The notes beneath the pieces are model-generated. The model worked only from the letters and a program-made list of their open reading frames with translations, searched no databases and was not told the DNA's origin. From Gammaproteobacteria bacterium (lineage in GTDB: Bacteria; Pseudomonadota; Gammaproteobacteria; Steroidobacterales; JABDKV01), in assembly GCA_013003425.1 (NCBI GenBank), contig JABDJB010000016.1, positions 26,104 through 90,103 on the forward strand: a stretch of 64,000 nt of DNA, given 5' to 3'. The position numbers and the translations under genes were made by a program. Below are positions 1 through 64,000 of this stretch, one piece after another. Numbering within the stretch: position 1 is the stretch's first letter; each line of letters opens with the position of its first letter.

Positions 1-346
1 CGTGGTTTATGCCGACCAGTAGCTGGATGGCGCCACTGTAACCTTGTGGTGCCACCACGCGCATGATTAATGCGACCGGCATGCCATTGCTGCGTGCGCG
101 GTAAACCGTCACTGGCTCTTCACTGCCCAGCAACTCGGGGTCCAGCGCCTGCGTGGTGTCATCGAACAGCGAGTTGTCGTAGCGCTCCGCCGGCACAATT
201 TCGTGCAGAACACGCAGCCGGTAGTTACGCTCATTGAGTGCTATTTCCGCCGCAGTCTGTTGCCAGGTCAGCGCTGCTGCCGCTGCGACTATCGCTGCCA
301 GTATCAGCAGCGCTACCAGACCCGGCCAGCTGGCGCCTTTAGTCAT
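1..346 (-). CDS. rnfG: Rnf/Rsx electron transport complex subunit G (partial, C-terminus beyond window edge)
   Basis: Absent from the ORF track because it runs off the edge. Hand translation from ATG 346..344 gives MTKGASWPGLVALLILAAIVAAAAALTWQQ...VAPQGYSGAIQLLVGINH. It has an N-terminal membrane anchor and the GYxGxIxLLVGI motif typical of RnfG. It overlaps the rnfD stop by 8 nt and fits the order rnfABCDG. Confidence 0.85.
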   Translation of the reverse strand, partial: MTKGASWPGLVALLILAAIVAAAAALTWQQTAAEIALNERNYRLRVLHEIVPAERYDNSLFDDTTQALDPELLGSEEPVTVYRARSNGMPVALIMRVVAPQGYSGAIQLLVGINH

Positions 347-1370
347 CGCGCGCTCCATACGGTTTCGGTATCGTGAAATAGTCAATCGCAGGTACGGCCA
401 CGTTCATGATCAACACGGCAAAGGCAATGCCGTCGGGGTATGCCGCCCAGGTGCGGATGATGTAAGCAATCACGCCGATACCAAAACCGTAGATCAGCCG
501 GCCGCGCAGGCTGGTGGCTGCCGAGACCGGGTCAGTCGCGATAAAAAAAGCGCCCAGCATTGTTGCGCCAGTAGTCAGGTGAAACAGCGGAGACGGATTG
601 CGGTCCGCATCAGCAAGGTAGAAAAGCGTCGCCATCAACGCCAGTCCGGCGATAACAGCGAGCGGAATATGCCAGCGGATAATGCCGCGCGCCAGCATAT
701 AGATACCGCCCGCAGCAACGGCAAGATTGATCCACAGCCAGGCACCGACGATTGATCCATGCATGGTGGGATTGGCGTTTATTTCGCTCATCGTCATCGC
801 GCGGCTCAGGTCGCTCTGCACCTGGTCGAGCGGTGTTGCCGAAGTGATCGCATCCCAGCCGGCAGCCGGGGGCGTTGACGCGAATATCGCCGCCAGTGTC
901 TGACCGACACTGAGTCCGTCGCCAGCACCGCGTGGCGCAATCCACAGATCTGCCATCTCCGTCGGAAAAGCTATCAACAGCAGAACATAGCCGGCCATCG
1001 CGGGATTGAAGGGATTAAAGCCGAGGCCGCCGTACAGATGTTTGGCAAACACAATGGCAAACAGGGTGCCGGTCACCGTAACGTACCAGGGTGTCAGCGA
1101 CGGCAGCGCGAACGCCAATAGAGCAGCGGTAACTACCGCGCTGTAGTCAGACAGATACAGGCGAACGTCGCGCCGGCGCAGCCGCAATATGGCAGCTTCA
1201 CTGGCGAGCGCAACGGCACACGCAATGGCCACGTTAACGATAAGACCGGCGCCAAAGTACCAGGTGTAGACAACCACCGCGGGTATCAGCGCATAGAGCA
1301 CTTCGCGCATCACCTGCGGCACGGGGCGCGCGGAGATGATGTGCGGAGCCGGCTCGACCTGGAATTTCAT
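339..1370 (-). CDS. rnfD: Rnf electron transport complex subunit D
   Basis: 343-aa polytopic membrane protein, N-terminus [11 protein letters not shown]. Contains a TSATPLD flavinylation-type motif and GGLGFNPFNPAM. Has 4-nt overlaps with rnfC and rnfG. Confidence 0.93.
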   Translation of the reverse strand: MKFQVEPAPHIISARPVPQVMREVLYALIPAVVVYTWYFGAGLIVNVAIACAVALASEAAILRLRRRDVRLYLSDYSAVVTAALLAFALPSLTPWYVTVTGTLFAIVFAKHLYGGLGFNPFNPAMAGYVLLLIAFPTEMADLWIAPRGAGDGLSVGQTLAAIFASTPPAAGWDAITSATPLDQVQSDLSRAMTMSEINANPTMHGSIVGAWLWINLAVAAGGIYMLARGIIRWHIPLAVIAGLALMATLFYLADADRNPSPLFHLTTGATMLGAFFIATDPVSAATSLRGRLIYGFGIGVIAYIIRTWAAYPDGIAFAVLIMNVAVPAIDYFTIPKPYGARDD

Positions 1371-2983
1371 TGCGTCTCGGTACGGTCGCGCCGCGCCTCT
1401 TTCTGCCTGACCCGTGTCATGACATCGGTAATTACCTTGCGGCGCTTGTGTATATCAGCTGCGGCTGCGGCCTTGCGTTTCTTCGCGGCAATACGCGCGG
1501 CCCTGTCCTGCGCAGCATCTGCCAGGCGCCGGTTGCGATCCTCATAGCGTTGTCGCGCCAGGGCGGCCCGCTCGCGGTCGGCATCCTGCACGGCAATTTC
1601 GGCTTTGGCAAAACGGAAATGCTGTGCCAGCCGAATATTGCTCGGACAGACATAGTCGCAGCAACCGCATTCGATGCAGTCGAATATGTTATAGCGCTCA
1701 AGTTTTTCCAGATCGTGTGAACCGGCGTGCCAGTACAGCTGCTGCGGCAGCAGCCGGGACGGGCAAACCCGTGCGCACTCACCGCAGCGGATGCATGGTC
1801 GTATGTCTTTTGACGAGCGTCCCTGGTCAGCCGTCATGGCCAGGATCGAGTTACAAGCCTTGACGACCGGGATATTGTCATCGCCCACTGCGAAACCCAT
1901 CATGGCGCCGCCAACGACCAGGCGATCCACATCGCTGGTATAACCGCCGCACAGCTCGACAAGGCTGCTGACCGGGGTTCCGAGCCGGGCAATAATGTTT
2001 GCGGGGCGGGCGATCGCATCGCCGCACACCGATACGATGCGCTCAGTCAACGGCCGGCCAGTGGTGACGGCAGTGTTTATTGCCGCGGCGGTAGCGACAT
2101 TGAGGCAGACGAAGCCGATATCGAGCGGCAGACCGCGGCTGGGCACTTCGCGACCGCTGAGCGCCTGGATCAGCTGTCTTTCCGATCCTTCCGGGTAGAT
2201 AGCCGGCACCCGGACCACCTCGAAGCGATCATCATCGAATTCCTCTACCGCCAGACGCAGGGCAGCTTCGCTTTCCGGTTTGTCCTCCTCGATGCCGATA
2301 ATGCAGCGGTTGACCTGCAGGATATGCAGCACTATCCGGGCTCCGGCAATGATGTCGGTGGCGTAGCGACGCATCAGCGCTTCATCGCAACTGATTTGCG
2401 GGTCGCATTCAGCACCGTTAAGGATCAGCGTGTGGACGTTGATATCGGCGCGTGCTGTCAGCTTGGTGGACGTCGGGAAAACGGCGCCACCGAGTCCGAC
2501 TATGCCGGCCTCGCGGACCCGTTGCCTGACCCGCACGGGATCTTCGGTGTGGTAGTCGCCGACTACCGGATGTAGCTCACACCATTCATCTTTGCCATCC
2601 GCCTCGATCGTAATACACGGTGCGCTGAGTCCGGACGGATGCGGCACGGGCTGCTCATCAATGGCGATTACCGTGCCGGATGTAGTGGCATGAATGTTGG
2701 CACTGATAAAGCCATCGGCAACGGCAATCTGCTGGCCACGCAGCACGCGCTGGCCGGGCTTGACGCAGGGGATCGCCGGTAAGCCGGCATGCTGTGTGAG
2801 TGGTAGCACCACGTGTGGCGGTGGTGGCGCGGTCTCCAACGGTTGTCCGGCGAGCTCGTGTTTGTCAGTCGGCAGATACAGTCCGCCGTAAAAACCCGAC
2901 GGCCTGCGCGTTGGCGTCAGCACGTCTCCGACGGGGGCCTCGTCGAGGTCCAGCAGGTTAGCTTTCGCCTGATCCTGGTTCAT
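1367..2983 (-). CDS. rnfC: Rnf electron transport complex subunit C
   Basis: 538 aa. Two 4Fe-4S motifs ([12 protein letters not shown] and [12 protein letters not shown]), a GLGGAVFPT nucleotide-binding region and a basic Ala/Arg/Lys-rich tail. Confidence 0.93.
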
Positions 2984-3543
2984 GACAGCTGATCGAGCCG
3001 CGCCTCGGGTTCACGTCGCGGTCGTGGCCGTTTCCATGCGCGCAGCCCGCTCACGGCAGGTTCCATGGCAATGCAATCTACGGGACAGACAGGGACGCAC
3101 AGGGTGCAGCCGGTACACTCCTGGGCGATGACCGTGTGCATCATTTTTCGTGCGCCGATAATGGCATCGACCGGACAGGCCAGAATGCACTTTTTGCAGC
3201 CGATACAGGCGGACTCATCAATCAGCGCAATTTCCCGGGGTTTAGTGCTGCCAAATTGCGGGTCAAGCGGCAGCGGTGCTCGACCGAGAAGTTTTGCCAG
3301 TTCGCGTATGGTGATCTCGCCGCCAGGCGGGCAGCGGTTGATTTTGGCATCGCCACGAAAGACTGCCTCGGCATACGGGCGACAGCCCGGGTAGCCGCAC
3401 TGGCCGCATTGCGTTTGTGGCAGCAACTGGTCTATTGCATCAGTTACCGGGCTGCCCTGCGGGCGCAGCACGCGCGTCACGAGCATCAGAGCGAGGCCGA
3501 TCAGCATCGCGATGCCAACCAGAAAGAGCATTGCAGCGGTCAT
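2980..3543 (-). CDS. rnfB: Rnf electron transport complex subunit B
   Basis: 187 aa. N-terminal TM helix, CGQCGYPGC cluster motif and two ferredoxin motifs ([24 protein letters not shown]). Confidence 0.93.
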
Positions 3544-3544
3544 C

Positions 3545-4126
3545 TCAGGTACTGATCAGCCCGGTGAATCCCATAAAAGCGAGTGACATTATCCCTGCCG
3601 TGATCATGGCTATGGCGGCGCCACGGAACGGACGAGGTACATCGGCCACGGCTACCCGTTCCCTGATCGCGGCGAACAGGACCAGCACAAGCGAAAACCC
3701 GGCGCCCGCGCCAAACCCGTAGAACACCGAATGCAGGAAACTGTGCGACTCCTGTGCGTTTAGCAGCACGATACCCAGGATTGCACAGTTGCTGGCCACC
3801 AGCGGCAGAAAAATTCCCAGCAGCTGGTGCAGCAAAGGATCGACCTTCAGCACCATAAGCTCGGTGAGTTTCGCCACCGCCGCGATAACAAGTATGAAAG
3901 TGATTATTCGCAGGTAGTCCAGGTCGAGCGGCAGAAGCACGTATCGCTCGACCAGAAAGGCGAGCGCTGCCGCAAGCGTCAAAACGAAAGTCGTGGCAAG
4001 TGACATGCCTATCGCGGTTTCCAGCTTGGCAGATGTACCAAATACCGGGCAAAGACCAAGAAAACGGGTCAGCACCAGGTTATTCACCAGCACTGCACCG
4101 ACCAGAATCAGCAGTAAGTCGTTCAT
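3545..4126 (-). CDS. rnfA: Rnf electron transport complex subunit A
   Basis: 193-aa six-TM protein of the RnfA/NqrE type ([27 protein letters not shown]). Its ATG overlaps the metG TGA (ATGA at 4123..4126). Confidence 0.93.
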
Positions 4127-6129
4127 CGCACCCGCATGCCGGGCGTGGCGCCGCTGTCCGGGCTGACCAGGAATATCTCGCTGTCACCCGGGCCGGCAGC
4201 CAGCACCATGCCCTCGGACGTACCAAAACGCATCTTGCGTGGCTTGAGATTGGCCACGACCACGGTCAGGCGGCCCTCCAGCTGGTGTGGCTCATAGGCT
4301 GTGCGGATGCCGGCAAAAACCGTGCGTTGCCCGTCACCAATATCCAGCTGCAGCCGCAACAGCTTGTCGGCACCGTCAACCAGCTCGGCGCTGACGATCT
4401 TTGCAACGCGCAGGTCGACTTCCAGGAACTGGTCGATACTGATATCGCCGTCCTGTTTTTCCACCGGCGCGGATTTCGCTGCAGGCACGTCGTCAGTTTC
4501 GGTCGACAGCATTTTTTCTACCTGCTCGAGATCCATGCGCCTGATGATCGGCTTGAACTTGTTGACCGGGGCATCAAGCAACGGGGTACCGGCATCGGCC
4601 CAGGTCAACGGGGCGCTGGCAAACAACTCCTCGCTGGCGGCAGCAATGTCTGGCAACACCGGCTTCAAATAGACAATCAGCGTGCGATAAAGATTCATCC
4701 CCTGCGTGCAGACAGCGTGTACTTCCTGCTGCCGCGTTTGATCCTTTATGGCCTGCCAGGGCTTGTGCTCGTCAATGTAACGATTGGCCACGTCGGCCAG
4801 CGTCATGATGCGACGCATCGCCCTTGAATACTCGCGCGCTTCGTAAAGAGCTGCAATTTCGTCACCAGCTGCTGCAAATTGCTCGAACAGCTCGGGCGCT
4901 GGCAATTGTTCGGCCAGTCGGCCGTCGAATTTCCTGCTGATAAAGCCGGCACAGCGACTGGCGATGTTTACCAGCTTGCCGACGACGTCGGAGTTTACGC
5001 GCTGCACAAAGTCCTCGAGGTTGAGGTCTATATCGTCGACCCCTGACCCGAGCTTGGCTGCGTAGTAGTAGCGCAGGTACTCCGGTGAGAGGTTGTCGAG
5101 ATACTGTCGTGCCGTTATGAACGTCCGGCGGCGCTTGGACATCTTTTGTCCGTTTACGGTGAGAAAACCATGCACATAAACAGAGGACGGAATACGAAAC
5201 CCTGCACCGCGCAGTACGGCCGGCCAGAACAGGCAATGGAAGTAGACGATGTCCTTACCGATGAAGTGATAAACCTCGGTGTCGCTTCCAGGCGCCCAGA
5301 AGTCATCGAATTCCAGCTCCGGAGTGCGGTCGCAGAGATTTTTGAAGCTGGCCATATAGCCGACCGGGGCATCGAGCCAGACGTAGAAATAGTGATCGGG
5401 CAGTCCGGGAACGGCAAAGCCGAAGTAGGGCGCATCGCGCGAAATGTCCCAGTCCTGCAGGCCGGCATCGAACCATTCCTCCAGCTTGCGCGCGACGCTG
5501 TCGTGCAGCGTACCAACCCACTGGCGCAGCATCGGGGAAAAGTCCGCGAGGCGAAAAAACAGGTGTTCGGATTCGCGTTCGACCGGGGCAGTACCGGAAA
5601 TAACTGACACGGCATCTTTCAGTTCTGCCGGGCTGTAAGTGGCGCCACACGATTCGCAGCTGTCGCCAAACTGATCGGGAGTATCGCAGTTGGGGCAGGT
5701 GCCGCGCACGTAACGATCCGGCAAAAACATGCCTTCTTTTTCATCGTATGCCTGGACGATGGTGCGCCGGTCAATGTGCCCATTCTGGTCCAGCGTGCGA
5801 AAAATATTCTCCATCAACTCGCGATTTTCATCGGAGTGGGTGGTGTGGTAGTTGTCGAAGCTGATGCCGAAGTCGTCGAAGTCGCGCTGGTGTTCTGCAA
5901 AAAATCGGGCGATCAGCTGTTCCGGCGTAATGCCCTCATCGCGCGCTGCGAGCATGATCGGGGTGCCGTGCGCGTCGTCTGCGCAGACAAATATGCACTG
6001 GTGGCCGCGCAGTCGCTGAAAACGCACCCAGATATCGCACTGGATGTGTTCGACCATATGCCCCAGGTGTAAGGAGCCATTGGCATAGGGCAGGGCCGTC
6101 GTGACCAGGATGCGGCGGTTTTCGCTCAT
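4123..6129 (-). CDS. metG: methionine--tRNA ligase
   Basis: Class I signatures LHLGH and KMSKR, zinc knuckle [18 protein letters not shown], and a C-terminal Trbp111/EMAP-type tRNA-binding domain ([12 protein letters not shown]...). The ORF track opens at GTG 6144. I prefer ATG 6129 ([18 protein letters not shown]) because it matches the usual N-terminal length. Confidence 0.95.
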
Positions 6130-6199
6130 AAATGACACCAGCACCGCATGATGCGGCGCAGCGATTATGCCATGCCGCGCAGGTTTATGCCGCTGTAGC

Positions 6200-7267
6200 T
6201 CAGGCTGCGCCGGGCGGCGCGTAGTCCTTGAAATTCTGCTTGTTGAAGGCTTTCTCGTAGGCAGCTTCGCCGGTGATCATGCGTTGCTGTACCAGCCGTT
6301 TCAGCGCCGAGTCCATGGTCTGCATACCGGACTGGGCACCGGCCTGCATAGTCGTTTCGAGCTGGTCGAGTTTGCCCTGCCGTATCAGGTTGGCGACCGC
6401 CGAGTTGTTGACCAGGATTTCCAGCGCGGCAATACGTCCGCCGCCATCTTTCTTGCGGATCAGCTGCTGCGAAATAACGCCACGCAGTGATGTGGAGATC
6501 ATCGATCGTATATGGGCCTGCTTGTCGGACGGAAAGGTGTTGACGATGCGGTCGATTGTCGGCGGCGCGCCATTCGTGTGCAGCGTACCCATCACAAGTA
6601 TGCCGGTTTCGGCTGCCGTTACCGCGATGCTCATGGTTTCCAGGTCGCGCATTTCGCCCACCAGGATTACATCGGGGTCTTCGCGTAACGCCGAATGCAG
6701 CGCGGCGGCAAAACTCGGTGTGTGGACGCCCACTTCACGCTGGCTGATCAGGCACTGTTTGCGGTCGTGGGTGAACTCGATCGGGTCCTCGATGGTAACG
6801 ATATGGCCCTTTTTCGTCGTATTGATGTGGTCGATCATTGCGGCCAGCGTGGTGGATTTGCCCGACCCGGTCTTGCCGGTCACAAGGATCAGCCCCTGCG
6901 GGTGCTTGCACAGGTCGCGGGCAACGCGTGGCATCTTGAGCTCGTCGAGCGTCAGCGCGGTTTCGGGTATTGCCCGGAACACTGCGCCAAGGCCGTTGAG
7001 GTGACGCAGCACGTTTACGCGAAAACGACCCTTTCCGGGTAGCTCGTAGGCAAAATCCGCGCCTTCGTGTTCCTCAAGTTCCTTGCGTGCCTTTGGCGTC
7101 ATGATGGTATCGAGCGACTGACGCACTTTTTCTGCATCCAGCCGATGCTCGGTCAGCGGCTGCAGTTCGCCGTATTGCCGTATGCGCGGCGGGTCGCCAG
7201 CCATGTAGTGCAGGTCGGAAGCTTCCCGCTCCAGCGTCATGGTCAGCAGATCGCTGATTGTCGCCAT
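6200..7267 (-). CDS. PilT/PilU-family type IV pilus retraction-type ATPase (paralog 2)
   Basis: 355 aa. Walker [22 protein letters not shown], His box [11 protein letters not shown], and [11 protein letters not shown] resembling the PilT AIRNLIRE motif. Its ATG overlaps the upstream TGA (TGATG at 7265..7269). Confidence 0.88.
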
Positions 7268-8373
7268 CAGCCGGCCACCGTGCCCTTGTCGGCACCGGGT
7301 CCACCGGCCAGGTCCTCGTCCGTGACAAAGCGACGAAACGGCTGCTTGTCGCTGGCGTACGAATAGGCATCGTTTGGATCGATCTCTTTGCGCTGTACGG
7401 CATCGAGCAGGGCCTGGTCGAGCTGTTGCATGCCCAGGTGGCGACCGGTTTGCAGCTGGGACGGTATCTGGTGGGTCTGCTCGGTCGATATAAGCTTGCC
7501 GATTGCGCGTGTCATTACCATGATCTCAAGTACTGCCTTGCGGCCACGCATGTCGGCCGTCTTGCACAGTACCTGCGAGATCACGGCATTCAGGTTGGTC
7601 GACAGGAAGCTCTTGGTTTGCTCGCGCAGGTCGCTGGGTAACGCATCGATGATGCGGTCGATACTTTTTACTGCGCCAGTCGTATGCAGTGTGCCGAGCA
7701 CCAGGTGACCGGTTTCGGCTGCCGTCATTGCCATCGATATGGTCTCGGCATCACGCATTTCGCCGACCAGGATGACGTCCGGATCTTCACGCAGCGCCGC
7801 ACGCAGCCCGTCAGCAAAGCTTTCCAGGTGTGTGCCAAGTTCGCGTTGCACAACCTGTGATTTCTTGCTCGGATGCACGAATTCAATCGGGTCTTCCAGG
7901 CTGATGATATTCATCGCCTTGCTGGTATTGATGTAATCGAGCATCGACGCGAGCGTAGTAGATTTACCGGTACCGGTTGCCCCGGTGACCAGGATCATGC
8001 CCTGGTGATACTCGGTCAGGTCCCTGATGACGGGTGGCAAGCCGAGCTTTTCCAGATTCGGGATTTCCGTCGGGATGTAACGAAAGGTTGCCCCCACGCC
8101 GGTTGCCTTGCGGTAAAGGTTGACGCGGAATCTCGCGCCGTCCTCGGTCACATAGGAAAAATCGAGGTCGTTGCCGCCGCCAAACCTGTTCTGCTGATTC
8201 TGCGTGAGGATCTCGTTGACGTAGCTCTCCAGCTCGGTTCCCGAGAGGTCGCGGAACTTGATCGGCATCAGGTCGCCGCTCATCCGCAGCATCGGTGGCA
8301 CGCCGACCGCCAGATGCACGTCTGAACATCCCTGTGCCAGGCCCAGTTTGAGAAACGAATCAATTCTGGCCAC
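7267..8373 (-). CDS. PilT/PilU-family ATPase (paralog 1, more divergent)
   Basis: Walker [33 protein letters not shown]. The AIRNLIRE position is degenerate (RAIGKLISTEQ). I place the start at GTG 8373 (VARIDSFLKLG...), preceded by GGAGGTATACA. The track extension to 8532 has no homology-like sequence and lies inside the kinase gene. Confidence 0.85.
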   Translation of the reverse strand: MARIDSFLKLGLAQGCSDVHLAVGVPPMLRMSGDLMPIKFRDLSGTELESYVNEILTQNQQNRFGGGNDLDFSYVTEDGARFRVNLYRKATGVGATFRYIPTEIPNLEKLGLPPVIRDLTEYHQGMILVTGATGTGKSTTLASMLDYINTSKAMNIISLEDPIEFVHPSKKSQVVQRELGTHLESFADGLRAALREDPDVILVGEMRDAETISMAMTAAETGHLVLGTLHTTGAVKSIDRIIDALPSDLREQTKSFLSTNLNAVISQVLCKTADMRGRKAVLEIMVMTRAIGKLISTEQTHQIPSQLQTGRHLGMQQLDQALLDAVQRKEIDPNDAYSYASDKQPFRRFVTDEDLAGGPGADKGTVAG

Positions 8374-10759
8374 TGTATACCTCCAGCAACGATTCCAGCC
8401 CCTCACGAACTTCGTCCATGCTGGCGGGCCGCTCCATCTTGTCGACAGACATGATCCTGCCTGCCAGCGCAACAACGTCGTCGGGCAGTTTCGGGTTCGC
8501 CTCGCCGATCGGTTTGGCATTGCCCTGGACATGCTGGTACATCACAGCCATGTGATCGCCCTCGGTATAAGGCGGCTTGCCGGTGAGCAATTCGTAGAGG
8601 ATCACGCCGAGGCTGTAGATATCGGCGCGCTGGTCGATTTTTTTGCCGAGGATCTGCTCCGGTGCCATGTACTTGGGCGAGCCGATAACGTAACCGGTCT
8701 TGGTCAGGCCACTGTCACCACCGCCATGCGCGGCGGCAACGCCAAAATCCACCACTTTGACAACACGCTCGTCGTTGACCAGAACATTCGCCGGTTTCAG
8801 GTCACGGTGCACAATTCCCACCTGGTGGGCGGCCGACATGCCGTTGGCGATGTCGGCGGTGATCATCAGTGCGCGGGGGATGTCCAGCGGCTTGCGCGGC
8901 GCCATCTCGGCACTGAGGGCATGCGACGGAAAGTACTCCATGGAGATGGCATATAAGCCGGACAGGTGAACAAAATCGTAGATGCGGATCACATTTTGGT
9001 GCGTGATCTTGCGCGAGAAGCGCAGTTCGTGGACGAAACGCTGCAGCATCTCCTCATCGTCGGCAATAGCCTTGTTGAGGAACTTCAGCACCAGTCGCTC
9101 CGCTACCACCGTGTCTTCGACCAGGATTACGGTGCCGAATGCGCCTTTACCGATCTGCTGGATGAACTGGTAGCGGTTTTCGATGATGTCGCCGGGATTC
9201 AACGCGTTCAGGTCGATCATCGGCGCAGATTTTGCCGCTTCGATAGCCTCATTGGCGTTGATGAACATCGTGTGCGCCGGCTCGACCATTTGCGCGGCCT
9301 TCAGATTCTCTGCAACAGCGGTAGCGGAGAAGCGGGCGTCAAGATCCTCGCGGGCACGTTCAGCGGCGTGAGCCACGTTCTGGTCGGCGTCGGCCGTGAG
9401 GGCATGAATGCGCTCCATTACTGATTCGGCATTCACGTCGTCAGTAATCTTTGCCATCGCGCGCAGGGCTTCAATTCGAACCTCCGCCTCCGGCCGGCCC
9501 AGCAGCGGGGCAATATTGGTCAGCGCCTGCTGATCGGCGAGTACGGCTATCGCGCGCAACGCACTGGGCACTGACTTGGCTTCGCCGCTGAGCATGCCGA
9601 TTATTGCCGGCAGCGCTCGCTTGTCACCGATTTCCGCCAGCGCGTCGGCGGCGCGTTCGCGTACCCACCAGTCATCGTCACGAGTTGCCTCGATCAGGAA
9701 TTTTACGGCGCGCTCATCTTTTGTGGCGTTGAGAATCTCTATTGCGGCGCGCCGGATAGACTCGTCTTTGTCCTTTATGAGCTGCAGCACTGAATCGACA
9801 ACTTTGGGACCGCCGATCTTTGCCAGCGCGTCGGTCGCACGCGAGCGCACCCACCAGTCGCTGTCCTTCAGCGCATCGAGCAGCGTCTTGATGGCGTTAC
9901 TATCGCCGACTTCGTTCAGGACCTCGACGGCCGAGCGCCGTGAATACTCGTTCTCGCTCTGCAGCGCGCCGAGCAAATGCTTGACGGTATCCGGATGGTT
10001 GACCCGGATCATCACATCGACCGCCTTGTTCTGCACCTCGATTTCCGGATCTTCCAGCAGCTTGCCGAGTAAGGAAATATCCAGGCCCTCGGCCATTTTT
10101 GACAGCGCAGACAAGGCCGCCTGGCGTACCAGCTTGCTGCGATCGGTCAGCTGCTTCTGTAATGCCTGTTGCACGTCGCCGCGACGAAAGCGCGACAGGA
10201 TATGAATAATGTGAACTCGCACCATGGCATCCTTGCCAGTCAGCCGGTCGATAAGTTCCGGCACCATGGTGTCGTTGGCCATTTCACCGACCAGCTTCAT
10301 GCAGGCTTCTTTTTTGTTTGGCGCGAGGTCGTAAGCGGCGATCAGCAGCCGGCGGGCATCCACCTTGTCCTTGTGCGCGCTAAGCACCTGGATAAGCGTG
10401 GAGCCAGGGATGTCTTCGTCGTCGAGCAGGTCGAGCAGACGATTGGGATCGTAGGTAGTGCGACTGGTCAGGGCCCAGGCGACACCGGAGACCACGCGCT
10501 GGCTGTCGCTCTTCAGCGCCTCGATATATTCGGGCAGTGTTTTCTCATTGAGCAACTGCGCGAGTATGTCGATGAAGGTAATAGTCTGTTCTTTGTCGGC
10601 CGTGCTGAGCGCCTCGACGACATGACTGACCGCAGCCGGGCCGAGGCCAACGATCTTGTCAGAGATCGCCTTGACGTCAGCCGACTCGTCGCCATGACGC
10701 CGTACGGCAACCAGCTGATCGACAAGTTTCTCGGCCTTGATGCTGCGAAGGAACTTCAT
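8360..10759 (-). CDS. HEAT-repeat (PBS-lyase type) protein with C-terminal Hanks-type Ser/Thr protein kinase domain
   Basis: 799 aa with no TM helix or signal peptide. About the first 500 aa are HEAT_PBS-like repeats (DSDWWVRSRATDALAKIG, DDDWWVRERAADALAEIG, ESIRRAAIEIL). The C-terminal ~275 aa (DNA ~8363..9187) carry a complete kinase core: GKGAFGTV, LVLKF, HRDLKPANVLV, DFG, GSPKYMAPE. Confidence 0.88.
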   Translation of the reverse strand: MKFLRSIKAEKLVDQLVAVRRHGDESADVKAISDKIVGLGPAAVSHVVEALSTADKEQTITFIDILAQLLNEKTLPEYIEALKSDSQRVVSGVAWALTSRTTYDPNRLLDLLDDEDIPGSTLIQVLSAHKDKVDARRLLIAAYDLAPNKKEACMKLVGEMANDTMVPELIDRLTGKDAMVRVHIIHILSRFRRGDVQQALQKQLTDRSKLVRQAALSALSKMAEGLDISLLGKLLEDPEIEVQNKAVDVMIRVNHPDTVKHLLGALQSENEYSRRSAVEVLNEVGDSNAIKTLLDALKDSDWWVRSRATDALAKIGGPKVVDSVLQLIKDKDESIRRAAIEILNATKDERAVKFLIEATRDDDWWVRERAADALAEIGDKRALPAIIGMLSGEAKSVPSALRAIAVLADQQALTNIAPLLGRPEAEVRIEALRAMAKITDDVNAESVMERIHALTADADQNVAHAAERAREDLDARFSATAVAENLKAAQMVEPAHTMFINANEAIEAAKSAPMIDLNALNPGDIIENRYQFIQQIGKGAFGTVILVEDTVVAERLVLKFLNKAIADDEEMLQRFVHELRFSRKITHQNVIRIYDFVHLSGLYAISMEYFPSHALSAEMAPRKPLDIPRALMITADIANGMSAAHQVGIVHRDLKPANVLVNDERVVKVVDFGVAAAHGGGDSGLTKTGYVIGSPKYMAPEQILGKKIDQRADIYSLGVILYELLTGKPPYTEGDHMAVMYQHVQGNAKPIGEANPKLPDDVVALAGRIMSVDKMERPASMDEVREGLESLLEVYSGQN

Positions 10760-10952
10760 CGCGGTCCCTGAATCTCCATTTGCTGTTCGCCTGGCGGCGC
10801 GGTCGCCGCGGTGCCGGATCGCTGAGTCCTGTTTGCAGCGATCGGTATTCTACATGGTATCGCTAAGTCATTGTTCGTGAAAGGCTGGGATTATCGCGGT
10901 CCGGCATTTCGCTGCTGGCCGGGCCTGCCTGCAGGCTGATTGACTTTACCGG

Positions 10953-12089
10953 GTGCGGCGTCTCAAATGCGCGGATCAGAAAGATCTATCAGCAGGACTC
11001 GTGGAAAATACCGAACAACAGATTGAAAGCGCCCTGGCGGGCTATGTCGACCCGTATACCGGCAGTGACCTGGCCAGCAGTGGCGCAATTGAGAATATTA
11101 CATTCACTGACGGCACTGCAGAGCTGCTAATAAAGCTCGGTTATGCGGCTGGCCGCCATCATGACGCGCTCGTAGCGGCGCTGAAGGCACCGCTGCTTGA
11201 GCTCGATGCAGTCGACAATGTCCGTATCGAGATCAGAACGGAGATTACGCCGCATGCCGTTCAGGGCCAGCTCAAGCCTATGCCCGGTGTCAGCAACGTA
11301 ATTGCAGTGGCTTCAGGCAAGGGCGGCGTAGGAAAGTCAACGACAGCGGTTAACATTGCGCTGGCATTCGCTGCCGATGGTGCACGAGCAGGCATCCTGG
11401 ACGCCGATATCTATGGTCCGAGCCAGCCGCGCATGCTGGGCAAGCGCGGTGAACGCCCGGAAAGCCGTGATGGCAAAAGTCTCGAGCCGGTCAGCGCGCA
11501 CGGTATCGCCAGCATGTCGATCGGCTACCTGATCGATGAGGACCAGCCGATGGTCTGGCGGGGGCCAATGGTGACACAGGCGCTCAGCCAGCTGATCAAT
11601 GACACCAACTGGGGCGAACTGGATTACCTGGTGGTGGATATGCCACCCGGCACCGGCGACACGCAGTTGACCTTGTCCCAGCGGGTGCCGGTCAGCGGTG
11701 CCGTGATCGTTACCACGCCTCAGGATATTGCCCTGCTCGATGCCCGCAAGGGCCTGCGGATGTTCGAGAAAGTGGACGTGAACGTGCTGGGTGTAGTCGA
11801 GAACATGTCGACTCATATCTGTTCGCAGTGTGGGCACGAGGAGCCAGTATTCGGGACCGGGGGTGGCGAACGAATGGCGCAGGAATACGAAGTGCCGTTC
11901 CTCGGCGGGCTGCCGCTCGACATACGGATCCGTGAGCAGGCAGATTCCGGCAATCCAACTGTGGTCGCAGAGCCGGACAGTGAGCTGGCGCAGGCGTATT
12001 TTGACGTTGCGCGGCGTATCGGCGCACGGCTGGCACTGCAGGCGCGTGATTACAGCCGGCTGTTTCCGAAAATAGTAGTGGAGGAGTAG
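10953..12089 (+). CDS. apbC: Fe-S cluster carrier ATPase Mrp/ApbC
   Basis: [11 protein letters not shown]-loop, CSQCGHEE Cys motif and an N-terminal DUF59-like region. The start may instead be GTG 11001 ([12 protein letters not shown]...). Confidence 0.92.
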
Positions 12090-12091
12090 CG

Positions 12092-12658
12092 GTGACGATC
12101 AAGGCGGACTCGTGGATTAAACGAATGGCGCTTGAGCACGGCATGATCGAACCGTTCGAGCCGGCACAGGTGCGCAGCGGCGGCGACGGCAAGGTTATTT
12201 CTTATGGCGTGTCGAGCTATGGTTACGACGTGCGTTGCGCGCCGGACTTCAAGATTTTCACTAACATCAACACCGCAGTAGTGGACCCCAAGCAGTTCGA
12301 CGAGAAGAGCTTCGTCGATATGGCCGGCGACACCTGTATTATCCCGCCCAATTCGTTTGCCCTGGCGCGGACTGTCGAGTATTTCCGCATCCCGCGAAAT
12401 GTACTGACGATTTGTCTCGGTAAAAGCACCTACGCGCGCTGCGGCATTATTGTCAACGTTACGCCGCTGGAGCCGGAATGGGAGGGGCACGTGACCCTCG
12501 AGTTTTCAAACACCACGCCGTTACCGGCCAGGATTTATGCCAACGAGGGAGTCGCGCAGATGATCTTCATTGAGTCGGATGTGGCCTGCGACGTGTCCTA
12601 TGCCGACAGGGCAGGCAAGTACCAGGGCCAGACCGGGGTGACGCTGCCGCGTTCGTAA
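12092..12658 (+). CDS. dcd: dCTP deaminase
   Basis: 188 aa: [22 protein letters not shown]...SYGYDVRC...[31 protein letters not shown]. Confidence 0.94.
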
Positions 12659-12659
12659 C

Positions 12660-13346
12660 TTATTCGTACGCGGTCAGTTCCAGCGTGCCTATCACCTTGC
12701 CGTCCTTCAGCTGCTCCATCTTGACTGGCAGGTAATTCAGTTCCGGGGCGCACCACAGGACTGATGCGCGGCTGGAACCGGGCCGCTGCCGCTCGACACG
12801 GACGGTATTGAAGCTGCCAGCCTCGACCTCGACGCGTTCTTCGCCCGTTACCTGAATCCGGTAAACTTTCTTGTCAAGCCGGTCAACAACGTTGTAGTTT
12901 TTTTCAGTTACGCCATTGGCAAGATCATTTGTCATGGCGATCTGCAGCAACTGCCGGTCGAGCAAGCCGTCGGTCAGCCCGATTGCCCGGGTTTCACCAC
13001 GATACTCGGTGACGGCGCTCTGGTTGTTCCAGTCAAAGTCGATGGTGTTGCCACGCTTGTTGCGGCGTGTGCCGTCTTCGGCGACGAACGACACTGGTCG
13101 CAGCTGGCCCGCGTCGAGAGTAAATTCACTGCGATCGACCATATCGCGCGGCCGGGCCAGCCGTGCCAAACCCCTGGCGAGGGTGCGGCTTTCGAGGACA
13201 TAGTGACCCTCACCGCTGTCACTGAGCGCCATCGTCATCTCACCACGCAGCCCGGAAAAGCTGGCACTGTAGTGGGCGGTGTATGGCGTCAATTCCATCG
13301 CGGTGAGGCTCGCTGGCAACAACAGCATGAGTAGCAGCAGTTTCAT
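12660..13346 (-). CDS. DUF3108 domain-containing periplasmic protein
   Basis: Signal peptide [16 protein letters not shown]. Composition looks beta-rich. Sits in the usual position downstream of purN, as I recall for pseudomonads. Confidence 0.7.
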   Translation of the reverse strand: MKLLLLMLLLPASLTAMELTPYTAHYSASFSGLRGEMTMALSDSGEGHYVLESRTLARGLARLARPRDMVDRSEFTLDAGQLRPVSFVAEDGTRRNKRGNTIDFDWNNQSAVTEYRGETRAIGLTDGLLDRQLLQIAMTNDLANGVTEKNYNVVDRLDKKVYRIQVTGEERVEVEAGSFNTVRVERQRPGSSRASVLWCAPELNYLPVKMEQLKDGKVIGTLELTAYE

Positions 13347-14005
13347 TTAATCTCCTGGTCCTCGGCATAGACCACCGGTCGGTGCAAACGTTCGCCGTCG
13401 AGCCACGCGATGCCGTCAGACATCTGCAGCCGGCCGGCAGCAAACCAGCTCACTACCAGCGGGTACAGCTTATGCTCCCGTTCCTGAACGCGTGCTGAAA
13501 GGCTGTTTTCGTCGTCATCGGCGTGCACACTGATCCGGGCCTGGGCGACCAGCGGGCCGCCATCCAGTTCATCTGTTACAAAATGAATACTACAGCCATG
13601 TGCCGCGTCACCGGCCTCCAGCACCCGGCGGTGGGTGTGCAGGCCGCGGTACAACGGTAGCAGTGACGGGTGAATATTGAGGGTGCGACCGTTGAAAGTG
13701 TGGACAAAAGCCGGCGAAAGAATACGCATGAAACCGGCCAGTATCACCAGCCCGGCGCCGCTCGCCGTAACCTGTCGCGCCAGTTCAGCGTCGAAGTCTT
13801 CGCGGGCTGCAAACTGCTCAGGGTCGACCAGCTGCGCAGGCAAACCGGCACGACGCGCCCGTTCCAGCCCATGGGCATCGGCGCGATCACTGATAACAGT
13901 GCTGATGGCGATGCCCGTCCGGGCTGCGCTGTCGATCAGCGACTGCAGGTTGGTGCCCGATCCGGAGATCAGTATCGCCGCGGGTAGCGGTGTACTTCTC
14001 ACCAC
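13343..14005 (-). CDS. purN: phosphoribosylglycinamide formyltransferase
   Basis: [24 protein letters not shown] and NIHPSLLP motifs. The start is a GTG at 14005 or 14002 overlapping the purM stop (GTGGTGA). The track start at 14050 would be an unsupported extension. Confidence 0.92.
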
Positions 14006-15033
14006 AGGTACTCGACACCATTGCCGGGAGCAATCCTGCCCAGCCGCCATGCCGTATCGCCGTGGCCCTCGAGCGTCGTCAATACCGCCTCGGCATTCTG
14101 TGGTGCGACGACCAGGACCATGCCTGCACCGCAGTTGAATGTGCGCATCATTTCCTGTCTGGAAACGTCACCGGTTTCACCCAGCCACGTGAAAATCCCG
14201 GGCATCTGCCAGCTGTTGCAGTCAATTTGTGCGCCGAGCCCGTCGGGCAGTATTCGCGGGACGTTGTCTGTCAGTCCGCCACCGGTGATGTGGGCGATAC
14301 CGTGTACCAGGCGTTGCTGCAGCAGCGGTAGCAGCGCCTGCACATAGATTCTGGTTGGTTCGATCAGCGCCGATCCCAGCGTGCGCTCTCCAAATGGCGC
14401 ATCAAGTCCGCTGCCACTGTCAGCCACGATGCGACGGATCAGTGAGTAACCATTGGAGTGTGGGCCTGAGCTGGCTATTGCGATCAGCTCGTCACCGCTG
14501 CTGATTGCGCTGCCGTCGATCAGGCAGTCGCGATCCACCACGCCGACGCAAAATCCTGCGAGGTCATAATCACCATCGCTGTACATGCCCGGAAGCTCCG
14601 CGGTTTCGCCGCCGATCAGTGCGGCACCCGCCTGTTTGCAGCCGTCAGCGATACCGGCAACAACGGCCGCGGCCGCGTCGACGTCCAGCTTGCCGGTGGC
14701 ATAGTAGTCGAGAAAGAACAGTGGTTCGGCGCCCTGTACGACAATGTCGTTGACACACATTGCTACCAGGTCGATACCGATACCGTCGTGCCGGTTGAGT
14801 TCCATTGCCAGCTTGAGCTTGGTCCCGACGCCATCCGTTGCTGCCACCAGTACCGGTTCGCGATACTTGCTGCTGTCAAAACTGAACAGGCCGCCAAAAC
14901 CGCCCAGTCCACCCAGGACTTCAGGACGGCGAGTCGCCGCGACGCTGTCACGGATGCGTTCGACCAGTCGGTTGCCGGCGTCTATATCCACGCCGGCATC
15001 GCGGTAGGTCAGGCCGGATTTGCTATTGCTCAT
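13999..15033 (-). CDS. purM: phosphoribosylformylglycinamidine cyclo-ligase (AIR synthetase)
   Basis: 344 aa: [15 protein letters not shown]...GGLGGFGG...[21 protein letters not shown]. Confidence 0.95.
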
Positions 15034-15130
15034 GTGTATTACCGCGGTTCGGGTGCTGATGTGTGCTATTTTATCGGCGCCGGGCCCTGGGCCGGCTCCG
15101 ATGAGACAGACCGTTTTGCCAGATTACCGA

Positions 15131-16156
15131 ATGATAACTGTGTATGGCCGACAATTCCTCGCCGTACTCGCGCTGTGCGCCGGCATGGTTGCCGGGGCGG
15201 CGCCCGTCCCTGATCTCTACACAGCAACGGTCCCTGTCCCGGATCGATCGGAAGAGGCGCGTGAACAGGCCTTTCGCGATGGACTCGCCGCGGTCCTGGT
15301 AAAAGTTACCGGCGACCGGGGTGTGGCCGGCAGCCCTGCAACGCTCGAGCTGCTGGAGCAGGCGCGGGCGCTGCTGCAGCAGTATCGCTATGTCGAGGAC
15401 TCGAAGATGTACACCGCCTTTGACGGCGCGGCCGTCGAAAGGCTTGCCCGCAATGCCGGATTGCCTGTCTGGGGCAACGACCGGCCGCCTCTGCTGACCT
15501 GGCTGGCGGTTGACTGGGGCAGCGGCAGCCGTGGCCTGATTACCGCGGGCGAGGAAACGAATCTGCGTCGGTCCATCGAGCGCGTGGCGTCCAGTCGTGG
15601 TCTTGTGCTGGTGTGGCCGCTGTTCGACAGCACCGATCGGGCCGCAATGTCCTTTAGTGACCTGTGGGGTGGATTCTCTGAAAAGATCAAGGCGGCATCG
15701 TTACGTTACGACGCTGCGGGCGTCCTGGTCGGACGCGCCAGCCGTGGGTCCGGGTCACGGCTGAACGTCCGCTGGAGTCTCGACATGGGCGGGCTGCAGG
15801 AAGAGTGGCGCGGCGGACTCAGTGCCGGTATTCATCGTGTTGCTGACCAGCTCGGGAAGCGCTTTGCCGCAAGCGACCTGGGTTTAGCCGGGGGTACGGC
15901 TATTGCGGTTTCCGGGCTGCACAGCCTGCGTGACTATGCGCGTGTTTCGGACTACCTCGACGGTCTGTCGCTGGTGCGTCATGTGGGAGTGCGGCGTATT
16001 GCCGGCGACACCGTGGTGTACGACCTGCAGCTGCAGGGCGACCCGGCCCGGTTGCCACGAGTCATTGATCTCAACGATCTGTTGCAGCCGGTGCCGGCCG
16101 TCGAAGCCGGAGCGGTCGCCGTGTCGGTCGAGCAGCGTTACCGATTCAATCCGTGA
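15131..16156 (+). CDS. DUF2066 domain-containing secreted protein
   Basis: Signal-like N-terminus MITVYGRQFLAVLALCAGMVAGAAP, then PDLYTATVPVPDRSEE. Divergent from purM, as in other gammaproteobacteria. ATG 15101 is an alternative start. The track start at 15020 would overlap the purM start. Confidence 0.7.
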   Translation: MITVYGRQFLAVLALCAGMVAGAAPVPDLYTATVPVPDRSEEAREQAFRDGLAAVLVKVTGDRGVAGSPATLELLEQARALLQQYRYVEDSKMYTAFDGAAVERLARNAGLPVWGNDRPPLLTWLAVDWGSGSRGLITAGEETNLRRSIERVASSRGLVLVWPLFDSTDRAAMSFSDLWGGFSEKIKAASLRYDAAGVLVGRASRGSGSRLNVRWSLDMGGLQEEWRGGLSAGIHRVADQLGKRFAASDLGLAGGTAIAVSGLHSLRDYARVSDYLDGLSLVRHVGVRRIAGDTVVYDLQLQGDPARLPRVIDLNDLLQPVPAVEAGAVAVSVEQRYRFNP

Positions 16157-16707
16157 AGCTGGAGCATCTCCCCAACGCACTGTGTATCTTTCGGATACTC
16201 CTGGTGCCCCCTGTCTTGCTGGCGATCGGGCGCGAGCAGTATAAGCTCGCGCTGCTGCTGTTTGTTGTTGCCGGGCTGACCGACGGCCTGGACGGTTTTC
16301 TCGCGCGTACGTTTGACTGGCGCAGCCAGCTCGGTGCATTGCTGGATCCGGCGGCCGACAAATTGCTGATGGTCTCTTCGTTTATCTGGCTTGCACTGAG
16401 TGGCCTGATCCCGGTTTGGCTGGCAGCTGTAGTCGTCGGACGTGACGCCGTAATAGTTGGTGGAGCTATCGGCTACCGCATGCTTATCGGCCCGTTCGCC
16501 GGCGGTGCCACGAATGTCAGCAAACTCAATACGGTGCTGCAGCTGATGTTTGTCGCGGCTGTGCTGGCCGATGCCGCCTTCGCGATGCCCGGCCAGCTTG
16601 TCGTTTCCTTGCTTGGCAGCCTGGTTTTCGTCACCGCCATCGTCAGCGGCCTGCACTATGTGCGGGGCTGGACCCTGTTGGCTCTCAATGCGGGTAATCG
16701 CACATGA
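16153..16707 (+). CDS. CDP-alcohol phosphatidyltransferase family protein (PgsA-like)
   Basis: DGLDGFLAR-x8-G-x3-DPAADK motif in a 184-aa multi-TM protein. Has a GTGA overlap with the upstream gene. Confidence 0.85.
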   Translation: MKLEHLPNALCIFRILLVPPVLLAIGREQYKLALLLFVVAGLTDGLDGFLARTFDWRSQLGALLDPAADKLLMVSSFIWLALSGLIPVWLAAVVVGRDAVIVGGAIGYRMLIGPFAGGATNVSKLNTVLQLMFVAAVLADAAFAMPGQLVVSLLGSLVFVTAIVSGLHYVRGWTLLALNAGNRT

Positions 16708-17768
16708 TTGTCGAAGATCGTTTAACCAATCTGCTGATTGTCTTCGCAATTGGCTGGGTGCTTTACCTGCTGTCGCCGATTCTCACGCCATTCGTAGCGG
16801 CGTTTCTTATCGCCTACGTGGGTGATCCACTGGTTGACAGGCTGGAGCGACTACGCATGTCGCGCACCTTTGCCGTCGTCGTATTTTTTGTTCTGCTGTT
16901 TTTTGTAATGAGCGCGCTGGTGGTCCTGATTGCGCCGCTGGTCAGCGCGCAGGCCGGGGCATTGTTTGAGCGTTTGCCCGGCTATGTGCAGTGGGTCGAA
17001 AGCAGGATATTGCCCAAAGTCGTCGAGTTGACCGGATTTGATGTCGATGGCGGACTGGTGGGTCTCGGGCCGTACCTGTCCGAGTACGGCGCTTCGGCAG
17101 CCAACTGGGCAGCCGAGGCGCTGGCCAGGGTAACGCGCTCCGGGGCGGCACTGGTTGGCGTCGTGGTCAACGTGCTGCTGATCCCGGTTCTTACTTTTTA
17201 CCTGCTGCGTGACTGGGACCGGATGGTCGCTGCAATAGGGGAACTGCTGCCGGTGCGCAGCAAGGAAAAGACCATCGCCATCGCGGTTGCGGCGGATGGG
17301 GCTCTTGGTGGTTTCCTGCGTGGCCAGGTCCTGGTGATGATTGCGCTGGCGACGATCTATTCCGTGGGTCTTTACATCGTCGGCATCGACTATGCGCTGG
17401 CAATTGGCGTCGTGTCGGGCATTGTCAGCTTTGTGCCATACCTTGGCCTGATAATCGGCCTGGTGCTTGCCGGCCTGGCTGCGGTCGCACAGGCGCAGAG
17501 CTGGATTGCGCTTGCCGGCGTTGTTGTGGTGTTCGTATTTGCCCAGCTGGTCGAGGGGGTTTTTCTCACCCCACGTCTGGTTGGTGACCGCATCGGGCTG
17601 CATCCCGTGCTGGTCATATTTGCGGTGCTTGCCGGAGGCCAGCTGTTTGGCTTCTTTGGCGTCCTGCTTGCCTTGCCTGTTGCCGCGGTAGGGTCGGTTA
17701 TCGCCAGGTTTGCCTATGAACACTACCTGTTCCCGCGGCTGTACCGTACCGATCCGGATGAAGGTTAA
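16704..17768 (+). CDS. AI-2E family transporter (PerM/YdiK-like permease)
   Basis: 354-aa polytopic membrane protein with the conserved C-terminal core LTPRLVGDRIGLHPVLVIFAVLAGGQLFGFFGVLLALP. Confidence 0.85.
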   Translation: MIVEDRLTNLLIVFAIGWVLYLLSPILTPFVAAFLIAYVGDPLVDRLERLRMSRTFAVVVFFVLLFFVMSALVVLIAPLVSAQAGALFERLPGYVQWVESRILPKVVELTGFDVDGGLVGLGPYLSEYGASAANWAAEALARVTRSGAALVGVVVNVLLIPVLTFYLLRDWDRMVAAIGELLPVRSKEKTIAIAVAADGALGGFLRGQVLVMIALATIYSVGLYIVGIDYALAIGVVSGIVSFVPYLGLIIGLVLAGLAAVAQAQSWIALAGVVVVFVFAQLVEGVFLTPRLVGDRIGLHPVLVIFAVLAGGQLFGFFGVLLALPVAAVGSVIARFAYEHYLFPRLYRTDPDEG

Positions 17769-18475
17769 TGGACCAGCTGACTCTCGACGTTCGGCTGCCG
17801 GACCAGGCGCGTTTCAATAACTTTGTAACCGGTAGCAATACCGAAGCTGTTGCAGCGGTTACCGCGCATGCGCGCAATCGTGATGTGCCGCTGTTGTGGT
17901 TGCGTGGCCCATCTGCTGTAGGCAAGAGTCATCTGCTGCTGGCCGCGTGCCACAGCGTTACCGCGGACGGTGGCAGGGCAGCCTTTCTTTCTGCCAGTGA
18001 GGCAAGCCGGCTGGCGCCGCAGGATGTCATTACATGGGGTCGCTGCAACCTGGTGGCAGTTGACGATATTGACGGTCTGGCAGGTCACGCGGACTGGGAA
18101 GCTGCGTTGTTCGGATTGTTCAACGAACTGCGCGATCACGGCAATGCGCTGTTGGCCGCCTCCCAACTGGGGCCCCGGTCGATCGACTTTTCCCTGCGCG
18201 ACCTGGCATCACGGATGGCGTCGGGCCCCGTTTACCGTTTGCTGGCGCTGAGTGATGATCAGCGTCTCGCGGCGCTGCGTGTGCGGGCGCACGAGCGCGG
18301 CTTCGAACTGCCGGATGAAACAGGCCACTATCTGATGAGTCGTTATCCGCGTGACCTCAGTTCGTTGTTTGCGGTGCTTGACCGGCTCGACCATGCCTCG
18401 CTGCAGGCTCAGCGCCGCGTGACTATTCCATTCGTGAAAGACGTTCTGGAAAAGTCAGAGGATATCCAGAACTGA
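17768..18475 (+). CDS. hda: DnaA regulatory inactivator Hda
   Basis: 235 aa: QLTLDVRLPDQARFNNFVTG, P-loop-like GPSAVGKSHLL, and a DnaA domain III-like remainder. Joined to the upstream gene by a TAATG overlap. Confidence 0.9.
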   Translation: MDQLTLDVRLPDQARFNNFVTGSNTEAVAAVTAHARNRDVPLLWLRGPSAVGKSHLLLAACHSVTADGGRAAFLSASEASRLAPQDVITWGRCNLVAVDDIDGLAGHADWEAALFGLFNELRDHGNALLAASQLGPRSIDFSLRDLASRMASGPVYRLLALSDDQRLAALRVRAHERGFELPDETGHYLMSRYPRDLSSLFAVLDRLDHASLQAQRRVTIPFVKDVLEKSEDIQN

Positions 18476-18802
18476 TTCGGGCGGTCGCCCTATACGGGCG
18501 GCTCCGTTGACCACGACAATGGGCCGTTGCAGGAGTCGCGGGCAATTGTGCATTGCGCTAATCAGATCCTCGTCCGTTGTCGCCGGGTCCGACAGCCTGA
18601 GCTCACGGTATTCTTTCTCGCCGCTGCGGATCAGCTCGCGCGGTGTCATGCCGAGCAGTCCCAGCAACTCGCGGATCTGCTGCGCACTCGGGGGAGTTTC
18701 CAGGTAGAGAATCACCCGGGGCTCGATGCCACGCTTCTCCAGCAGCGCCAGCGTGGCACGTGATTTCGAGCAGCGTGGGTTGTGATAGATGGTAACTTCC
18801 AT
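18455..18802 (-). CDS. arsC: arsenate reductase (glutaredoxin-coupled ArsC family)
   Basis: MEVTIYHNPRCSKSR...ILYLETPPS...LLQRPIVV...RIGRPPESVLDIL follows the R773-type ArsC layout with the catalytic Cys. ATG 18802 is preferred over 18811. Confidence 0.88.
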   Translation of the reverse strand: MEVTIYHNPRCSKSRATLALLEKRGIEPRVILYLETPPSAQQIRELLGLLGMTPRELIRSGEKEYRELRLSDPATTDEDLISAMHNCPRLLQRPIVVVNGAARIGRPPESVLDIL

Positions 18803-18910
18803 GCCGGCCATTCTGGCGCGACAGGGGATGTTGCGCCACTGCTTGACGCCGCGGCAGCGTGCTTGCTACGTTGTTTTCATCAGATAAATCGTGACCTTAG
18901 GTTCGTTTGC

Positions 18911-19228
18911 ATGCAGCGGATAAAGCGGGTGTTATTGAAAGGCTGGGTCACCGCGTGGGTCATCGCCTGCGCGGTAACGCTTTCCGCCTGTGTCGGGCCG
19001 CCGGTGCAGGAGATGAGCAACGCCCGCCAGGCAATAGCTGCAGCCCAGGAAGCCGGCGCCGGCAAAGTTGCCGCGGAAAATCTGGAGCGCGCCGACACCT
19101 TGCTGCGCTCCGCCGAACAGCGGCTGCAGGAAAAACGCTATCGGGAGGCGCGCCGCGCCGCTATCGCTGCAAAGCAGGAAGCCGTCGAAGCCCTGGCTCG
19201 AACAAAAAACGCTGACGATAATAAATGA
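18911..19228 (+). CDS. DUF4398-like lipoprotein
   Basis: Starting at ATG 18911 gives MQRIKRVLLKGWVTAWVIACAVTLSAC with lipobox LSAC, followed by a helical Ala/Glu/Arg-rich domain. The track extension from 18782 overlaps the arsC start region. Confidence 0.7.
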   Translation: MQRIKRVLLKGWVTAWVIACAVTLSACVGPPVQEMSNARQAIAAAQEAGAGKVAAENLERADTLLRSAEQRLQEKRYREARRAAIAAKQEAVEALARTKNADDNK

Positions 19229-19497
19229 CCGCCGTATGCCGGCGGTTTTTTGTGAGCGGCCGGGTGCAGGGGGTTTTCTTCCGCGCGACTACGTCACGGG
19301 TTGCTCGTGGCCTTTCATTGACCGGCTATGCCCGAAACCTGGCCGATGGCCGGGTAGAGGTGCTTGCTTGCGGGCCGGGCCAAACGGTCGATGAGCTGGA
19401 ACAATGGTTGTGGCAGGGATCGTCTGCCAGCTCTGTCGACGATGTCAGCAGTGATGTGGTCGACGTTGATCCGCCGGCGGGTTTTACGACCGGCTGA
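19225..19497 (+). CDS. acylphosphatase
   Basis: 90 aa with V-x-G-x-VQGV-x-FR (FVSGRVQGVFFRATT) and GYARNLADGRVEV. Has an ATGA overlap with the upstream gene. Confidence 0.9.
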   Translation: MTAVCRRFFVSGRVQGVFFRATTSRVARGLSLTGYARNLADGRVEVLACGPGQTVDELEQWLWQGSSASSVDDVSSDVVDVDPPAGFTTG

Positions 19498-19500
19498 ACG

Positions 19501-21138
19501 CTACGCCGTGCTGTTGAGCATCGTGCCGCTGGCGATGGCGGAATCGCCATACGCCGCGCCATAGTTGGCCAGCGCGCCACGCAGCCCCGCCATCAATCCG
19601 CCGAGAAACAGCTGCGATGCGCCCAGGTTATGGCGGATGCTGGACGTCAGCTCCTGCCGGTCGATGCGACCGAAACGGTGGCCGACCGGCGATTCGAGGT
19701 CGAACAGCAGCCCGAGGCGAGAGTCGCCGTCCGGCGTGTTGGCACGCAGAGAGCCGAGAATGTCATTACGCAGTCTGTCCAGCGATTCGCTGCGAAGGGT
19801 ATTTTCCGCCGGATGAAATACATCGTTTATCAGGTCAATCGTCGCGTCGACTGAGTCAGCAATGCGATAGCTGCGCGAGCGCGAGACTCCGCTGCTGCCG
19901 ATCGCGTTGTAGGTTTTTTCCGCCACACCCAGCGCATCGAAAAACTGCGTGCCCTGGTCATCGATGCTTAGCGCCATGCCTTCGATGTCGGCCTTCAGGG
20001 AGATGCGTTGTCCGCCCTGCACGAGGCTGGCGGTGATATCGATGTCTGCGTCATTGATGATTGATACAACATCCGACAGCGAATCAGTAGTGACGTCGAT
20101 ATCGAAGTTGTAACCGTTGATCAGCAGGCCACCGCTGCTGACGCTGCTGAAGCGCGTGGTCTGGTCGAGGGCAATGTCGGCCTCGCTGTCCAGTCCCGGG
20201 CTACTGGACACACCGTCGAGTTTTACCGCAGAGAGGAACCCGGAGTCATCGTTTGACAGCACTATGTCACTGGCCGACCCGGGTGTCCGGCGGGTGAGCC
20301 TGACCGTTTCGCTGTTGGTGTCGAAGACCGCATTGACATCCGCTGCCGACGCACTGATTCGGCTCAATACGTCGTTTATCGAGTCAGAATCATTTACATT
20401 GATCGTCACGCCATTGATGTCGAAAGACCCGGCACTGACCGATTCGCCCAGATCGAAATTAGGCCGGTCGTTGCGGGTGCCATCGAATGGGTTGTCAGGA
20501 TCGACCGCGCTGGGGGTGTTCTCGTAGACGTCGAGATAGAACTCGTCACCCTGTACCAGCGTGCCGGCACCAAGCTGGAATTTCAGCCCGTTGCCAATAT
20601 TGTATTGCTTATCCAGCGCGTGCCATGGCTGGACCTTGATAGTCTTGATCTTGCTTCCCGAGCCATCGTAAACCTTGACCTCAATTTTCGAGGCACCGTG
20701 CACGCCCGTCCTGGTGACCAGGAAACGCAAGGAGTCGTCGCCATTCTCGCCGTTATAGACATTGGAGATTTCCGGTAGCGCATCCGAGCCGCCCGGGCCG
20801 GTAAAGACGGGCCCGAATGGTGAATAGGACGTCGTTGCCGTGTTGACTTCTTCGCTGGTGTTGAGCGTGGTTGCGGTCTGGGTGGTATTGAGGCCAAGGC
20901 TTTGCGATGTGACTGCTGCCTTGCCCGAGCTGGTACGGACCCGCGCCCGCGTCAGCAGGTCGTCGAGCTGGTTCAGGGACTTTGTGAGCTGGCTGACGCG
21001 ACGGTCGTTCAGGCCGAGCTGGGCCGATTCGGCCGGCGATACCGCTGGAGTAATGCCCGTCCCTGCCGATAAGTCGGAGCGGGAAGGTCTGACCTGGAGA
21101 TACCGGACCAGGTTATCGAAGTGGAAGCCGACCTGCAT
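19501..21138 (-). CDS. hypothetical protein with two FliD (HAP2)-like tandem repeats
   Basis: 545 aa, rich in Asp/Ser/Thr/Asn/Gly, with no signal peptide or TM helix. The two repeats are SVSAGSFDINGVTINVNDSDSINDVLSRISA... and SVSSGGLLINGYNFDIDVTTDSLSDVVSIIND.... AAGGAAG lies upstream of the ATG. Confidence 0.6.
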   Translation of the reverse strand: MQVGFHFDNLVRYLQVRPSRSDLSAGTGITPAVSPAESAQLGLNDRRVSQLTKSLNQLDDLLTRARVRTSSGKAAVTSQSLGLNTTQTATTLNTSEEVNTATTSYSPFGPVFTGPGGSDALPEISNVYNGENGDDSLRFLVTRTGVHGASKIEVKVYDGSGSKIKTIKVQPWHALDKQYNIGNGLKFQLGAGTLVQGDEFYLDVYENTPSAVDPDNPFDGTRNDRPNFDLGESVSAGSFDINGVTINVNDSDSINDVLSRISASAADVNAVFDTNSETVRLTRRTPGSASDIVLSNDDSGFLSAVKLDGVSSSPGLDSEADIALDQTTRFSSVSSGGLLINGYNFDIDVTTDSLSDVVSIINDADIDITASLVQGGQRISLKADIEGMALSIDDQGTQFFDALGVAEKTYNAIGSSGVSRSRSYRIADSVDATIDLINDVFHPAENTLRSESLDRLRNDILGSLRANTPDGDSRLGLLFDLESPVGHRFGRIDRQELTSSIRHNLGASQLFLGGLMAGLRGALANYGAAYGDSAIASGTMLNSTA

Positions 21139-21279
21139 GTTCTGCGCATCTTCCTTGATGACTGGAGGACAGGGTGGCGTAAATCTACCAGAAATGCTGC
21201 GAAGTAACTCACGTTACTTCTTGTTTCTTATTAACTTAATAGGTGCCAGGCAGCCAAGCCGGCATTTTGTACTGACGCG

Positions 21280-21834
21280 TCAGGAGCGGAACCACTTGCG
21301 GCGCAGCTTATCCAGCACCTTGTCGGGGTATTTACGCCGGCCGAGACTGCCGTTATAGCGGGCCAGGGCACGCACCATGTCGCCTTTTTCCCGGTCCAGG
21401 TAGTAGCGCAGGATCGTGCAACCCATGCGCAGGTTGGTATCAACGTGAAACAGGTTGTCGTCGGGCCGGCCAATTTCGTCCAGCCAGAAAGGCATGACCT
21501 GCATCAGCCCCAGGGCGCCGGCCCACGAGATCGCGTAGCGGTCAAAATTACTTTCAACATCGATCACGGCCAGGACCAGCTCCGGTGGCAGGTCGACACG
21601 CTGTGCCTCGCGATGCACCTGGCGCAGTATTTCCAGTCGCTCCTCCGCATCCGGCAGCTGCCGCTGCAGCCGGGCTGACATATCGGTCAGCCATACTTCT
21701 GCCGCAAAGCGATCTTCAAAACTTTCCGACTGTTCCACCGCGGTGATCAGCAGGTCGCGCAGGTCAGGATCGGGTTGCGACGCGCCCAGCAGCGCCGGCA
21801 ACAGCAGGGCGGCGGTCAGGAGGGCCGGCCGCAT
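21280..21834 (-). CDS. lytic transglycosylase (SLT domain) protein
   Basis: Signal peptide MRPALLTAALLLPALLGA. Catalytic region VIDVESNFDRYAISWAGALGLMQVM. The start lies 1 nt after the proS stop. Confidence 0.88.
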   Translation of the reverse strand: MRPALLTAALLLPALLGASQPDPDLRDLLITAVEQSESFEDRFAAEVWLTDMSARLQRQLPDAEERLEILRQVHREAQRVDLPPELVLAVIDVESNFDRYAISWAGALGLMQVMPFWLDEIGRPDDNLFHVDTNLRMGCTILRYYLDREKGDMVRALARYNGSLGRRKYPDKVLDKLRRKWFRS

Positions 21835-21835
21835 T

Positions 21836-23551
21836 TTAGCTGTTCACCGCCAGCTTGCTGTCGAGCCAGGCGTCCAGCTCCGCCGCGGGTATGTTTTCGT
21901 TGTCGTCATCGCGCCGGCCCCGGCACTCGATCGTGCCGGCATCGAGGCCGCGCTCGGCAACGACCAGTCTCACGGGTATTCCGAGCAGCTCGCAGTCGGC
22001 AAATTTCACGCCCGGCCTGAGGTCGCGGTCGTCAATGATGACCTCGTAACCCTGCTCGCCGAGGCGAGCATAAAGTTCGTTTGCCGCGGAGCAAACACGT
22101 TCGGACTTGGCCATGTTGATGGGTATGATCATGATCTGATACGGGGCTATAGCGGCGGGCCAGATAATTCCGTTGTCATCATGATTCTGCTCGATGGCTG
22201 CTGCCACGATGCGCGTCACACCTATGCCATAGCAGCCCATCGGCATGGCGATGCTCTTGCCGTCGCGGTCGAGCACGGTGGCATCCATTGGCTTGCTGTA
22301 CTTGGTCTCCAGCTTGAAGATGTGTCCCACCTCGATGCCGCGGGCGATCTCCAGTGTGCCCTTGCCGTCGGGACTGGCTTCACCGGCGGTGACATTGCGC
22401 AAATCAGCACATTCGGGTTGCGGCAGGTCCCGTTCCCAGTTGACGTTGCGAAGGTGATATCCGTCTTCGTTGGCGCCGCAGACAAAGTCGCTCAGCTGTG
22501 CCGCCGCGTGATCAGCGATTACCGGGCAGGCCAGGCCCAACGGCCCCACCGAGCCCGGGCTGCTGCCGGCCGCCTGCTGCACCTGCGACGCAGACGCCAT
22601 GCGCAGCGGGTCAGCAACGCCGGGCAGTTTGGCGGACTTTATTGCATTGAGCTCATGGTCGCCGCGCAGTACCAGCGCGACAACATCGTCATCGCTGCCA
22701 GCGACGAACAGGGTTTTTACACAGCTGGCCGCCGGCACGCCGAGCGCCTGGCTTACCTGCTCGATCGTTTGTGCCCCCGGTGTGGCAACTTTTTCCAGCG
22801 CTGCTTCCGGTTCAGGACGCGGGCCCGGTGGTGGTGGCGCTGCTGCTGCTTCCATATTGGCCGCGTAGTTGCTTGCGTTTGAGTAAACAATTGCATCTTC
22901 GCCGGAGTCAGCCAGCACGTGGAACTCATGTGACACTTCGCCGCCGATAGCGCCGCTGTCGGCTTCCACTGCGCGAAATTTCAGGCCGCTGCGTTGAAAG
23001 ATGCGCGTATACGCCTGGTACATGTCCTGGTACGTCTGGTGCAGCGAGTCGGTATCAATATGAAATGAGTATGCGTCCTTCATCACGAATTCACGGGCAC
23101 GCATCACACCGAAGCGCGGGCGGATCTCGTCGCGGAACTTCGTTTGAATCTGGTAAAAAGTGACGGGCAGCTGTCGATAGCTGCGCAGCTCGCGTCGGGC
23201 GATGTCAGTGATGACTTCCTCATGCGTCGGGCCGTAGCAGAATTCGCGCTGATGGCGGTCGGTGAAGCGCAGCAGCTCCGGTCCGTAGAAATCCCAGCGG
23301 CCGGACTCGTGCCACAGCTCACCGGGCTGCACGCTTGGCAGCACGAGTTCGAGGCCCCCGGCACGATCCATTTCCTCGCGCACAATGCGCTCTACCTTGC
23401 GCACCACGCGCAGGCCGAGCGGCAGCCACGAGTAAATTCCGGCAGCCAGCTTGCGGATCAGGCCGGCACGCAGCATCAGCTGGTGGCTGATAATCTCGGC
23501 GTCAGCCGGTGCTTCCTTCTGGGTGGCGATGGGCAGGGCGGTCAGGCGCAT
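21836..23551 (-). CDS. proS: proline--tRNA ligase
   Basis: Starts at ATG 23551 ([46 protein letters not shown]) and gives 571 aa, the bacterial type with an editing insertion. The track ORF to 24139 is an artefactual N-terminal extension. Confidence 0.95.
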
Positions 23552-23852
23552 GAAGATTCCTCGCGGGAAAGGCGCATAGTATAGAAAACTTGTGTCCGAA
23601 GTCGTTGATTTTCGTGACCGGGACGAGTAGATTTCCGGCACTTTTTTGCGGGCCAGCCGGCCCGGACCTGCCGATGGCGATATTTTCAACAGCGATTCCG
23701 ATCCACGCCAGACCTGCAGCCGCAGGGCTGCAGTGCCGCGGTGGCAAGCCGGGACGCGTGTATGCCTGCTGCCCATGCAGCCGGACAGCGACCTGCCGGG
23801 CGGCAGTGGTATCGCGCACAATGCGGGTTGACGGTGAGGAGACGGAGCGCCG

Positions 23853-24476
23853 ATGAGACGCAACAGTTCTATTTTTATCGCCCGTGACGGCTGGTTGTTC
23901 ATGGTCGGCGCGATACTGCTGCTGATCGTCGCCATTCGTACGCACAGCATGGCGCTTGGCTTGTTCGCGCTGGTGTTGCTGGTGTTACTGATCCTGCTGT
24001 TTCGTGATCCGCCGCGGGAAATTCCCTCTGTTCCGCTGGCGGTCGTTGCACCCGTTGATGGCCGCGTCATTGCGGTCGCGTTTACCGACAAGGGAGTGCT
24101 CGAGCGCGAGGCCGCGCACATCACGATCCGGGTAGACAATTTTGGTGCCTACACTGCACGTAGCCCGATCGAGGGCAAGGTACTCAACCTGCAGGACAAC
24201 TTTGCTGCCGGGTCGCGTCTGACCGGGGTCAACGGGCTGTGGGTGCGCACCGACGAGGACGATGATGTAGTCGTATTGATGAAAGCACCGCGCATGTTCA
24301 GGCCAAAGTCCTTTATCAACTACGGCGAGCGTCTGGGCCAGGGGCAGCCCTACGGCTTTGTACGATTGACGCGCCGGGTTGAAGTTTACGTGCCGCTTAA
24401 CAGTCGCGTTGCCGTGGCCGTTGGCGACTACGTGCGTGCCGGCAACGATATACTGGCGCGGCTGGTACACGACTAG
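23853..24476 (+). CDS. phosphatidylserine decarboxylase-related protein (short form, atypical processing site)
   Basis: 207 aa with two N-terminal TM helices, then [12 protein letters not shown]. The C-terminal block [14 protein letters not shown] aligns with the short-form consensus G-x-I-R-F-G-S-R-V-D-V-Y-L-P, but has T-R in place of G-S. Confidence 0.75.
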
Positions 24477-24520
24477 CCGGCTTTTTTGTGGCTGCTCAGC
24501 AGCCGTGGCATGATTATCCG

Positions 24521-25345
24521 ATGGCAGTTAACCCAGTGAAAAAACGCAGCCTCAGCCGGCGCGGCATTTACCTGCTGCCCAATCTCCTTACGACTGCAGC
24601 ATTGTTTGCCGGTTTTTATGCGGCCATCGCGGCAATAGACGGCGCCTTTATGCGTGCAGCCATTGCGATTTTCGTCGCAATGGTGCTCGACGGCGTCGAC
24701 GGCAGGGTGGCACGGCTGACCGGCACTGACAGCGACTTTGGCAAGGAGTACGACAGCCTTTGCGATATGGTCTCGTTCGGGCTGGCGCCGGCACTGGTGG
24801 TTTACCAGTGGGGCCTGCAGAACATCGGTGACAGCACGCTTGCCTGGAGCAAACTGGGTTGGCTTGCGGCATTTTTCTATGCGGTAGCCGCGGCATTGCG
24901 GCTGGCACGATTCAATTCCCGGCCGGCCGCTGACAAGCGGTTTTTTGAGGGTCTGCCGAGCCCATCGGGTGCGGGCCTGGTCGGCGGCTGGGTCTGGCTC
25001 GGCACGCAGTACCAGCTTGCCGGAACCTACGCGCTGATACCCGCGTTCCTGGTCACCGCCGCCGCCGGCATCCTGATGGTCAGCAGCCTGCGCTATTACA
25101 GCTTTAAAGAATTCAATCTGGGCGAGCGCATCCCGTTTACCCAGGTAATTTTGATTCCTGCGGTTTTTATGCTTATTTCGCTGAACCCGCCGGTAGTGCT
25201 GTTCGGCATGTTCGCCGGTTTCGCGCTCACCGGCCCGCTATATGCGCTGTATCGCCTGATGCGGCGCCGGCGACGCAAAGCATCGGACGATGTGACGCCC
25301 GGTGCGGATGAAGGCGACGGATCGCCGCGCGACAAGACGGCCTGA
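24521..25345 (+). CDS. pssA: CDP-diacylglycerol--serine O-phosphatidyltransferase
   Basis: DGVDGRVAR-x8-G-x3-DSLCD CDP-alcohol motif in a multi-TM protein. ATG 24521 (MAVNPVKKRSLSRRGIYLLPN) is preferred. GTG 24488 is possible. Confidence 0.9.
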   Translation: MAVNPVKKRSLSRRGIYLLPNLLTTAALFAGFYAAIAAIDGAFMRAAIAIFVAMVLDGVDGRVARLTGTDSDFGKEYDSLCDMVSFGLAPALVVYQWGLQNIGDSTLAWSKLGWLAAFFYAVAAALRLARFNSRPAADKRFFEGLPSPSGAGLVGGWVWLGTQYQLAGTYALIPAFLVTAAAGILMVSSLRYYSFKEFNLGERIPFTQVILIPAVFMLISLNPPVVLFGMFAGFALTGPLYALYRLMRRRRRKASDDVTPGADEGDGSPRDKTA

Positions 25346-25348
25346 CAG

Positions 25349-26044
25349 GTGCCTGCTCCCGCAACGGACAAGCTGGCGCTCCTGCATGCCATGGGTGTAC
25401 GGGTGTGGTTATCGCGCAATGCGCCGGCACGACCTGCGGACGAAGTGCAGGGTACGCCAGCAACCTGTACAGGTGCGGCTGCGGCCGGACTTGACTGGAG
25501 TGATCTGGAGACGGCCGTAGCGCAATGTCGTGCCTGTGATCTGCACCGCGGGCGTACTCAGACCGTGTTTGGAGTCGGTAACCAGGATGCCCGGTGGATG
25601 ATCATCGGCGAGGCACCCGGGGCGGAAGAAGACCGGCGTGGTGAGCCATTCGTTGGCCGGGCCGGTCAGCTGCTCAATGCCATGCTGCTGGCGGCCGGAT
25701 ACAAGCGTCACGAAGTTTATATCGCCAACATCGTCAAGTGCCGCCCGCCGAACAACCGCGATCCGCGACCGGAGGAGGCAACAGCCTGCAGCAGTTTCCT
25801 CGCGCGGCAGATAGAACTGGTGCGGCCCCGGCTGATCCTTGCAGTTGGCAGGGTCGCCGCGCAGCGGCTGCTGCAGACCGATACACCGGTCGGCAAAATG
25901 CGTGGCCGGCTGTACCATTACGGTGACGAACCCGGGGTTCCCGTGGTCGTAACCTATCATCCGGCTTACCTGCTGCGTTCGCCAGGTGCCAAGGAAAAGG
26001 TCTGGCAGGATTTGCTGTTCGCGCTGGAGCAGGGTGACGGATGA
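25349..26044 (+). CDS. uracil-DNA glycosylase, family 4
   Basis: [30 protein letters not shown] and HPAYLLR motifs. Confidence 0.9.
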
Positions 26045-26520
26045 GCGCCGCGCCGCAAGCTGTGGCAATCAACATCCGCCCAATGCGCCCGGCAGATATT
26101 ATGGAAGTGCATCGCATCGAGGCCAGGTCTTATCCGTTTCCCTGGAGTATCGGGATATTTCGCGACTGCCTGCAGGCCGGCTACCTGTGCCGGGTGCTTG
26201 ATACAGCTGACGGTCTGGCCGGTTACAGCGTGGTGTCAGTCGCGGCCGGTGAGGCGCATATCCTGAACCTCTGCATTCGTCAGCGGTGTCGCCGCCAGCA
26301 ACTCGGTAATCGGTTTTTGCAACACGTAATCGACGAAGTCAGACAGCTTGGCGTCATGCGGGCCATTCTCGAGGTGCGGCCGTCAAACGAAGCGGCCATC
26401 GGGCTGTACCAAAGCGCCGGTTTTACCCGGATTGGTTCGCGCCGTGATTACTATCCGGCGGTAACCGGCCGCGAGGACGCTCTGGTGCTGGCGCGTGAGC
26501 TGGGCCCGGCGACGGGCTGA
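26041..26520 (+). CDS. rimI: ribosomal-protein-alanine N-acetyltransferase
   Basis: 159-aa GNAT protein: IRPMRPADIMEVHRIE...RRQQLGNRFLQHV...LEVRPSNEAAIGLYQSAGF. Confidence 0.85.
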   Translation: MSAAPQAVAINIRPMRPADIMEVHRIEARSYPFPWSIGIFRDCLQAGYLCRVLDTADGLAGYSVVSVAAGEAHILNLCIRQRCRRQQLGNRFLQHVIDEVRQLGVMRAILEVRPSNEAAIGLYQSAGFTRIGSRRDYYPAVTGREDALVLARELGPATG

Positions 26521-26525
26521 AGCAG

Positions 26526-27785
26526 ATGTCGCGCCTGCTGCTGCGTCGTCCGGTGCTGTCATGGGCGTTGTACGACTGGGCTAACTCGGCCTTTGCTACA
26601 ACCGTGCTGGCCGGTCTGTTTCCGATTTTTTTCAAGCAATACTGGAACGCCGGCGTTGACGTTACGGTGTCCACCTTCAGGCTGGGTCTTGCCAACAGCG
26701 GGGCCGCCCTCGTGGTGGCCGTGCTGGCGCCGCTGCTCGGGGCGATTGCTGATCGTAGTGGCGCACGCAAACGAGGGCTGATTGTCTTTGCGCTGACCGG
26801 CGTCGTGGCGACCACACTGCTGTTTTTTATAGGCGCCGGCGGGTGGCTGGAAGCTGCAGTAGTCTTTGCCGCAGCGTCAGTCGGCTTTGCGCTGGCCAAT
26901 GTTTTTAATGACTCGATGCTGGTCGATGTTTCCGACCCGGCCGACATGGATGTGGTGTCCGGCTACGGCTACGCCCTGGGTTACCTGGGCGGCGGACTAC
27001 TGTTCGGCCTAAACGTTGTCATGGTGCTGCAGCCGGGCTGGTTCGGGCTGGATGCAAAAGATACGGCAGTGCGGTGGTCGTTTGTCACGGTTGCCATCTG
27101 GTGGGTAGTGTTCTCCATTCCGCTGGTGCTTTTTGTTGACGAAAAACCCACTGCAGACCGGGTGCCTCTGCGTGCGGCTGTCGGTGCAGGACTGCGTCAG
27201 CTGCGTGACACTGTGCGCCATCTTGGCAATTACAAGCCGGCGATGTTTTTCCTGCTGGCTTACTGGTTGTACATCGACGGCGTTTACACCGTTATCAAGC
27301 TGGCCGCCGACTACGGGCTGAGTCTCGGGTTTGCAGACACTGACCTGATAAAGGCGTTGTTGCTTACGCAATTTGTCGGTTTTCCGTCCGCACTGGCCTT
27401 TGGCTGGCTCGGCAGAAGAATCGGGGCGGACAGGGGTATCCTGATTGGCCTTGCGGTGTACCTGGCAACATCTGTCTGGGCCTACTTCCTGGCCAGCACC
27501 TGGCAGTTCTATGCGATGGCCGTCCTGATTGGCCTGGTACAGGGTGGCGTGCAGAGCCTGAGCCGCGCCTATTTTGGCCGGCTGATTCCAGCGGATATGT
27601 CCGGGGAATTTTTCGGTCTGTTCAACATGGTGGGACGCTTCGCCGCGGTAATCGGGCCGGTGCTGGCAGGAACGGTTGTGTTGCTGACCGGTAACGCCCG
27701 GCTGGAAATACTGGCCATCGTTCCGCTGTTTGTTGCAGGTGCGGGATTGCTGCTGCTGGTGCGTACCGAGGCCGGGCGCGCCTGA
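26526..27785 (+). CDS. MFS transporter (UMF1/Atg22-like family)
   Basis: 419 aa with about 12 TM helices. N-terminus SWALYDWANSAFATTV is typical of UMF1. Confidence 0.8.
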   Translation: MSRLLLRRPVLSWALYDWANSAFATTVLAGLFPIFFKQYWNAGVDVTVSTFRLGLANSGAALVVAVLAPLLGAIADRSGARKRGLIVFALTGVVATTLLFFIGAGGWLEAAVVFAAASVGFALANVFNDSMLVDVSDPADMDVVSGYGYALGYLGGGLLFGLNVVMVLQPGWFGLDAKDTAVRWSFVTVAIWWVVFSIPLVLFVDEKPTADRVPLRAAVGAGLRQLRDTVRHLGNYKPAMFFLLAYWLYIDGVYTVIKLAADYGLSLGFADTDLIKALLLTQFVGFPSALAFGWLGRRIGADRGILIGLAVYLATSVWAYFLASTWQFYAMAVLIGLVQGGVQSLSRAYFGRLIPADMSGEFFGLFNMVGRFAAVIGPVLAGTVVLLTGNARLEILAIVPLFVAGAGLLLLVRTEAGRA

Positions 27786-29780
27786 TCAGACGCGCAGGGC
27801 ACGAACCGCCCGGCGCAGGTCCGCTATGCGACTGTCGTTGTCTTCCGGGAAATATCGCAGCGATACATACAGGCGGGTGACTTCCTCCACCGGTGCCGCG
27901 ATTGCCGGATGCGCCAGCATGACACGGCGGGCGAAATCGAGCGGGCCCTCGTGATCCGCGCGGGCACCGGCGACACGTTCGAGCTTGCGGCAAAAACGGG
28001 CGTAGATGCGGGCGCACGGGTCGGCCGGTGAGGGCCGCGACTGCCACAACATGTGAGCTGCAATAATCGCCATAACTGCGGTTATCAGTCCGATCATGGC
28101 CAGCAGCATTTTCTGCAAATTCGGACGTTTCATGCCCAGAGCACGCAGCAGGCTACGCTGTTCCTGGCGGCTGAAGCCAAGCACCCACTGGTTCCAGCCG
28201 TTGTTCACGGCGTCCCAGCCAAACTGCAGCTGGCGCAGCCAGTCGTAGCTGCGAAACAGGCCGGGCAGCTGTTCGCCGTCTGGCAGGGCGCCGGCCACGC
28301 CGGATTCGACCCGCTCGGGGGCAACGGCAGCGGTAGGATCTACCCGAATCCAGCCGCGACCGTCCAGCCACACTTCGCTCCACGCATGTGCGTCCGACTG
28401 ACGCACAGTCAGGTGACGGCTGAACGGATTGAGTTCGCCACCCTGGTAACCGAGCACCACACGCGCTGGAACGCCGGCGGCGCGCATCATCAGGGTAAAC
28501 GCCGAGGCATAGTGCTCGCAGAAACCTCGCCGCGTATTGAACAGAAAGTCATCGACGGGGTCGGTTCTGCTCAGGGCGGGCGGCGTCAGCGTGTAGACAA
28601 ATTCCTGTACACGGAACTGGCGCAGGATGCGTTCTACAACTGCGGCCGGGTCGCCGGTTTCAGCCAGCCATTGCTGTGCCAGCGCCTGGGCGCGGCGGTT
28701 GGTGCGCTGTGGAAACTGCCGGTCTCGCTGCAGGGTCCAGTGATTCGGTCCGACATCGGCATTGGCGCGATGCTGTGGCCAGGATTGCAGCCGATACTGG
28801 AAAAGCTGCGTCACCGGTTCGGCACGCACCAGGCGCAGGTCGCTGGTCATGTAGGAGCGTCGCGGCAGATCGCCCGGGTCAGTCTGTTCGAGGGCAAACA
28901 GCCAGTTGCGATAGTTTGGTTCCAGCGTGACTTCGTAGCTGACCGATGGGCCGATCAGTTCGATACTGGATTCCTGAACCTCGCGGTCATGCTGCTGAAA
29001 AATAGACCAGCTGCGCCCGTCAAAGTTGCTTAGCACCGGACCGCGCCAGTAGCGCTGTTCCGGTGGTGGCGGATCGTCATCAAACGCGACGCGAAAGGCG
29101 ACGGCATCGGACTGCAGCAGCCGCGTAATACTGCCAGGCTGCATCGTGTCACTGAGGCCGGTGAGCGCCGTGTTGTCGCCGCGGGGTATGGACCAGAACG
29201 GGCCCGACATCCGCGGAAACAGTACAAAGGCTATCAGCATGACCGGCACTGCGTGCGCCAGCAGTATGCCGGAGCGTGCGAACGCCTTGCGCCACGGCAT
29301 GGTTGGCGCGGCACTGCTTACCTGCGAAAGTGCGGTAGTGATCAGCCAGATCGTTGGGAATGCATAGAGTGCAATCATGATCGACTGACCGAACAGAAAT
29401 TGCGTGACTATCAGGAAATAACTGATGAGCAGCAAAACGATTAGATCACGCACCGACTTTGTTTCCGTCAGTTTGAGCGCGGCCATAACCACCAGCAGTG
29501 TGCTGCCGGCATCGAGACCGGTGATGGTGCCGTAGCTGACGAAGACACCGGCAAATCCGGCAAACGCCAGCACCAGCCGCACCACGGTTCCCGGTAACGC
29601 CAGGCGGCCCTGCTGCGCTGCCAGCCGCCAGAGCATGGTTGTCACCATCAGGCCAGGCGACCATAGCGGCAGGTGCAGCAGATGCGGGCCGGCAGCAGCC
29701 GCCAGGCAGGCAAGCGTCCACAGCAGTCTGGGTGTGTCCAGTGCGCGCGCGTTCACATCAAAGCCAGTGCGGTCAGGCAA
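27786..29780 (-). CDS. tgpA: transglutaminase TgpA family protein (DUF3488 membrane domain plus transglutaminase core)
   Basis: N-terminal multi-TM region and core RRGFCEHYASAFTLMMRAAGVPARVVLGYQGGE...DAHAWSEVW (Cys-His-Asp type). The start may instead be GTG 29756, which forms a GTGA overlap with DUF58. Confidence 0.88.
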   Translation of the reverse strand: MPDRTGFDVNARALDTPRLLWTLACLAAAAGPHLLHLPLWSPGLMVTTMLWRLAAQQGRLALPGTVVRLVLAFAGFAGVFVSYGTITGLDAGSTLLVVMAALKLTETKSVRDLIVLLLISYFLIVTQFLFGQSIMIALYAFPTIWLITTALSQVSSAAPTMPWRKAFARSGILLAHAVPVMLIAFVLFPRMSGPFWSIPRGDNTALTGLSDTMQPGSITRLLQSDAVAFRVAFDDDPPPPEQRYWRGPVLSNFDGRSWSIFQQHDREVQESSIELIGPSVSYEVTLEPNYRNWLFALEQTDPGDLPRRSYMTSDLRLVRAEPVTQLFQYRLQSWPQHRANADVGPNHWTLQRDRQFPQRTNRRAQALAQQWLAETGDPAAVVERILRQFRVQEFVYTLTPPALSRTDPVDDFLFNTRRGFCEHYASAFTLMMRAAGVPARVVLGYQGGELNPFSRHLTVRQSDAHAWSEVWLDGRGWIRVDPTAAVAPERVESGVAGALPDGEQLPGLFRSYDWLRQLQFGWDAVNNGWNQWVLGFSRQEQRSLLRALGMKRPNLQKMLLAMIGLITAVMAIIAAHMLWQSRPSPADPCARIYARFCRKLERVAGARADHEGPLDFARRVMLAHPAIAAPVEEVTRLYVSLRYFPEDNDSRIADLRRAVRALRV

Positions 29781-30721
29781 CGGTCACGGTGCGCCGGGCC
29801 CACCTCCGGCGCAAAGCTTTCACCGGGCAGGCGCAGGCCCCACGCGGTGTCACTCAGGTGGGCATCGACAATCCACCGGCTCAGTTGCGCCAGCCGTGCT
29901 TCGAGTCCCATCTGATCGAGGCTGTCAAAATCAAACCAGTGCGATGCCACGTCGGTTCCGGCGTACTGTTTGACCAGCAGCTCTTCGCTGCGGGCGAAAG
30001 ATTTCCATGCGATGTGTCTTGGTGGGTCGCCCGGTCGATAGTTACGCAGGCCGGCGAAGTCGGCATCGCCGGCGCTGTCGTCACTGGCGCCGCCGGTGTC
30101 GGTGTGTTGCGGTGGTGGCGTCAGGCCTGCCGGTGCGGGACGGGGATACACCACTGTATGCCAGCGTGGATGAATCCACGCCCAGCAATGGAACAGGCCG
30201 AGCGGAAAGCTGGTAAAGACGCTGAAGCGGTCCAGTTCGAGACGTCCGCGACGTGTAGTCGGCACTTCAAGGACCAGCGTCTCGTGTTCGCCCGGTTCAA
30301 GATGAATAGTTTGCGTTACATGGTCATGGCAACGCAGGGTCAGGCCCAGCCGAGGTACGGCAGTGTCGTTTACCAGCGTGATGCGAAATTTTGCCCGGTC
30401 GCCGGCAAAAGCGGGTTCGTCTCCGCCATAGCGAATTTTCAGACCGGCCAGGTTGCGATGGCAGTGGTGCATCGTTACGAGCGCGATGCCGGCCATCAGG
30501 AATGTTACCGCCAGGCCGAGGCTGTTGTTGTAGTTCATCGCACCGACCAGCATTGCGATGATCAGGAAGCCAAAGGCAATGCCCTGGGCGTTGGGCAGGA
30601 TGTAGATGCGACCGCTGTGCAGTCGCAGCTGGTCGTCGTCGCTGCCCTGACGGCGCTTTGCCCAGCGCCGCACGCGCTCGCGCAGTCCGGGGAGTCTCTG
30701 CTGTGGGCTGGCTGTTGCCAC
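29753..30721 (-). CDS. DUF58 domain-containing protein
   Basis: 322 aa with an N-terminal TM hairpin and FAGLRNYRPGDPPRHIAWK, the DUF58 hallmark. Lies between moxR and tgpA. Confidence 0.85.
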   Translation of the reverse strand: MATASPQQRLPGLRERVRRWAKRRQGSDDDQLRLHSGRIYILPNAQGIAFGFLIIAMLVGAMNYNNSLGLAVTFLMAGIALVTMHHCHRNLAGLKIRYGGDEPAFAGDRAKFRITLVNDTAVPRLGLTLRCHDHVTQTIHLEPGEHETLVLEVPTTRRGRLELDRFSVFTSFPLGLFHCWAWIHPRWHTVVYPRPAPAGLTPPPQHTDTGGASDDSAGDADFAGLRNYRPGDPPRHIAWKSFARSEELLVKQYAGTDVASHWFDFDSLDQMGLEARLAQLSRWIVDAHLSDTAWGLRLPGESFAPEVGPAHRDRCLTALALM

Positions 30722-30727
30722 CGCGGG

Positions 30728-31699
30728 TCAGGGTATTGGCACGCCCGTCAGGACGAACTCGCCGATCTCTGCGGGCGTCTGTGGAGCGGATTCGTCTCGT
30801 GGAGGCAGCCGGTGCGGGATTACCGCAGGTAGCACAGCCTGCACGTCTTCGGGCATGACGCCGCCGTGACCCGCCATCAGCGCCCAGGCCTGCGCTGCCC
30901 GCAGCAGGACAATGGCGGCGCGCGGCGACAGACCGCTGCTGAATGCTGCTGATTCGCGCGTAAATGCAACGATATCCTGCAGGTACCGCACCAGGGCATC
31001 CGAAGCGTGCAGCTGAGTCAGCGCCTGCTGCAGGCTGAGCATCGTTTCGATGTCGATCGCGGGGGCGAGGTCGGCCAGGATATCGCGACGGTCGCGGCCG
31101 GTGAGCAACTCGCGTTCGACGCTGGCGTCCGGGTAACCGAGTTGTATACGCATCAGAAAGCGATCGAGTTGCGATTCCGGTAGCGGAAAAGTTCCAATCT
31201 GGTATGTAGGATTCTGCGTTGCGACGACGAAAAACGGCGACGGCAGAGGGTATGTCCTGCCGTCAGCGGTTACCTGGTTTTCTTCCATCGCTTCGAGCAG
31301 CGCGCTTTGCGTCTTTGGCGTGGCGCGGTTGATTTCGTCAGCCAGGACCAGCTGGGAAAAAACCGGTCCCGGGTGAAAGCGGAAGTCGCCACTGTCCCTT
31401 TCAAATATCGAGACACCGACGATATCGGCCGGCAGCAGGTCACTGGTGAACTGGATACGCTGATAGCTCAGTCCCAGTGTGCGCGCCAGGGCATGGGCGA
31501 GGGTGGTCTTGCCAACACCCGGTATGTCTTCGATCAGCAGGTGTCCACGAGCCAGCAGGCAGGCAACAGCGAGACGAATCTGCTGCTCTTTGCCGAGGAT
31601 TACCGAGCCAAGCTGCGTGACGACATTTTCGAGGCGCCGCGTGGCGTCATTCATCGTGCCATGTTCCAGTGCCGGGGTGGTGGTCATGAGGTCAGCCAT
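30728..31699 (-). CDS. MoxR-family AAA+ ATPase
   Basis: Walker A GVPGVGKTTLA, Walker B LADEINRATP and VVATQNP motifs. Confidence 0.92.
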   Translation of the reverse strand: MADLMTTTPALEHGTMNDATRRLENVVTQLGSVILGKEQQIRLAVACLLARGHLLIEDIPGVGKTTLAHALARTLGLSYQRIQFTSDLLPADIVGVSIFERDSGDFRFHPGPVFSQLVLADEINRATPKTQSALLEAMEENQVTADGRTYPLPSPFFVVATQNPTYQIGTFPLPESQLDRFLMRIQLGYPDASVERELLTGRDRRDILADLAPAIDIETMLSLQQALTQLHASDALVRYLQDIVAFTRESAAFSSGLSPRAAIVLLRAAQAWALMAGHGGVMPEDVQAVLPAVIPHRLPPRDESAPQTPAEIGEFVLTGVPIP

Positions 31700-31725
31700 T
31701 CCTGCTTGCTCAACACGTATCTCAA

Positions 31726-34509
31726 TCAGCTATTGTCAACCAGCAGCTGACGCACTCGTGTGACCTGTGTCTCTAAATCAGCCAGGGACTCACGCTGGCT
31801 GGCAACGCGCTGGCGGATTTCATCAACAATTTCGCCAGGCGCATTATCGACAAAATTCGGGTTAGCCAGTTTTTTCTCGCCAGCAGCCGTTTCACGGGCC
31901 AGCTTCTCACGCTTGCGTTCCAGTCGCTCCAGCTCAGCCTGCGGTTCTATCAGGCCGGCCATTGGTACCAGGATTTTCATTTTGCCATGTAATGCAACGG
32001 CAGCCGGTGGCGGCGTGTCGGCGGCGTCCAGCAGTTCAATCTGTTCCAGCCGGGCGAGGCTCTTCAGGTAAAGCCGGTGCTGTTCCAGGCTGCGCCGGTC
32101 ACCAGGCCCGTGGTCCTGTAACAGTACCGGCAGCGCGCGCTTCGGGCTGATATCCATTTCGCCGCGAATCTGCCTGATTCCGAGTATGAAGCGGCGAATC
32201 CATGCAACCTCGGCTTCCGCTTCCTCATCACGAGCAAAATCACCCGTCGCCGGATACGGCTGGTTCATTACCGTGGTGCCACTCTTGCCTGCAACTGGCG
32301 CGATACGCCGCCAGATGTCCTCGGTGACAAACGGCATGATCGGGTGAAGCGCGCGCATCAGCGCCTCGAGACTGTGGGCCAGGGTGCGGCGCGTGCCGCG
32401 CTGCAGTTCCGCAGTAGCCGTGTCCGACTGCAGCACGGGCTTGGACAGCTCGAGATACCAGTCGCAGAATTCGTTCCAGCTGAATTCGTACAGAACACGC
32501 GCGGCAAGATCAAAGCGATAGGCTTCGATGTGTTCCCGCGTTGCAGTAATGGCCGCCGCCAGCCGCGATCGAATCCAGCGGTCGGCCAGCGAATATTCGA
32601 CGGCGCCGGTACTGCAGTCAGCTGATTCGGTGTTCATCAGTACATAGCGCGACGCATTCCAGAGCTTGTTGCAGAAATTGCGGTATCCCTCTATCCGCCC
32701 GAGATCGAAACGAATGTCGCGGCCGGTGGTTGCCAGCGACGCATAGGTGAAGCGCAGCGCGTCCGTGCCAAATGCAGGAATGCCATCGCGGAACTGCTTT
32801 CGCGTGGATTTTTCTATTTTCTTCTTCAGGTGCGGCTGCATCAGGTGTGCAGTGCGCTTCTGCAGCAAGTCGTCCAGCTCAATGCCGTCGATAAGGTCCA
32901 GCGGGTCGAGCACGTTGCCCTTGGCTTTTGACATCTTTTGTCCGTCTTCATCGCGGATCAGGCCATGGATGTAGACCTCGCGGAACGGGACGTCGCCCAT
33001 AAACTTCAGCCCCATCATGATCATCCGGGCGACCCAGAAAAAGATGATGTCGAAGCCGGTTACCAGCACAGACGTCGGGTAATAGGTGGCCAGTTCCGGC
33101 GTGCGCTGTGGCCATCCAAGGGTCGAAAAGGGCCACAGCGCCGAAGAAAACCAGGTGTCGAGCACATCCTCGTCCTGGCGCAGTGGCAGGTCGTCGGCCA
33201 GTCCGTTTCGGGCGCGGATTTCCTGTTCGTCGCGACCCACGTAGACATTTTCCTCGTCGTCGTACCATGCCGGAATACGATGACCCCACCACAGCTGGCG
33301 GCTGATGCACCAGTCCTGGATGTTGTACATCCAGTCGAAATAGGTTTTGGCCCAGTTGCCGGGTACAAAGCGAATATCGCCATTTTCCACGGCCGCAATT
33401 GCCGGCTTTGCCAGCGGTTCGGCACGGACGTACCACTGGTCAGTCAGGTACGGCTCGACCACCTCGCCGCTGCGGTCACCACGCGGCACCTTGAGCTTGT
33501 GTGGTTCGATTTTTTCCAGCAGTCCGAGCTGTTCAATATCTGTGACGATGCGGTCGCGCGCATCAAATCGTTCCATGCCGCGATAGGGTTCCGGCACCTG
33601 GTCGTTCAGTCTTGCATCATCGGTGAGGATGTTGATCATCGGCAGGGCATGGCGCTGGCCGATTTCATAGTCGTTAAAGTCATGGGCCGGTGTGATCTTC
33701 ACGCAGCCACTGCCAAACTCCGGATCGACATAGTCATCGGCAATTATCGGGATCGTCCGCCCGGTCAGTGGCAACTCCACTTCTTTGCCGACCAGGTCGC
33801 GATAGCGCTCGTCGTCCGGGTGTACCGCCACCGCGGTATCTCCGAGCATTGTTTCCGGACGTGTTGTGGCGACAACCAGCCAGCGTGGTTCTGTCGCACC
33901 GCATAGCGGATAACGAAAATGCCAAAGCTTGCCGTCTTCCTCCTCGGACAGCACCTCGAGATCGGACAGCGCGGTGTGCAGCACCGGGTCCCAGTTGACC
34001 AGCCGTTTGCCGCGGTAAATGAGGCCGTCCTCGTGCAGCCGCACAAACACTTCGATGACGGCACGTGACAGGCCTTCATCCATCGTGAACCGTTCACGCG
34101 ACCAGTCGACCGAGGCACCCAGTCGGCGCAACTGGTTGGAGATGGTGCCGCCGGAATGTTCCTTCCATTGCCAGACGCGCTCGAGGAACGCTTCGCGACC
34201 GAGCTCGCGCCGGGTTTTTCCTTCGGCATTAAGCTGGCGTTCGACCACCATCTGGGTTGCGATGCCGGCATGGTCAGTGCCCGGCTGCCACAGGGTGTCA
34301 CGGCCGGTCATGCGGTGATAACGCGTAAGCGTGTCCATGATCGTGTCCTGGAACGCGTGACCCATGTGCAGCGTGCCGGTAACGTTTGGCGGCGGAATCA
34401 TGATGCAGTAGGGGTCGCCCTTGCCGGAGGGCCTGAAATGGCCATTCCGCTCCCAGAACTGGTAGCAATCAGTTTCGATACGCGCCGGGTCGTAGGTCTT
34501 TTCCATCAT
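31726..34509 (-). CDS. valS: valine--tRNA ligase
   Basis: 927 aa with [13 protein letters not shown] and KMSKAKGN class I signatures and a C-terminal coiled coil. Confidence 0.96.
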
Positions 34510-34563
34510 CGGCGCAGTATACCGGCCCCGGCGCCGTCGGTGGTGGCGGCCAAAAGCCGGTGC

Positions 34564-34992
34564 CTAGCGGATATTGTGGGATTCGAGCTGGTAGCCGCGA
34601 TCGCGGTAGAAACGGAAGCGCTCGCGACCGGCCTTGCGCCGATCGTCGTGATTGTCGACCAATTCGGCAACGCGCTCGAAGCGACTGAACCAGGTTGGCA
34701 CCTCGGGGCTGAGGTTAATCAACAGGTCGAGCTCGGTGTCGGGTTCGCTGTCGTTGCCGATTAGCGCGGCGAGCCTCGCACTTTCAGCAGCCGGCGCAAT
34801 CGCGTGTGGCAAAAAACTGATGTCGCGGAACGTCCACAGCAGCTCGTCCAGCCGGGCAGCCTGGTCTGGTGTTGCGGTGTTTATGAAACAGCGCATCCCG
34901 CGTCCCCACGCCTTGTCTACCAGCCGGCAGGCAAAGCGCTGCAGGCCGTCACCTGAGTCGTCATCGAGTATGTAGAAATCGACGCGAGTCAC
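34564..34992 (-). CDS. holC: DNA polymerase III subunit chi
   Basis: 142 aa, MTRVDFYILDDDS...ACRLVDKAW...LDELLWTF. Lies between pepA and valS, as in E. coli. Confidence 0.88.
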   Translation of the reverse strand: MTRVDFYILDDDSGDGLQRFACRLVDKAWGRGMRCFINTATPDQAARLDELLWTFRDISFLPHAIAPAAESARLAALIGNDSEPDTELDLLINLSPEVPTWFSRFERVAELVDNHDDRRKAGRERFRFYRDRGYQLESHNIR

Positions 34993-36479
34993 TCGGCACG
35001 TGCGCGATCGATCAGAAACTGTGACAACAAGCCAACCGGCCGGCCGGTAGCGCCTTTCTGGTCACCCGATTTCCAGGCGCTGCCGGCAATATCCAGGTGC
35101 GCCCAGTTCAGCCCGTCGGCAAATTTTTGCAGGAAGCAACCGGCGGTAATTGCACCGCCGGGTTTGCCGCCAACATTTGCGAAGTCTGCAAAGTTGCTCT
35201 TCAGGCTTTCTGCGTACTCGGGTGTGAGAGGTAACGGCCATGCAACATCACCGGCGCGACGGCCCGCATCCAGCAGCTCGTCTGCCAGATCCTGGTGCGG
35301 CGTCATCAGACCGCTGTGGTGGGCGCCAAGTGCAATGACGCAGGCGCCGGTTAGCGTGGCGATGTCGATGACAGTGTCCGGATTGAACTTGCGCGAATAA
35401 GTCAGGGCATCACACAGGATAAGCCTTCCTTCCGCATCGGTATTGAGAATTTCCACGGTTTGACCGGACATGGTTTCAACAATGTCGCCCGGGCGGGTGG
35501 CCGAACCGCTTGGCATGTTCTCGCAGGCCGGCACGATGCCAACGACATTGATCGGCAGACGCATCCTGGCCAGTGCGAGCATGGTGCCGAAAACGCTGGC
35601 GGCGCCACACATGTCGAATTTCATTTCGTCCATCGCGGCCGCCGGCTTGATGGATATGCCGCCGGTATCAAACGTGATGCCTTTTCCGACCAGTGCAATG
35701 GGCGCATCGTCGCCCCCACCGGAGTATTCCATCACTATAAGCTGTGGCGGTGCGTCGGCACCGGCAGTTACGCTGAGAAATGCGCCCATACCATGGCGTT
35801 TCATCGCCGCGCGATCCAGGACTTTTGTCGTAACGCTCTTGTAGCGTTTCGCCAACTGGCGACCGGTATCGGCCAGGTGTGCGGGCGTGCAGACGTTGGC
35901 CGGGCGATTACCGAGAGTGCGCGCCAGCGCAACACCCGCATTAATCGCAGCGGCGTCTTTCAATGCGCGGTCCATCTCGGTTGCCGCATTGCGATCTGCT
36001 CCCGCGACGCCGAGTTTCTTGAGTTTGGGTCGCTTGTCTTTTTTCGACTTGAGTTCATCGAAGCGGTAGAAGGCGCTGTCAAAGTCATGCGCGGTCAGTC
36101 GCGCAACAGCGTAGCCATCGAGTCCGTCAACTGTTTCCCGTGTCAGAAAGCTGATGGCGCTGGCCGCTCCGGTCTTCGCCAGTGCTGCAGCCGCTGCGGC
36201 ATTGGCAGAGCGCAACTGGCGGGCGCCGAATTCTTTCTTTTTACCCAGGCCCACGAGCAGCACACGTTTGCACGACACACCCGGTAGCCGGCCGAGCAGC
36301 AACGTAGCGCCGGGTCTGCCGTCGATGTCGCCGCTGCTGATAGCTGCTGAAACTGCCTTGCCTGAAGCGACATCGAGGGCGGCTGCATCTGCACTGAGAC
36401 GGCGAGCCTGATAGATGCCGACGATGGCGCAGTCGGTACGTTGCCGCGCCGGGCCGGCGCTGGTCGTATGAAAATCCAT
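34989..36479 (-). CDS. pepA: leucyl aminopeptidase
   Basis: M17 motifs VGKGITFDTGGISIKP and NTDAEGRL. Starts at ATG 36479 (MDFHTTSAG), preceded by GGGAGA. Confidence 0.94.
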   Translation of the reverse strand: MDFHTTSAGPARQRTDCAIVGIYQARRLSADAAALDVASGKAVSAAISSGDIDGRPGATLLLGRLPGVSCKRVLLVGLGKKKEFGARQLRSANAAAAAALAKTGAASAISFLTRETVDGLDGYAVARLTAHDFDSAFYRFDELKSKKDKRPKLKKLGVAGADRNAATEMDRALKDAAAINAGVALARTLGNRPANVCTPAHLADTGRQLAKRYKSVTTKVLDRAAMKRHGMGAFLSVTAGADAPPQLIVMEYSGGGDDAPIALVGKGITFDTGGISIKPAAAMDEMKFDMCGAASVFGTMLALARMRLPINVVGIVPACENMPSGSATRPGDIVETMSGQTVEILNTDAEGRLILCDALTYSRKFNPDTVIDIATLTGACVIALGAHHSGLMTPHQDLADELLDAGRRAGDVAWPLPLTPEYAESLKSNFADFANVGGKPGGAITAGCFLQKFADGLNWAHLDIAGSAWKSGDQKGATGRPVGLLSQFLIDRARAE

Positions 36480-36573
36480 TGAATCTCCCGGGGTGGTACG
36501 AGTGGCGGCCTTCAGGCCGTCGTACAATGGCGCCGTAGTTTACAGTAAGGCCCTTTCCTGTGGAACCTGGCTT

Positions 36574-37647
36574 TTGCGCTCGATAATCAACAAGTATCTG
36601 ACCCGCGAGGTTTTCTCCGCATGGCTGGCGGTTACGGTCGTGCTGCTGTTTATCCTGCTCAGCAACCAGTTTGCACGGGTGCTGGGCGATGCGGCGGCGG
36701 GCAAGCTGCCGCGCGACGCAGTATTCCAGATCATCGGGCTGACCTCGATTACCTACCTGACGGTGCTGGTACCGGTCAGCTTGTTTCTTGCGGTGATGCT
36801 GGCACTGGGCCGCCTGTACATGGACAGCGAGATGTCGGCCATAAATGCCTGCGGCATTGGCCCGCTGCGGGTCTACCGCGCTGTATTTGTCGTTTCACTG
36901 ATCCTGACGATGTTGCTGGCATGGTTGTCGATGTATGCATCACCATGGGCCGCGCGACAGGCACAGGTGATTACGGAAAAGTCAAAACAGCAGGCCGGGC
37001 TCGGCGCACTGGAGCCGGGCCGTTTTCGTTCGGATAACGGCGTTGTGTTTTATGCCGAGCGGGTCGACGAAGACGGCGTCATGCGTAATGTATTCCTGCA
37101 GCGTCGACGCGGGCAGAGCATTGAGGTCGCCGTCGCAGAGTCTGGGCAGGTAATCCGCAATGCAGACGAGACAACCGTGCTGTTGCGCAACGGTCGTCGC
37201 TACGAAGGAGAGCCGGGCACCGTCAATTTTCGAATCGTCCGGTTTGGCGAGCACGGTATTCCCGTTGCCCGCAGAGAGGCGTCGGCGACGGCGCTCGAGC
37301 GGGAGGCATTGCCCACCAGCCAGCTGCTCGGCTCCAGCAGGCCTGCCGATGCCGCGGAACTGCACTGGCGTATCGCGGCGCCGATAAGCGCGATGCTTTT
37401 GGGCTTGCTTGCGGTGCCACTGGCGCGTACGCGGCCGCGTCAGGGCCGGTACGGCAGGCTGGCAATAGGCGTGGCGGTGTACCTGGTTTACGCAAACCTG
37501 CTCGGTGCGGCGCAGGTCTGGATCCAGCAGGGCAAACTTCCGCCGCTGGTCGGAATGTGGCCGGTGCATGCACTGCTGGCTGCAGCTGCCGGGGTGCTGT
37601 ACTGGCGTGAGTTGCGGCTGCGCAAACCAAAACGGGTGGCTGTATGA
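36574..37647 (+). CDS. lptF: LPS export ABC transporter permease LptF
   Basis: (M)RSIINKYLTREVFSAWLAVTVVLLFILL matches the LptF N-terminus, and the gene is divergent from pepA. I infer the start at TTG 36574. The track ORF opens at 36493. Confidence 0.88.
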   Translation: MRSIINKYLTREVFSAWLAVTVVLLFILLSNQFARVLGDAAAGKLPRDAVFQIIGLTSITYLTVLVPVSLFLAVMLALGRLYMDSEMSAINACGIGPLRVYRAVFVVSLILTMLLAWLSMYASPWAARQAQVITEKSKQQAGLGALEPGRFRSDNGVVFYAERVDEDGVMRNVFLQRRRGQSIEVAVAESGQVIRNADETTVLLRNGRRYEGEPGTVNFRIVRFGEHGIPVARREASATALEREALPTSQLLGSSRPADAAELHWRIAAPISAMLLGLLAVPLARTRPRQGRYGRLAIGVAVYLVYANLLGAAQVWIQQGKLPPLVGMWPVHALLAAAAGVLYWRELRLRKPKRVAV

Positions 37648-38711
37648 GTACGCTGGACCGCTACATCCTCGGGGCAGTAATCCGCGGGACATTGATGGTG
37701 CTGCTCGTGCTGCTGGCACTCAATTCTTTCGTGAGTTTTATCAGCCAGGTCGACAATGTCGGGCAGGGTAGCTACCAAACAGCCGATGCCATCGCCTTTG
37801 TCGCGTTAAATTTGCCGTCGATGACCTACTGGATGCTGCCAATTGCGACACTGCTTGGTGCGTTGCTGGGACTTGGCAACCTTGCGTCGCACAGCGAACT
37901 GATCGTCATGCGCGCAGCCGGCGTGTCACCGTGGCGGCTTGCCCGCAGCGTGATGCTGGGTGGCATCGCCATCGTGTTGCTAGCGGTTGCCCTCGGTGAG
38001 CTGATAGCGCCGCCGGCCGAACAATACGCCAAGCGGCACCGGACCATGGCGCTGCACAACCAGTTGAGCATGGCGCAAGGTCAGAGTGGCTGGATTCGCG
38101 ATGGCAACGTGGTCATCAACATCGAGCAACTGATGGAAGGTGATCGCGCAGGTGGTATCTACGTTTTTACCTTTGATGAAGAGCGCCGTTTGCAAAGCGT
38201 GGTGCAGGCACGCAGCGCCAGCTTTGACGAGCAGGGTCGCTGGTTACTGGATGATTCGCGCAAGACGGAATTTCTCGACGATCGGCTGCAGGCTGAGAAA
38301 AAGTCACGGCTGGCGCAGCAAACGGCATTGAGCCCCGGGCTGCTTGGGCTCTCTGTTGTAGACCCGGACAGCCTGGCCAGCCGGGGGCTGTATGCCTATA
38401 TCAACTATCTGCGCACCAACGGGCTGGATGCTGACAGATATATCATGGCGTTCTGGTCACGAATCGCCACGGTGGTATCTATTGTGGTGATGGCCATGCT
38501 GGCCCTGCCGTTTGTTTTTGGTCCGTTACGCAGCACGGGTACCGGCCAGCGCATGTTTATGGGCATCCTTATCGGCGCGGGCTATTTCCTGATAAATCGC
38601 CTGGTAGCCAACAGTGGTGCAGTGCTGGGCCTGGATCCGGCACTGACGGCCTGGTTGCCTACCATTACATTGCTGGGGATCACGCTGGCGGCGTTGGCCC
38701 GGGTGCGTTGA
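37644..38711 (+). CDS. lptG: LPS export ABC transporter permease LptG
   Basis: MSTLDRYILGAVIRGTLMVLLVL.... 355 aa, with an ATGA overlap with lptF. Confidence 0.92.
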   Translation: MSTLDRYILGAVIRGTLMVLLVLLALNSFVSFISQVDNVGQGSYQTADAIAFVALNLPSMTYWMLPIATLLGALLGLGNLASHSELIVMRAAGVSPWRLARSVMLGGIAIVLLAVALGELIAPPAEQYAKRHRTMALHNQLSMAQGQSGWIRDGNVVINIEQLMEGDRAGGIYVFTFDEERRLQSVVQARSASFDEQGRWLLDDSRKTEFLDDRLQAEKKSRLAQQTALSPGLLGLSVVDPDSLASRGLYAYINYLRTNGLDADRYIMAFWSRIATVVSIVVMAMLALPFVFGPLRSTGTGQRMFMGILIGAGYFLINRLVANSGAVLGLDPALTAWLPTITLLGITLAALARVR

Positions 38712-39129
38712 TACCACCGGTCCATTCCAGCCGGGTACCCGACAACAAGTCGTGCCAGCCGCGTTTTTCGCGATCGATCAGCACCCACCAGAATCCGAGC
38801 CCTGCCGCAAGCCACGACACTGCTGCCAGCAGGGCCCGCCATATTGCTTGCAGAAATGTCACTGTGTCGCCGTTGGCGGCAACAACATGAAGGCGCCACG
38901 CAACCATGCCGATGGTCTGGCCGCCAAATCGCCAGAAACCCGCATAGTAGGCCAGCGCTATAGACGCCACATAGCCCTGGTACCACAGCGTGCCAGGCTC
39001 GATAGCATTGCCGCGGGTGAAAAGCAGTGCTGCTGCCGTCGCCGCGATTAAAACCGCCGCCAGAATCAGCGTGTCATAACAGATCGCGGCCAGCCGGCGC
39101 AGCAAACCGGGCGGCGTGGTGTTTGTCAC
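38680..39129 (-). CDS. RDD family membrane protein
   Basis: LLRRLAAICYDTLIL...GQTIGMVAWRLHVV...RGWHDLLSGTRL shows the R-D-D signature spacing. The start is GTG 39129, forming a GTGA overlap with the M14 peptidase stop. Confidence 0.78.
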   Translation of the reverse strand: MTNTTPPGLLRRLAAICYDTLILAAVLIAATAAALLFTRGNAIEPGTLWYQGYVASIALAYYAGFWRFGGQTIGMVAWRLHVVAANGDTVTFLQAIWRALLAAVSWLAAGLGFWWVLIDREKRGWHDLLSGTRLEWTGGINAPGPTPPA

Positions 39130-41081
39130 CGCGCGCGCCGCAGCAGCAGGGCTGTTGCCAGTAGCCACAGTGCATTGCCGCCGCCACCGGATGGCGCTTG
39201 CGGCGGGGTCGGTGCGGGTGCAGGCGGGGCAGGGGCCGGGGCAGTCGCAGCGCGAAACGCACTGCAGGTGGGTTGTTGGCCCGCCGGGGCGGCAGCGTCC
39301 GGGTCGTTCGCAAAATAAATCACAAAAGAACAATTGGCACCACCCACATCACCGGGCTGCAGTGCCGAGTCTTCATAGCCATTCCAGTACCCGCTGTTCC
39401 AGTCCACCGGTGTCGCCGGGTTTGCATCCAGCTGCATTTGCGCGAAATCCGTCAGTGCAAGTTGCACGGTTGCAGCTGTGGGCGTGGAGGCCGACGCTGG
39501 CGTTTGCGACCACGGCAGCTCTACCGAGAACGCATCACCACGCCAGTTCTGGTAGCCATCGGGTGCGCCACCCGGCTGGTCCAGCCAGCTGCTGGACGTC
39601 ACATCGGCAAAAAAGGCGATCGCAGAGTCGGTAGTCGCCATTTCGAGCTGTTCTGCGCTGCTTGCCTGGCCAGGATAATCAGCTGGCAAATCGTTTGAGT
39701 CGAACCAGCGCATCGGCTTGGAAAATCCAACCCAGATGCGGTGATCTTCCGCTGGCACCAGCGCGCGCGACACATCGACCTGGAGTCGGCGACTGTCGCC
39801 GTCGGCCAGCCATCTTGCATCGTAGACAACCTCGTCACGTGTCAGGTTTTTGATTTGTATTGCGTTGACAAAGGGTGGCCCGGCCTGGCGGTAAAAGCCG
39901 AGCAGGTGAGTCCGCGCCATTTCATCGCGCACTCGTGCGATCTCACCGTCCGGCAGGACAAAGCCACTGTGTGAAACGCCGCTTCCGCCATAATCCTGGC
40001 CGCCATTACGCGGTTCGACTTCCAGTGTCCAGGCCGGGATCTGGAATTCGTAGGCGAAGTAGTCTGCGACTGTTCCAATGCCCAGCGAGCCGGCCGGATC
40101 CGGGCCATAGCGATACTTGAAACCGGTGACAGCGCGCATGCGGTTAGCAAGGTCGGCGGTAATTGAATCGCGTCGCGTGTTGCCGGTTTGTGGCGTGAAA
40201 TAGATTTGCGTAAAGGAATGGACGTCGATGCCCAGACGCAGCCGATCAGCTGGCCCCAGCTGCGTTGCAGCGCGCAGGGCCTGGATCTCCGGCTCGGATG
40301 ATGCAGCGCTGCCACGATAAACCAGGCTGATACTGTTGTTGCTGGACCCGCCGTTCAGGGCAAAACCGTAGACGCTGTTGCGGTTGAGGTCGACGCCAAA
40401 AAAACTGTCGTCCGTAGTATCGAGGTCTTCATCAACCAGACTGCCCGCCGGTCTGCGCATATTCTTGCGCCGCATGCGCCCGTCACGCGGCTGGCGAAAA
40501 TCGGCTGTCACCCGGGTAGGAAAGTTCTGTGTCTGGATAAAGCCATCAATATTCAGGACCGGGATCAGAACCACATTGAAATTGTCATGCAGGAACTGGC
40601 CAATGCTGCCGTCCCCTGACAGCTCGACCAGCTGCTCGAAAATTTCGGTGACCACCTCCGGTGACTGCCATTCACGCGCATGAATGCCACCATTAATGAT
40701 TGCGGCGCCTTCCAGGCTGCCGTCGGCCGAGACGTTATCCGGATCGCCCAGCACATAGGCCCAGATGTCGCGACCTGAACGGGTCTGCCCGACAATTTGC
40801 CCCGCAACCGAGGGTTCGGTCAGCAACAGGTCCTGGTGGCGTGCGTACAGCGCGCCGTAGCTGCGAAACCCGCTGACTGCGGTTAGTGAATCGACCGGTA
40901 TCGGCGGCGCATAGCCCAGCGCGAGATTACCGCTGCTGTTGTCGTTTTCCGTGTAGACAAACTGGGAGTCGCGACAGGCCGGATCGTCCGGGTTACTGAT
41001 AGTGCCGCTCTGGTCAAACTGGCAAACCGCGTTTGCGGTCACCGGCAGCAATAGCAAAAGCAACGCAACGCGTGATCTCAT
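39126..41081 (-). CDS. secreted M14-family zinc carboxypeptidase with GlyGly-CTERM sorting tail
   Basis: Signal peptide MRSRVALLLLLLPVTANA. M14 motifs GGIHAREWQSPE, GVDLNRN and IDVHSFTQ. About 250 aa follow without a domain I recognise. The tail is a Pro/Ala linker, then SGGGGNALWLLATALLLRRAR. Confidence 0.88.
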   Translation of the reverse strand: MRSRVALLLLLLPVTANAVCQFDQSGTISNPDDPACRDSQFVYTENDNSSGNLALGYAPPIPVDSLTAVSGFRSYGALYARHQDLLLTEPSVAGQIVGQTRSGRDIWAYVLGDPDNVSADGSLEGAAIINGGIHAREWQSPEVVTEIFEQLVELSGDGSIGQFLHDNFNVVLIPVLNIDGFIQTQNFPTRVTADFRQPRDGRMRRKNMRRPAGSLVDEDLDTTDDSFFGVDLNRNSVYGFALNGGSSNNSISLVYRGSAASSEPEIQALRAATQLGPADRLRLGIDVHSFTQIYFTPQTGNTRRDSITADLANRMRAVTGFKYRYGPDPAGSLGIGTVADYFAYEFQIPAWTLEVEPRNGGQDYGGSGVSHSGFVLPDGEIARVRDEMARTHLLGFYRQAGPPFVNAIQIKNLTRDEVVYDARWLADGDSRRLQVDVSRALVPAEDHRIWVGFSKPMRWFDSNDLPADYPGQASSAEQLEMATTDSAIAFFADVTSSSWLDQPGGAPDGYQNWRGDAFSVELPWSQTPASASTPTAATVQLALTDFAQMQLDANPATPVDWNSGYWNGYEDSALQPGDVGGANCSFVIYFANDPDAAAPAGQQPTCSAFRAATAPAPAPPAPAPTPPQAPSGGGGNALWLLATALLLRRAR

Positions 41082-42004
41082 CGCTTATCCCGGCTATTGC
41101 CCGCCAGCTGCAGCGCCAGCCGGGCGCGTTGTTGCAACCACCAGTTATCGGTTTGTCCGGCAATGGCCTCAAGCCGGGCCAGGGTATGACGGTTTGCCTC
41201 ACGCGCCAGGATGGCGGCCGCGGTTGCGCCCAGGGTGCGATCCGCCAGCAGGCGCCACATCAACTCGTCTGCCGCTGCCAGCTGCGGGCGCAGGCGGCCG
41301 ATCGCGAATGCGGCGGCAGAGGCTATTTCCGGTCGCTGCAGGGCTGTTTTCAGGACCGCCAGCGCCGCTGGCGCATCGAGGGTCTTTGTGAGTCTGTTCA
41401 GCGCGCTGATGGCAACATCACTGCGGCTTTGCGCTAGGACCTTGACGTATAAATTGCTATCGGCAAGAGCGTGGGCAAATTCGGCTGCCAGTGCGCCATC
41501 ATCGTCGCCGAGGCGTGCCTCGACTTCATGGGAAAATACCGGCAGGTATTTTGCAGGCATCGCTCTGACCGCATCGATTATTCCCGCGCGGGTTGTTGCA
41601 CCGCCGGCAAAATAATTATCCAGAAGTTGTTGATCACCTGAGCGGGCGTGACGCAATGCAGCCCGGCCGGCATTGCGCCGATCCCACTCGCGCAATGCGA
41701 ACCTGGCAGCTGCTCCGACATCGGACTGAGGAACCATGGCATTGCCTTCCTCATGCCTGACAAAAACCTGCGGCGGCCGCAGTGCAAGCTGTTCCAGCAG
41801 CTGCCGGGCGTCGATGGTTTCTTCCTGCCGGCCCAGCTGCTGCACCAGTTGCCACAGCCGGGTCTCGGAATCGACCGAGACCTCGGCCTTTGCCGCCAGC
41901 GCCGCAGCGCGGGCCACAGGCGCAACTTCCGCCCTTGCCACAAGGCATGTCGGCAGGAAGAGCGCGAGGATCAGTATTCGAAAAAGCACTGTTGCATGGC
42001 CCAC
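41078..42004 (-). CDS. secreted HEAT-like repeat protein (hypothetical)
   Basis: Signal-like N-terminus (M)GHATVLFRILILALFLPTCLVARA. Ala/Leu/Arg-rich helical repeats end in QTDNWWLQQRARLALQLAG, which resembles the HEAT_PBS unit. Has a 4-nt overlap with the M14 gene. GTG start with no clear SD. Confidence 0.55.
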   Translation of the reverse strand: MGHATVLFRILILALFLPTCLVARAEVAPVARAAALAAKAEVSVDSETRLWQLVQQLGRQEETIDARQLLEQLALRPPQVFVRHEEGNAMVPQSDVGAAARFALREWDRRNAGRAALRHARSGDQQLLDNYFAGGATTRAGIIDAVRAMPAKYLPVFSHEVEARLGDDDGALAAEFAHALADSNLYVKVLAQSRSDVAISALNRLTKTLDAPAALAVLKTALQRPEIASAAAFAIGRLRPQLAAADELMWRLLADRTLGATAAAILAREANRHTLARLEAIAGQTDNWWLQQRARLALQLAGNSRDKR

Positions 42005-42047
42005 AGGTGGTTGGATTGCCTGCGCGTGGCCAGGTTCAATGCCGGAT

Positions 42048-42122
42048 TGGCGCTCCCTACGGGACTCGAACCCGTGTTCCCGCCTTGAGAGGGCGATGTC
42101 CTGACCGCTAGACGAAGGGAGC
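42048..42122 (-). tRNA. tRNA-Glu (anticodon CUC)
   Basis: The reverse complement GCTCCCTTCGTCTAGCGGTCAGGACATCGCCCTCTCAAGGCGGGAACACGGGTTCGAGTCCCGTAGGGAGCGCCA folds by hand into a 75-nt cloverleaf. It has a 7-bp acceptor stem, anticodon loop CTCTCAA, a 4-nt variable loop, a GGTTCGAGTCC T-arm and an encoded CCA. Confidence 0.9.
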
Positions 42123-42165
42123 TGGCCTTGCCCGCTGTGGAATGGCCCGACGCGGTGAGGGTGCT

Positions 42166-42171
42166 ATTATA
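42166..42171 (-). promoter_or_regulatory. candidate -10 element (TATAAT) for tRNA-Glu
   Basis: A perfect TATAAT on the minus strand 44 nt upstream of the mature tRNA 5' end, followed by a GC-rich discriminator-like stretch. The -35 (TGGAGC at 17-nt spacing) is poor. Confidence 0.35.
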
Positions 42172-42308
42172 CGGACCGTTTTGGGCCGGCTCCAGACAAT
42201 TATTTCCGTCAAACAAAGGCTTCCGGAGGTACTCTGAAAGAGCCTCATATCATCCCGCGATCCGAACACACGGTTTCACGCGCCAGTTTTTCACGTAACG
42301 CCCTGAAG

Positions 42309-43535
42309 GTGCTCAATCGGCTGCACCGGGCCGGCTTCCAGGCATTCCTGGTCGGCGGGGCAGTTCGTGACCTGCTGCTGGGGCATGAGCCAAAAGACTT
42401 CGACGTGGCCACTGATGCCCATCCGGACGACGTGCGTGACCTGTTCCGCAACTGCCGTCTCATCGGCCGCAGGTTTCGCCTCGCGCATGTCCACTTCGGC
42501 CGCGACATTATCGAAGTAGCGACTTTTCGCGGTGACGGCGAAGTGGGTGTGGAAACCGACGCCGCTGGCCGGATCCTGCGTGACAACATTTACGGCAGTA
42601 TCGGCCAGGATGTGTGGCGTCGTGATTTCACCGCAAACGCGCTGTACTACAACATCGCCGATTTTTCGATCTGGGATTACACAGGCGGGATGAAGGATGT
42701 CGCGGCCGGCGTGCTGCGAATGATCGGCGATGCCGAAGAGCGTTATCGTGAAGATCCGGTGCGCATGCTGCGTGCCGTGCGATTCAGTTCGAAGCTGGGT
42801 TTCGACATGCATCCCGACACGGCAGCGCCGCTGACCGTGCTGGCGCCAGCGCTGGGTGATGTGCCACCGGCGCGGCTGTTCGAAGAAGCGATCAAATTGT
42901 TTATGTCAGGGTCGGCACAGCGTGCCTTCGACCTGCTGGGGCGATACGGTTTGCTGCAGCACCTGTTTCCGGCAACCGTCGCCGTCATGGAAATGGAAGG
43001 GGCGGCTTCATTTCGGCAGTTGTTGACACAGGCATTGGAAAACACTGATGAACGTTTTGCCGTGGGCAAATCGATTACGCCGGTGTTTATGTACGCCGTC
43101 ATGTTGTGGGGGCCGGTTACACAGCGCGTAGCGGCGATCCGCAATGAGCGGCATGGCGATGTGTTCTGGCTCCATCGCGCCACGGACGAGATCCTGAGCG
43201 AGCAGCAGGAGCATGTGGCAATCCCGCGCCGCCTGGGTGCTCCGATCAGGGAGATCATCTGCCTGCAGGCGCGTTTCTCTCGTCGTTCCGGGAAGCGTGC
43301 GCTCGGCCTGCTGGATCATCCGCGTTTTCGTGCGGCCTATGACCTGATGCTGTTGCGAGTGGCAGCCGGCGAAGAGGATCCTGATCTGGCGCAGTTCTGG
43401 ACCGAGCTGCAGACAATGAGTCCTGACGAGCAGGCCGAAGCGGTAAACATTTCGCCCCAGGGCGGCTCACGCCGACGGCGTCGTGGCCCGCGTCGCCGCC
43501 GACCGCGTGGTGACCAGGTACCCGATGCAGGCTGA
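42309..43535 (+). CDS. pcnB: poly(A) polymerase I
   Basis: LVGGAVRDLLLG and DFDVAT nucleotidyltransferase motifs and an Arg-rich C-terminal tail. 42309 (GTG) is the first canonical start. PcnB-like sequence ([26 protein letters not shown]) continues upstream in frame to about 42234 (see findings). Confidence 0.92.
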   Translation: MLNRLHRAGFQAFLVGGAVRDLLLGHEPKDFDVATDAHPDDVRDLFRNCRLIGRRFRLAHVHFGRDIIEVATFRGDGEVGVETDAAGRILRDNIYGSIGQDVWRRDFTANALYYNIADFSIWDYTGGMKDVAAGVLRMIGDAEERYREDPVRMLRAVRFSSKLGFDMHPDTAAPLTVLAPALGDVPPARLFEEAIKLFMSGSAQRAFDLLGRYGLLQHLFPATVAVMEMEGAASFRQLLTQALENTDERFAVGKSITPVFMYAVMLWGPVTQRVAAIRNERHGDVFWLHRATDEILSEQQEHVAIPRRLGAPIREIICLQARFSRRSGKRALGLLDHPRFRAAYDLMLLRVAAGEEDPDLAQFWTELQTMSPDEQAEAVNISPQGGSRRRRRGPRRRRPRGDQVPDAG

Positions 43536-44019
43536 GCGCTGGTTACCGGCCTACATCGCCCTCGGCAGCAACCTCGATGATCCGCAGCAGCAGGTGGCAC
43601 GGGCGCTGTCAGCGCTGGCGGGGCTGGAGCAGACTGTGCTGGCGGCACAATCGTCCCTTTATATCTCGGCACCGCTGGGACCGGCGGAACAGCCGGATTA
43701 TGTCAATGCAGTCGCGGCAATGCTGACGCAACAGGCGCCGCTGTCACTCATGACCGCGCTGCTGGCGATTGAAAAGCAGCATGGCAGGATACGCGGTACG
43801 GAAAAATGGGGCCCGCGGACAATTGATCTGGACCTCCTGCTCTACGGTGATACGGTACGTGAGGGGGAGGAGCTGACGCTGCCACATCCGCGTATGTGCG
43901 AGCGGGTATTCGTGCTGCAACCCCTGACTGAACTGGCTCCGGCACTGCGTCTGCCTGACGGGCGCCGGGTGGCCTCGGTACTGCGGCATCTGGACAGCAC
44001 CGGGCTGCGGCGGTTGTAA
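43525..44019 (+). CDS. folK: 2-amino-4-hydroxy-6-hydroxymethyldihydropteridine diphosphokinase
   Basis: Starts at ATG 43525: MQAERWLPAYIALGSNLDDPQQQV...GPRTIDLDLLLYGD...LPHPRM. Overlaps the pcnB stop. Confidence 0.92.
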   Translation: MQAERWLPAYIALGSNLDDPQQQVARALSALAGLEQTVLAAQSSLYISAPLGPAEQPDYVNAVAAMLTQQAPLSLMTALLAIEKQHGRIRGTEKWGPRTIDLDLLLYGDTVREGEELTLPHPRMCERVFVLQPLTELAPALRLPDGRRVASVLRHLDSTGLRRL

Positions 44020-44040
44020 GGCGGGAAACGACTTAGAATT

Positions 44041-44688
44041 ATGTGGCAACCGAAATACATCGCCGTTGAGGGCCCGATCGGCGTCGGCAAAACGACGCTG
44101 GCCAGCCGGCTTGCTGCCAGTTTTGATGCCGAGCTGGTGCTGGAAGAGCCGCAGGATAACCCGTTCCTCGAGCGCTTCTACCGTGATCCGCGCCGTTACT
44201 CATTACCGACCCAGCTTTATTTTATTTTTCAGCGGGCACGCCAGTACCAGGCCATGCGCCAGGCCGACATGTTCGAACCGGTGCGGGTAACAGATTTCCT
44301 GCTGGAAAAAGACCGCCTGTTCGCGCAGCTGAATCTGGACGACGACGAGCTGGCGCTTTACGACCTGGTGTACGAAAAACTGGCAATAGACGCGCCGGTC
44401 CCGGATCTGGTGGTCTACCTGCAGGCGCCGGCCGAAATTCTGCTCAAGCGTATAGCAACGCGTGGTATTGGCTACGAACAGGGTATTACACGCGAGTACA
44501 TGGAGCGTGTCAGTGAAGCGTACGCCCGCTTTTTTCATCATTACGACCGTAGCTCATTGCTGATCGTCAACACCGGGCAGATCGACCTGGTTAATACTGA
44601 CAGCGGCTATGCCACGCTGCTGGAGCAGTTGCGCGGGCTGCGTCCGGGTCGGCATTTTTTCAATCCTGGTCCCGCCGAATTCAACTAA
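44041..44688 (+). CDS. deoxynucleoside kinase family protein
   Basis: P-loop EGPIGVGKTTLA, ERFY and DR-type motifs. 215 aa. Confidence 0.82.
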   Translation: MWQPKYIAVEGPIGVGKTTLASRLAASFDAELVLEEPQDNPFLERFYRDPRRYSLPTQLYFIFQRARQYQAMRQADMFEPVRVTDFLLEKDRLFAQLNLDDDELALYDLVYEKLAIDAPVPDLVVYLQAPAEILLKRIATRGIGYEQGITREYMERVSEAYARFFHHYDRSSLLIVNTGQIDLVNTDSGYATLLEQLRGLRPGRHFFNPGPAEFN

Positions 44689-44698
44689 GGGGATAGCG

Positions 44699-45529
44699 AT
44701 GTATCAACACCTCGGAAAACGGGCGCAGGAAACGCCGCCGGTCACGCTGTCATCTTTGCGAGAAATGAGGGCAACCAGCGAACCCATCAGTTGCATCACT
44801 GCTTACGATGCCAGTTTTGCCGCGCTGGTCGATCTGGCAGGCGTTGACGTCGTGCTTGTTGGCGATTCACTCGGGATGGTCATCCAGGGACACAACACTA
44901 CTGTGCCGGTAACCATGGATGCGATGGTCTATCATTCGGCAGCAGTGGCGCGTGGCCTGTGGCGCCCCTTTCTGATCACCGACATGCCGTTTATGAGCTA
45001 TGCCACCCGCGACCAGGCGCTGCGCAATGCTGCCCGGCTGATGCAGGAAGGTGGCGCAAAGATGGTCAAGCTCGAAGGCGGCGTCAATCAGCTGAACGTC
45101 GTGCGAGCGCTGGCTGCCAACGACATCCCGATTTGTGCCCACATCGGGCTGACCCCGCAGTCGGTGCACAAGATTGGCGGGTTCAAGGTGCAGGGCCGCG
45201 ACGCCGCAGCTGCCCAAGGGATGATAGACGACGCCCGTGCGCTGGAAGATGCCGGTGCTGACATCGTACTGCTCGAGTGCATTCCAAACGAGTTGGGCAA
45301 GGCCATCAGCGAGACCCTGGAAGTACCGGTAATCGGAATTGGTGCCGGCCCCGACGTCGACGGCCAGATTCTCGTGCTGTACGACATACTGGATATCACG
45401 CTCGGTCGTACGCCACGTTTCGTGAGGAACTTCATGGAGGGCGCCAAAGACTGCTCCGACGCGGTGCATCGCTATGTTGCCGCGGTCAAGGATCGCAGCT
45501 ATCCCGCCCCCGAGCACTGTTTCGGCTGA
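44699..45529 (+). CDS. panB: 3-methyl-2-oxobutanoate hydroxymethyltransferase
   Basis: Starts at ATG 44699: ...ISCITAYDASFAALVD...VGDSLGMVIQGH...KLEGG. Confidence 0.94.
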   Translation: MYQHLGKRAQETPPVTLSSLREMRATSEPISCITAYDASFAALVDLAGVDVVLVGDSLGMVIQGHNTTVPVTMDAMVYHSAAVARGLWRPFLITDMPFMSYATRDQALRNAARLMQEGGAKMVKLEGGVNQLNVVRALAANDIPICAHIGLTPQSVHKIGGFKVQGRDAAAAQGMIDDARALEDAGADIVLLECIPNELGKAISETLEVPVIGIGAGPDVDGQILVLYDILDITLGRTPRFVRNFMEGAKDCSDAVHRYVAAVKDRSYPAPEHCFG

Positions 45530-45533
45530 TCAG

Positions 45534-46385
45534 TTGCATACTGTCGAGACGATAGCTGCATTGCGCGAACAGGTTCACGCCTGGCGCTGCCGCGGTTCCC
45601 GTATTGCATTTGTTGCCACTATGGGGAACCTGCATGCCGGCCATCTCAGCCTGGTGCGCACGGCTCGGCGCCTGGGTGATCGGGTTGTTGCCAGTATTTT
45701 CGTCAACCCTCTGCAGTTCGGACCTGATGAGGACTATGCCGCGTACCCGCGTACGCTGGAGGATGATCAGGCGGCACTATTATCCGTTGGCTGCGACCTG
45801 CTGTTCGCACCAACTGCCGATGAAATGTATCCGCACGGAGAATCATCAACACGCCTGACGGTCGGCGCGCTGGGCGATGTGCTCTGTGGCGCGCACCGGG
45901 CGGGGCATTTCGACGGCATGGCAACGGTGGTATTGAAGCTGCTCAATATCGTGCAACCGGATGTGGCTGTGTTTGGCCAGAAGGATTTCCAGCAGCTGGC
46001 AGTGATCAGGCGGTTTGTGCGAGACCTCGACCTGACCGTCGATATTGCCGATCAGCCGACGGTACGTGAGGACGATGGCCTGGCAATGAGTTCGCGTAAT
46101 CGCTACCTGGATGCTGAACAGCGCGAGGTCGCACCGCTGCTGTTCCGGGCAATTTCGTCGATAGCGAACGATATCGGCGACGGCCGGCGTGATTTCCGGC
46201 AAATGTGCCAGTCGGCAGCGACGCAGCTACGCGAGGCCGGTTTCAAGCCGGACTACATCGAGGTTCGGGATGCCGACGACCTGCGTGAGCCCAATGAGCA
46301 GACTCGCAGAGTCGTCGTGCTTGCGGCCGCGGTGCTTGGCGGCGCCCGGTTGATAGATAACGAGCAGGTGCAGTTGCCGGCCTAG
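45534..46385 (+). CDS. panC: pantoate--beta-alanine ligase
   Basis: FVATMGNLHAGHLSLV motif. TTG 45534, just after the panB stop, gives 283 aa. The track start at ATG 45474 would overlap panB by 56 nt. Confidence 0.9.
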   Translation: MHTVETIAALREQVHAWRCRGSRIAFVATMGNLHAGHLSLVRTARRLGDRVVASIFVNPLQFGPDEDYAAYPRTLEDDQAALLSVGCDLLFAPTADEMYPHGESSTRLTVGALGDVLCGAHRAGHFDGMATVVLKLLNIVQPDVAVFGQKDFQQLAVIRRFVRDLDLTVDIADQPTVREDDGLAMSSRNRYLDAEQREVAPLLFRAISSIANDIGDGRRDFRQMCQSAATQLREAGFKPDYIEVRDADDLREPNEQTRRVVVLAAAVLGGARLIDNEQVQLPA

Positions 46386-47368
46386 TGGGCGACGCAGTTG
46401 CGTCCGGCCAGCTTGGCACGATAAAGCGCCGTGTCGGCGTTGTTGATCAGTACTTCCAGAGTGTCTGACGGGGAGCGCTCGGCAACGCCGATTGATACGG
46501 TCACGCCGGCGCCATCCTCCGGACCGGTTCGTTCACCGGGGTTGCCGCCGATGGATGCGCGAACCCGTTCGGCTATTTCCAGCGCCTGGTTCAGATCGGT
46601 ATCCGGCAGCATTACGGCAAACTCGTCGCCACCGTAGCGCGCGATCATGTCGGTTGGCCGGAAATACTGGCGCAGCGCATCGGCGACTGTGCACAGCGCG
46701 TGATCACCGGCAATGTGACCGTGCAGGTCATTGAACGGTTTGAAGTAATCGACATCGAGCATTACCAGGCAAATGTCCTGGCCATCTATTTCGCAACGCT
46801 GCATCTTGCGGCGAAACATATCTTCCATCCAGTGACGATTGAACAATTCGGTCAGCGCGTCGGTCATTGCGTTGCGTTCGTACTGCCGCAGTACGCCTTC
46901 GCTGTCAGCAATCAGCTCATTGTCAGCGCGCAGGCGCTCCGACAGGATTGCCAGAAGGTTGCGGGCAAAAGCATGCGATGTATTGATCATTTCCCACACG
47001 GCAGCCTGGTCGAGTGCCAGCAGCTGGGTATCCTCGGCTGCCCGCACCCACGCGGAAGGTGGCTGATTGTCGATGATCGACATTTCGCCGGCGCAGGATC
47101 CGGCCTGCAGCGTGGTTAGCGGTGCCTCCTGTTCACTCACAAGGTGAACCGTCAGGCTGCCACTCAGGATTGCGTAGACACTGGTATTGGGTATGTCCGG
47201 TGCCAGGAGTAGTTCGCCAGCGCGCAGGCTGCGCTGTTCGCAATGCTCTAGATTTAGTTCGATTGATTCAGGGCTGACACCGCGCAGCAGGCGCAGCGCC
47301 GCAAAACGCGGGTCAGCGTAAAACGGTTGACGTATTCTCTGCGAGTCCGATGTTACGCCAGGTTTCAT
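46382..47368 (-). CDS. diguanylate cyclase with N-terminal cyclic-nucleotide-binding domain
   Basis: N-terminal cNMP-binding-like barrel (GELLLAPD...GSCAGEMSIID). The C-terminal GGDEF domain has RYGGDEFAV and an RPTD (RxxD) I-site 5 residues upstream. Confidence 0.88.
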   Translation of the reverse strand: MKPGVTSDSQRIRQPFYADPRFAALRLLRGVSPESIELNLEHCEQRSLRAGELLLAPDIPNTSVYAILSGSLTVHLVSEQEAPLTTLQAGSCAGEMSIIDNQPPSAWVRAAEDTQLLALDQAAVWEMINTSHAFARNLLAILSERLRADNELIADSEGVLRQYERNAMTDALTELFNRHWMEDMFRRKMQRCEIDGQDICLVMLDVDYFKPFNDLHGHIAGDHALCTVADALRQYFRPTDMIARYGGDEFAVMLPDTDLNQALEIAERVRASIGGNPGERTGPEDGAGVTVSIGVAERSPSDTLEVLINNADTALYRAKLAGRNCVAH

Positions 47369-48264
47369 TGTTCGCTCTCCAGCCGCTCGCGCATTTCATC
47401 AAATCGCGCGCGTTGCTCGCCTTCGACCTCCGGGTAGCTGAGATTCAGGCCCTCCAGCGTCGCCAGCAATATCCGCGCGACCTCCAGCCGCATGTAGTTC
47501 TTGTCGTCGGCCGGGATGGCATACCAGGGCGCCCACGGCCGTGCCGTGGCATTGATTGCGTCCTCGTATGCAGTCATGTAGTCGTACCAGTACTCACGTT
47601 CCTCGACGTCAGCCATCGAGAATTTCCAGTTCTTGTCCGGATCGTTGAGCCGGGCGAGAAATCGCCTTTTCTGTTCATCGCGCGACAGATTGAGCCAGAA
47701 CTTGATTATTGCCGTGCCGTTACGGGCCAGGTGCCGTTCATGCTGTTCGATAGACTTGTAACGGTCACGCCAAAGCCGGTTCAGTGGCGGCATGTTGGGT
47801 ATGCGCTGATATTTCAGGTACTCGGGGTGTACCCGCACCACCAGGACTTCTTCGTAGTGGCTGCGGTTGAATACCCCGATGCGCCCGCGCTCCGGCAGCC
47901 GTCGCGTGGTGCGCCACAGGAAGTCATGATCCAGTTCTTCAGCCGATGGCTGTTTGAACGAAAACACCTGGCAACCGGCAGGGTTTATTCCTGACATCAC
48001 GTGGCGAATGGTGCCGTCCTTACCGGCCGCATCCATCGCCTGAAAGACCAGTAACACGGCCCACTCGTTATGCGCATACAGCCGGCGCTGCTGGTCGCGC
48101 AGCTGACTGATCTGCAGGTCCAGCTCCTTGCGCGCCTGTTTCTTGTTCAGCAGCCAGTCAACCGGCGGCGTTGTGTGACTGTCAGCCACGCGAAAGCTGC
48201 CATCGAACGGCACCAGGTGAGGGCTGGGCGCAGCCACGAATTTCTTCAGCACTGATTTGGGCAT
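47365..48264 (-). CDS. ppk2: polyphosphate kinase 2 family protein
   Basis: 299 aa: FQAMDAAGKDGTIRHVMSGINPAGCQVFSFKQPSAEELDHDFLWR, a PPK2 Walker A-like and lid region. Confidence 0.9.
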   Translation of the reverse strand: MPKSVLKKFVAAPSPHLVPFDGSFRVADSHTTPPVDWLLNKKQARKELDLQISQLRDQQRRLYAHNEWAVLLVFQAMDAAGKDGTIRHVMSGINPAGCQVFSFKQPSAEELDHDFLWRTTRRLPERGRIGVFNRSHYEEVLVVRVHPEYLKYQRIPNMPPLNRLWRDRYKSIEQHERHLARNGTAIIKFWLNLSRDEQKRRFLARLNDPDKNWKFSMADVEEREYWYDYMTAYEDAINATARPWAPWYAIPADDKNYMRLEVARILLATLEGLNLSYPEVEGEQRARFDEMRERLESEQ

Positions 48265-48348
48265 ACAGGATCGGAATTATGGTTAAATTTGGCCCGTTTT
48301 GCCAAAGACCCAGTTCTCATTTCGGCCGGCCCGCCAGCCGCTGAATCG

Positions 48349-49410
48349 CTAAAAACCGTGGCGTTCCAGGGCCCAGGCCACATGCTCGCGCACCAGCTCT
48401 GACGGGTGCGACGCCCGGCCACGCAAAGCGGCCACGACAGTTTCGGTGCCTGGTGCATTGCCGAGCGCCACGGCGATATTTCGCAGCCAGCATTCGTGGC
48501 CGATTCGGCGGATCGGGCTGCCAGCGGTGCGGTCGAGAAATTCCTGCTCGGTCCAGCCAAACAGCTCGACCAGCCCGGCTGCATCGAGCCCGTGACGAGG
48601 CCGGAAGTCACCTTCGTCAGTCGGGCGGGCAAACTTGTTCCAGGGGCACACCAGCTGGCAGTCGTCACAACCAAAAACCCGGTTGCCGACCAGCGGTCGC
48701 AGGGCGACCGGGATGGGGCCACGCAATTCAATGGTGAGATAGGAGACGCAGCGGCGTGCATCCAGCCTGAATGGGGCAACGATGGCATCAGTCGGGCAGG
48801 CGTCGAGGCATGCGCGGCAGCTGCCGCAGTGTTCGGTTGCCGGGGAGTCCGGCGGTAGCGGCAGGTCGGTGAGTAACTCACCGAGGAAAAAGTACGAGCC
48901 GGCCTGGCTGTTGATCAGGTTGGTGTGTTTACCGATCCAGCCAAGCCCGGCATTGCGTGCCAGGGGCTTTTCCAGCACCGGGCCGCTGTCGACAAAAACG
49001 CGGTAGCCAAACTGGCCAACCTCTGCCGTAATCCTGTCGGCCAGTTGCTGCAACCTGCGGCGCATTACCTTGTGGTAATCGCGTCCGAGCGCATAGCGGG
49101 AGATATAGGCCAGCTGCGGGGTTTGCAGGACAGTGTCGGCATCCGCCGCGTCCTGCGGCCAGTAATCCATCCGCACGGAAATGATGCTCGCCGTGCCGGG
49201 CCTAAGCTCGGCGGGCCGTGAGCGCCGCGTGCCATGGCGCTGCATGTAATCCATCGTGCCGTGGTAGCCAAGCTGCAGCCAGTGCTGGAATGCTTTTTCA
49301 TCCGCTGCAAGATCAATCCCGGCAAATCCAGTCTGCTGAAATCCCAGCTCGGTTGCCCAGCGGCGAATGCTGTCGCCAAGGCTGGCAAAGTTGTCCACAT
49401 TTACGGGCAT
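48349..49410 (-). CDS. queG: epoxyqueuosine reductase
   Basis: Starts at ATG 49410 (MPVNVDNFASL). Contains CGSCRACLDACP and CDDCQLVCPWN ferredoxin motifs and a C-terminal HEAT-like tail. Confidence 0.92.
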   Translation of the reverse strand: MPVNVDNFASLGDSIRRWATELGFQQTGFAGIDLAADEKAFQHWLQLGYHGTMDYMQRHGTRRSRPAELRPGTASIISVRMDYWPQDAADADTVLQTPQLAYISRYALGRDYHKVMRRRLQQLADRITAEVGQFGYRVFVDSGPVLEKPLARNAGLGWIGKHTNLINSQAGSYFFLGELLTDLPLPPDSPATEHCGSCRACLDACPTDAIVAPFRLDARRCVSYLTIELRGPIPVALRPLVGNRVFGCDDCQLVCPWNKFARPTDEGDFRPRHGLDAAGLVELFGWTEQEFLDRTAGSPIRRIGHECWLRNIAVALGNAPGTETVVAALRGRASHPSELVREHVAWALERHGF

Positions 49411-49430
49411 CGAAATTCCAGTGGTCTGTC

Positions 49431-49436
49431 TATAAT
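49431..49436 (+). promoter_or_regulatory. candidate -10 element (TATAAT) for nnr
   Basis: A perfect TATAAT inside the 34-nt queG/nnr divergent spacer, 8 nt upstream of the nnr ATG. No convincing -35. Confidence 0.3.
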
Positions 49437-49444
49437 GGACGGTC

Positions 49445-50929
49445 ATGACCAATAAACTGCCTGTAAGAATATACCGCGCCGCCCAGGTGCGAGAGCTGGA
49501 TCGCCTCGCCATCGACGAACTGGGCATTCCCGGCTATACGCTAATGTACCGGGCGGGCGAAGCCGCGTTTCGTACGCTGCGCCGGCGCTGGCCGCGATCC
49601 CGGCAATTACTGGTGCTGTGCGGCGCGGGCAACAATGCCGGCGACGGTTATGTGCTCGCTCGCATCGCGCGGTCAAAGGGTATGCAGGTGACAGTCGCGG
49701 CACTGGTCGATCCGGAAAAACTCGTCGGCGATGCGCGCATTGCCTGGGAGACCTATCACGCCTCGGGCGGCACGGTAACGGACTGGGAGCCGGACATGCT
49801 CCTGCGCGCGGACGTTATTGTCGATGCGATCCTCGGAACCGGACTCGCGCGTCCACTGGAGGGCAAACCGCGCGAACTGGTCGAAGCCGTGAACGCGTCG
49901 CCGGTCGAGGTGCTTTCGCTGGATATTCCGACGGGGCTGCACGCCGATACCGGGCGTGTGATGGGGGCCGGCATTGTCGCTGACATGACGATCACCTTTG
50001 TCGGGCTCAAGCTGGGGCTCTACAGCGGCGATGCCATCAACCATGTTGGGAAAATCGTTTTCGATGGTCTCGGTATTCCCGCCAAGCTGACACAGCGTAT
50101 GCCCTGTGCCGGCCGCCGTATCGCCGAGTCTCATGTTATTGAGACGCTACCGCCGCGAGCGCGCACCGCACACAAGGGGCAACATGGTCATGTGCTGGTT
50201 GTTGCCGGCAATCGAGGTATGGGTGGGGCGGCCATTCTGGCGGCATCTGCAGCCTTGTATAGCGGCGCCGGACGCGTAACCGTGGCCACGCAGCCGGAGC
50301 ACGTCAGCGCGACCATATCGGCACAGCCCGAATTGATGTGTCGTGGAGTCAGCCAGGGTGCGGAGCTCGACCCGCTTCTGGATATGGCTGACGTCATTGC
50401 TGTCGGTCCCGGTCTCGGCCGCGACAACTGGTCGCAGGAAATGTTGGATGCTGTTCTTTCCAGTGATAAACCCAAGGTAGTCGATGCCGATGCGTTAAAT
50501 TTCCTGGCCGACCAGCCAGTGAAACGCGACGACTGGGTGCTGACGCCGCACCCGGGGGAAGCGGCACGCCTGCTGGGCACAACCACCAGCGAGATTCAAC
50601 ATGACCGGTTTGCGGCGGTGGCGCGCCTGCTGGAAAAATTTGGCGGCACCATCGTGCTGAAGGGGGCAGGCAGCCTGGTTGGGCATGTTGGCGAGGCGGC
50701 CTGGATTTGCGACCGCGGTAACCCGGGTATGGCCAGCCCCGGCATGGGTGATGTGCTTACCGGGATCATTGCCGCTGTAGCAGCCCAGTGTGGCGACCTG
50801 ACCGCGGCGGCACGCTGCGGTGTATTCATTCATGCCAGCGCCGGCGATGATGCGGCTCGTCGCGGCGAACGAGGCGTTGTAGCCGGCGACCTGTTCAAAC
50901 ACATTGCAGCCTGGATCAACCTCAGCTGA
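49445..50929 (+). CDS. nnr: bifunctional NAD(P)H-hydrate epimerase / ADP-dependent dehydratase
   Basis: 494 aa. N-terminal YjeF_N (LVLCGAGNNAGDGYV) and a C-terminal carbohydrate-kinase-like domain (HKGQHGHVLVVAG...GMGDVLTG). Confidence 0.92.
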   Translation: MTNKLPVRIYRAAQVRELDRLAIDELGIPGYTLMYRAGEAAFRTLRRRWPRSRQLLVLCGAGNNAGDGYVLARIARSKGMQVTVAALVDPEKLVGDARIAWETYHASGGTVTDWEPDMLLRADVIVDAILGTGLARPLEGKPRELVEAVNASPVEVLSLDIPTGLHADTGRVMGAGIVADMTITFVGLKLGLYSGDAINHVGKIVFDGLGIPAKLTQRMPCAGRRIAESHVIETLPPRARTAHKGQHGHVLVVAGNRGMGGAAILAASAALYSGAGRVTVATQPEHVSATISAQPELMCRGVSQGAELDPLLDMADVIAVGPGLGRDNWSQEMLDAVLSSDKPKVVDADALNFLADQPVKRDDWVLTPHPGEAARLLGTTTSEIQHDRFAAVARLLEKFGGTIVLKGAGSLVGHVGEAAWICDRGNPGMASPGMGDVLTGIIAAVAAQCGDLTAAARCGVFIHASAGDDAARRGERGVVAGDLFKHIAAWINLS

Positions 50930-51383
50930 CCGTCTGCTGCGTGATGCAGCAGAAACCGCCGCGGCCGGAGCGCAACTCGCCACGGCCGTAATGCCGCATC
51001 TTCCGAAAGAGCGTGCTTTCAGGATCTACCTTTCAGGCGATCTGGGCGCAGGCAAGACTACGATGGTGCGCGGTTTCCTGCGCGCACTGGGCGTCAGCGG
51101 GCATGTGCGCAGCCCGAGCTATACGCTGGTTGAAACCTATCAGACGGCTGCTGCGACTGCGGTCCACGCCGACCTGTACCGGATCGCTGCGGGCACCGCG
51201 GCGGAATCACTGGGGTTACGCGACTATGACGCGGGCGGCCATATCTGGCTGATCGAGTGGCCCGACCGCGGCGCCGGCCTGCCACCAGCCGACCTGCTGG
51301 TGACGCTCGCCCATCACGAAGCCGGCCGCAGCCTGGTCGTGACCGCCGCCACATCGCTGGGTGCTGAAATAGAAGCCCAGTGA
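50904..51383 (+). CDS. tsaE: tRNA t6A biosynthesis ATPase TsaE
   Basis: LSGDLGAGKTTMVRG P-loop and SPSYTLVETY. The start is uncertain: TTG 50904 overlaps nnr by 26 nt, and a later non-ATG start is possible. Confidence 0.85.
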   Translation: MQPGSTSADRLLRDAAETAAAGAQLATAVMPHLPKERAFRIYLSGDLGAGKTTMVRGFLRALGVSGHVRSPSYTLVETYQTAAATAVHADLYRIAAGTAAESLGLRDYDAGGHIWLIEWPDRGAGLPPADLLVTLAHHEAGRSLVVTAATSLGAEIEAQ

Positions 51384-51495
51384 ACATTCCGCCATATCTT
51401 CCTTATTTTTAATAAAAAAGCCTTGAAATCAGCCCGGGTGTGAGGCTAAATTCTCCAAGTAATTAGGTTAAATCACTCCCGTAAGTGCAGGAGAT

Positions 51496-52809
51496 ATGGT
51501 CGCTGGCGTTCGCTCACTGCTGATCTGCGCGGCACTGATGCCGCTGACTGCCTGGGCCGGTGTTTCGGTCAATGCCGTACGGCTGTGGGCGGGGCCCGAC
51601 AGCACCCGGGTGGTGATGGACCTGGACGCGCCGGCCGACCACCGCATTTTTCACCTGCGTGACCCGAGCAGAATAGTCGTCGACCTGACCCAGGCCCGGC
51701 TGGCGGCTTCCGCCATGCCCGACGGCGCTGGTGCCGTAACGCGGATTCGCAGCGGTAAACGCGACGGTGGTGATCTGCGTGTGGTGCTGGATCTGTCGGT
51801 CGACGCCATACAGCCGCGCAGCGTGATTCTTCCCCCCAACGATGTCTACGGTCACCGACTGGTGATCGACCTGTTCCCGCAGGGTAGTGAGGCTGCAAGA
51901 TCAGCGGCACCTGTAATTGCGCAGCAGAGACGCGAGGTCCTGGTGGCGATTGACCCGGGCCACGGCGGCGAAGATCCCGGCGCAATAGGACGACGCGGCA
52001 CACGCGAGAAGAGCGTCGTATTGCAAATCGCGCGTCGCCTGGCCGAGCAGATCAACGCGCAGCCGGGTATGCGCGCGATGCTCACTCGCAACGGCGACTA
52101 TTTTCTCACCCACCGCAATCGGTGGCAGAAGGCGCGCGACCAGCGTGCAGACTTTTTTGTATCGATACATGCCGACGCCTTCAAGGACAGGCGCGCGCAT
52201 GGTTCCTCGGTTTATGCATTATCCGAACGCGCCGCGACCGATGAGGCGGCACGCTGGCTGGCAGAGCGGGAAAACGCTGCCGACCTGATCGGTGGTGTAT
52301 CGCTCGATGACAAGGACGACCTGCTTGCATCGGTGTTGCTCGACCTGTCGCAGAATGCCGCGATCAGTTCCAGTTTAAATGCGGGCAGCTTTCTGCTCGA
52401 TGAACTGGGCGCGATAAATGACCTGCGACGAAAAGAAGTACAGCAGGCCAACTTCCTTGTGCTGAAGTCACCGGATATCCCTTCCTTGCTTGTTGAGACA
52501 GCCTTTATTTCCAATCCCGAGGAAGAGAAGCGGTTGCTAAACGCCGCTTACCAGGAAAAAATTGCTGCGGCAATCATGCGCGGCATCCGTGGTTACTTTG
52601 CGCGTAATGCGCCGCCGGGCACGCAGCTGGCGCAGGCGCGGGGTGCAGATGGCGATCTGGCCTACCGTCACGTGATTGGCAGTGGCGAAACGCTGTCGGA
52701 GATAGCGGCCCGCTATAAGGTAAAAATGCAGGAAATCCGCAGCGCCAACGATTTGCATGGTGACGTGATAAGAGTCGGCCAGGTGCTGGCCATCCCGCTG
52801 GCTCGCTGA
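51496..52809 (+). CDS. amiB: N-acetylmuramoyl-L-alanine amidase (AMIN, Amidase_3 and LysM domains)
   Basis: Signal peptide, AMIN region (VRLWAGPDSTRVVMDL), catalytic VAIDPGHGGEDPGA...SIHADA, and a C-terminal LysM (HVIGSGETLSEIAARY). Follows tsaE, as amiB does in E. coli. Confidence 0.9.
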   Translation: MVAGVRSLLICAALMPLTAWAGVSVNAVRLWAGPDSTRVVMDLDAPADHRIFHLRDPSRIVVDLTQARLAASAMPDGAGAVTRIRSGKRDGGDLRVVLDLSVDAIQPRSVILPPNDVYGHRLVIDLFPQGSEAARSAAPVIAQQRREVLVAIDPGHGGEDPGAIGRRGTREKSVVLQIARRLAEQINAQPGMRAMLTRNGDYFLTHRNRWQKARDQRADFFVSIHADAFKDRRAHGSSVYALSERAATDEAARWLAERENAADLIGGVSLDDKDDLLASVLLDLSQNAAISSSLNAGSFLLDELGAINDLRRKEVQQANFLVLKSPDIPSLLVETAFISNPEEEKRLLNAAYQEKIAAAIMRGIRGYFARNAPPGTQLAQARGADGDLAYRHVIGSGETLSEIAARYKVKMQEIRSANDLHGDVIRVGQVLAIPLAR

Positions 52810-52840
52810 ACTGCAAATCTGTGTCGGTTATTCTACCGGC

Positions 52841-54562
52841 ATGCCTATCCGTGAACTGCCGTTAAACCTCGTCAATCAGATTGCTGCAGGCGAAGTGGTC
52901 GAGCGGCCTGCTTCTGTGCTGAAGGAACTGCTGGAAAACAGCCTGGACGCGGGCGCGACACGAATAGCCGTTGAGATCGAGGCCGGCGGCTTGCGCCGTA
53001 TCACCGTTCGCGACGACGGTGCCGGGATTGCGCCGGACGAGCTGGTCCTGGCGCTGGCGCGTCATGCAACCAGCAAGATCACGACGCTTGATGACCTGGA
53101 TGCCGTTGCCAGCCTGGGTTTTCGCGGCGAGGCACTGCCATCGATGGCATCGGTGTCACGGCTGGAGCTGACTTCCCGCATGGCCGGTGAAGAATCCGCC
53201 TGGCGTGTTGTTGCCGACGGCGGCCGGCTCGGCGAGCCGGTCCCGATTGCCCATCCACACGGTACATCGGTGGAGGTGCGCGACCTGTTTCATAATGTGC
53301 CGGCGCGGCGAAAGTTCCTGCGTACCGAAAAGACCGAATTCGGTCATCTGGACCGGACCTTTCGCCGCCTTGCCCTGAGCCGGTTTGACGTGGATTTTTC
53401 GTTGCAACACAACCGTCGCGAGGCACAGCGCCTGCCGGCGGCCCCAACCCGTATGGAGCAGGAACGGCGGGTAGCAGCGGTCTGCGGCGACGCGTTCATT
53501 GCCAGCGCAATGCATATAGATCACGCCGCTGCGGGGCTGCGCCTGTGGGGATGGATTGCGGCGCCGACGTTTTCACGCAGCCAGTCGGATTTGCAGTATT
53601 TCTATCTCAACGGCCGCGCCTTGTCTGACAAGCTGGTGCGCCACGCCGTGCGTCACGCCTATCGCGATGTGCTGTTTCATGGCCGTCACCCGGCCTACCT
53701 GCTGTATCTCGAAATGGATCCGCAACAGGTGGATGTCAATGCCCATCCGGCCAAGCATGAAGTGCGCTTTCGTGATGGCCGCACGGTGCACGATTTTGTC
53801 AGTCGCACGGTTGAGCAGGCGCTGGCAACAACCCGACCGGCCGGGCAGGTAGCCGGCCCGGCACGAATAACCGGGACACAGCCGGTACAGCAGGGCTTGC
53901 CGGTGCGTGAACAGATAGAAAGCTACGCCCGGCTGCTTGAGAGCATCGAACCGGCGGAAAATTCTGACGAGCAGTCAGCGCTGCCGCTTGGCAGCGCGGT
54001 AGCGCAAATTCACGGTGTGTACATCCTGGCCCAGACGACGGACGGCCTGATCATTGTCGACATGCATGCGGCGCACGAACGGGTTGTCTACGAGCAACTG
54101 AAAAGCTCTGTCAGCGCCGGTTCGCTGGCAGCACAGCCTCTGCTCGTCCCGATCACCATCAACGTCGCCGAGTCCGAGGCGGAGCTGGCCGCGGCAAATG
54201 CGGAGCTGTTTGCAGAACTGGGTATGGACGTCTCGCGTAGCGGGCCGGTTTCAATCGGTGTGCATGCTGTGCCGGCAATGCTCGTGAACAGCGATATCGA
54301 ACAACTCGTGCGTGACACGCTGGCCGACATTGCCGCGCATGGCCGATCAGCGCGACTTGCGCAGCATCGCGATCACCTGCTGGCGACGATGGCCTGTCAC
54401 GGTTCAATGCGCGCCAATCGCCAGATGACACTTCCGGAAATGAACGCGTTGCTGCGCCAGATGGAGCAAACCCCGCGTGCTGACCAGTGTAATCACGGGC
54501 GTCCAACCTGGACCCGCCTGAGCATGGCTGAGCTCGACCGTCTGTTTCTGCGCGGGCAGTAA
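52841..54562 (+). CDS. mutL: DNA mismatch repair protein MutL
   Basis: MPIRELPLNLVNQIAAGEVVERPASVLKELLENSLDAG GHKL ATPase N-terminus. The C-terminal dimerisation domain ends CNHGRPT. Confidence 0.95.
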   Translation: MPIRELPLNLVNQIAAGEVVERPASVLKELLENSLDAGATRIAVEIEAGGLRRITVRDDGAGIAPDELVLALARHATSKITTLDDLDAVASLGFRGEALPSMASVSRLELTSRMAGEESAWRVVADGGRLGEPVPIAHPHGTSVEVRDLFHNVPARRKFLRTEKTEFGHLDRTFRRLALSRFDVDFSLQHNRREAQRLPAAPTRMEQERRVAAVCGDAFIASAMHIDHAAAGLRLWGWIAAPTFSRSQSDLQYFYLNGRALSDKLVRHAVRHAYRDVLFHGRHPAYLLYLEMDPQQVDVNAHPAKHEVRFRDGRTVHDFVSRTVEQALATTRPAGQVAGPARITGTQPVQQGLPVREQIESYARLLESIEPAENSDEQSALPLGSAVAQIHGVYILAQTTDGLIIVDMHAAHERVVYEQLKSSVSAGSLAAQPLLVPITINVAESEAELAAANAELFAELGMDVSRSGPVSIGVHAVPAMLVNSDIEQLVRDTLADIAAHGRSARLAQHRDHLLATMACHGSMRANRQMTLPEMNALLRQMEQTPRADQCNHGRPTWTRLSMAELDRLFLRGQ

Positions 54563-54566
54563 CGAC

Positions 54567-55505
54567 GTGGCAGCCAGTCTGTTCCTCATGGGTCCGACTG
54601 CAGCCGGCAAGACCGCTGCTGCCGTCGACCTGGTGGAGAACTTTCCCTTTGAAATAATCAGCGTCGATTCAGCACTGGTGTACCGAGGGTTGAATATCGG
54701 GACGGCCAGGCCGGATCGGCAGACTCTGGCGCGTGCACCGCACCGTCTGATTGATATTGTTGAACCGAATGAGTCTTATTCGGCCGGGCGCTTTGCCCGC
54801 GATGCGGCGGAGGCGGTACGGGAGATTCGCGCCGCAGGCCGGGTGCCGCTGTTCGCCGGCGGTACGCTGCTGTATTTCCGCGCGTATGCGGAGGGGCTTG
54901 CCAGCATGCCGCGGGCATCAGCGCGCATTCGCGAGGAAATTGACGCCACAGCTGTCGCGGACGGCTGGCCGGCATTGCACCGGGAACTGGCATCGGTGGA
55001 CCCGGTGGCGGCCGGGCGCATCCACCCCAATGATGCCCAGCGGATCCAGCGGGCGCTGGAGGTGTATCGCCAGACCGGCACCCCGATAAGCGACCTGCAG
55101 CAGCAGCGTCGGGTGCCCGGGGCGGCCGAAACCTTTTACCGGGTGGCCTGGTGCCCGTCGCGCTCCAACCTCTACCAGAATTGCGAAACACGCCTTAATC
55201 ACATGATAAAACAAGATTTTATATCCGAGGTTCGCGACCTGTTCGAACGCGGCGATCTGCACCCGCAACTCCCGGCGGTGCGGGCAGTGGGCTACCGTCA
55301 GTTCTGGCAGCATTTGCAGGGCGAGTGCTCACGCGACGAGGCGGGGCGCAGGGCACTGGTGGCGACGCGGCGGCTGGCGAAACGCCAGTTGACCTGGTTG
55401 CGCGCCGAACCCGGTGTGGTGTGGATTGACCCAAACGGTGAAGCGGCCAGGCAGCAGCTGCATCGCCTGGCCCGGCGGGTGGTGCGGGCCGCCCGGTACG
55501 CGTAG
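54567..55505 (+). CDS. miaA: tRNA dimethylallyltransferase
   Basis: GTG start. LMGPTAAGKT P-loop and ISVDSALVYRGLNIGTA. Confidence 0.93.
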   Translation: MAASLFLMGPTAAGKTAAAVDLVENFPFEIISVDSALVYRGLNIGTARPDRQTLARAPHRLIDIVEPNESYSAGRFARDAAEAVREIRAAGRVPLFAGGTLLYFRAYAEGLASMPRASARIREEIDATAVADGWPALHRELASVDPVAAGRIHPNDAQRIQRALEVYRQTGTPISDLQQQRRVPGAAETFYRVAWCPSRSNLYQNCETRLNHMIKQDFISEVRDLFERGDLHPQLPAVRAVGYRQFWQHLQGECSRDEAGRRALVATRRLAKRQLTWLRAEPGVVWIDPNGEAARQQLHRLARRVVRAARYA

Positions 55506-55617
55506 TATCCGTCCCGTTGTTGTCGCTCCGCAACGGCGGGCGGAGTCCGGCGCAGGATGCCCGGCTGCCCGTCTGATACGGACATAAAAAACCAGACCAG
55601 CTAATAAGGAGACCCAC

Positions 55618-55881
55618 ATGGCGAGAGGGCAAACCTTGCAGGATCCGTTTCTCAATACATTGAGGAAAGAGAAGGTCCCGGTGTCGATTTACCTGGTGAA
55701 TGGCATCAAGTTACAGGGGCAGATTGATTCATTCGACCAGTTTGTTGTGCTACTGCGTAACAGCGTAAGCCAGATGGTCTACAAGCACGCGATTTCGACG
55801 GTTGTGCCTGCGCGCAATGTCCGGCTGCCGATGCCGGATGGTGAGAACGCAGATGCGCCCGACGACAGCGCTGATGAGTAG
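55618..55881 (+). CDS. hfq: RNA chaperone Hfq
   Basis: [61 protein letters not shown]. Confidence 0.97.
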
Positions 55882-55898
55882 TCCGGGAGACGCTCAAT

Positions 55899-57224
55899 TT
55901 GTTTGAACGGCCCCGCGCGGGCGAGCGCGCGCTACTCGTAAATACCGGAATTGGCGCGCCGGTGCCGCGTGATCAGGTAGCCGAACTGAATGAACTTGCT
56001 GTATCGGCCGGTGCCCGGCCGATAGCGCAGTACAACGCAGTTCGCGATGCCCCGCATCCGAAGTACTTCATTGGCAGTGGCAAGGCCGCCGAGCTGCGTG
56101 ACGTCATTGCGATGGAAAATATCGAGCTGGTGATCTTCGATCGAACGCTGTCACCGAGCCAGGAACGAAACCTGGAACGTTTGTTCCAGTGTCGCGTGCT
56201 GGACCGTACCGGCCTGATACTGGATATCTTCGCCCAGCGGGCAAAAAGCCATGAAGGCAAGCTGCAGGTTGAGCTTGCACAGCTGCGACACCTTTCAACG
56301 CGGCTGGTGCGCGGCTGGACTCACCTGGAGCGGCAGAAAGGCGGCATTGGCCTGCGCGGTCCGGGCGAAACACAGCTGGAAACTGACCGCCGGCTGCTTG
56401 CCAACCGGATCCGTGCGTTGCGTAGTGGCCTCGACAAGATCGAGGTGCAGCGCGCCCAGCAGCGTGGCGGGCGCGGCGGGCTGGCGACGGTGTCGCTGGT
56501 CGGCTACACCAATGCCGGAAAGTCCACGTTATTCAGCCAGCTTACCGATCAGCAGGTGTACGCAGCCGACAAGCTGTTCGCTACGCTCGATACCACGCTG
56601 CGGAAGCTGGAGCTGCCGCACGGACGTGATGCGTTGCTCGCTGATACCGTCGGATTTGTGCGCGATCTTCCTCACGAACTGATCGCTGCTTTTCGCGCGA
56701 CGCTGCAGGAAACCCGCAATGCAGATCTTCTGCTGCACGTGGTTGACGCCGGTGACGAAAATCGCGGTGAGCGAATCGTCCAGGTGCAGCAGACGCTCGA
56801 GGCCATTGGCGCCGGAGACGTGCCGCAGATCATGGTCTACAACAAGATCGATCTCACCGGGGAACAGGCGCGTGTCGATCGCGATAGCGACGGTGCGGTT
56901 CGCCGGGTATGGCTGTCGGCCGTGGAGGGCAGCGGTATCGACATGCTGCTCGGGGTGATAGCCGATGTCCTGGTTGCCGGTCAGGCGCACCTGGTGCTGC
57001 GTATCCCCCCGGAGGCCGGAAAACTGCGCGCCCGGCTGTATGCCGAAGGCGTCGTGAGACGGGAAACCACAGATGATGATGGTGCGCAGCACCTTGAAAT
57101 CGTCATCGCCACGGGACGATTACAGCAATTGTGCAGTAACCTTGGTCTCGATGCTGATCAGCTACTGGCGGATTCTTGTGCCGCTGGTGACTGGTCTCTA
57201 CAATCCGGCGCTGCAGCCGGCTAA
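55899..57224 (+). CDS. hflX: GTPase HflX
   Basis: TTG start 8 nt after GGGAGA. GYTNAGKST G1 motif, DTVGF, NKID. Confidence 0.93.
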   Translation: MFERPRAGERALLVNTGIGAPVPRDQVAELNELAVSAGARPIAQYNAVRDAPHPKYFIGSGKAAELRDVIAMENIELVIFDRTLSPSQERNLERLFQCRVLDRTGLILDIFAQRAKSHEGKLQVELAQLRHLSTRLVRGWTHLERQKGGIGLRGPGETQLETDRRLLANRIRALRSGLDKIEVQRAQQRGGRGGLATVSLVGYTNAGKSTLFSQLTDQQVYAADKLFATLDTTLRKLELPHGRDALLADTVGFVRDLPHELIAAFRATLQETRNADLLLHVVDAGDENRGERIVQVQQTLEAIGAGDVPQIMVYNKIDLTGEQARVDRDSDGAVRRVWLSAVEGSGIDMLLGVIADVLVAGQAHLVLRIPPEAGKLRARLYAEGVVRRETTDDDGAQHLEIVIATGRLQQLCSNLGLDADQLLADSCAAGDWSLQSGAAAG

Positions 57225-57245
57225 CCAACTCAAAGCGGAATCTTA

Positions 57246-58379
57246 ATGGCCTGGAACGAACCTGGAAAAGGACGCGACCCGTGGGGTGGCAACGGTCAAC
57301 AAAGACCGCCCGACCTCGATGAACTCGTGCGGAGCATGCAGCAGCGGCTGCGTGGCTTGTTTGGCGGCGGCGGCAGTGGTGGCGGCGGCGGGGCGGCTGG
57401 CACCGGTCCCACATTGTTGCTGTTCCTTGTGGCGCTGCTTGTCGGTCTGCTTTTACTCAGCGCCTATCGTATCGACGCGCCGGAGCAGGGCGTGGTGCTG
57501 CGGCTTGGCGCCTACAATCGTACCTCGCCACCCGGTCTGCATTTCCGCATCCCGCTTGTCGAGACCATCGAGAAGGTCAACATAGCGCAGATCGAAAATT
57601 ACGATTACCGCAACCAGATGCTGACCAGCGATGAAAACATCGTGTTCATCGAGGGCAATGTGCAGTATCGGCGTGGTGAGCCAAGGGATTACCTGTTCAG
57701 CGTGCGCGGGCCCGAGATGACGGTTGAAGATGTCGCTGAAAGCGCCATCCGTGAAGTCGTTGGCAAGAACAGGGCCGACTACATACTCGGCGACGGCCGG
57801 CCGAAAGTTGCTGAAGATGCCAGCGAGCTGATGCAGCAAACGCTGGACCTTTACAACACCGGTATTGTCGTTACGCAGTTCAACCTCAAGCGCGCACAGC
57901 CGCCACCCGAGGTGCAGGCGGCTGTTGATGACGCCACCAAGGCGCGCGAGGACAAGGACCGTTTCAGGCTGGCCGCAGAGGCGTATGCAAACGACCTTAT
58001 TCCCCGTGCGCGTGGCGCGGCCGCCCGGCAGATGCAGGAAGCCGAGGCGTATCGCGAACGTGTGATCGCCGACGCGGAAGGTGAAGCAGCACGATTTGAA
58101 TCGTTGCTCACCGAATACGAGAAAGCACCCGAAGTCACGCGGCAGCGGCTTTACCTCGAGGCCGTGGAGGAAGTGCTCGCGGCCAACAGCAAGGTGTTGA
58201 TTGATTCTGACAGCAGCGGCGGCAATCTGCTGTACCTGCCGATGGACAAGCTGCTGGATCGGCAGCGCGAAGGATCTGCCTCGGTCGACTCTATCGATCG
58301 CGGTGGCTCATCAGCGCGCGCCAACAGCCCGGAAAACCCACGAGCGCGCGAGTCAGCACGGACCAGGGGGGAGCGATGA
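57246..58379 (+). CDS. hflK: FtsH protease modulator HflK
   Basis: MAWNEPGKGRDPWGG, a Gly-rich linker, a TM helix and an SPFH domain. Confidence 0.93.
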   Translation: MAWNEPGKGRDPWGGNGQQRPPDLDELVRSMQQRLRGLFGGGGSGGGGGAAGTGPTLLLFLVALLVGLLLLSAYRIDAPEQGVVLRLGAYNRTSPPGLHFRIPLVETIEKVNIAQIENYDYRNQMLTSDENIVFIEGNVQYRRGEPRDYLFSVRGPEMTVEDVAESAIREVVGKNRADYILGDGRPKVAEDASELMQQTLDLYNTGIVVTQFNLKRAQPPPEVQAAVDDATKAREDKDRFRLAAEAYANDLIPRARGAAARQMQEAEAYRERVIADAEGEAARFESLLTEYEKAPEVTRQRLYLEAVEEVLAANSKVLIDSDSSGGNLLYLPMDKLLDRQREGSASVDSIDRGGSSARANSPENPRARESARTRGER

Positions 58380-59233
58380 GAATACTGGTTTTTGCACTCG
58401 TTGCCGTTGCACTGGTTGTCTGGCAATGCATTTTTATCGTTGACGAACGCGACCTTGCGCTGCGTTTCAAGTTTGGTGAGATCGTCGAGACTAACTATGA
58501 GCCTGGCGTCTACCTCAAATGGTTTGCGCCGGTTAACAACGTGGTGAAGTTTCCTGACCGGATCCTGACTTCCGATAATCGCCCGGAACGGTTTCTGACC
58601 GGTGAAACGAAGTTTGTGCTGGTGGACTTTTTTATCAAGTGGCGCATCATCGATGCTTCGCAGTATTACCGGTCATTCGGCGGTTCCGAAGGCCTGGCGC
58701 AGGCGCGGCTGATCGAAATTGTCACCGCCGGCATGAAAGACGAGTTTGCCTCGCGCACGATCCAGGAAGTCGTTTCCGCCGAGCGCTCCGAGCTGATGGA
58801 TAACATGCTGATTGCCTCACGGGGTATCGCGCAGCAGCTCGGGGTGGACATCGTCGATGTCCGGGTCAAGCGTATCGATCTTCCCGACGAGGTATCCGGT
58901 TCCGTCTACGACCGGATGCGGCAGGAGAGGGGCAGGACAGCAAAGCTGCTTCGCGCTGAAGGTGAGGAAACTTCCGAGCGCATCCAGGCTGATGCTGAAC
59001 GGCAGCGCACTATCATTCTTGCTGAAGCTTATCGTGATGCGGAACGCATTCGCGGTGCGGGTGATGCTCGTTCGGCCGAGATCTACGCCAATGCGTACAA
59101 CAGGAACAAGGAATTTTACGCCTTCTACCGCAGCATGGAGGCGTATCGGCGAGCTCTGACGACTGGTTCCGATATCATGGTTCTCGAGCCCGATAGCGAC
59201 TTTTTCAAGTACCTGAATCAACCCGGACCCTGA
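58376..59233 (+). CDS. hflC: FtsH protease modulator HflC
   Basis: N-terminal TM helix plus SPFH domain. Has an ATGA overlap with hflK. Confidence 0.93.
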   Translation: MRILVFALVAVALVVWQCIFIVDERDLALRFKFGEIVETNYEPGVYLKWFAPVNNVVKFPDRILTSDNRPERFLTGETKFVLVDFFIKWRIIDASQYYRSFGGSEGLAQARLIEIVTAGMKDEFASRTIQEVVSAERSELMDNMLIASRGIAQQLGVDIVDVRVKRIDLPDEVSGSVYDRMRQERGRTAKLLRAEGEETSERIQADAERQRTIILAEAYRDAERIRGAGDARSAEIYANAYNRNKEFYAFYRSMEAYRRALTTGSDIMVLEPDSDFFKYLNQPGP

Positions 59234-59272
59234 CGCTGGAAATTTCCACGAGTGAACGTGGCGGTATGCTGA

Positions 59273-60568
<1,296 letters not shown>

Positions 60569-60573
60569 GGGGA

Positions 60574-60660
60574 TGGTGCCCAGGAGAGGACTTGAACCTC
60601 CACCCACTTGCGTGGACATGGACCTGAACCATGCGCGTCTACCAATTCCGCCACCTGGGC
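60574..60660 (-). tRNA. tRNA-Leu (anticodon CAG)
   Basis: The reverse complement GCCCAGGTGGCGGAATTGGTAGACGCGCATGGTTCAGGTCCATGTCCACGCAAGTGGGTGGAGGTTCAAGTCCTCTCCTGGGCACCA is 87 nt. It has a long variable arm, anticodon loop TTCAGGT and an encoded CCA. Confidence 0.9.
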
Positions 60661-60694
60661 ATGGTGACCGGCAGCTTGCCGGCGGAAGGCGCGC

Positions 60695-60722
60695 ACTTTA
60701 TCACACAGCGACGTCTTTTCAA
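60695..60722 (-). promoter_or_regulatory. candidate sigma70 promoter for tRNA-Leu (TTGAAA-N16-TAAAGT)
   Basis: On the minus strand, TTGAAA (60722..60717) and TAAAGT (60700..60695) are separated by 16 nt and followed by the GC-rich discriminator GCGCGCC. The -10 lies about 35 nt upstream of the tRNA 5' end. Confidence 0.35.
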
Positions 60723-60745
60723 GTAGCCGAAACAGCAGGAAAGCG

Positions 60746-63058
60746 ATGACAAGAAAAAGAAAAGGGCAGGATGACTGGCGCAAGCAGGACCCGCACCATA
60801 AACGCGAGTCCGACCGCTACGAGCAGCCACTCCCCAGCCGCGAATACCTGCTGAAGCTGCTGCGCGAGCAGGGCGTGCCGATGCGGCGACGGGAGATCTT
60901 CGAGTCCCTGCGGATCGACGATCCCGATCAGCGCGCCGCATTGCGCAACCGGCTCAAGGCGATGGTGCGCGATGGGCAGCTGCTCAAGAATCGCGCCGGA
61001 CAGTACTGCCTGATCGATAAAATGCCGTTGGTTACCGGGCGGGTGATCGGTCACCGCGACGGTTTTGGTTTCGTCAAACGCGACGACGATGATCCTGACG
61101 ATCTCTATCTTTCACCGCGACAAATGCGTGAGGTCATGCATGGAGACCGCGTTGCCGTACGCGTGTCGCCGGGTCGCGGCGGTCGCACTGAGGCGCGCAT
61201 TGCCGAGGTGCTGGAACGTGCCAATGAGGAGCTGGTCGGGCGCTATTTTAGCGAGAGCGGCATCGGTTTCGTCATTCCGGACAACAGCGCCATAGGTCAA
61301 CAGGTGATTGTGCCGAAAGGAAAGACAGCCAAGGCCAGGCCCGGCCAGGTTGTCAGCGTGCGGATCGATGAGCCACCGGGCCGGCATTCGCAGCCCGTTG
61401 GCAGCGTAATCGAGATTCTCGGCGGCGATCACACTCCCGGCATCGAAACCGAAATTGCCGTGCGCTCGCACAACCTGCCGCATCGCTGGCCGCAGGCCGT
61501 CTCCGAGGCCGCGAAAAAGATACCGCAACAGGTGCAGGCCAAGGCAAAGCACGATCGCGTTGACCTGCGCGAGCTGCCGCTGGTGACTATCGACGGAGAG
61601 GACGCAAGGGATTTTGACGACGCCATATTTGCCGAAGAAACCGGCAACGGCTGGCGGTTGTATGTCGCTATTGCCGACGTGGCGCACTACGTGAAACCCG
61701 GCAGCGAGCTGGACAAGGAGGCGCAGCGGCGCGGTACTTCGGTGTATTTCCCGACCCGGGTGATTCCGATGCTGCCGGAGGAATTATCTAACGGACTGTG
61801 TTCACTGAATCCCGAGGTCGACCGGCTGTGCATGGTGTGCGAGATGCTGGTCGACAGCAGCGGCCAGGTGACGCGGTCGCAGTTTTACGAGGGCGTGATG
61901 CGATCGCAGGCGCGCCTGACCTATACCGAGGTTGCCGCTGCGCTTTACGACGGCGACAAGAAGGCCCTGCGCAAGGTTGGCGGACTACTGGAAGACCTCC
62001 AGGTACTGGACGATCTTTACCGCGCGTTTGCGGCAGCCCGGCAGAAGCGTGGTGCCATCGAAATAGAAACGCGTGAAGTGAAATTCCTGTTCAATGAGAA
62101 GGGTCGCATCAAGGGTGTCATGCCCTATCGCCGCAACGATGCGCACAAAATTATTGAAGAGTGCATGATTGCGGCCAACGTCCAGGCAGCCAAATTTCTG
62201 CAGCGCGGCCGTCTGCCTACGCTTTATCGTCGTCACGACCAGCCAGAGGAAGAACGACGCGACAAGCTGTTCGACTTCCTGCGGCCGCTGGGGCTGAAGA
62301 TTTCCCGGCGCGGTGATCTGCAGCCCGCCGACTACGCCAGGTTGCTGCACGCCGTTCGTGATCGGCCGGATGCCGGTCTCATCGAGACGGTGCTGTTGCG
62401 TTCGATGCCACGGGCGGTGTACGCGCCGGACAGCCGCGGGCATTTTGGTCTGGCGCTGGAACAATACGCACATTTCACCTCACCGATCCGCAGGTACCCC
62501 GACCTGGTAGTACACCGCGGTATCAAGCACCTGCTGGCAAAAGGCAAGGTGCGCGAGTTTGTCTACAACCGCAAGGAGGTAGATCGGCTGGGGCAGCACT
62601 GCTCTGCCACCGAGCGGCGTGCCGACGAAGCCACCCGGGAAGCAACAGACTGGCTGAAATGTGAATTCATGCAGGACAAGGTTGGCGATATCTTTGACGG
62701 AACCGTCAGCGGTGTTACCAGCTTCGGTCTTTTTGTGCAGCTCGACGATATCCATATCGAGGGGCTGGTTCACGTAACGGAGCTGGGTGACGACTATTTC
62801 CAGCACGATGCGGCAAGTCACCGGCTGGTGGGCGAAGCGTCCGGTTCGGTTTACCAATTGGCTGACCGCGTGCGGGTGCGAGTCAGGGAGGCCAACATGG
62901 AAGATCGTCGAATAAACTTCGAGCTGGCAGACCGTAAGTCCGGTGCGCGCAAGGGCAGGAACAAGACCAGCCCCGGGACCAAGAACAAGAACACGAACAA
63001 GAACAAGACCAAGGGTAAGCCGAAAGGCAAGCCGCGAGGGCGCAAGAGCCGCAGGTGA
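60746..63058 (+). CDS. rnr: ribonuclease R
   Basis: 770 aa. N-terminal HTH/cold-shock-like region, RNB domain (DFDDAI...), S1 domain (GTVSGVTSFGLFVQL) and a Lys-rich basic tail. Confidence 0.95.
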   Translation: MTRKRKGQDDWRKQDPHHKRESDRYEQPLPSREYLLKLLREQGVPMRRREIFESLRIDDPDQRAALRNRLKAMVRDGQLLKNRAGQYCLIDKMPLVTGRVIGHRDGFGFVKRDDDDPDDLYLSPRQMREVMHGDRVAVRVSPGRGGRTEARIAEVLERANEELVGRYFSESGIGFVIPDNSAIGQQVIVPKGKTAKARPGQVVSVRIDEPPGRHSQPVGSVIEILGGDHTPGIETEIAVRSHNLPHRWPQAVSEAAKKIPQQVQAKAKHDRVDLRELPLVTIDGEDARDFDDAIFAEETGNGWRLYVAIADVAHYVKPGSELDKEAQRRGTSVYFPTRVIPMLPEELSNGLCSLNPEVDRLCMVCEMLVDSSGQVTRSQFYEGVMRSQARLTYTEVAAALYDGDKKALRKVGGLLEDLQVLDDLYRAFAAARQKRGAIEIETREVKFLFNEKGRIKGVMPYRRNDAHKIIEECMIAANVQAAKFLQRGRLPTLYRRHDQPEEERRDKLFDFLRPLGLKISRRGDLQPADYARLLHAVRDRPDAGLIETVLLRSMPRAVYAPDSRGHFGLALEQYAHFTSPIRRYPDLVVHRGIKHLLAKGKVREFVYNRKEVDRLGQHCSATERRADEATREATDWLKCEFMQDKVGDIFDGTVSGVTSFGLFVQLDDIHIEGLVHVTELGDDYFQHDAASHRLVGEASGSVYQLADRVRVRVREANMEDRRINFELADRKSGARKGRNKTSPGTKNKNTNKNKTKGKPKGKPRGRKSRR

Positions 63059-63804
63059 ACAGGCCTGCCGACACGGTTATCTACGGCGTGCACGCAGTCA
63101 GCCGTGCACTGAAGGAGGGCCCGCGCCGTGTTACCACGCTGTATCTCCAGGCCGGGCGGGATGACGCAACTACTGCCCGGCTCAGGAATGCTGCCGCGGC
63201 TCACGAGATAGCAGTAGAGGTTGTGGCCAAACATCGGCTCGCACAGATGACCGGCTCGGGCAAGCACCAGGGAGTAGCGGCCTTTGTTGATTCGCTGCCG
63301 CCACTGGGTGAACGCCAGCTGGAAGCACTGGTTGACGACCTGGAGACACCGTTTCTGCTGGCGCTCGATGGCGTGCAGGATCCGCACAATCTCGGCGCCT
63401 GCCTGCGCAGTGCGGTGGCGGCGGGGGTCGACGCGGTCATCGTGCCACGGGATCGTGCCGTCGGGATCACTGCAGCCGTGCGCAAGGTTGCGGCGGGAGC
63501 TGCCGAGGCAATTGCAGTGGCGCAGGTGGCCAACCTGTCGCGCGTCTTGCGCATGCTGGCGAAGAAAAATGTCTGGTGCTACGGCGCGGCGGCGGCTGAA
63601 GGCCGTGAGCTTTATCAGCTGGATCTGCGTGGCCCCTTGTGCCTGGTGCTCGGCGGTGAGAGCGACGGCCTGCGCCGGCTGACGCGCGAACATTGTGACG
63701 AACTGTTCAATATTCCCATGGCCGGAGACATCGAAAGCCTCAATGTCTCGGTTGCCGCGGGTATCTGCCTGTTCGAGGCTTTGCGCCAGCGCCGCGCCGG
63801 GTAG
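63055..63804 (+). CDS. rlmB: 23S rRNA (guanosine2251-2'-O)-methyltransferase RlmB
   Basis: SpoU/TrmH motifs LDGVQDPHNLGACLRSA, LVLGGESDGL and IPMAGDIESLNVSVAAGI. Has a GTGA-type overlap with rnr. Confidence 0.92.
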   Translation: MNRPADTVIYGVHAVSRALKEGPRRVTTLYLQAGRDDATTARLRNAAAAHEIAVEVVAKHRLAQMTGSGKHQGVAAFVDSLPPLGERQLEALVDDLETPFLLALDGVQDPHNLGACLRSAVAAGVDAVIVPRDRAVGITAAVRKVAAGAAEAIAVAQVANLSRVLRMLAKKNVWCYGAAAAEGRELYQLDLRGPLCLVLGGESDGLRRLTREHCDELFNIPMAGDIESLNVSVAAGICLFEALRQRRAG

Positions 63805-63868
63805 CAGCCGCTGGCTGCGGCGTCGCGGCCGGGCAGGCTGACTGGGCGCCTGCCAGCATCGTGACGGT

Positions 63869-63886
63869 ACCCGCATGGCGGGTTTT
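63869..63886 (+). terminator. weak candidate intrinsic terminator after rlmB
   Basis: ACCCGC-ATG-GCGGGT (6-bp stem, 3-nt loop) followed by TTT(T)AGGG, 65 nt after the rlmB stop. The stem and U-tract are both short, so support is modest. Confidence 0.3.
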
Positions 63887-64000
63887 AGGGTAGTATGCGC
63901 GCCCTGCCTGCGGGCAGGCGGGCGGCCATGGTCGCCTGACTCCTTGCCTCACCGCGCCGCGTGCGACGGGAGGCTGTTAAACCGAAAGGAGCACACAATG

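Follow-up and report, generated by a model that had tools for sequence, protein, structure and literature searches.

Gene linkage of a HEAT-repeat Hanks-type kinase with two PilT-family ATPases in Gammaproteobacteria, and related fusion proteins in other phyla

Described systems closest to the locus

The PilT (3JVU) and PilU (9N32) ATPases of Pseudomonas aeruginosa belong to the same family as the two ATPases analyzed here, ATPa and ATPb, and share with them Walker A, the Asp box, Walker B and the gamma-phosphate His. Their genes, pilT and pilU, are tandem paralogues, as are those of ATPa and ATPb. The present pair differs from PilT/PilU in that ATPb is devoid of the first His of the His box, the AIRNLIRE helix of ATPa is rewritten, and both proteins, which share 46–53% identity with PilT, fall into clades of their own. 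Moreover, a HEAT solenoid invariably accompanies the ATPases of the present module, and a Hanks kinase usually does. Additional PilT-like ATPases that exist beside a canonical motor include MXAN_6705/MXAN_6706 and MXAN_0415 of Myxococcus xanthus, Neisseria PilT2 and Geobacter PilT1-4. MXAN_6705 and MXAN_6706 are reported to be conserved throughout Myxococcales, and a partial S-motility defect results when MXAN_6706 is deleted (PMC13584747). However, neither a HEAT domain nor an associated kinase has been described for any of these paralogues, and the N-terminus of MXAN_6705 is described as disordered rather than as a solenoid; a link between the MXAN_6705/MXAN_6706 pair and the module was sought but could not be established.

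Control of a pilus-type hexameric ATPase by a separate docking domain, which is the concept that we propose below for the solenoid, has a precedent in Synechocystis, where PATAN-domain response regulators bind the pilus motor (10.1101/2021.06.11.447907). The Synechocystis regulators differ from the present system in their adaptor fold, in receiving two-component/c-di-GMP input instead of input from a Hanks kinase, and in that their target is described as the pilus motor. As for the kinase, Mycobacterium tuberculosis PknB and Staphylococcus aureus Stk1 have the same kinase fold, catalytic motifs and activation-loop threonines. Unlike these proteins, the module kinase contains neither a transmembrane segment nor PASTA domains, and it carries the kinase domain at its C-terminus, preceded by a 480-aa solenoid. 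Literature searches yielded no paper in which the module is described, in line with the initial sequence-only reading, which named no characterized system with this architecture.

The three-gene locus and its conservation

The window (a 64,000-nucleotide stretch of DNA from Gammaproteobacteria bacterium, GCA_013003425.1) contains three consecutive genes on the minus strand, whose ORFs and coordinates, originally assigned from the sequence alone, were confirmed. The first is the kinase gene (8360..10759; 799 aa), which encodes a HEAT-repeat::Hanks Ser/Thr kinase annotated as “protein kinase” (NCBI NNF60251.1). It is followed by the genes for the PilT-family ATPases ATPa (7267..8373; 368 aa, GTG start; NNF60250.1) and ATPb (6200..7267; 355 aa). 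At the first junction (8360..8384, minus strand), a GGAGG sequence (8380..8384) lies upstream of the ATPa GTG (8371..8373), and the kinase TGA (8360..8362) is located inside ATPa, resulting in a 14-nt overlap. At the second (7265..7269, minus strand), the sequence TGATG combines the ATPa TGA (7267..7269) with the ATPb ATG (7265..7267), which have one base in common. Both arrangements were as first read. The GTG start of ATPa agrees with its homologues (P0129 starts with MPRIDAFLKLG) and with the 368-aa NCBI call. In the relatives, the distance from the kinase gene to ATPa ranged from −14 to +317 nt and was mostly 7–25 nt. The translational coupling initially proposed is local to this genome; the gene overlaps are not a conserved trait.

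The metG gene (4123..6144, minus strand) has the same orientation as the module and is located 55 bp downstream of ATPb, with no terminator in the gap; a profile scan of the window ORFs placed rnfA/B/C/D downstream of metG. On the other side, the divergent apbC/mrp (10953..12089, plus strand) and dcd (12092..12658, plus strand) genes are separated from the kinase gene by a 193-bp intergenic region (10760..10952), which is presumed to be the promoter region of the module, and in which no consensus sigma-70 site and no terminator of note were detected. The GC profile of the region is flat. A Pfam scan of the 48 further window ORFs detected housekeeping-type genes only, with no pilin, PilB, PilC, PilM-Q, FHA or PP2C gene, as had been noticed at the outset. 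In Escherichia coli K-12, mrp and metG are direct divergent neighbors, as stated in the first description.

In the kinase protein, residues ~1–480 (9320..10759, minus strand) form a HEAT/PBS-lyase-type alpha-solenoid of roughly 15 helical hairpins, matching Pfam HEAT_2 over 7 stretches (E 6e-79). A flexible linker (residues 484–504; 9247..9309, minus strand) connects it to the Hanks kinase domain (residues ~520–799; 8363..9202, minus strand), in which residues 530–781 match Pkinase (PF00069; E 4.7e-50, 170.9 bits vs a cut-off of 31.7). All of the motifs quoted in the first description are present, namely GKGAFGTV (537–544), VLKF with K559, HRDLKPANV (651–659, with HRD at 651–653), DFG (671–673) and SPKYMAPE (694–701, with APE at 699–701), and the activation loop reads LTKTG (685–689). 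No hydrophobic segment reaches the transmembrane level (maximum KD19, 1.39), so that the description of a 799-aa cytoplasmic protein with a complete Hanks core was borne out. The homologues are full length (~795 aa; 51–86% identity), and the Gly-rich loop, Lys, HRD, DFG and APE motifs are invariant in 120 of 120. In the AF2 model, the solenoid (residues 1–480) has a pLDDT of ~90, and the solenoid and kinase domains are predicted not to be locked in a fixed arrangement, because the pLDDT of the linker is <50 and the overall pTM is 0.53, with no confident placement of one domain against the other. Structure comparison identified a PknB-like fold for the kinase domain (TM 0.82–0.88). Two other assignments were rejected: a PASTA kinase (Stk1/PknB, NF033483), which matched over the kinase domain only (258 vs 450 bits) in a protein with no hydrophobic segment, and the phycobilisome-type proteins NblB (93.6 vs 300), CpcE (83.5 vs 330) and CpcF (43 vs 220), whose resemblance is at the level of the repeats only.

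Both ATPases match the whole 343-position profile of the PilT/PilU family (TIGR01420) with 428.1 bits (ATPa) and 454.4 bits (ATPb), above the curated cut-off of 319.1 bits, as expected from their first assignment. Both contain G..G.GKST at 131–139 (GATGTGKST in ATPa, GKTGSGKST in ATPb), an EDPIE Asp box at 160–164, an atypical Walker B with the catalytic Glu at 199–208, and TLHT with H230. The two proteins retain every residue known to be necessary for ATP hydrolysis. They had been called longer than classical PilT, which is correct but modest (368 and 355 vs ~344 aa). The AIRNLIRE motif is a hallmark of retraction PilTs. In ATPa, the corresponding helix is AIGKLIST, within AIGKLISTEQTHQIPS (residues 290–305), with 4 of 8 positions kept, and the alteration recognized in the first reading extends over the clade, whose consensus is AI[GA]KLIx[T/S]. 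Thr or Ser occupies the canonical Glu position in 67 of 71 ATPa orthologues, and a hydroxyl residue 3 positions on is invariant. The ATPb helix, AVANLIRQ, keeps 5 of 8 positions. The claim that the His-box motifs are kept applies fully to ATPa (H223 and H230) but only in part to ATPb, in which H230 is retained and the first His is replaced by I223; this residue is Ile in 68/68 ATPb and His in 70/70 ATPa orthologues. The first His lost from ATPb is not the catalytic contact; the gamma-phosphate contact is made by the second His, H229/H230 (10.1101/672212), and the first His of PilB (H413) is located where subunits touch each other, around T411 (PMC5424180).

The best PDB match of both proteins was P. 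aeruginosa PilT (3JVU), with 309 bits and 46% identity for ATPa and 365 bits and 53% identity for ATPb, vs 243 and 277 bits, respectively, for PilU (9N32), and a PilU identity was rejected. When the ATPases were placed on a PilT/PilU phylogeny, each formed a clade of its own (100% bootstrap support) apart from the P. aeruginosa PilT group, whose representatives are 65–75% identical to that PilT; the deep nodes had ≤15% support. The term “retraction-type” as applied to ATPa and ATPb denotes family membership, not function.

Relatives of the kinase were found in 348 species-level genomes, and the best 80 of the 348 loci were fetched. The order kinase→ATPa→ATPb was observed in every locus that reached far enough; ATPa was found in 77/80 and ATPb in 71/80, the rest ending at contig ends. 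Median identities to the window proteins were 71% (ATPa), 67% (ATPb), 61% (ApbC), 60% (MetRS) and 54% (kinase). The block and its flanks were syntenic across the 80 genomes at 51–89% identity, which indicates vertical descent. Named MAGs of the clade belong to Steroidobacteraceae, Steroidobacterales and Woeseiaceae, others being labeled just Gammaproteobacteria. A more distant lineage (L088 and L090) shows the same architecture with kinases 35–38% identical, and the L090 module is not beside apbC or metG; a HEAT/kinase/two-ATPase module is also present in L094. These data demonstrate that kinase, ATPa and ATPb are passed on as one block within a large clade of gammaproteobacteria, and that the module is not a strain-specific insertion. 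The description of the module as “wedged” between mrp and metG was accurate as to location but should not be taken to mean that the module was inserted recently, since the whole clade has this arrangement.

HEAT::PilT-like fusions in other phyla

HEAT::PilT fusions made up 12 of the 150 cluster representatives (50% identity) closest to ATPa. Over 100 fusion proteins of full length (~920 aa) were found, with Myxococcota, Bradymonadia, Vicinamibacteria and “Deltaproteobacteria” among the source names, and the fusion-type arrangement occurs in Vicinamibacteria (Acidobacteriota), Myxococcota, Bradymonadia and unclassified bacteria. The fusions (for example, P0165, P0346 and P0311), which are annotated only as “PilT/PilU family type 4a pilus ATPase” and are likewise uncharacterized, have the same solenoid, partner set and order as the window, except that the solenoid is on the ATPase instead of the kinase, and the kinase is last in the operon, with a TPR-like N-terminal region. 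The gene order is HEAT::PilT-like→PilT-like→Hanks kinase (L081-L087 and L170-L172 carry fusion-type modules). An unfused second PilT-like gene was directly downstream of the fusion in 11/11 distinct loci, and in 9 of the 11 the gene after that encoded a protein ending in a Hanks kinase domain; the adjacent kinase was absent from L159 and L164, and is therefore not obligatory. The module kinases of fusion loci scored 154–214 bits against the profile of the window-family kinase, vs 73 bits for an unrelated kinase in the same locus, and the window and fusion solenoids align in register (hhalign, 431 columns, score 446). The AF2 model of P0165 comprises a solenoid (5–548), a short linker (553–561) and a PilT fold; at a pTM of 0.51, it does not position the solenoid against the ATPase with confidence.

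The first His-box residue is His in 99/99 recognizable fused ATPase domains and V, T, S, L or I in 12/12 unfused partners, and the gene for the His-intact ATPase precedes that for the His-substituted one in both arrangements. The unfused partners keep an AIRNLIRE-like helix. In conflict with the His-box signature, the NJ topology weakly groups ATPa and the unfused partners, and cross-scoring of the ATPases with HMMs was uninformative; with deep nodes at ≤15%, the tree does not assign orthology across arrangements.

The same four domains, namely the HEAT solenoid, a His-intact PilT-like ATPase, a PilT-like ATPase devoid of the first His and a Hanks kinase, are linked across phyla with different fusion points. 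With the gene order kept in the 80 genomes as far as the contigs reach and again in L088/L090, and with the same domains recurring in other phyla, the proposal that the three genes form one functional unit is strongly supported, and the option that the HEAT solenoid may act as a scaffold received direct support from the fusions by the Rosetta-stone argument. A fusion indicates that its domains are functionally linked, but they need not bind each other directly. The nine fusion loci with gene calls contained no type IV pilus gene according to their precomputed Pfam annotation, the sole exception being a PilZ gene directly upstream of the fusion in L170. Of the 150 nearest ATPa representatives, 85 are extended at the N-terminus by 100 aa or more, with WD40 and DUF4388 domains among the extensions. 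One relative of ATPa, P0122, is a DUF4388::PilT-PilT fusion, DUF4388 being what we take to be the PATAN domain. Plain tandem PilT-like pairs with neither HEAT nor kinase are common in metagenomes.

Proposed working of the module and alternatives

As a whole, these observations are best explained, with a probability that we place slightly above even, by an old, multi-phylum module in which a solenoid docks a two-paralogue PilT-like motor and a kinase controls that motor. The ~500-aa solenoid would be the docking arm for the ATPases. Other phyla fuse it to the N-terminus of the His-intact ATPase; being attached to the kinase here, it would therefore carry the kinase to the motor. ATPa and ATPb may act as a pair, either within one mixed ring or as two hexamers that cooperate, for which PilU, which depends on PilT, is the model. 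The kinase would autophosphorylate on the invariant LTKTG loop and may phosphorylate the motor or the target of the motor, thereby providing an on/off switch; a candidate phosphosite is the altered AIRNLIRE helix of ATPa, with its Thr/Ser at the Glu position. Because both ATPases are bona fide PilT/PilU-family members, the most likely output would be that an accessory retraction-type motor controls the dynamics of type IV pili. If each protomer carries a ~550-aa solenoid, however, the motor might be hindered from docking beneath the pilus platform, which would favor another target.

It is conceivable, although we consider it rather unlikely, that the module is a self-contained machine unrelated to type IV pili, in which a solenoid-adapted motor acts on another substrate under the control of Ser/Thr phosphorylation. 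Such a motor could serve, for example, another type of fibre, a platform for secretion or uptake, or protein remodeling. The lack of pilus genes near the annotated loci (window ORFs and nine fusion loci) fits this explanation but says little, because pilT and pilU usually lie apart from the remaining pil genes, and the PilZ gene in L170 points the other way. Similarly, the AIRNLIRE helix of ATPa is altered across the clade, whereas ATPb and the unfused partners retain one like it. The housekeeping neighborhood of the module, and the extensions on 85 of 150 representatives, which suggest that adaptors repeatedly re-target PilT-like motors, are in its favor, but no alternative platform gene is conserved beside the module.

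That ATPa and ATPb are simply the ordinary PilT and PilU of the clade, with a kinase that regulates something else or is one input into twitching, appears improbable. Both proteins pass the family cut-off and have P. aeruginosa PilT as their best solved relative, yet both score lower against PilU than against PilT, and neither is PilU-like. NCBI calls ATPb “type IV pilus twitching motility protein PilT”, and its 53% identity to P. aeruginosa PilT is the same as that of a functional Geobacter PilT; against this, 53% and 46% fall short of the 65–75% of the P. aeruginosa PilT group, the clades of ATPa and ATPb are separate and fully supported, and a divergent ATPase followed by a PilT-like one is the reverse of the pilT-pilU order. 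The frequency of plain tandem pairs in metagenomes and the report that Woeseiaceae MAGs encode PilT, PilU, PilI and PilJ (PMC12175321) are compatible with ordinary motors, but chance adjacency is insufficient to account for a HEAT and Hanks kinase linkage that recurs across phyla with different fusion points. Finally, an anti-phage defence or mobile island between mrp and metG is highly improbable, since, although the module splits a gene pair adjacent in E. coli and the PADLOC PD-T4-6 and mad6 profiles match the kinase (E down to 5e-77), these matches cover just the generic kinase domain (residues ~513–795), the NCBIfam equivalog scores are 162 vs 460 (mad6) and 98 vs 990 (PglW), no defence profile matched either ATPase at better than E 4e-7, GC is flat, synteny extends across 80 genomes, and the ORF scan of the window revealed no integrase, repeat or variable cargo.

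The preferred explanation of a solenoid-docked, kinase-controlled motor can be extended, tentatively, to an unrecognized, ancient and widespread machine, consisting of a heteromeric PilT-like motor that is recruited by the solenoid and gated by threonine phosphorylation. Such a motor would combine one standard subunit with one in which the inter-subunit His-box contact is altered. If this is true, it would represent either a new control layer over pilus retraction or a motor for a non-pilus process, in a machine that would span Pseudomonadota, Myxococcota, Acidobacteriota and further lineages.

Three tightly packed genes between apbC and metG

On the minus strand, positions 6200-10759 of the window contain three tightly packed ORFs. 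The first, the kinase gene (8360..10759, -), encodes a 799-aa protein with seven Pfam HEAT_2 stretches in its first ~480 residues and a protein-kinase domain at residues 530-781 (E 4.7e-50). All of the Hanks motifs quoted in an earlier sequence-only reading were present, and a hydrophobicity check of the whole protein found no stretch hydrophobic enough for a membrane span. The second and third ORFs, ATPa (7267..8373, -, from a GTG start at 8373; 368 aa) and ATPb (6200..7267, -; 355 aa), encode PilT/PilU family proteins, which scored 428 and 454 bits, respectively, over the full length of the PilT/PilU model TIGR01420 (curated cut-off, 319). The closest solved structure for both is P. aeruginosa PilT, and PilU scored lower for both. 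ORF, Pfam and TIGR01420 analyses thereby confirmed the whole observation of a HEAT::Hanks kinase with two PilT-family ATPases; both ATPases are indeed longer than PilT, as had been stated, but the excess is small. The GTG start previously assigned to ATPa is backed by a GGAGG sequence 6 nt upstream, by homologue starts at the equal position and by the 368-aa NCBI product. This start overlaps the kinase stop codon by 14 nt, and the ATPa stop and the ATPb ATG have one base in common.

The three genes are flanked by metG with rnfA/B/C/D and by apbC(mrp)-dcd. The mrp and metG genes of E. coli K-12 are immediate neighbours in divergent orientation, as had been stated. The remaining window is housekeeping DNA (pur, hda, proS, a class I aminoacyl-tRNA synthetase gene, holC, pepA, lptFG, pcnB, folK, panBC, mutL, miaA, hflXKC, purA and rnr), in which a Pfam scan, in agreement with the sequence-only reading, detected no pilus, FHA or PP2C domains. 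GC content was flat over the module, and a promoter/terminator scan of the region gave nothing above shuffled expectation. Elsewhere in the window, a 545-aa ORF (19501..21138, -) with a coding-like GC3 of 0.73 had no Pfam match even at E 1e-5, and smaller ORFs without Pfam matches lie at 25409..26068, 29753..30721, 41078..42004 and 48246..48881. At 46382..48264 (-), a PPK2 polyphosphate kinase gene overlaps by 4 nt with the gene directly 3′ of it, which encodes a cyclic-nucleotide-binding::GGDEF diguanylate cyclase. A three-gene cluster (27786..31699, -) comprises a MoxR-type AAA_3 ATPase gene, an ORF of 322 aa without annotation and the gene for a TgpA-like transglutaminase membrane protein. 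The prolyl-tRNA synthetase ORF (21836..24139, -) comprises 767 aa from its first possible start; its Pfam core domain begins at residue 292, so the real start is probably well downstream.

Conservation among gammaproteobacterial relatives

Full-length homologues of the kinase, ~795 aa long, number in the thousands, and when one genome per species was scanned, 348 genomes encoded a relative of it. The best 80 loci of these genomes were surveyed for synteny by tblastn with six window proteins; all 80 belong to MAGs assigned to Steroidobacteraceae, Steroidobacterales, Woeseiaceae, 'Chromatiales', 'Lysobacterales' or plain Gammaproteobacteria. Every sufficiently long contig among them carried dcd and apbC on one strand and the kinase, ATPa and ATPb genes, in that order and usually with metG, on the other. 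ATPa was missing from 3/80 loci and ATPb from 9/80, all of which stop at a contig edge. The kinase-ATPa-ATPb operon is thus conserved and the block is clade-wide rather than a strain-specific insertion, which contradicts the strain-confined adjacency that the sequence-only reading had held out as the finding that would count against it.

Median identities to the window proteins were 71% for ATPa, 67% for ATPb, 61% for ApbC, 60% for MetRS and 54% for the kinase; the values for the ATPases exceed that for MetRS, indicating a stronger constraint on them than on the neighbouring essential synthetase. Kinase/ATPa spacing in the relatives ranged from -14 to +317 nt and was mostly 7-25 nt. Close linkage of the two genes is therefore conserved but translational overlap is not, and the kinase/ATPa and ATPa/ATPb overlaps emphasized earlier, although present in the window, are a local detail. 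An apparent ATPa-ATPb fusion ORF (724 aa) in locus L027 was an artefact of ORF extension, as a stop codon lies between the genes. Five loci (L011, L021, L038, L047 and L069) had no apbC match and carried dcd directly upstream of the kinase gene, and two (L021 and L073) had no metG match within the locus; the flanks are hence more variable than the kinase-ATPa-ATPb block. A metagenome scan seeded with P0129, a sister of the ATPa clade, yielded operons of the same HEAT::kinase, PilT-like, PilT-like type in a more distant lineage (L088 and L090; kinase 35-38% and ATPases ~51-55% identical); neither apbC nor metG adjoins the L090 operon.

HEAT::PilT fusions and the His-box signature

A profile-free ATPa search of 1.84 billion 50%-identity cluster representatives returned few representatives of the ATPa clade itself, together with a set of longer proteins. 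Twelve of the top 150 matches were HEAT-repeat::PilT-like fusions of 830-1000 aa, as judged by Pfam and by our own profile of the kinase-family solenoid, and none of the 12 contained a kinase domain. Searching with one fusion, P0165, gave >100 full-length relatives from sources including Myxococcota, Bradymonadia, Vicinamibacteria and 'Deltaproteobacteria'. Neighbourhoods were inspected at eleven distinct fusion loci. An unfused PilT-like gene (353-365 aa) lay directly downstream of the fusion in all eleven, with overlaps or gaps <20 nt, and a protein with a C-terminal Hanks kinase domain came next in nine, one of which has a TPR protein and a short kinase as separate genes. The kinase was absent from L159 and L164, where the third gene encodes a cNMP-binding acetate kinase/phosphate propanoyltransferase fusion (L159:4721-7042) and a 602-aa ORF without a Pfam match (L164:5165-6970), respectively. 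The same four domains (HEAT, two PilT-like ATPases and a Hanks kinase) therefore recur with alternative fusion points in several phyla.

The solenoids of the kinase and of the fusions are similar in length, and the best alignment of their profiles is the in-register one (431 columns, score 446; shifted alignments, 281, 260 and 166). Kinases of the fusion modules scored 154-214 bits on the window-family kinase profile and an unrelated kinase in one fusion locus 73 bits, a difference that is only suggestive of closer kinship, as it comes from a single control. In an AF2 model of the kinase (pLDDT 81), a confident solenoid (1-480) is joined through a disordered linker (484-504) to a PknB-like kinase domain, whose activation loop is disordered; in that of P0165 (pLDDT 87), nine residues of low confidence link a solenoid (5-548) to a PilT fold. 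With pTM values of 0.53 and 0.51, respectively, neither model predicts how the solenoid packs on the catalytic domain.

Several other genes and domain arrangements were observed around these proteins. In L170 (3074-11247), a small PilZ protein gene and an FHA::PrsW-protease gene precede the module and an FHA::EAL phosphodiesterase gene directly follows the kinase, which hints at a phospho-threonine reader and a link to c-di-GMP. In L081/L082, the last base of a GGDEF-EAL gene is also the first base of the fusion gene. N-terminal extensions of at least 100 aa occur on 85/150 of the nearest ATPa cluster representatives, and other adaptor arrangements (P0147, P0122, P0123-P0125, P0128 and P0131) include a WD40 propeller::PilT protein (937 aa), a DUF4388::PilT-PilT protein (1024 aa) and single-chain PilT-PilT tandems of 720-740 aa. 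P0145 and P0162, also ATPa relatives, are PilT-like ATPases with Pro/Gln/Trp-rich, apparently disordered N-termini of 420-470 aa and Leu at the first His-box position.

All proteins in a motif-region alignment have retained Walker A, the Asp box, Walker B with its catalytic Glu and the second His of the His box. The first His-box position (H222 in P. aeruginosa) was His in 70/70 ATPa sequences and in 99/99 recognisable fused ATPase domains, Ile in 68/68 ATPb sequences, and Val, Thr, Ser, Leu or Ile in 12/12 unfused partners. The two wirings share a gene order in which the His-intact gene precedes the substituted gene, right after HEAT-coding DNA. Published structures show the second His contacting the gamma-phosphate (10.1101/672212), and the first His of PilB (H413) lies at an inter-subunit contact around T411 (PMC5424180), so loss of the first His need not abolish catalysis; by this analogy, its substitution is likely to alter subunit coupling. 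The equivalent of AIRNLIRE, the C-terminal helix motif of canonical PilT, is AI[GA]KLIx[T/S]DQ[T/S]HQIP throughout the ATPa clade, with a hydroxyl residue replacing the canonical Glu in 67/71 sequences; ATPb keeps A[VI]xNLIRQ. By their motifs, ATPa and ATPb are apparently both active yet non-equivalent.

Proposed function and significance

The catalytic residues of the kinase are invariant in 120 homologues, and the enzyme is thus apparently active. Considering the fusions, we infer that the solenoid is an arm that associates with the His-intact ATPase, in which case it would carry the kinase to the motor in the window wiring. Strict co-occurrence and complementary His boxes suggest that ATPa and ATPb may act jointly, and family membership would make modulation of type IV pilus retraction the likeliest output, with the T/S-substituted helix of ATPa as a candidate phospho-switch. 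The motor may instead serve something other than a pilus, consistent with the absence of pilus genes near all loci with annotated neighbours; however, pilT and pilU normally lack nearby pilus genes too.

That ATPa and ATPb are simply the PilT and PilU of the clade is disfavoured by the HEAT/kinase linkage across phyla and by their tree placement. In a neighbour-joining phylogeny (90 ATPase domains, 100 bootstraps; a phylogenetic placement had been proposed in the sequence-only reading), ATPa and ATPb each formed a clade with 100% bootstrap, both outside the group containing P. aeruginosa PilT; the tree separates the families but, with support of <=15% at deep nodes, does not order them. Identity to P. 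aeruginosa PilT was 53% for ATPb and 46% for ATPa, which are 46% identical to each other, and 65-75% for the representatives grouping with it. As to pairing between wirings, HMM cross-scoring was uninformative because the ATPb profile scored higher on nearly all sequences, and the weak tree topology disagrees with the His-box signature; only the signature and gene order suggest equating ATPa with the fused ATPase and ATPb with the unfused partner. A defence-island reading was rejected, since the PADLOC hits reflect generic kinase domains and the block has descended vertically among housekeeping genes.

Public annotation gives the three genes generic names only, and full-text literature searches found no paper joining PilT with HEAT repeats or with Hanks kinases, in keeping with the sequence-only reading, to which no characterized system of this architecture was known. 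Among experimental studies, those closest to the module deal with additional PilT paralogues, for example M. xanthus MXAN_6705/6706, for which no clear role has yet emerged (PMC13584747). A link to these was sought through P0145 and not found: P0145 belongs to Candidatus Xenobia, its myxobacterial relatives with long N-termini (Hyalangium, Archangium) stand alone, with neither a partner ATPase nor a kinase gene, and MXAN_6704 is a GNAT acetyltransferase. The parts of the module belong to familiar families; as a conserved unit, and in its alternative wirings, it appears undescribed.

Conserved in bacteria ranging from soil Acidobacteriota to Gammaproteobacteria of marine sediments, the module ties a large solenoid and a eukaryote-like kinase to two PilT paralogues of its own. 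Few known molecular machines are as strong as PilT-family motors, which are known to respond to c-di-GMP, to PilZ or FimX-type proteins and to response regulators; how cells choose the time and place of their engagement is the question on which the module would bear. A wide distribution in sediments has been reported (PMC7082342) for Woeseiaceae and Steroidobacteraceae, the carrier groups assigned in MAG records, which makes the module likely to be common in the environment. Its alternative fusion points offer a ready prediction of binding partners within it. If the proposed function is correct, it would add Ser/Thr phosphorylation as a control principle of the PilT motor family and would explain what some of the numerous 'extra PilT' genes, annotated merely as PilT, do.

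What the first reader, a model, noticed from the sequence alone, without database searches (positions are those of the whole stretch)
19501..21138. Orphan 545-aa protein with tandem FliD-like repeats outside any flagellar locus
Seen in the sequence. The ORF has no signal peptide or TM helix and is rich in Asp/Ser/Thr/Asn/Gly. It carries two ~75-aa tandem repeats, at aa 233-308 (DNA 20215..20442) and aa 332-406 (DNA 19921..20145). The shared pattern is SVS-x-G-x3-ING-x5-8-DS-[IL]-x-DV-[LV]-S-x-I...D-x2-G-x-F-[LF]-x-A-[LV]. Terminal segments look helical (QLTKSLNQLDDLLTRA near the N-terminus; LDRLRNDILGSL and LGLLFDLES...IDRQELTSSI near the C-terminus). From memory, the ING...DS..DV...I...F..A.G pattern and helical termini are characteristic of the flagellar filament cap FliD/HAP2 and related axial proteins exported without a cleaved signal. 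No flagellar, T3SS or chaperone gene lies within 64 kb. The neighbours are proS-slt (upstream, same strand) and acylphosphatase (convergent, 3 nt away). An SLT lytic transglycosylase immediately upstream fits an envelope-spanning export route. Inference: this may be a repurposed cap- or adhesin-like protein, or the substrate of a distant secretion system.
Basis: partly seen in the sequence, partly recalled or inferred. Interest (0 to 1): 0.6.

Follow-up and report, generated by a model that had tools for sequence, protein, structure and literature searches.

The report
Uncharacterised flagellar-cap-like protein family member
The gene is real and conserved. It is not an orphan: it belongs to a large, undescribed family of proteins built from flagellar cap and junction-type domains. 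In many marine sediment bacteria this family is switched on by the flagellar late-gene sigma factor, so it is probably an unrecognised flagellum-associated surface protein.

Summary
The 545-aa ORF (19501..21138, minus strand), its two ~70-aa internal repeats, its acidic Cys-free composition and its neighbours are all as described. "Orphan" is wrong. A profile search finds 584 cluster representatives at E<=1e-30, across Gammaproteobacteria (especially Woeseiaceae), Nitrospirota, Nitrospinota and other phyla, and none is annotated.

The repeats are Flagellin_IN motifs. The only curated models that any family member touches are flagellar hook-associated proteins. The central beta-domain resembles the FlgL/FlgK outer domain. 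FliD_N and FliD_C are not detected, so it is not a FliD.

Single N- and C-terminal segments flank central modules that are multiplied in larger relatives (up to about 2,000 aa), as in flagellar axial proteins. No gene neighbour is conserved, and the slt adjacency is clade-specific synteny.

New here: a canonical FliA/sigma-28 promoter (CT[CA]AAG-N14-GCCGATA) lies about 60 nt upstream of at least 20 of 46 family genes, against 17 of 673 other ORFs. The window's own clade lacks it and has a different conserved 45-nt element with a palindrome.

Best reading: a secreted, HAP-like, flagellum-associated protein whose regulation has been rewired in this clade. Export route and function are inferred, not shown.

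The parts
19501..21138 (-). Coding sequence of the 545-aa family member (stop codon included)
   Evidence: ORF. (start and length conserved in 13 relatives at 50-87% identity). (dN/dS 0.10).
21046..21138 (-). aa 1-31: N-terminal segment. Its sequence is conserved (M-x-[VI]-x-F-x-L-x-N-L-x-R-[FY]-x-R-V) but it is predicted disordered. It has no signal-peptide core.
   Evidence: pLDDT <50. (N-terminal consensus in 46 proteins). (hydropathy).
20950..21036 (-). aa 35-63: long N-terminal helix
   Evidence: No detectable similarity to FliD_N (E 0.59).
20443..20856 (-). aa 95-232: family signature region. It comprises the loop EEVNT..TSYSPFGP, a beta-sandwich (aa ~120-205) and the loop PSAVDPDxPFDGTRNDRPNFD.
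   Evidence: near-invariant motifs; the sub-domain model's best PDB matches are FlgL 5ziz (E 2.7e-3, prob 0.99), FlgK 4ut1 and Legionella FlgL; this module is multiplied up to 4 times in ~890-aa relatives.
20215..20442 (-). aa 233-308: Flagellin_IN-type repeat 1
19921..20145 (-). aa 332-406: Flagellin_IN-type repeat 2
19549..19899 (-). aa 414-530: C-terminal helical region with a beta-hairpin (helices 420-441, 451-467, 494-503, 505-530). It is weakly alignable to the FliD D1 segment GIxF...D...L..AL..NP..V..LF.
   Evidence: (aligned within the long hhalign hit). (alone: E 9e-4, prob 23%).
19504..19539 (-). aa 534-545: conserved extreme C-terminus. The family consensus is L-G-x-x-G-x-[LF]-[VLI]-[DN]-[TV]-x-A-COOH; here it reads SGTMLNSTA. 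It is predicted disordered.
   Evidence: 135 proteins: G at -8 in 128, D/N at -4 in 120, A at -1 in 92..
21196..21240 (-). Clade-specific conserved upstream block ATTAAGTYAAK..AAACAAG...TAACGTGMGTTACTTCGCAGC. It contains the palindrome GTAAC-N4-GTTAC (21204..21217). It is a candidate promoter or operator and is not a sigma-28 box.
   Evidence: conserved in window, L002, L010, L059/L060, L058, and partly in L011; unique in the window. (no sigma-28-like site upstream).
21147..21160 (-). Ribosome-binding region CAUC-AAGGAA-GAUG. This is a short hairpin with a GGA loop, conserved in the clade and similar to CAUCAAACAGGGAUGGUG in Woeseiaceae relatives.
   Evidence: 10/46 family genes against 6/673 other ORFs; folding energy is not significant, so the structure is only a suggestion.

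Best explanation
The ORF encodes a member of a large, previously undescribed family of proteins related to flagellar hook-associated proteins (FliD/FlgL/FlgK-like).

Architecture: a conserved but disordered N-terminus and a long N-terminal helix; an outward-facing head made of one FlgL/FlgK-D2-like beta-sandwich and two Flagellin_IN domains; then a C-terminal helical region and a conserved tail. Relatives keep one copy of each terminus and multiply the head modules. This is the design of flagellar axial proteins, whose termini mediate export and assembly while the centre is displayed.

In Woeseiaceae and several other lineages the gene is transcribed from a canonical FliA (sigma-28) late flagellar promoter.

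Inferred mechanism: the protein is made late in flagellar assembly. It leaves the cell without a Sec signal through the flagellar type III export apparatus. It then acts outside the cell on or near the filament, as an accessory cap, tip or decoration protein, or as a released adhesin, with the IN/beta head domains binding surfaces or polymers.

In the window's own clade the sigma-28 box is replaced by a different, strongly conserved 45-nt element with a palindrome. Expression there is therefore probably controlled by another factor.

Shown: family membership, domain homologies, modular architecture, purifying selection, the sigma-28 boxes, and the lack of conserved neighbours. Inferred: export route, extracellular location, and binding or structural role.
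For: Family size and conservation:
- 70 full-length homologs; 584 representatives at E<=1e-30; dN/dS 0.10.

Flagellar-type domains:
- Flagellin_IN in 19/25 members.
- The only NCBIfam matches are HAP3 (25/25) and HAP2 (22/25).
- hhalign against FliDs: probability 99.8%, E 6e-28 over aa 186-517.
- The top 10 Foldseek PDB hits are FliD caps, followed by the Sphingomonas surface flagellin and FlgL.
- Best hits for the mid-domain model are FlgL and FlgK.

Axial-protein-like design:
- Termini occur once while central modules are multiplied up to about 10 times.
- The conserved termini are predicted disordered.
- No Cys, pI 4.55, no signal peptide and no transmembrane segment.

Regulation:
- T[CA]AAG-N13-16-GCCGATA with at most 1 mismatch lies upstream of 20/46 family genes against 17/673 other ORFs. 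Odds ratio 30, Fisher p 1e-16; the reverse strand of the same regions gives 1/46.
- Using tblastn-anchored starts, 26/49 loci have a hit and 23 of those lie at -39..-138.
- In an alignment of 14 loci the -35 and -10 boxes are invariant while the 14-nt spacer varies freely.
- The geometry equals that of the P. aeruginosa fliC promoter: TCTAAAG at -36..-30 and GCCGATAA at -15..-8 (PMC12784957).
- The other ORFs carrying the box are typical sigma-28 regulon members: HDOD in six loci, REC-GGDEF-EAL, and an HD-GYP-like protein.
- Sediment Woeseiaceae MAGs encode complete flagellar gene sets (PMC12175321).
Against: - No FliD_N, Flagellin_N or Flagellin_C domain is found, and FliD_C is only marginal. 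The assembly-critical D0/D1 parts of known axial proteins are therefore not recognisable.
- The protein ends about 100 residues short of where FliD's C-terminal helices would lie.
- The strong FliD scores are carried by the IN domains. These also occur in phage sheath and baseplate decorations and in a TadG-like pilus protein.
- The gene is never next to flagellar or chaperone genes in about 45 loci.
- Sigma-28 regulons also include cytoplasmic proteins, so the promoter does not prove export.
- The window's own clade has no sigma-28 box.
- Whether the window's organism has flagella could not be tested.
- Nitrospirota, Nitrospinota and several other lineages show no strict box.
Confidence: 0.5

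Rival explanations
1. Non-flagellar secreted or surface protein. It would be an adhesin or surface-layer-like protein built from IN-type and beta-sandwich modules borrowed from flagellar proteins. It would be exported by another signal-peptide-independent route, for example a type I system that reads the conserved extreme C-terminus. At least in the window's clade it would act independently of flagella.
For: - The window clade has no sigma-28 box and instead has its own conserved operator-like element.
- The extreme C-terminus ...G-x-[LF]-[VLI]-[DN]-[TV]-x-A-COOH is strongly conserved. It recalls the acidic-plus-hydrophobic C-terminal motifs of type I substrates (own knowledge).
- IN repeats also occur on a TadG-like pilus protein.
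- FliD_N/FliD_C and the C-terminal D0 helix are missing.
- No flagellar genes occur in the 64-kb window or next to any homolog.
- Precedent: the Sphingomonas A1 flagellin homologs p5/p6 act as cell-surface alginate binders (PMC9751261).
Against: - No ABC transporter, MFP or other secretion genes recur next to the family among 148 flanking ORFs.
- There are no RTX repeats.
- Canonical sigma-28 promoters lie upstream of about half of the family genes.
- All detectable sequence signals are flagellar.
Confidence: 0.3
2. It is simply the organism's filament cap FliD (HAP2), highly diverged and encoded away from the flagellar loci.
For: The top Foldseek PDB hits are FliD with full-length alignments. 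hhalign against FliDs gives probability 99.8%. Many homologs have late-gene sigma-28 promoters.
Against: - FliD_N is not detected: hhalign of aa 1-100 gives E 0.59, and there is no Pfam hit in 25 members.
- FliD_C appears only in 4/25 members at E 0.007.
- The last ~170 residues of the FliD templates have no counterpart.
- TM-scores are 0.17-0.26.
- There is an extra FlgL/FlgK-like domain.
- No fliS or fliT lies nearby.
- Canonical FliDs with FliD_N and FliD_C exist as separate, far more distant hits (P0071-P0074).
- Sediment Woeseiaceae are reported to have complete flagellar assembly sets.
- Some MAGs carry two copies on different contigs (L018/L039).
Confidence: 0.08
3. Phage-derived structural protein, such as a tail-sheath or baseplate decoration, fixed in the chromosome.
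For: Foldseek against BFVD gives uncharacterised Caudovirales proteins, sheath and baseplate-J-like proteins at E 5e-7 to 1e-3. One family member weakly hits DUF3383.
Against: - The context is housekeeping and syntenic across a clade down to 50% identity (psd-proS-slt-gene-acyP-DUF4398-arsC-hda), with no phage genes.
- GC content is like the flanks.
- Homologs carry sigma-28 promoters.
- The viral similarity covers the IN-type domain only, with low TM-scores.
Confidence: 0.03

Closest known systems
FliD / HAP2 flagellar filament cap (Pfam FliD_N PF02465 + FliD_C PF07195; PDB 5h5v, 6iwy, 9gnz)
   Same: Both have Flagellin_IN-type head domains in tandem. Both have an N-terminal helix and a C-terminal helical region around the head. 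A weakly alignable D1 segment is shared. Both lack a signal peptide, and many homologs show late-gene (sigma-28) control.
   Different: FliD_N is not recognisable, and most of FliD_C and the C-terminal D0 helix are missing. There is an extra FlgL/FlgK-like beta-domain with the family-specific motifs TSYSPFGP and DPDxPFDGxRNDxPNF. The extreme C-terminus is conserved as VDTxA. The gene is never next to fliS/fliT. Head modules are multiplied to give proteins of about 2,000 aa.
FlgL (HAP3) and FlgK (HAP1) hook-filament junction proteins (PDB 5ziz, 7c7z, 4ut1)
   Same: They are the best structural matches of the aa 95-232 domain. A HAP3 model is the NCBIfam model that all 25 members touch.
   Different: The scores are far below the model cut-offs (about 30 against 337 bits) and rest on the IN segment. 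No Flagellin_N/C or FlgK terminal domains are present.
Sphingomonas sp. A1 cell-surface flagellins p5/p6 (PDB 2zbi, 3k8v, 3k8w)
   Same: They are flagellar-family proteins with an IN-motif beta-domain that act as surface polymer (alginate) binders (PMC9751261). They appear among the Foldseek hits.
   Different: p5/p6 keep canonical flagellin N and C domains and a single IN domain. The present family has neither terminal domain.
Flagellins with enlarged or enzymatic central regions (e.g. flagellinolysins, PMC5595980; giant flagellins, own knowledge)
   Same: The termini are conserved while the central region is freely expandable and displayed outward.
   Different: Those proteins are bona fide flagellins that polymerise into the filament. 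Nothing shows that this family polymerises.
Campylobacter FlaC-type flagellum-secreted non-filament proteins (own knowledge, not tested here)
   Same: The concept is the same: a flagellar-family protein encoded away from flagellar loci, controlled with the late genes, exported through the flagellum and acting outside it.
   Different: FlaC is a short flagellin homolog without a central domain. There is no sequence relationship.

Membership tests
FliD / HAP2 filament cap | N-terminal FliD_N domain (PF02465) | tested here: not met
   No hit in the target or in any of 25 family members. hhalign of aa 1-100 against four FliDs gives E 0.59.
FliD / HAP2 filament cap | C-terminal FliD_C domain (PF07195), including the terminal D0 helix | tested here: not met
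   Only 4/25 members match, at E 0.007 and below threshold. The C-terminal 141 aa alone give hhalign E 9e-4, prob 23%, over 65 columns. The last ~170 template residues are unmatched.
FliD / HAP2 filament cap | Head domains with the Flagellin_IN motif | tested here: met
   Two repeats. PF07196 in 19/25 members. hhalign probability 99.8%.
FliD / HAP2 filament cap | Encoded with fliS/fliT or other flagellar genes | tested here: not met
   No flagellar families appear among 148 flanking ORFs of about 44 loci or in the window.
FliD / HAP2 filament cap | Oligomeric cap at the filament tip that promotes flagellin polymerisation | not testable with these tools
   Needs multimer modelling, genetics or microscopy.
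Flagellar late-gene (FliA/sigma-28) regulon | Promoter CTAAAG/TCAAG-N14-15-GCCGATAA at a suitable distance upstream | tested here: not met
   For the window gene and its clade, the best upstream match has 3 mismatches and lies inside slt. For the family at large the feature is met: 20/46 against 17/673, 23 of 49 loci at -39..-138, and the alignment.
Flagellin / FlgL superfamily | Flagellin_N (PF00669) and Flagellin_C (PF00700) terminal domains | tested here: not met
   No hits at E<=10 in the target or at E<=0.1 in the 25 members.
Flagellin_IN-motif proteins (PF07196) | One or more ~55-aa IN motifs with a central I-N pair | tested here: met
   The target has FDINGVTINV and LLINGYNFDI. The target itself is below the Pfam threshold, but 19/25 homologs are significant (best E 1.1e-10) and large relatives have 9 stretches at E 1e-49.
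Flagellar type III export substrates | Export dependent on the flagellar export gate (FlhA/FlhB/FliI); disordered N-terminal signal | not testable with these tools
   Only compatible features were seen: no Sec signal and a disordered, conserved N-terminus. Whether the source genome has flagellar genes could not be checked.
Type I secretion substrates | Uncleaved C-terminal signal, usually with RTX repeats and an adjacent ABC/MFP pair | tested here: inconclusive
   The C-terminal tail is conserved. No RTX repeats were seen in the sequence, and no ABC/MFP families recur among the neighbours.

The most novel reading that the evidence does not exclude
This is an unrecognised, widespread component of the flagellar system. 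It would be a modular HAP-like protein under FliA control that sits at the tip or on the surface of the filament, or is released through it, and mediates attachment in some of the most abundant marine sediment bacteria (Woeseiaceae and others). Its head modules can be expanded to about 2,000 aa. In the window's clade it has been uncoupled from sigma-28 and placed under a new, strongly conserved palindromic operator, possibly for use without motility.
Probability: 0.35. Interest if true: 0.7.

Novelty: new variant of a known kind. Interest (0 to 1): 0.55.

Why it matters
The parts list of the bacterial flagellum is considered essentially complete. A large family of HAP-like proteins with a late flagellar promoter, no annotation and no described function would add a new accessory component. 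It occurs in cosmopolitan sediment bacteria, where flagella are thought to serve attachment as much as swimming.

The family is also an example of how IN-type outer domains are reused and multiplied. In addition, one clade has exchanged a sigma-28 promoter for another control element, which gives a tractable case of regulatory rewiring.

If the protein proves to be independent of flagella, it would be a new example of flagellar-family domains recruited to another surface function.

Tried and rejected
- Direct Pfam, NCBIfam and PDB sequence searches of the target alone gave only sub-threshold hits. A profile against PDB sequences gave only de novo helical proteins at E>0.1.
- I looked for a conserved gene neighbourhood by all-against-all BLAST of 742 ORFs from 57 loci plus the window, and by Pfam on 148 flanking ORFs. 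Only lineage-specific synteny appeared: SLT/ArsC in the window clade, and DUF11, HDOD and DUF2891 in Woeseiaceae. The SLT link is therefore rejected as a functional coupling.
- A sigma-54 promoter was rejected. The window has TGGCAC but no -12 GC, and only 1/46 family genes match.
- There is no sigma-28 box in the window clade even at 3 mismatches. The idea that TCAAG-N14-AACGTG is a variant sigma-28 site could not be supported, because there is only one such site in the window.
- Rfam found no match in 18500..22000. The 5' leaders do not fold better than shuffled sequences. The CsrA-like hairpin therefore remains only a suggestion.
- Literature searches for FliD-like, FliD paralog or PF07196 proteins found no description of this family.
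- A phage origin was considered because of the BFVD hits and rejected on context.
- I tried to place the organism with ProS. The result was only "Gammaproteobacteria bacterium", with Steroidobacteraceae and Chromatiales MAGs at 68-69% identity. This does not tell whether the organism is flagellated.
Full report
**1. The observation**

The ORF at 19501..21138 (minus strand) is real: 545 aa with an ATG start. The start and length are conserved in 13 relatives of 50-87% identity.

An AAGGAAG ribosome-binding site lies 11 nt upstream of the ATG. GC content matches the flanks.

Against an 87%-identical relative, dN/dS is 0.10. It is 0.15-0.22 against relatives of about 61-65% identity. The gene is therefore expressed and under purifying selection.

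The protein is acidic (pI 4.55) and rich in S, G, D, T and N. It has no Cys and one Trp, and no hydrophobic segment (maximum KD19 1.16).

The neighbours are as stated: proS and an SLT-domain gene upstream on the same strand, and acylphosphatase convergent with a 3-nt gap.

Forty window ORFs scanned with Pfam are housekeeping genes: rnf, metG, a pilT/pilU-like pair, purMN, hda, valS, lptFG, panBC, amiC, mutL, hflXK, purA and rnr. None is flagellar.

The one wrong element is "orphan".

**2. It belongs to a large, unannotated family**

The word-indexed search returned 70 full-length homologs. All are "hypothetical", and many are tagged PF07196 Flagellin_IN.

The exhaustive profile search found 2650 cluster representatives at E<=1e-3 and 584 at E<=1e-30.

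A scan of one genome per species returned 49 loci. All are MAGs. Many are labelled Woeseiaceae or Gammaproteobacteria; others are labelled Nitrospirales, Nitrospinota, Rhodospirillales, Deltaproteobacteria, Myxococcales, Pirellulaceae, Acidobacteria and Fibrobacteraceae.

The window itself comes from an NCBI MAG labelled "Gammaproteobacteria bacterium". Its nearest named ProS relatives are Steroidobacteraceae and Chromatiales MAGs at 68-69% identity.

**3. What the protein is made of**

An AlphaFold2 model built on 25 family members has mean pLDDT 81.5. It shows, in order:
- disordered ends (aa 1-31 and 533-545);
- a long N-terminal helix (35-63);
- a beta-sandwich (about 120-205);
- two alpha/beta repeats (237-305 and 336-402);
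- a C-terminal helical region with a beta-hairpin (420-530).

*The repeats.* They are Flagellin_IN motifs. PF07196 is significant in 19/25 members, best E 1.1e-10, and reaches 1e-49 in large relatives.

The only NCBIfam models touched by any member are flagellar HAP3 (25/25) and HAP2 (22/25). All are far below cut-off.

*Comparison with FliD.* Profile-profile comparison with four true FliDs gives probability 99.8%, E 6e-28 over aa 186-517.

When the protein is cut into pieces, the N-terminal 100 residues and the aa 95-232 region give nothing. The C-terminal 141 residues give only E 9e-4.

The homology with FliD is therefore solid for the IN domains, marginal for a D1-like C-terminal segment, and absent for FliD_N and the D0 helix.

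*Fold searches.* Foldseek against the PDB ranks ten FliD cap structures first (E 4e-6 to 4e-4). The Sphingomonas surface flagellin and FlgL follow.

TM-scores are low (0.17-0.26). Similar E-values are obtained against phage sheath and baseplate proteins that carry the same kind of decoration domain.

A separate model of aa 95-232 (pLDDT 74) matches best the outer domains of FlgL and FlgK.

Every recognisable piece thus points to the outer domains of flagellar hook-associated proteins. The terminal domains that define FliD, flagellin or FlgL are not recognisable.

**4. Modular design**

I mapped the family profile onto larger relatives. The N-terminal and C-terminal segments occur once, while the central modules are multiplied.

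The beta-sandwich occurs four times in proteins of about 890 aa. The IN pair occurs up to about ten times in proteins of 1,400-2,000 aa.

Both extreme termini are conserved in sequence although predicted disordered. The N-terminus reads M-x-[VI]-x-F-x-L-x-N-L-x-R. The C-terminus reads L-G-x-x-G-x-[LF]-[VLI]-[DN]-[TV]-x-A-COOH in 135 proteins.

Flagellar axial proteins share this design: conserved termini that are disordered in the monomer, and a freely expandable centre. This is established knowledge. Here it is an analogy, not proof.

**5. Genomic context**

In the window's clade the gene sits in a stable housekeeping block: psd-proS-slt-gene-(acyP)-DUF4398-arsC-hda.

Outside that clade the neighbourhood is unrelated.

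All-against-all comparison of 742 ORFs, and Pfam on 148 flanking ORFs, show no conserved partner. No flagellar, chaperone or secretion family recurs.

The SLT gene is coupled to proS, and their ORFs overlap. In L002 it is separated from the family gene by an opposite-strand ORF. The proposed SLT link is therefore clade synteny and not a functional association.

**6. A flagellar promoter**

Scanning the upstream regions gave an unexpected result.

The sigma-28 (FliA) consensus T[CA]AAG-N13-16-GCCGATA, with at most one mismatch, lies upstream of 20 of 46 non-redundant family genes. Most sites are 58-63 nt before the start.

The same pattern occurs upstream of 17 of 673 other ORFs in the same loci (odds ratio 30, Fisher p 1e-16). 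On the reverse strand of the family regions it occurs in 1 of 46.

With tblastn-anchored starts, 26/49 loci have a hit. Twenty-three of these lie at -39..-138, including every Woeseiaceae-labelled locus that has enough upstream sequence.

In an alignment of 14 loci, CT[CA]AAG and GCCGATA are invariant while the 14-nt spacer and the flanks vary freely. That pattern is the signature of selection on the boxes.

The geometry equals that of the P. aeruginosa fliC promoter seen in the sigma-28 open complex: TCTAAAG at -36..-30 and GCCGATAA at -15..-8 (PMC12784957).

Several of the "other" ORFs with the box are typical sigma-28 regulon members. They are HDOD proteins in six loci, a REC-GGDEF-EAL protein and an HD-GYP-like protein. 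The background is therefore partly true positives.

Looser variants of the same geometry are visible in further lineages: L019, L006, L024 and the L032/L048/L050/L053 group.

Sediment Woeseiaceae MAGs are reported to carry complete flagellar gene sets (PMC12175321).

In a large part of the family, the gene is thus a late flagellar-regulon gene encoded away from the flagellar loci.

**7. The window's clade is different**

Upstream of the window gene and its closest relatives (L002, L010, L011, L058, L059/L060) there is no sigma-28 box, even at three mismatches.

Instead a 45-nt block is conserved in these relatives, whose proteins are 50-87% identical to the target: ATTAAGTYAAK..AAACAAG...TAACGTGMGTTACTTCGCAGC (window 21196..21240).

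The block contains the palindrome GTAAC-N4-GTTAC, and it is unique in the window. I read it as a promoter with an operator for an unidentified factor.

The ribosome-binding region (CAUC-AAGGAA-GAUG, window 21147..21160) resembles the CAUCAAACAGGGAUGGUG leader of the Woeseiaceae genes. It is enriched in the family, 10/46 against 6/673.

The GGA-in-a-loop arrangement recalls CsrA sites. However, the leaders do not fold significantly better than shuffles and nothing matches Rfam.

**8. Interpretation**

The best-supported reading is a secreted, HAP-like, flagellum-associated protein.

It would be made with the late flagellar genes in many lineages and exported without a Sec signal, most simply through the flagellar type III apparatus. 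It would display FlgL/FlgK-like and IN-type head domains outside the cell as an accessory cap, tip or decoration protein, or as a released adhesin.

The steps shown are family membership, domain relationships, modular architecture, purifying selection, promoter type and the lack of conserved partners.

The steps inferred are export route, location and binding or structural role. Confidence in the whole chain is 0.5.

- **Main rival (0.3):** a non-flagellar surface protein exported by another route, perhaps through the conserved C-terminal tail, particularly in the window's clade, which has lost the sigma-28 box.
- **A plain diverged FliD (0.08):** disfavoured by the failed FliD_N/FliD_C tests and the missing C-terminal helices.
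- **A phage origin (0.03):** disfavoured by context.

**9. Comparison with what is known, and novelty**

The family works like, and is related to, flagellar hook-associated proteins. It fails the defining tests for FliD, flagellin and FlgL.

Literature searches found no description of it.

I rate it a new variant of a known kind. It is of moderate to good interest for flagellar biology and for the ecology of sediment bacteria.

What could not be settled here is whether the window's organism has flagella at all.

Noticed in passing
L021:6898-7728, L039:351-1181, L042:4768-5703, L046:3840-4670, L051:6498-7055, L052:5955-6785; L015:6927-9065; L015:14348-15664; L030:9745-10383: Sigma-28-type boxes (TAAAG/TCAAG-N14-15-GCCGA[TC]A) also lie 37-99 nt upstream of other genes in the fetched loci. 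These are HDOD-domain genes in six loci, a REC-GGDEF-EAL gene, an HD-GYP-like gene and an SLT lytic transglycosylase. Together they suggest a FliA regulon with c-di-GMP signalling genes in these uncultured bacteria.
   Followed up: partly
protein P0181 (2452 aa; metagenomic, no locus): This giant protein has a TadE/G-like N-terminus, about 14 Flagellin_IN-type repeats and a C-terminal VWA domain. IN repeats therefore also occur on a Tad-pilus-type protein, outside the flagellar system.
   Followed up: partly
window 21147..21160 (-); L037:9980-10003 and equivalents: The leader has a conserved short hairpin with a GGA-containing loop over the ribosome-binding site (CAUC-AAGGAA-GAUG; CAUCAAACAGGGAUGGUG in Woeseiaceae). 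It resembles CsrA-binding sites and is enriched in the family (10/46 against 6/673). Folding energies are not significant and there is no Rfam match.
   Followed up: partly
window 6200..7267 (-) and 7267..8532 (-): Two adjacent T2SSE-family ATPase genes form a PilT/PilU-like pair. This suggests type IV pilus retraction (twitching) in this organism. They lie 11 kb from the target, with no evident link to it.
   Followed up: no
window 8360..10759 (-); L002:11852-13014: A 799-aa protein carries six HEAT-repeat stretches and a C-terminal Ser/Thr kinase domain. It is conserved at the same position in the related MAG.
   Followed up: no
L059 and L060 (GCA_013003605.1, contigs JABDIT010000213.1 and JABDIT010000203.1): The same MAG holds two near-identical syntenic contigs (psd-proS-slt-gene-...-hda). 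Their copies of the family protein differ slightly (P0005 and P0006). This looks like strain heterogeneity in the bin and not paralogy. One copy lacks the acylphosphatase gene call.
   Followed up: partly
L051:7125-9716, L027:7069-9657, L037:7128-9719, L042:5729-8332 (-): In Woeseiaceae-type loci the gene directly upstream, on the opposite strand, encodes an ~860-aa DUF11-repeat protein. A Reprolysin-type metalloprotease with DUF11 repeats lies nearby. This may be a cluster of surface proteins specific to the lineage.
   Followed up: partly
L025:4424 upstream (Myxococcales-labelled MAG): A sigma-54-type box (TGGCAT-N5-TTGC) lies upstream of this family member, where other lineages have a sigma-28 box. 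It is a single case and may be chance.
   Followed up: no
window 46382..47368 (-): A cNMP-binding plus GGDEF diguanylate cyclase gene lies next to a PPK2 gene. I noted it only because c-di-GMP genes recur near family members in other loci.
   Followed up: no
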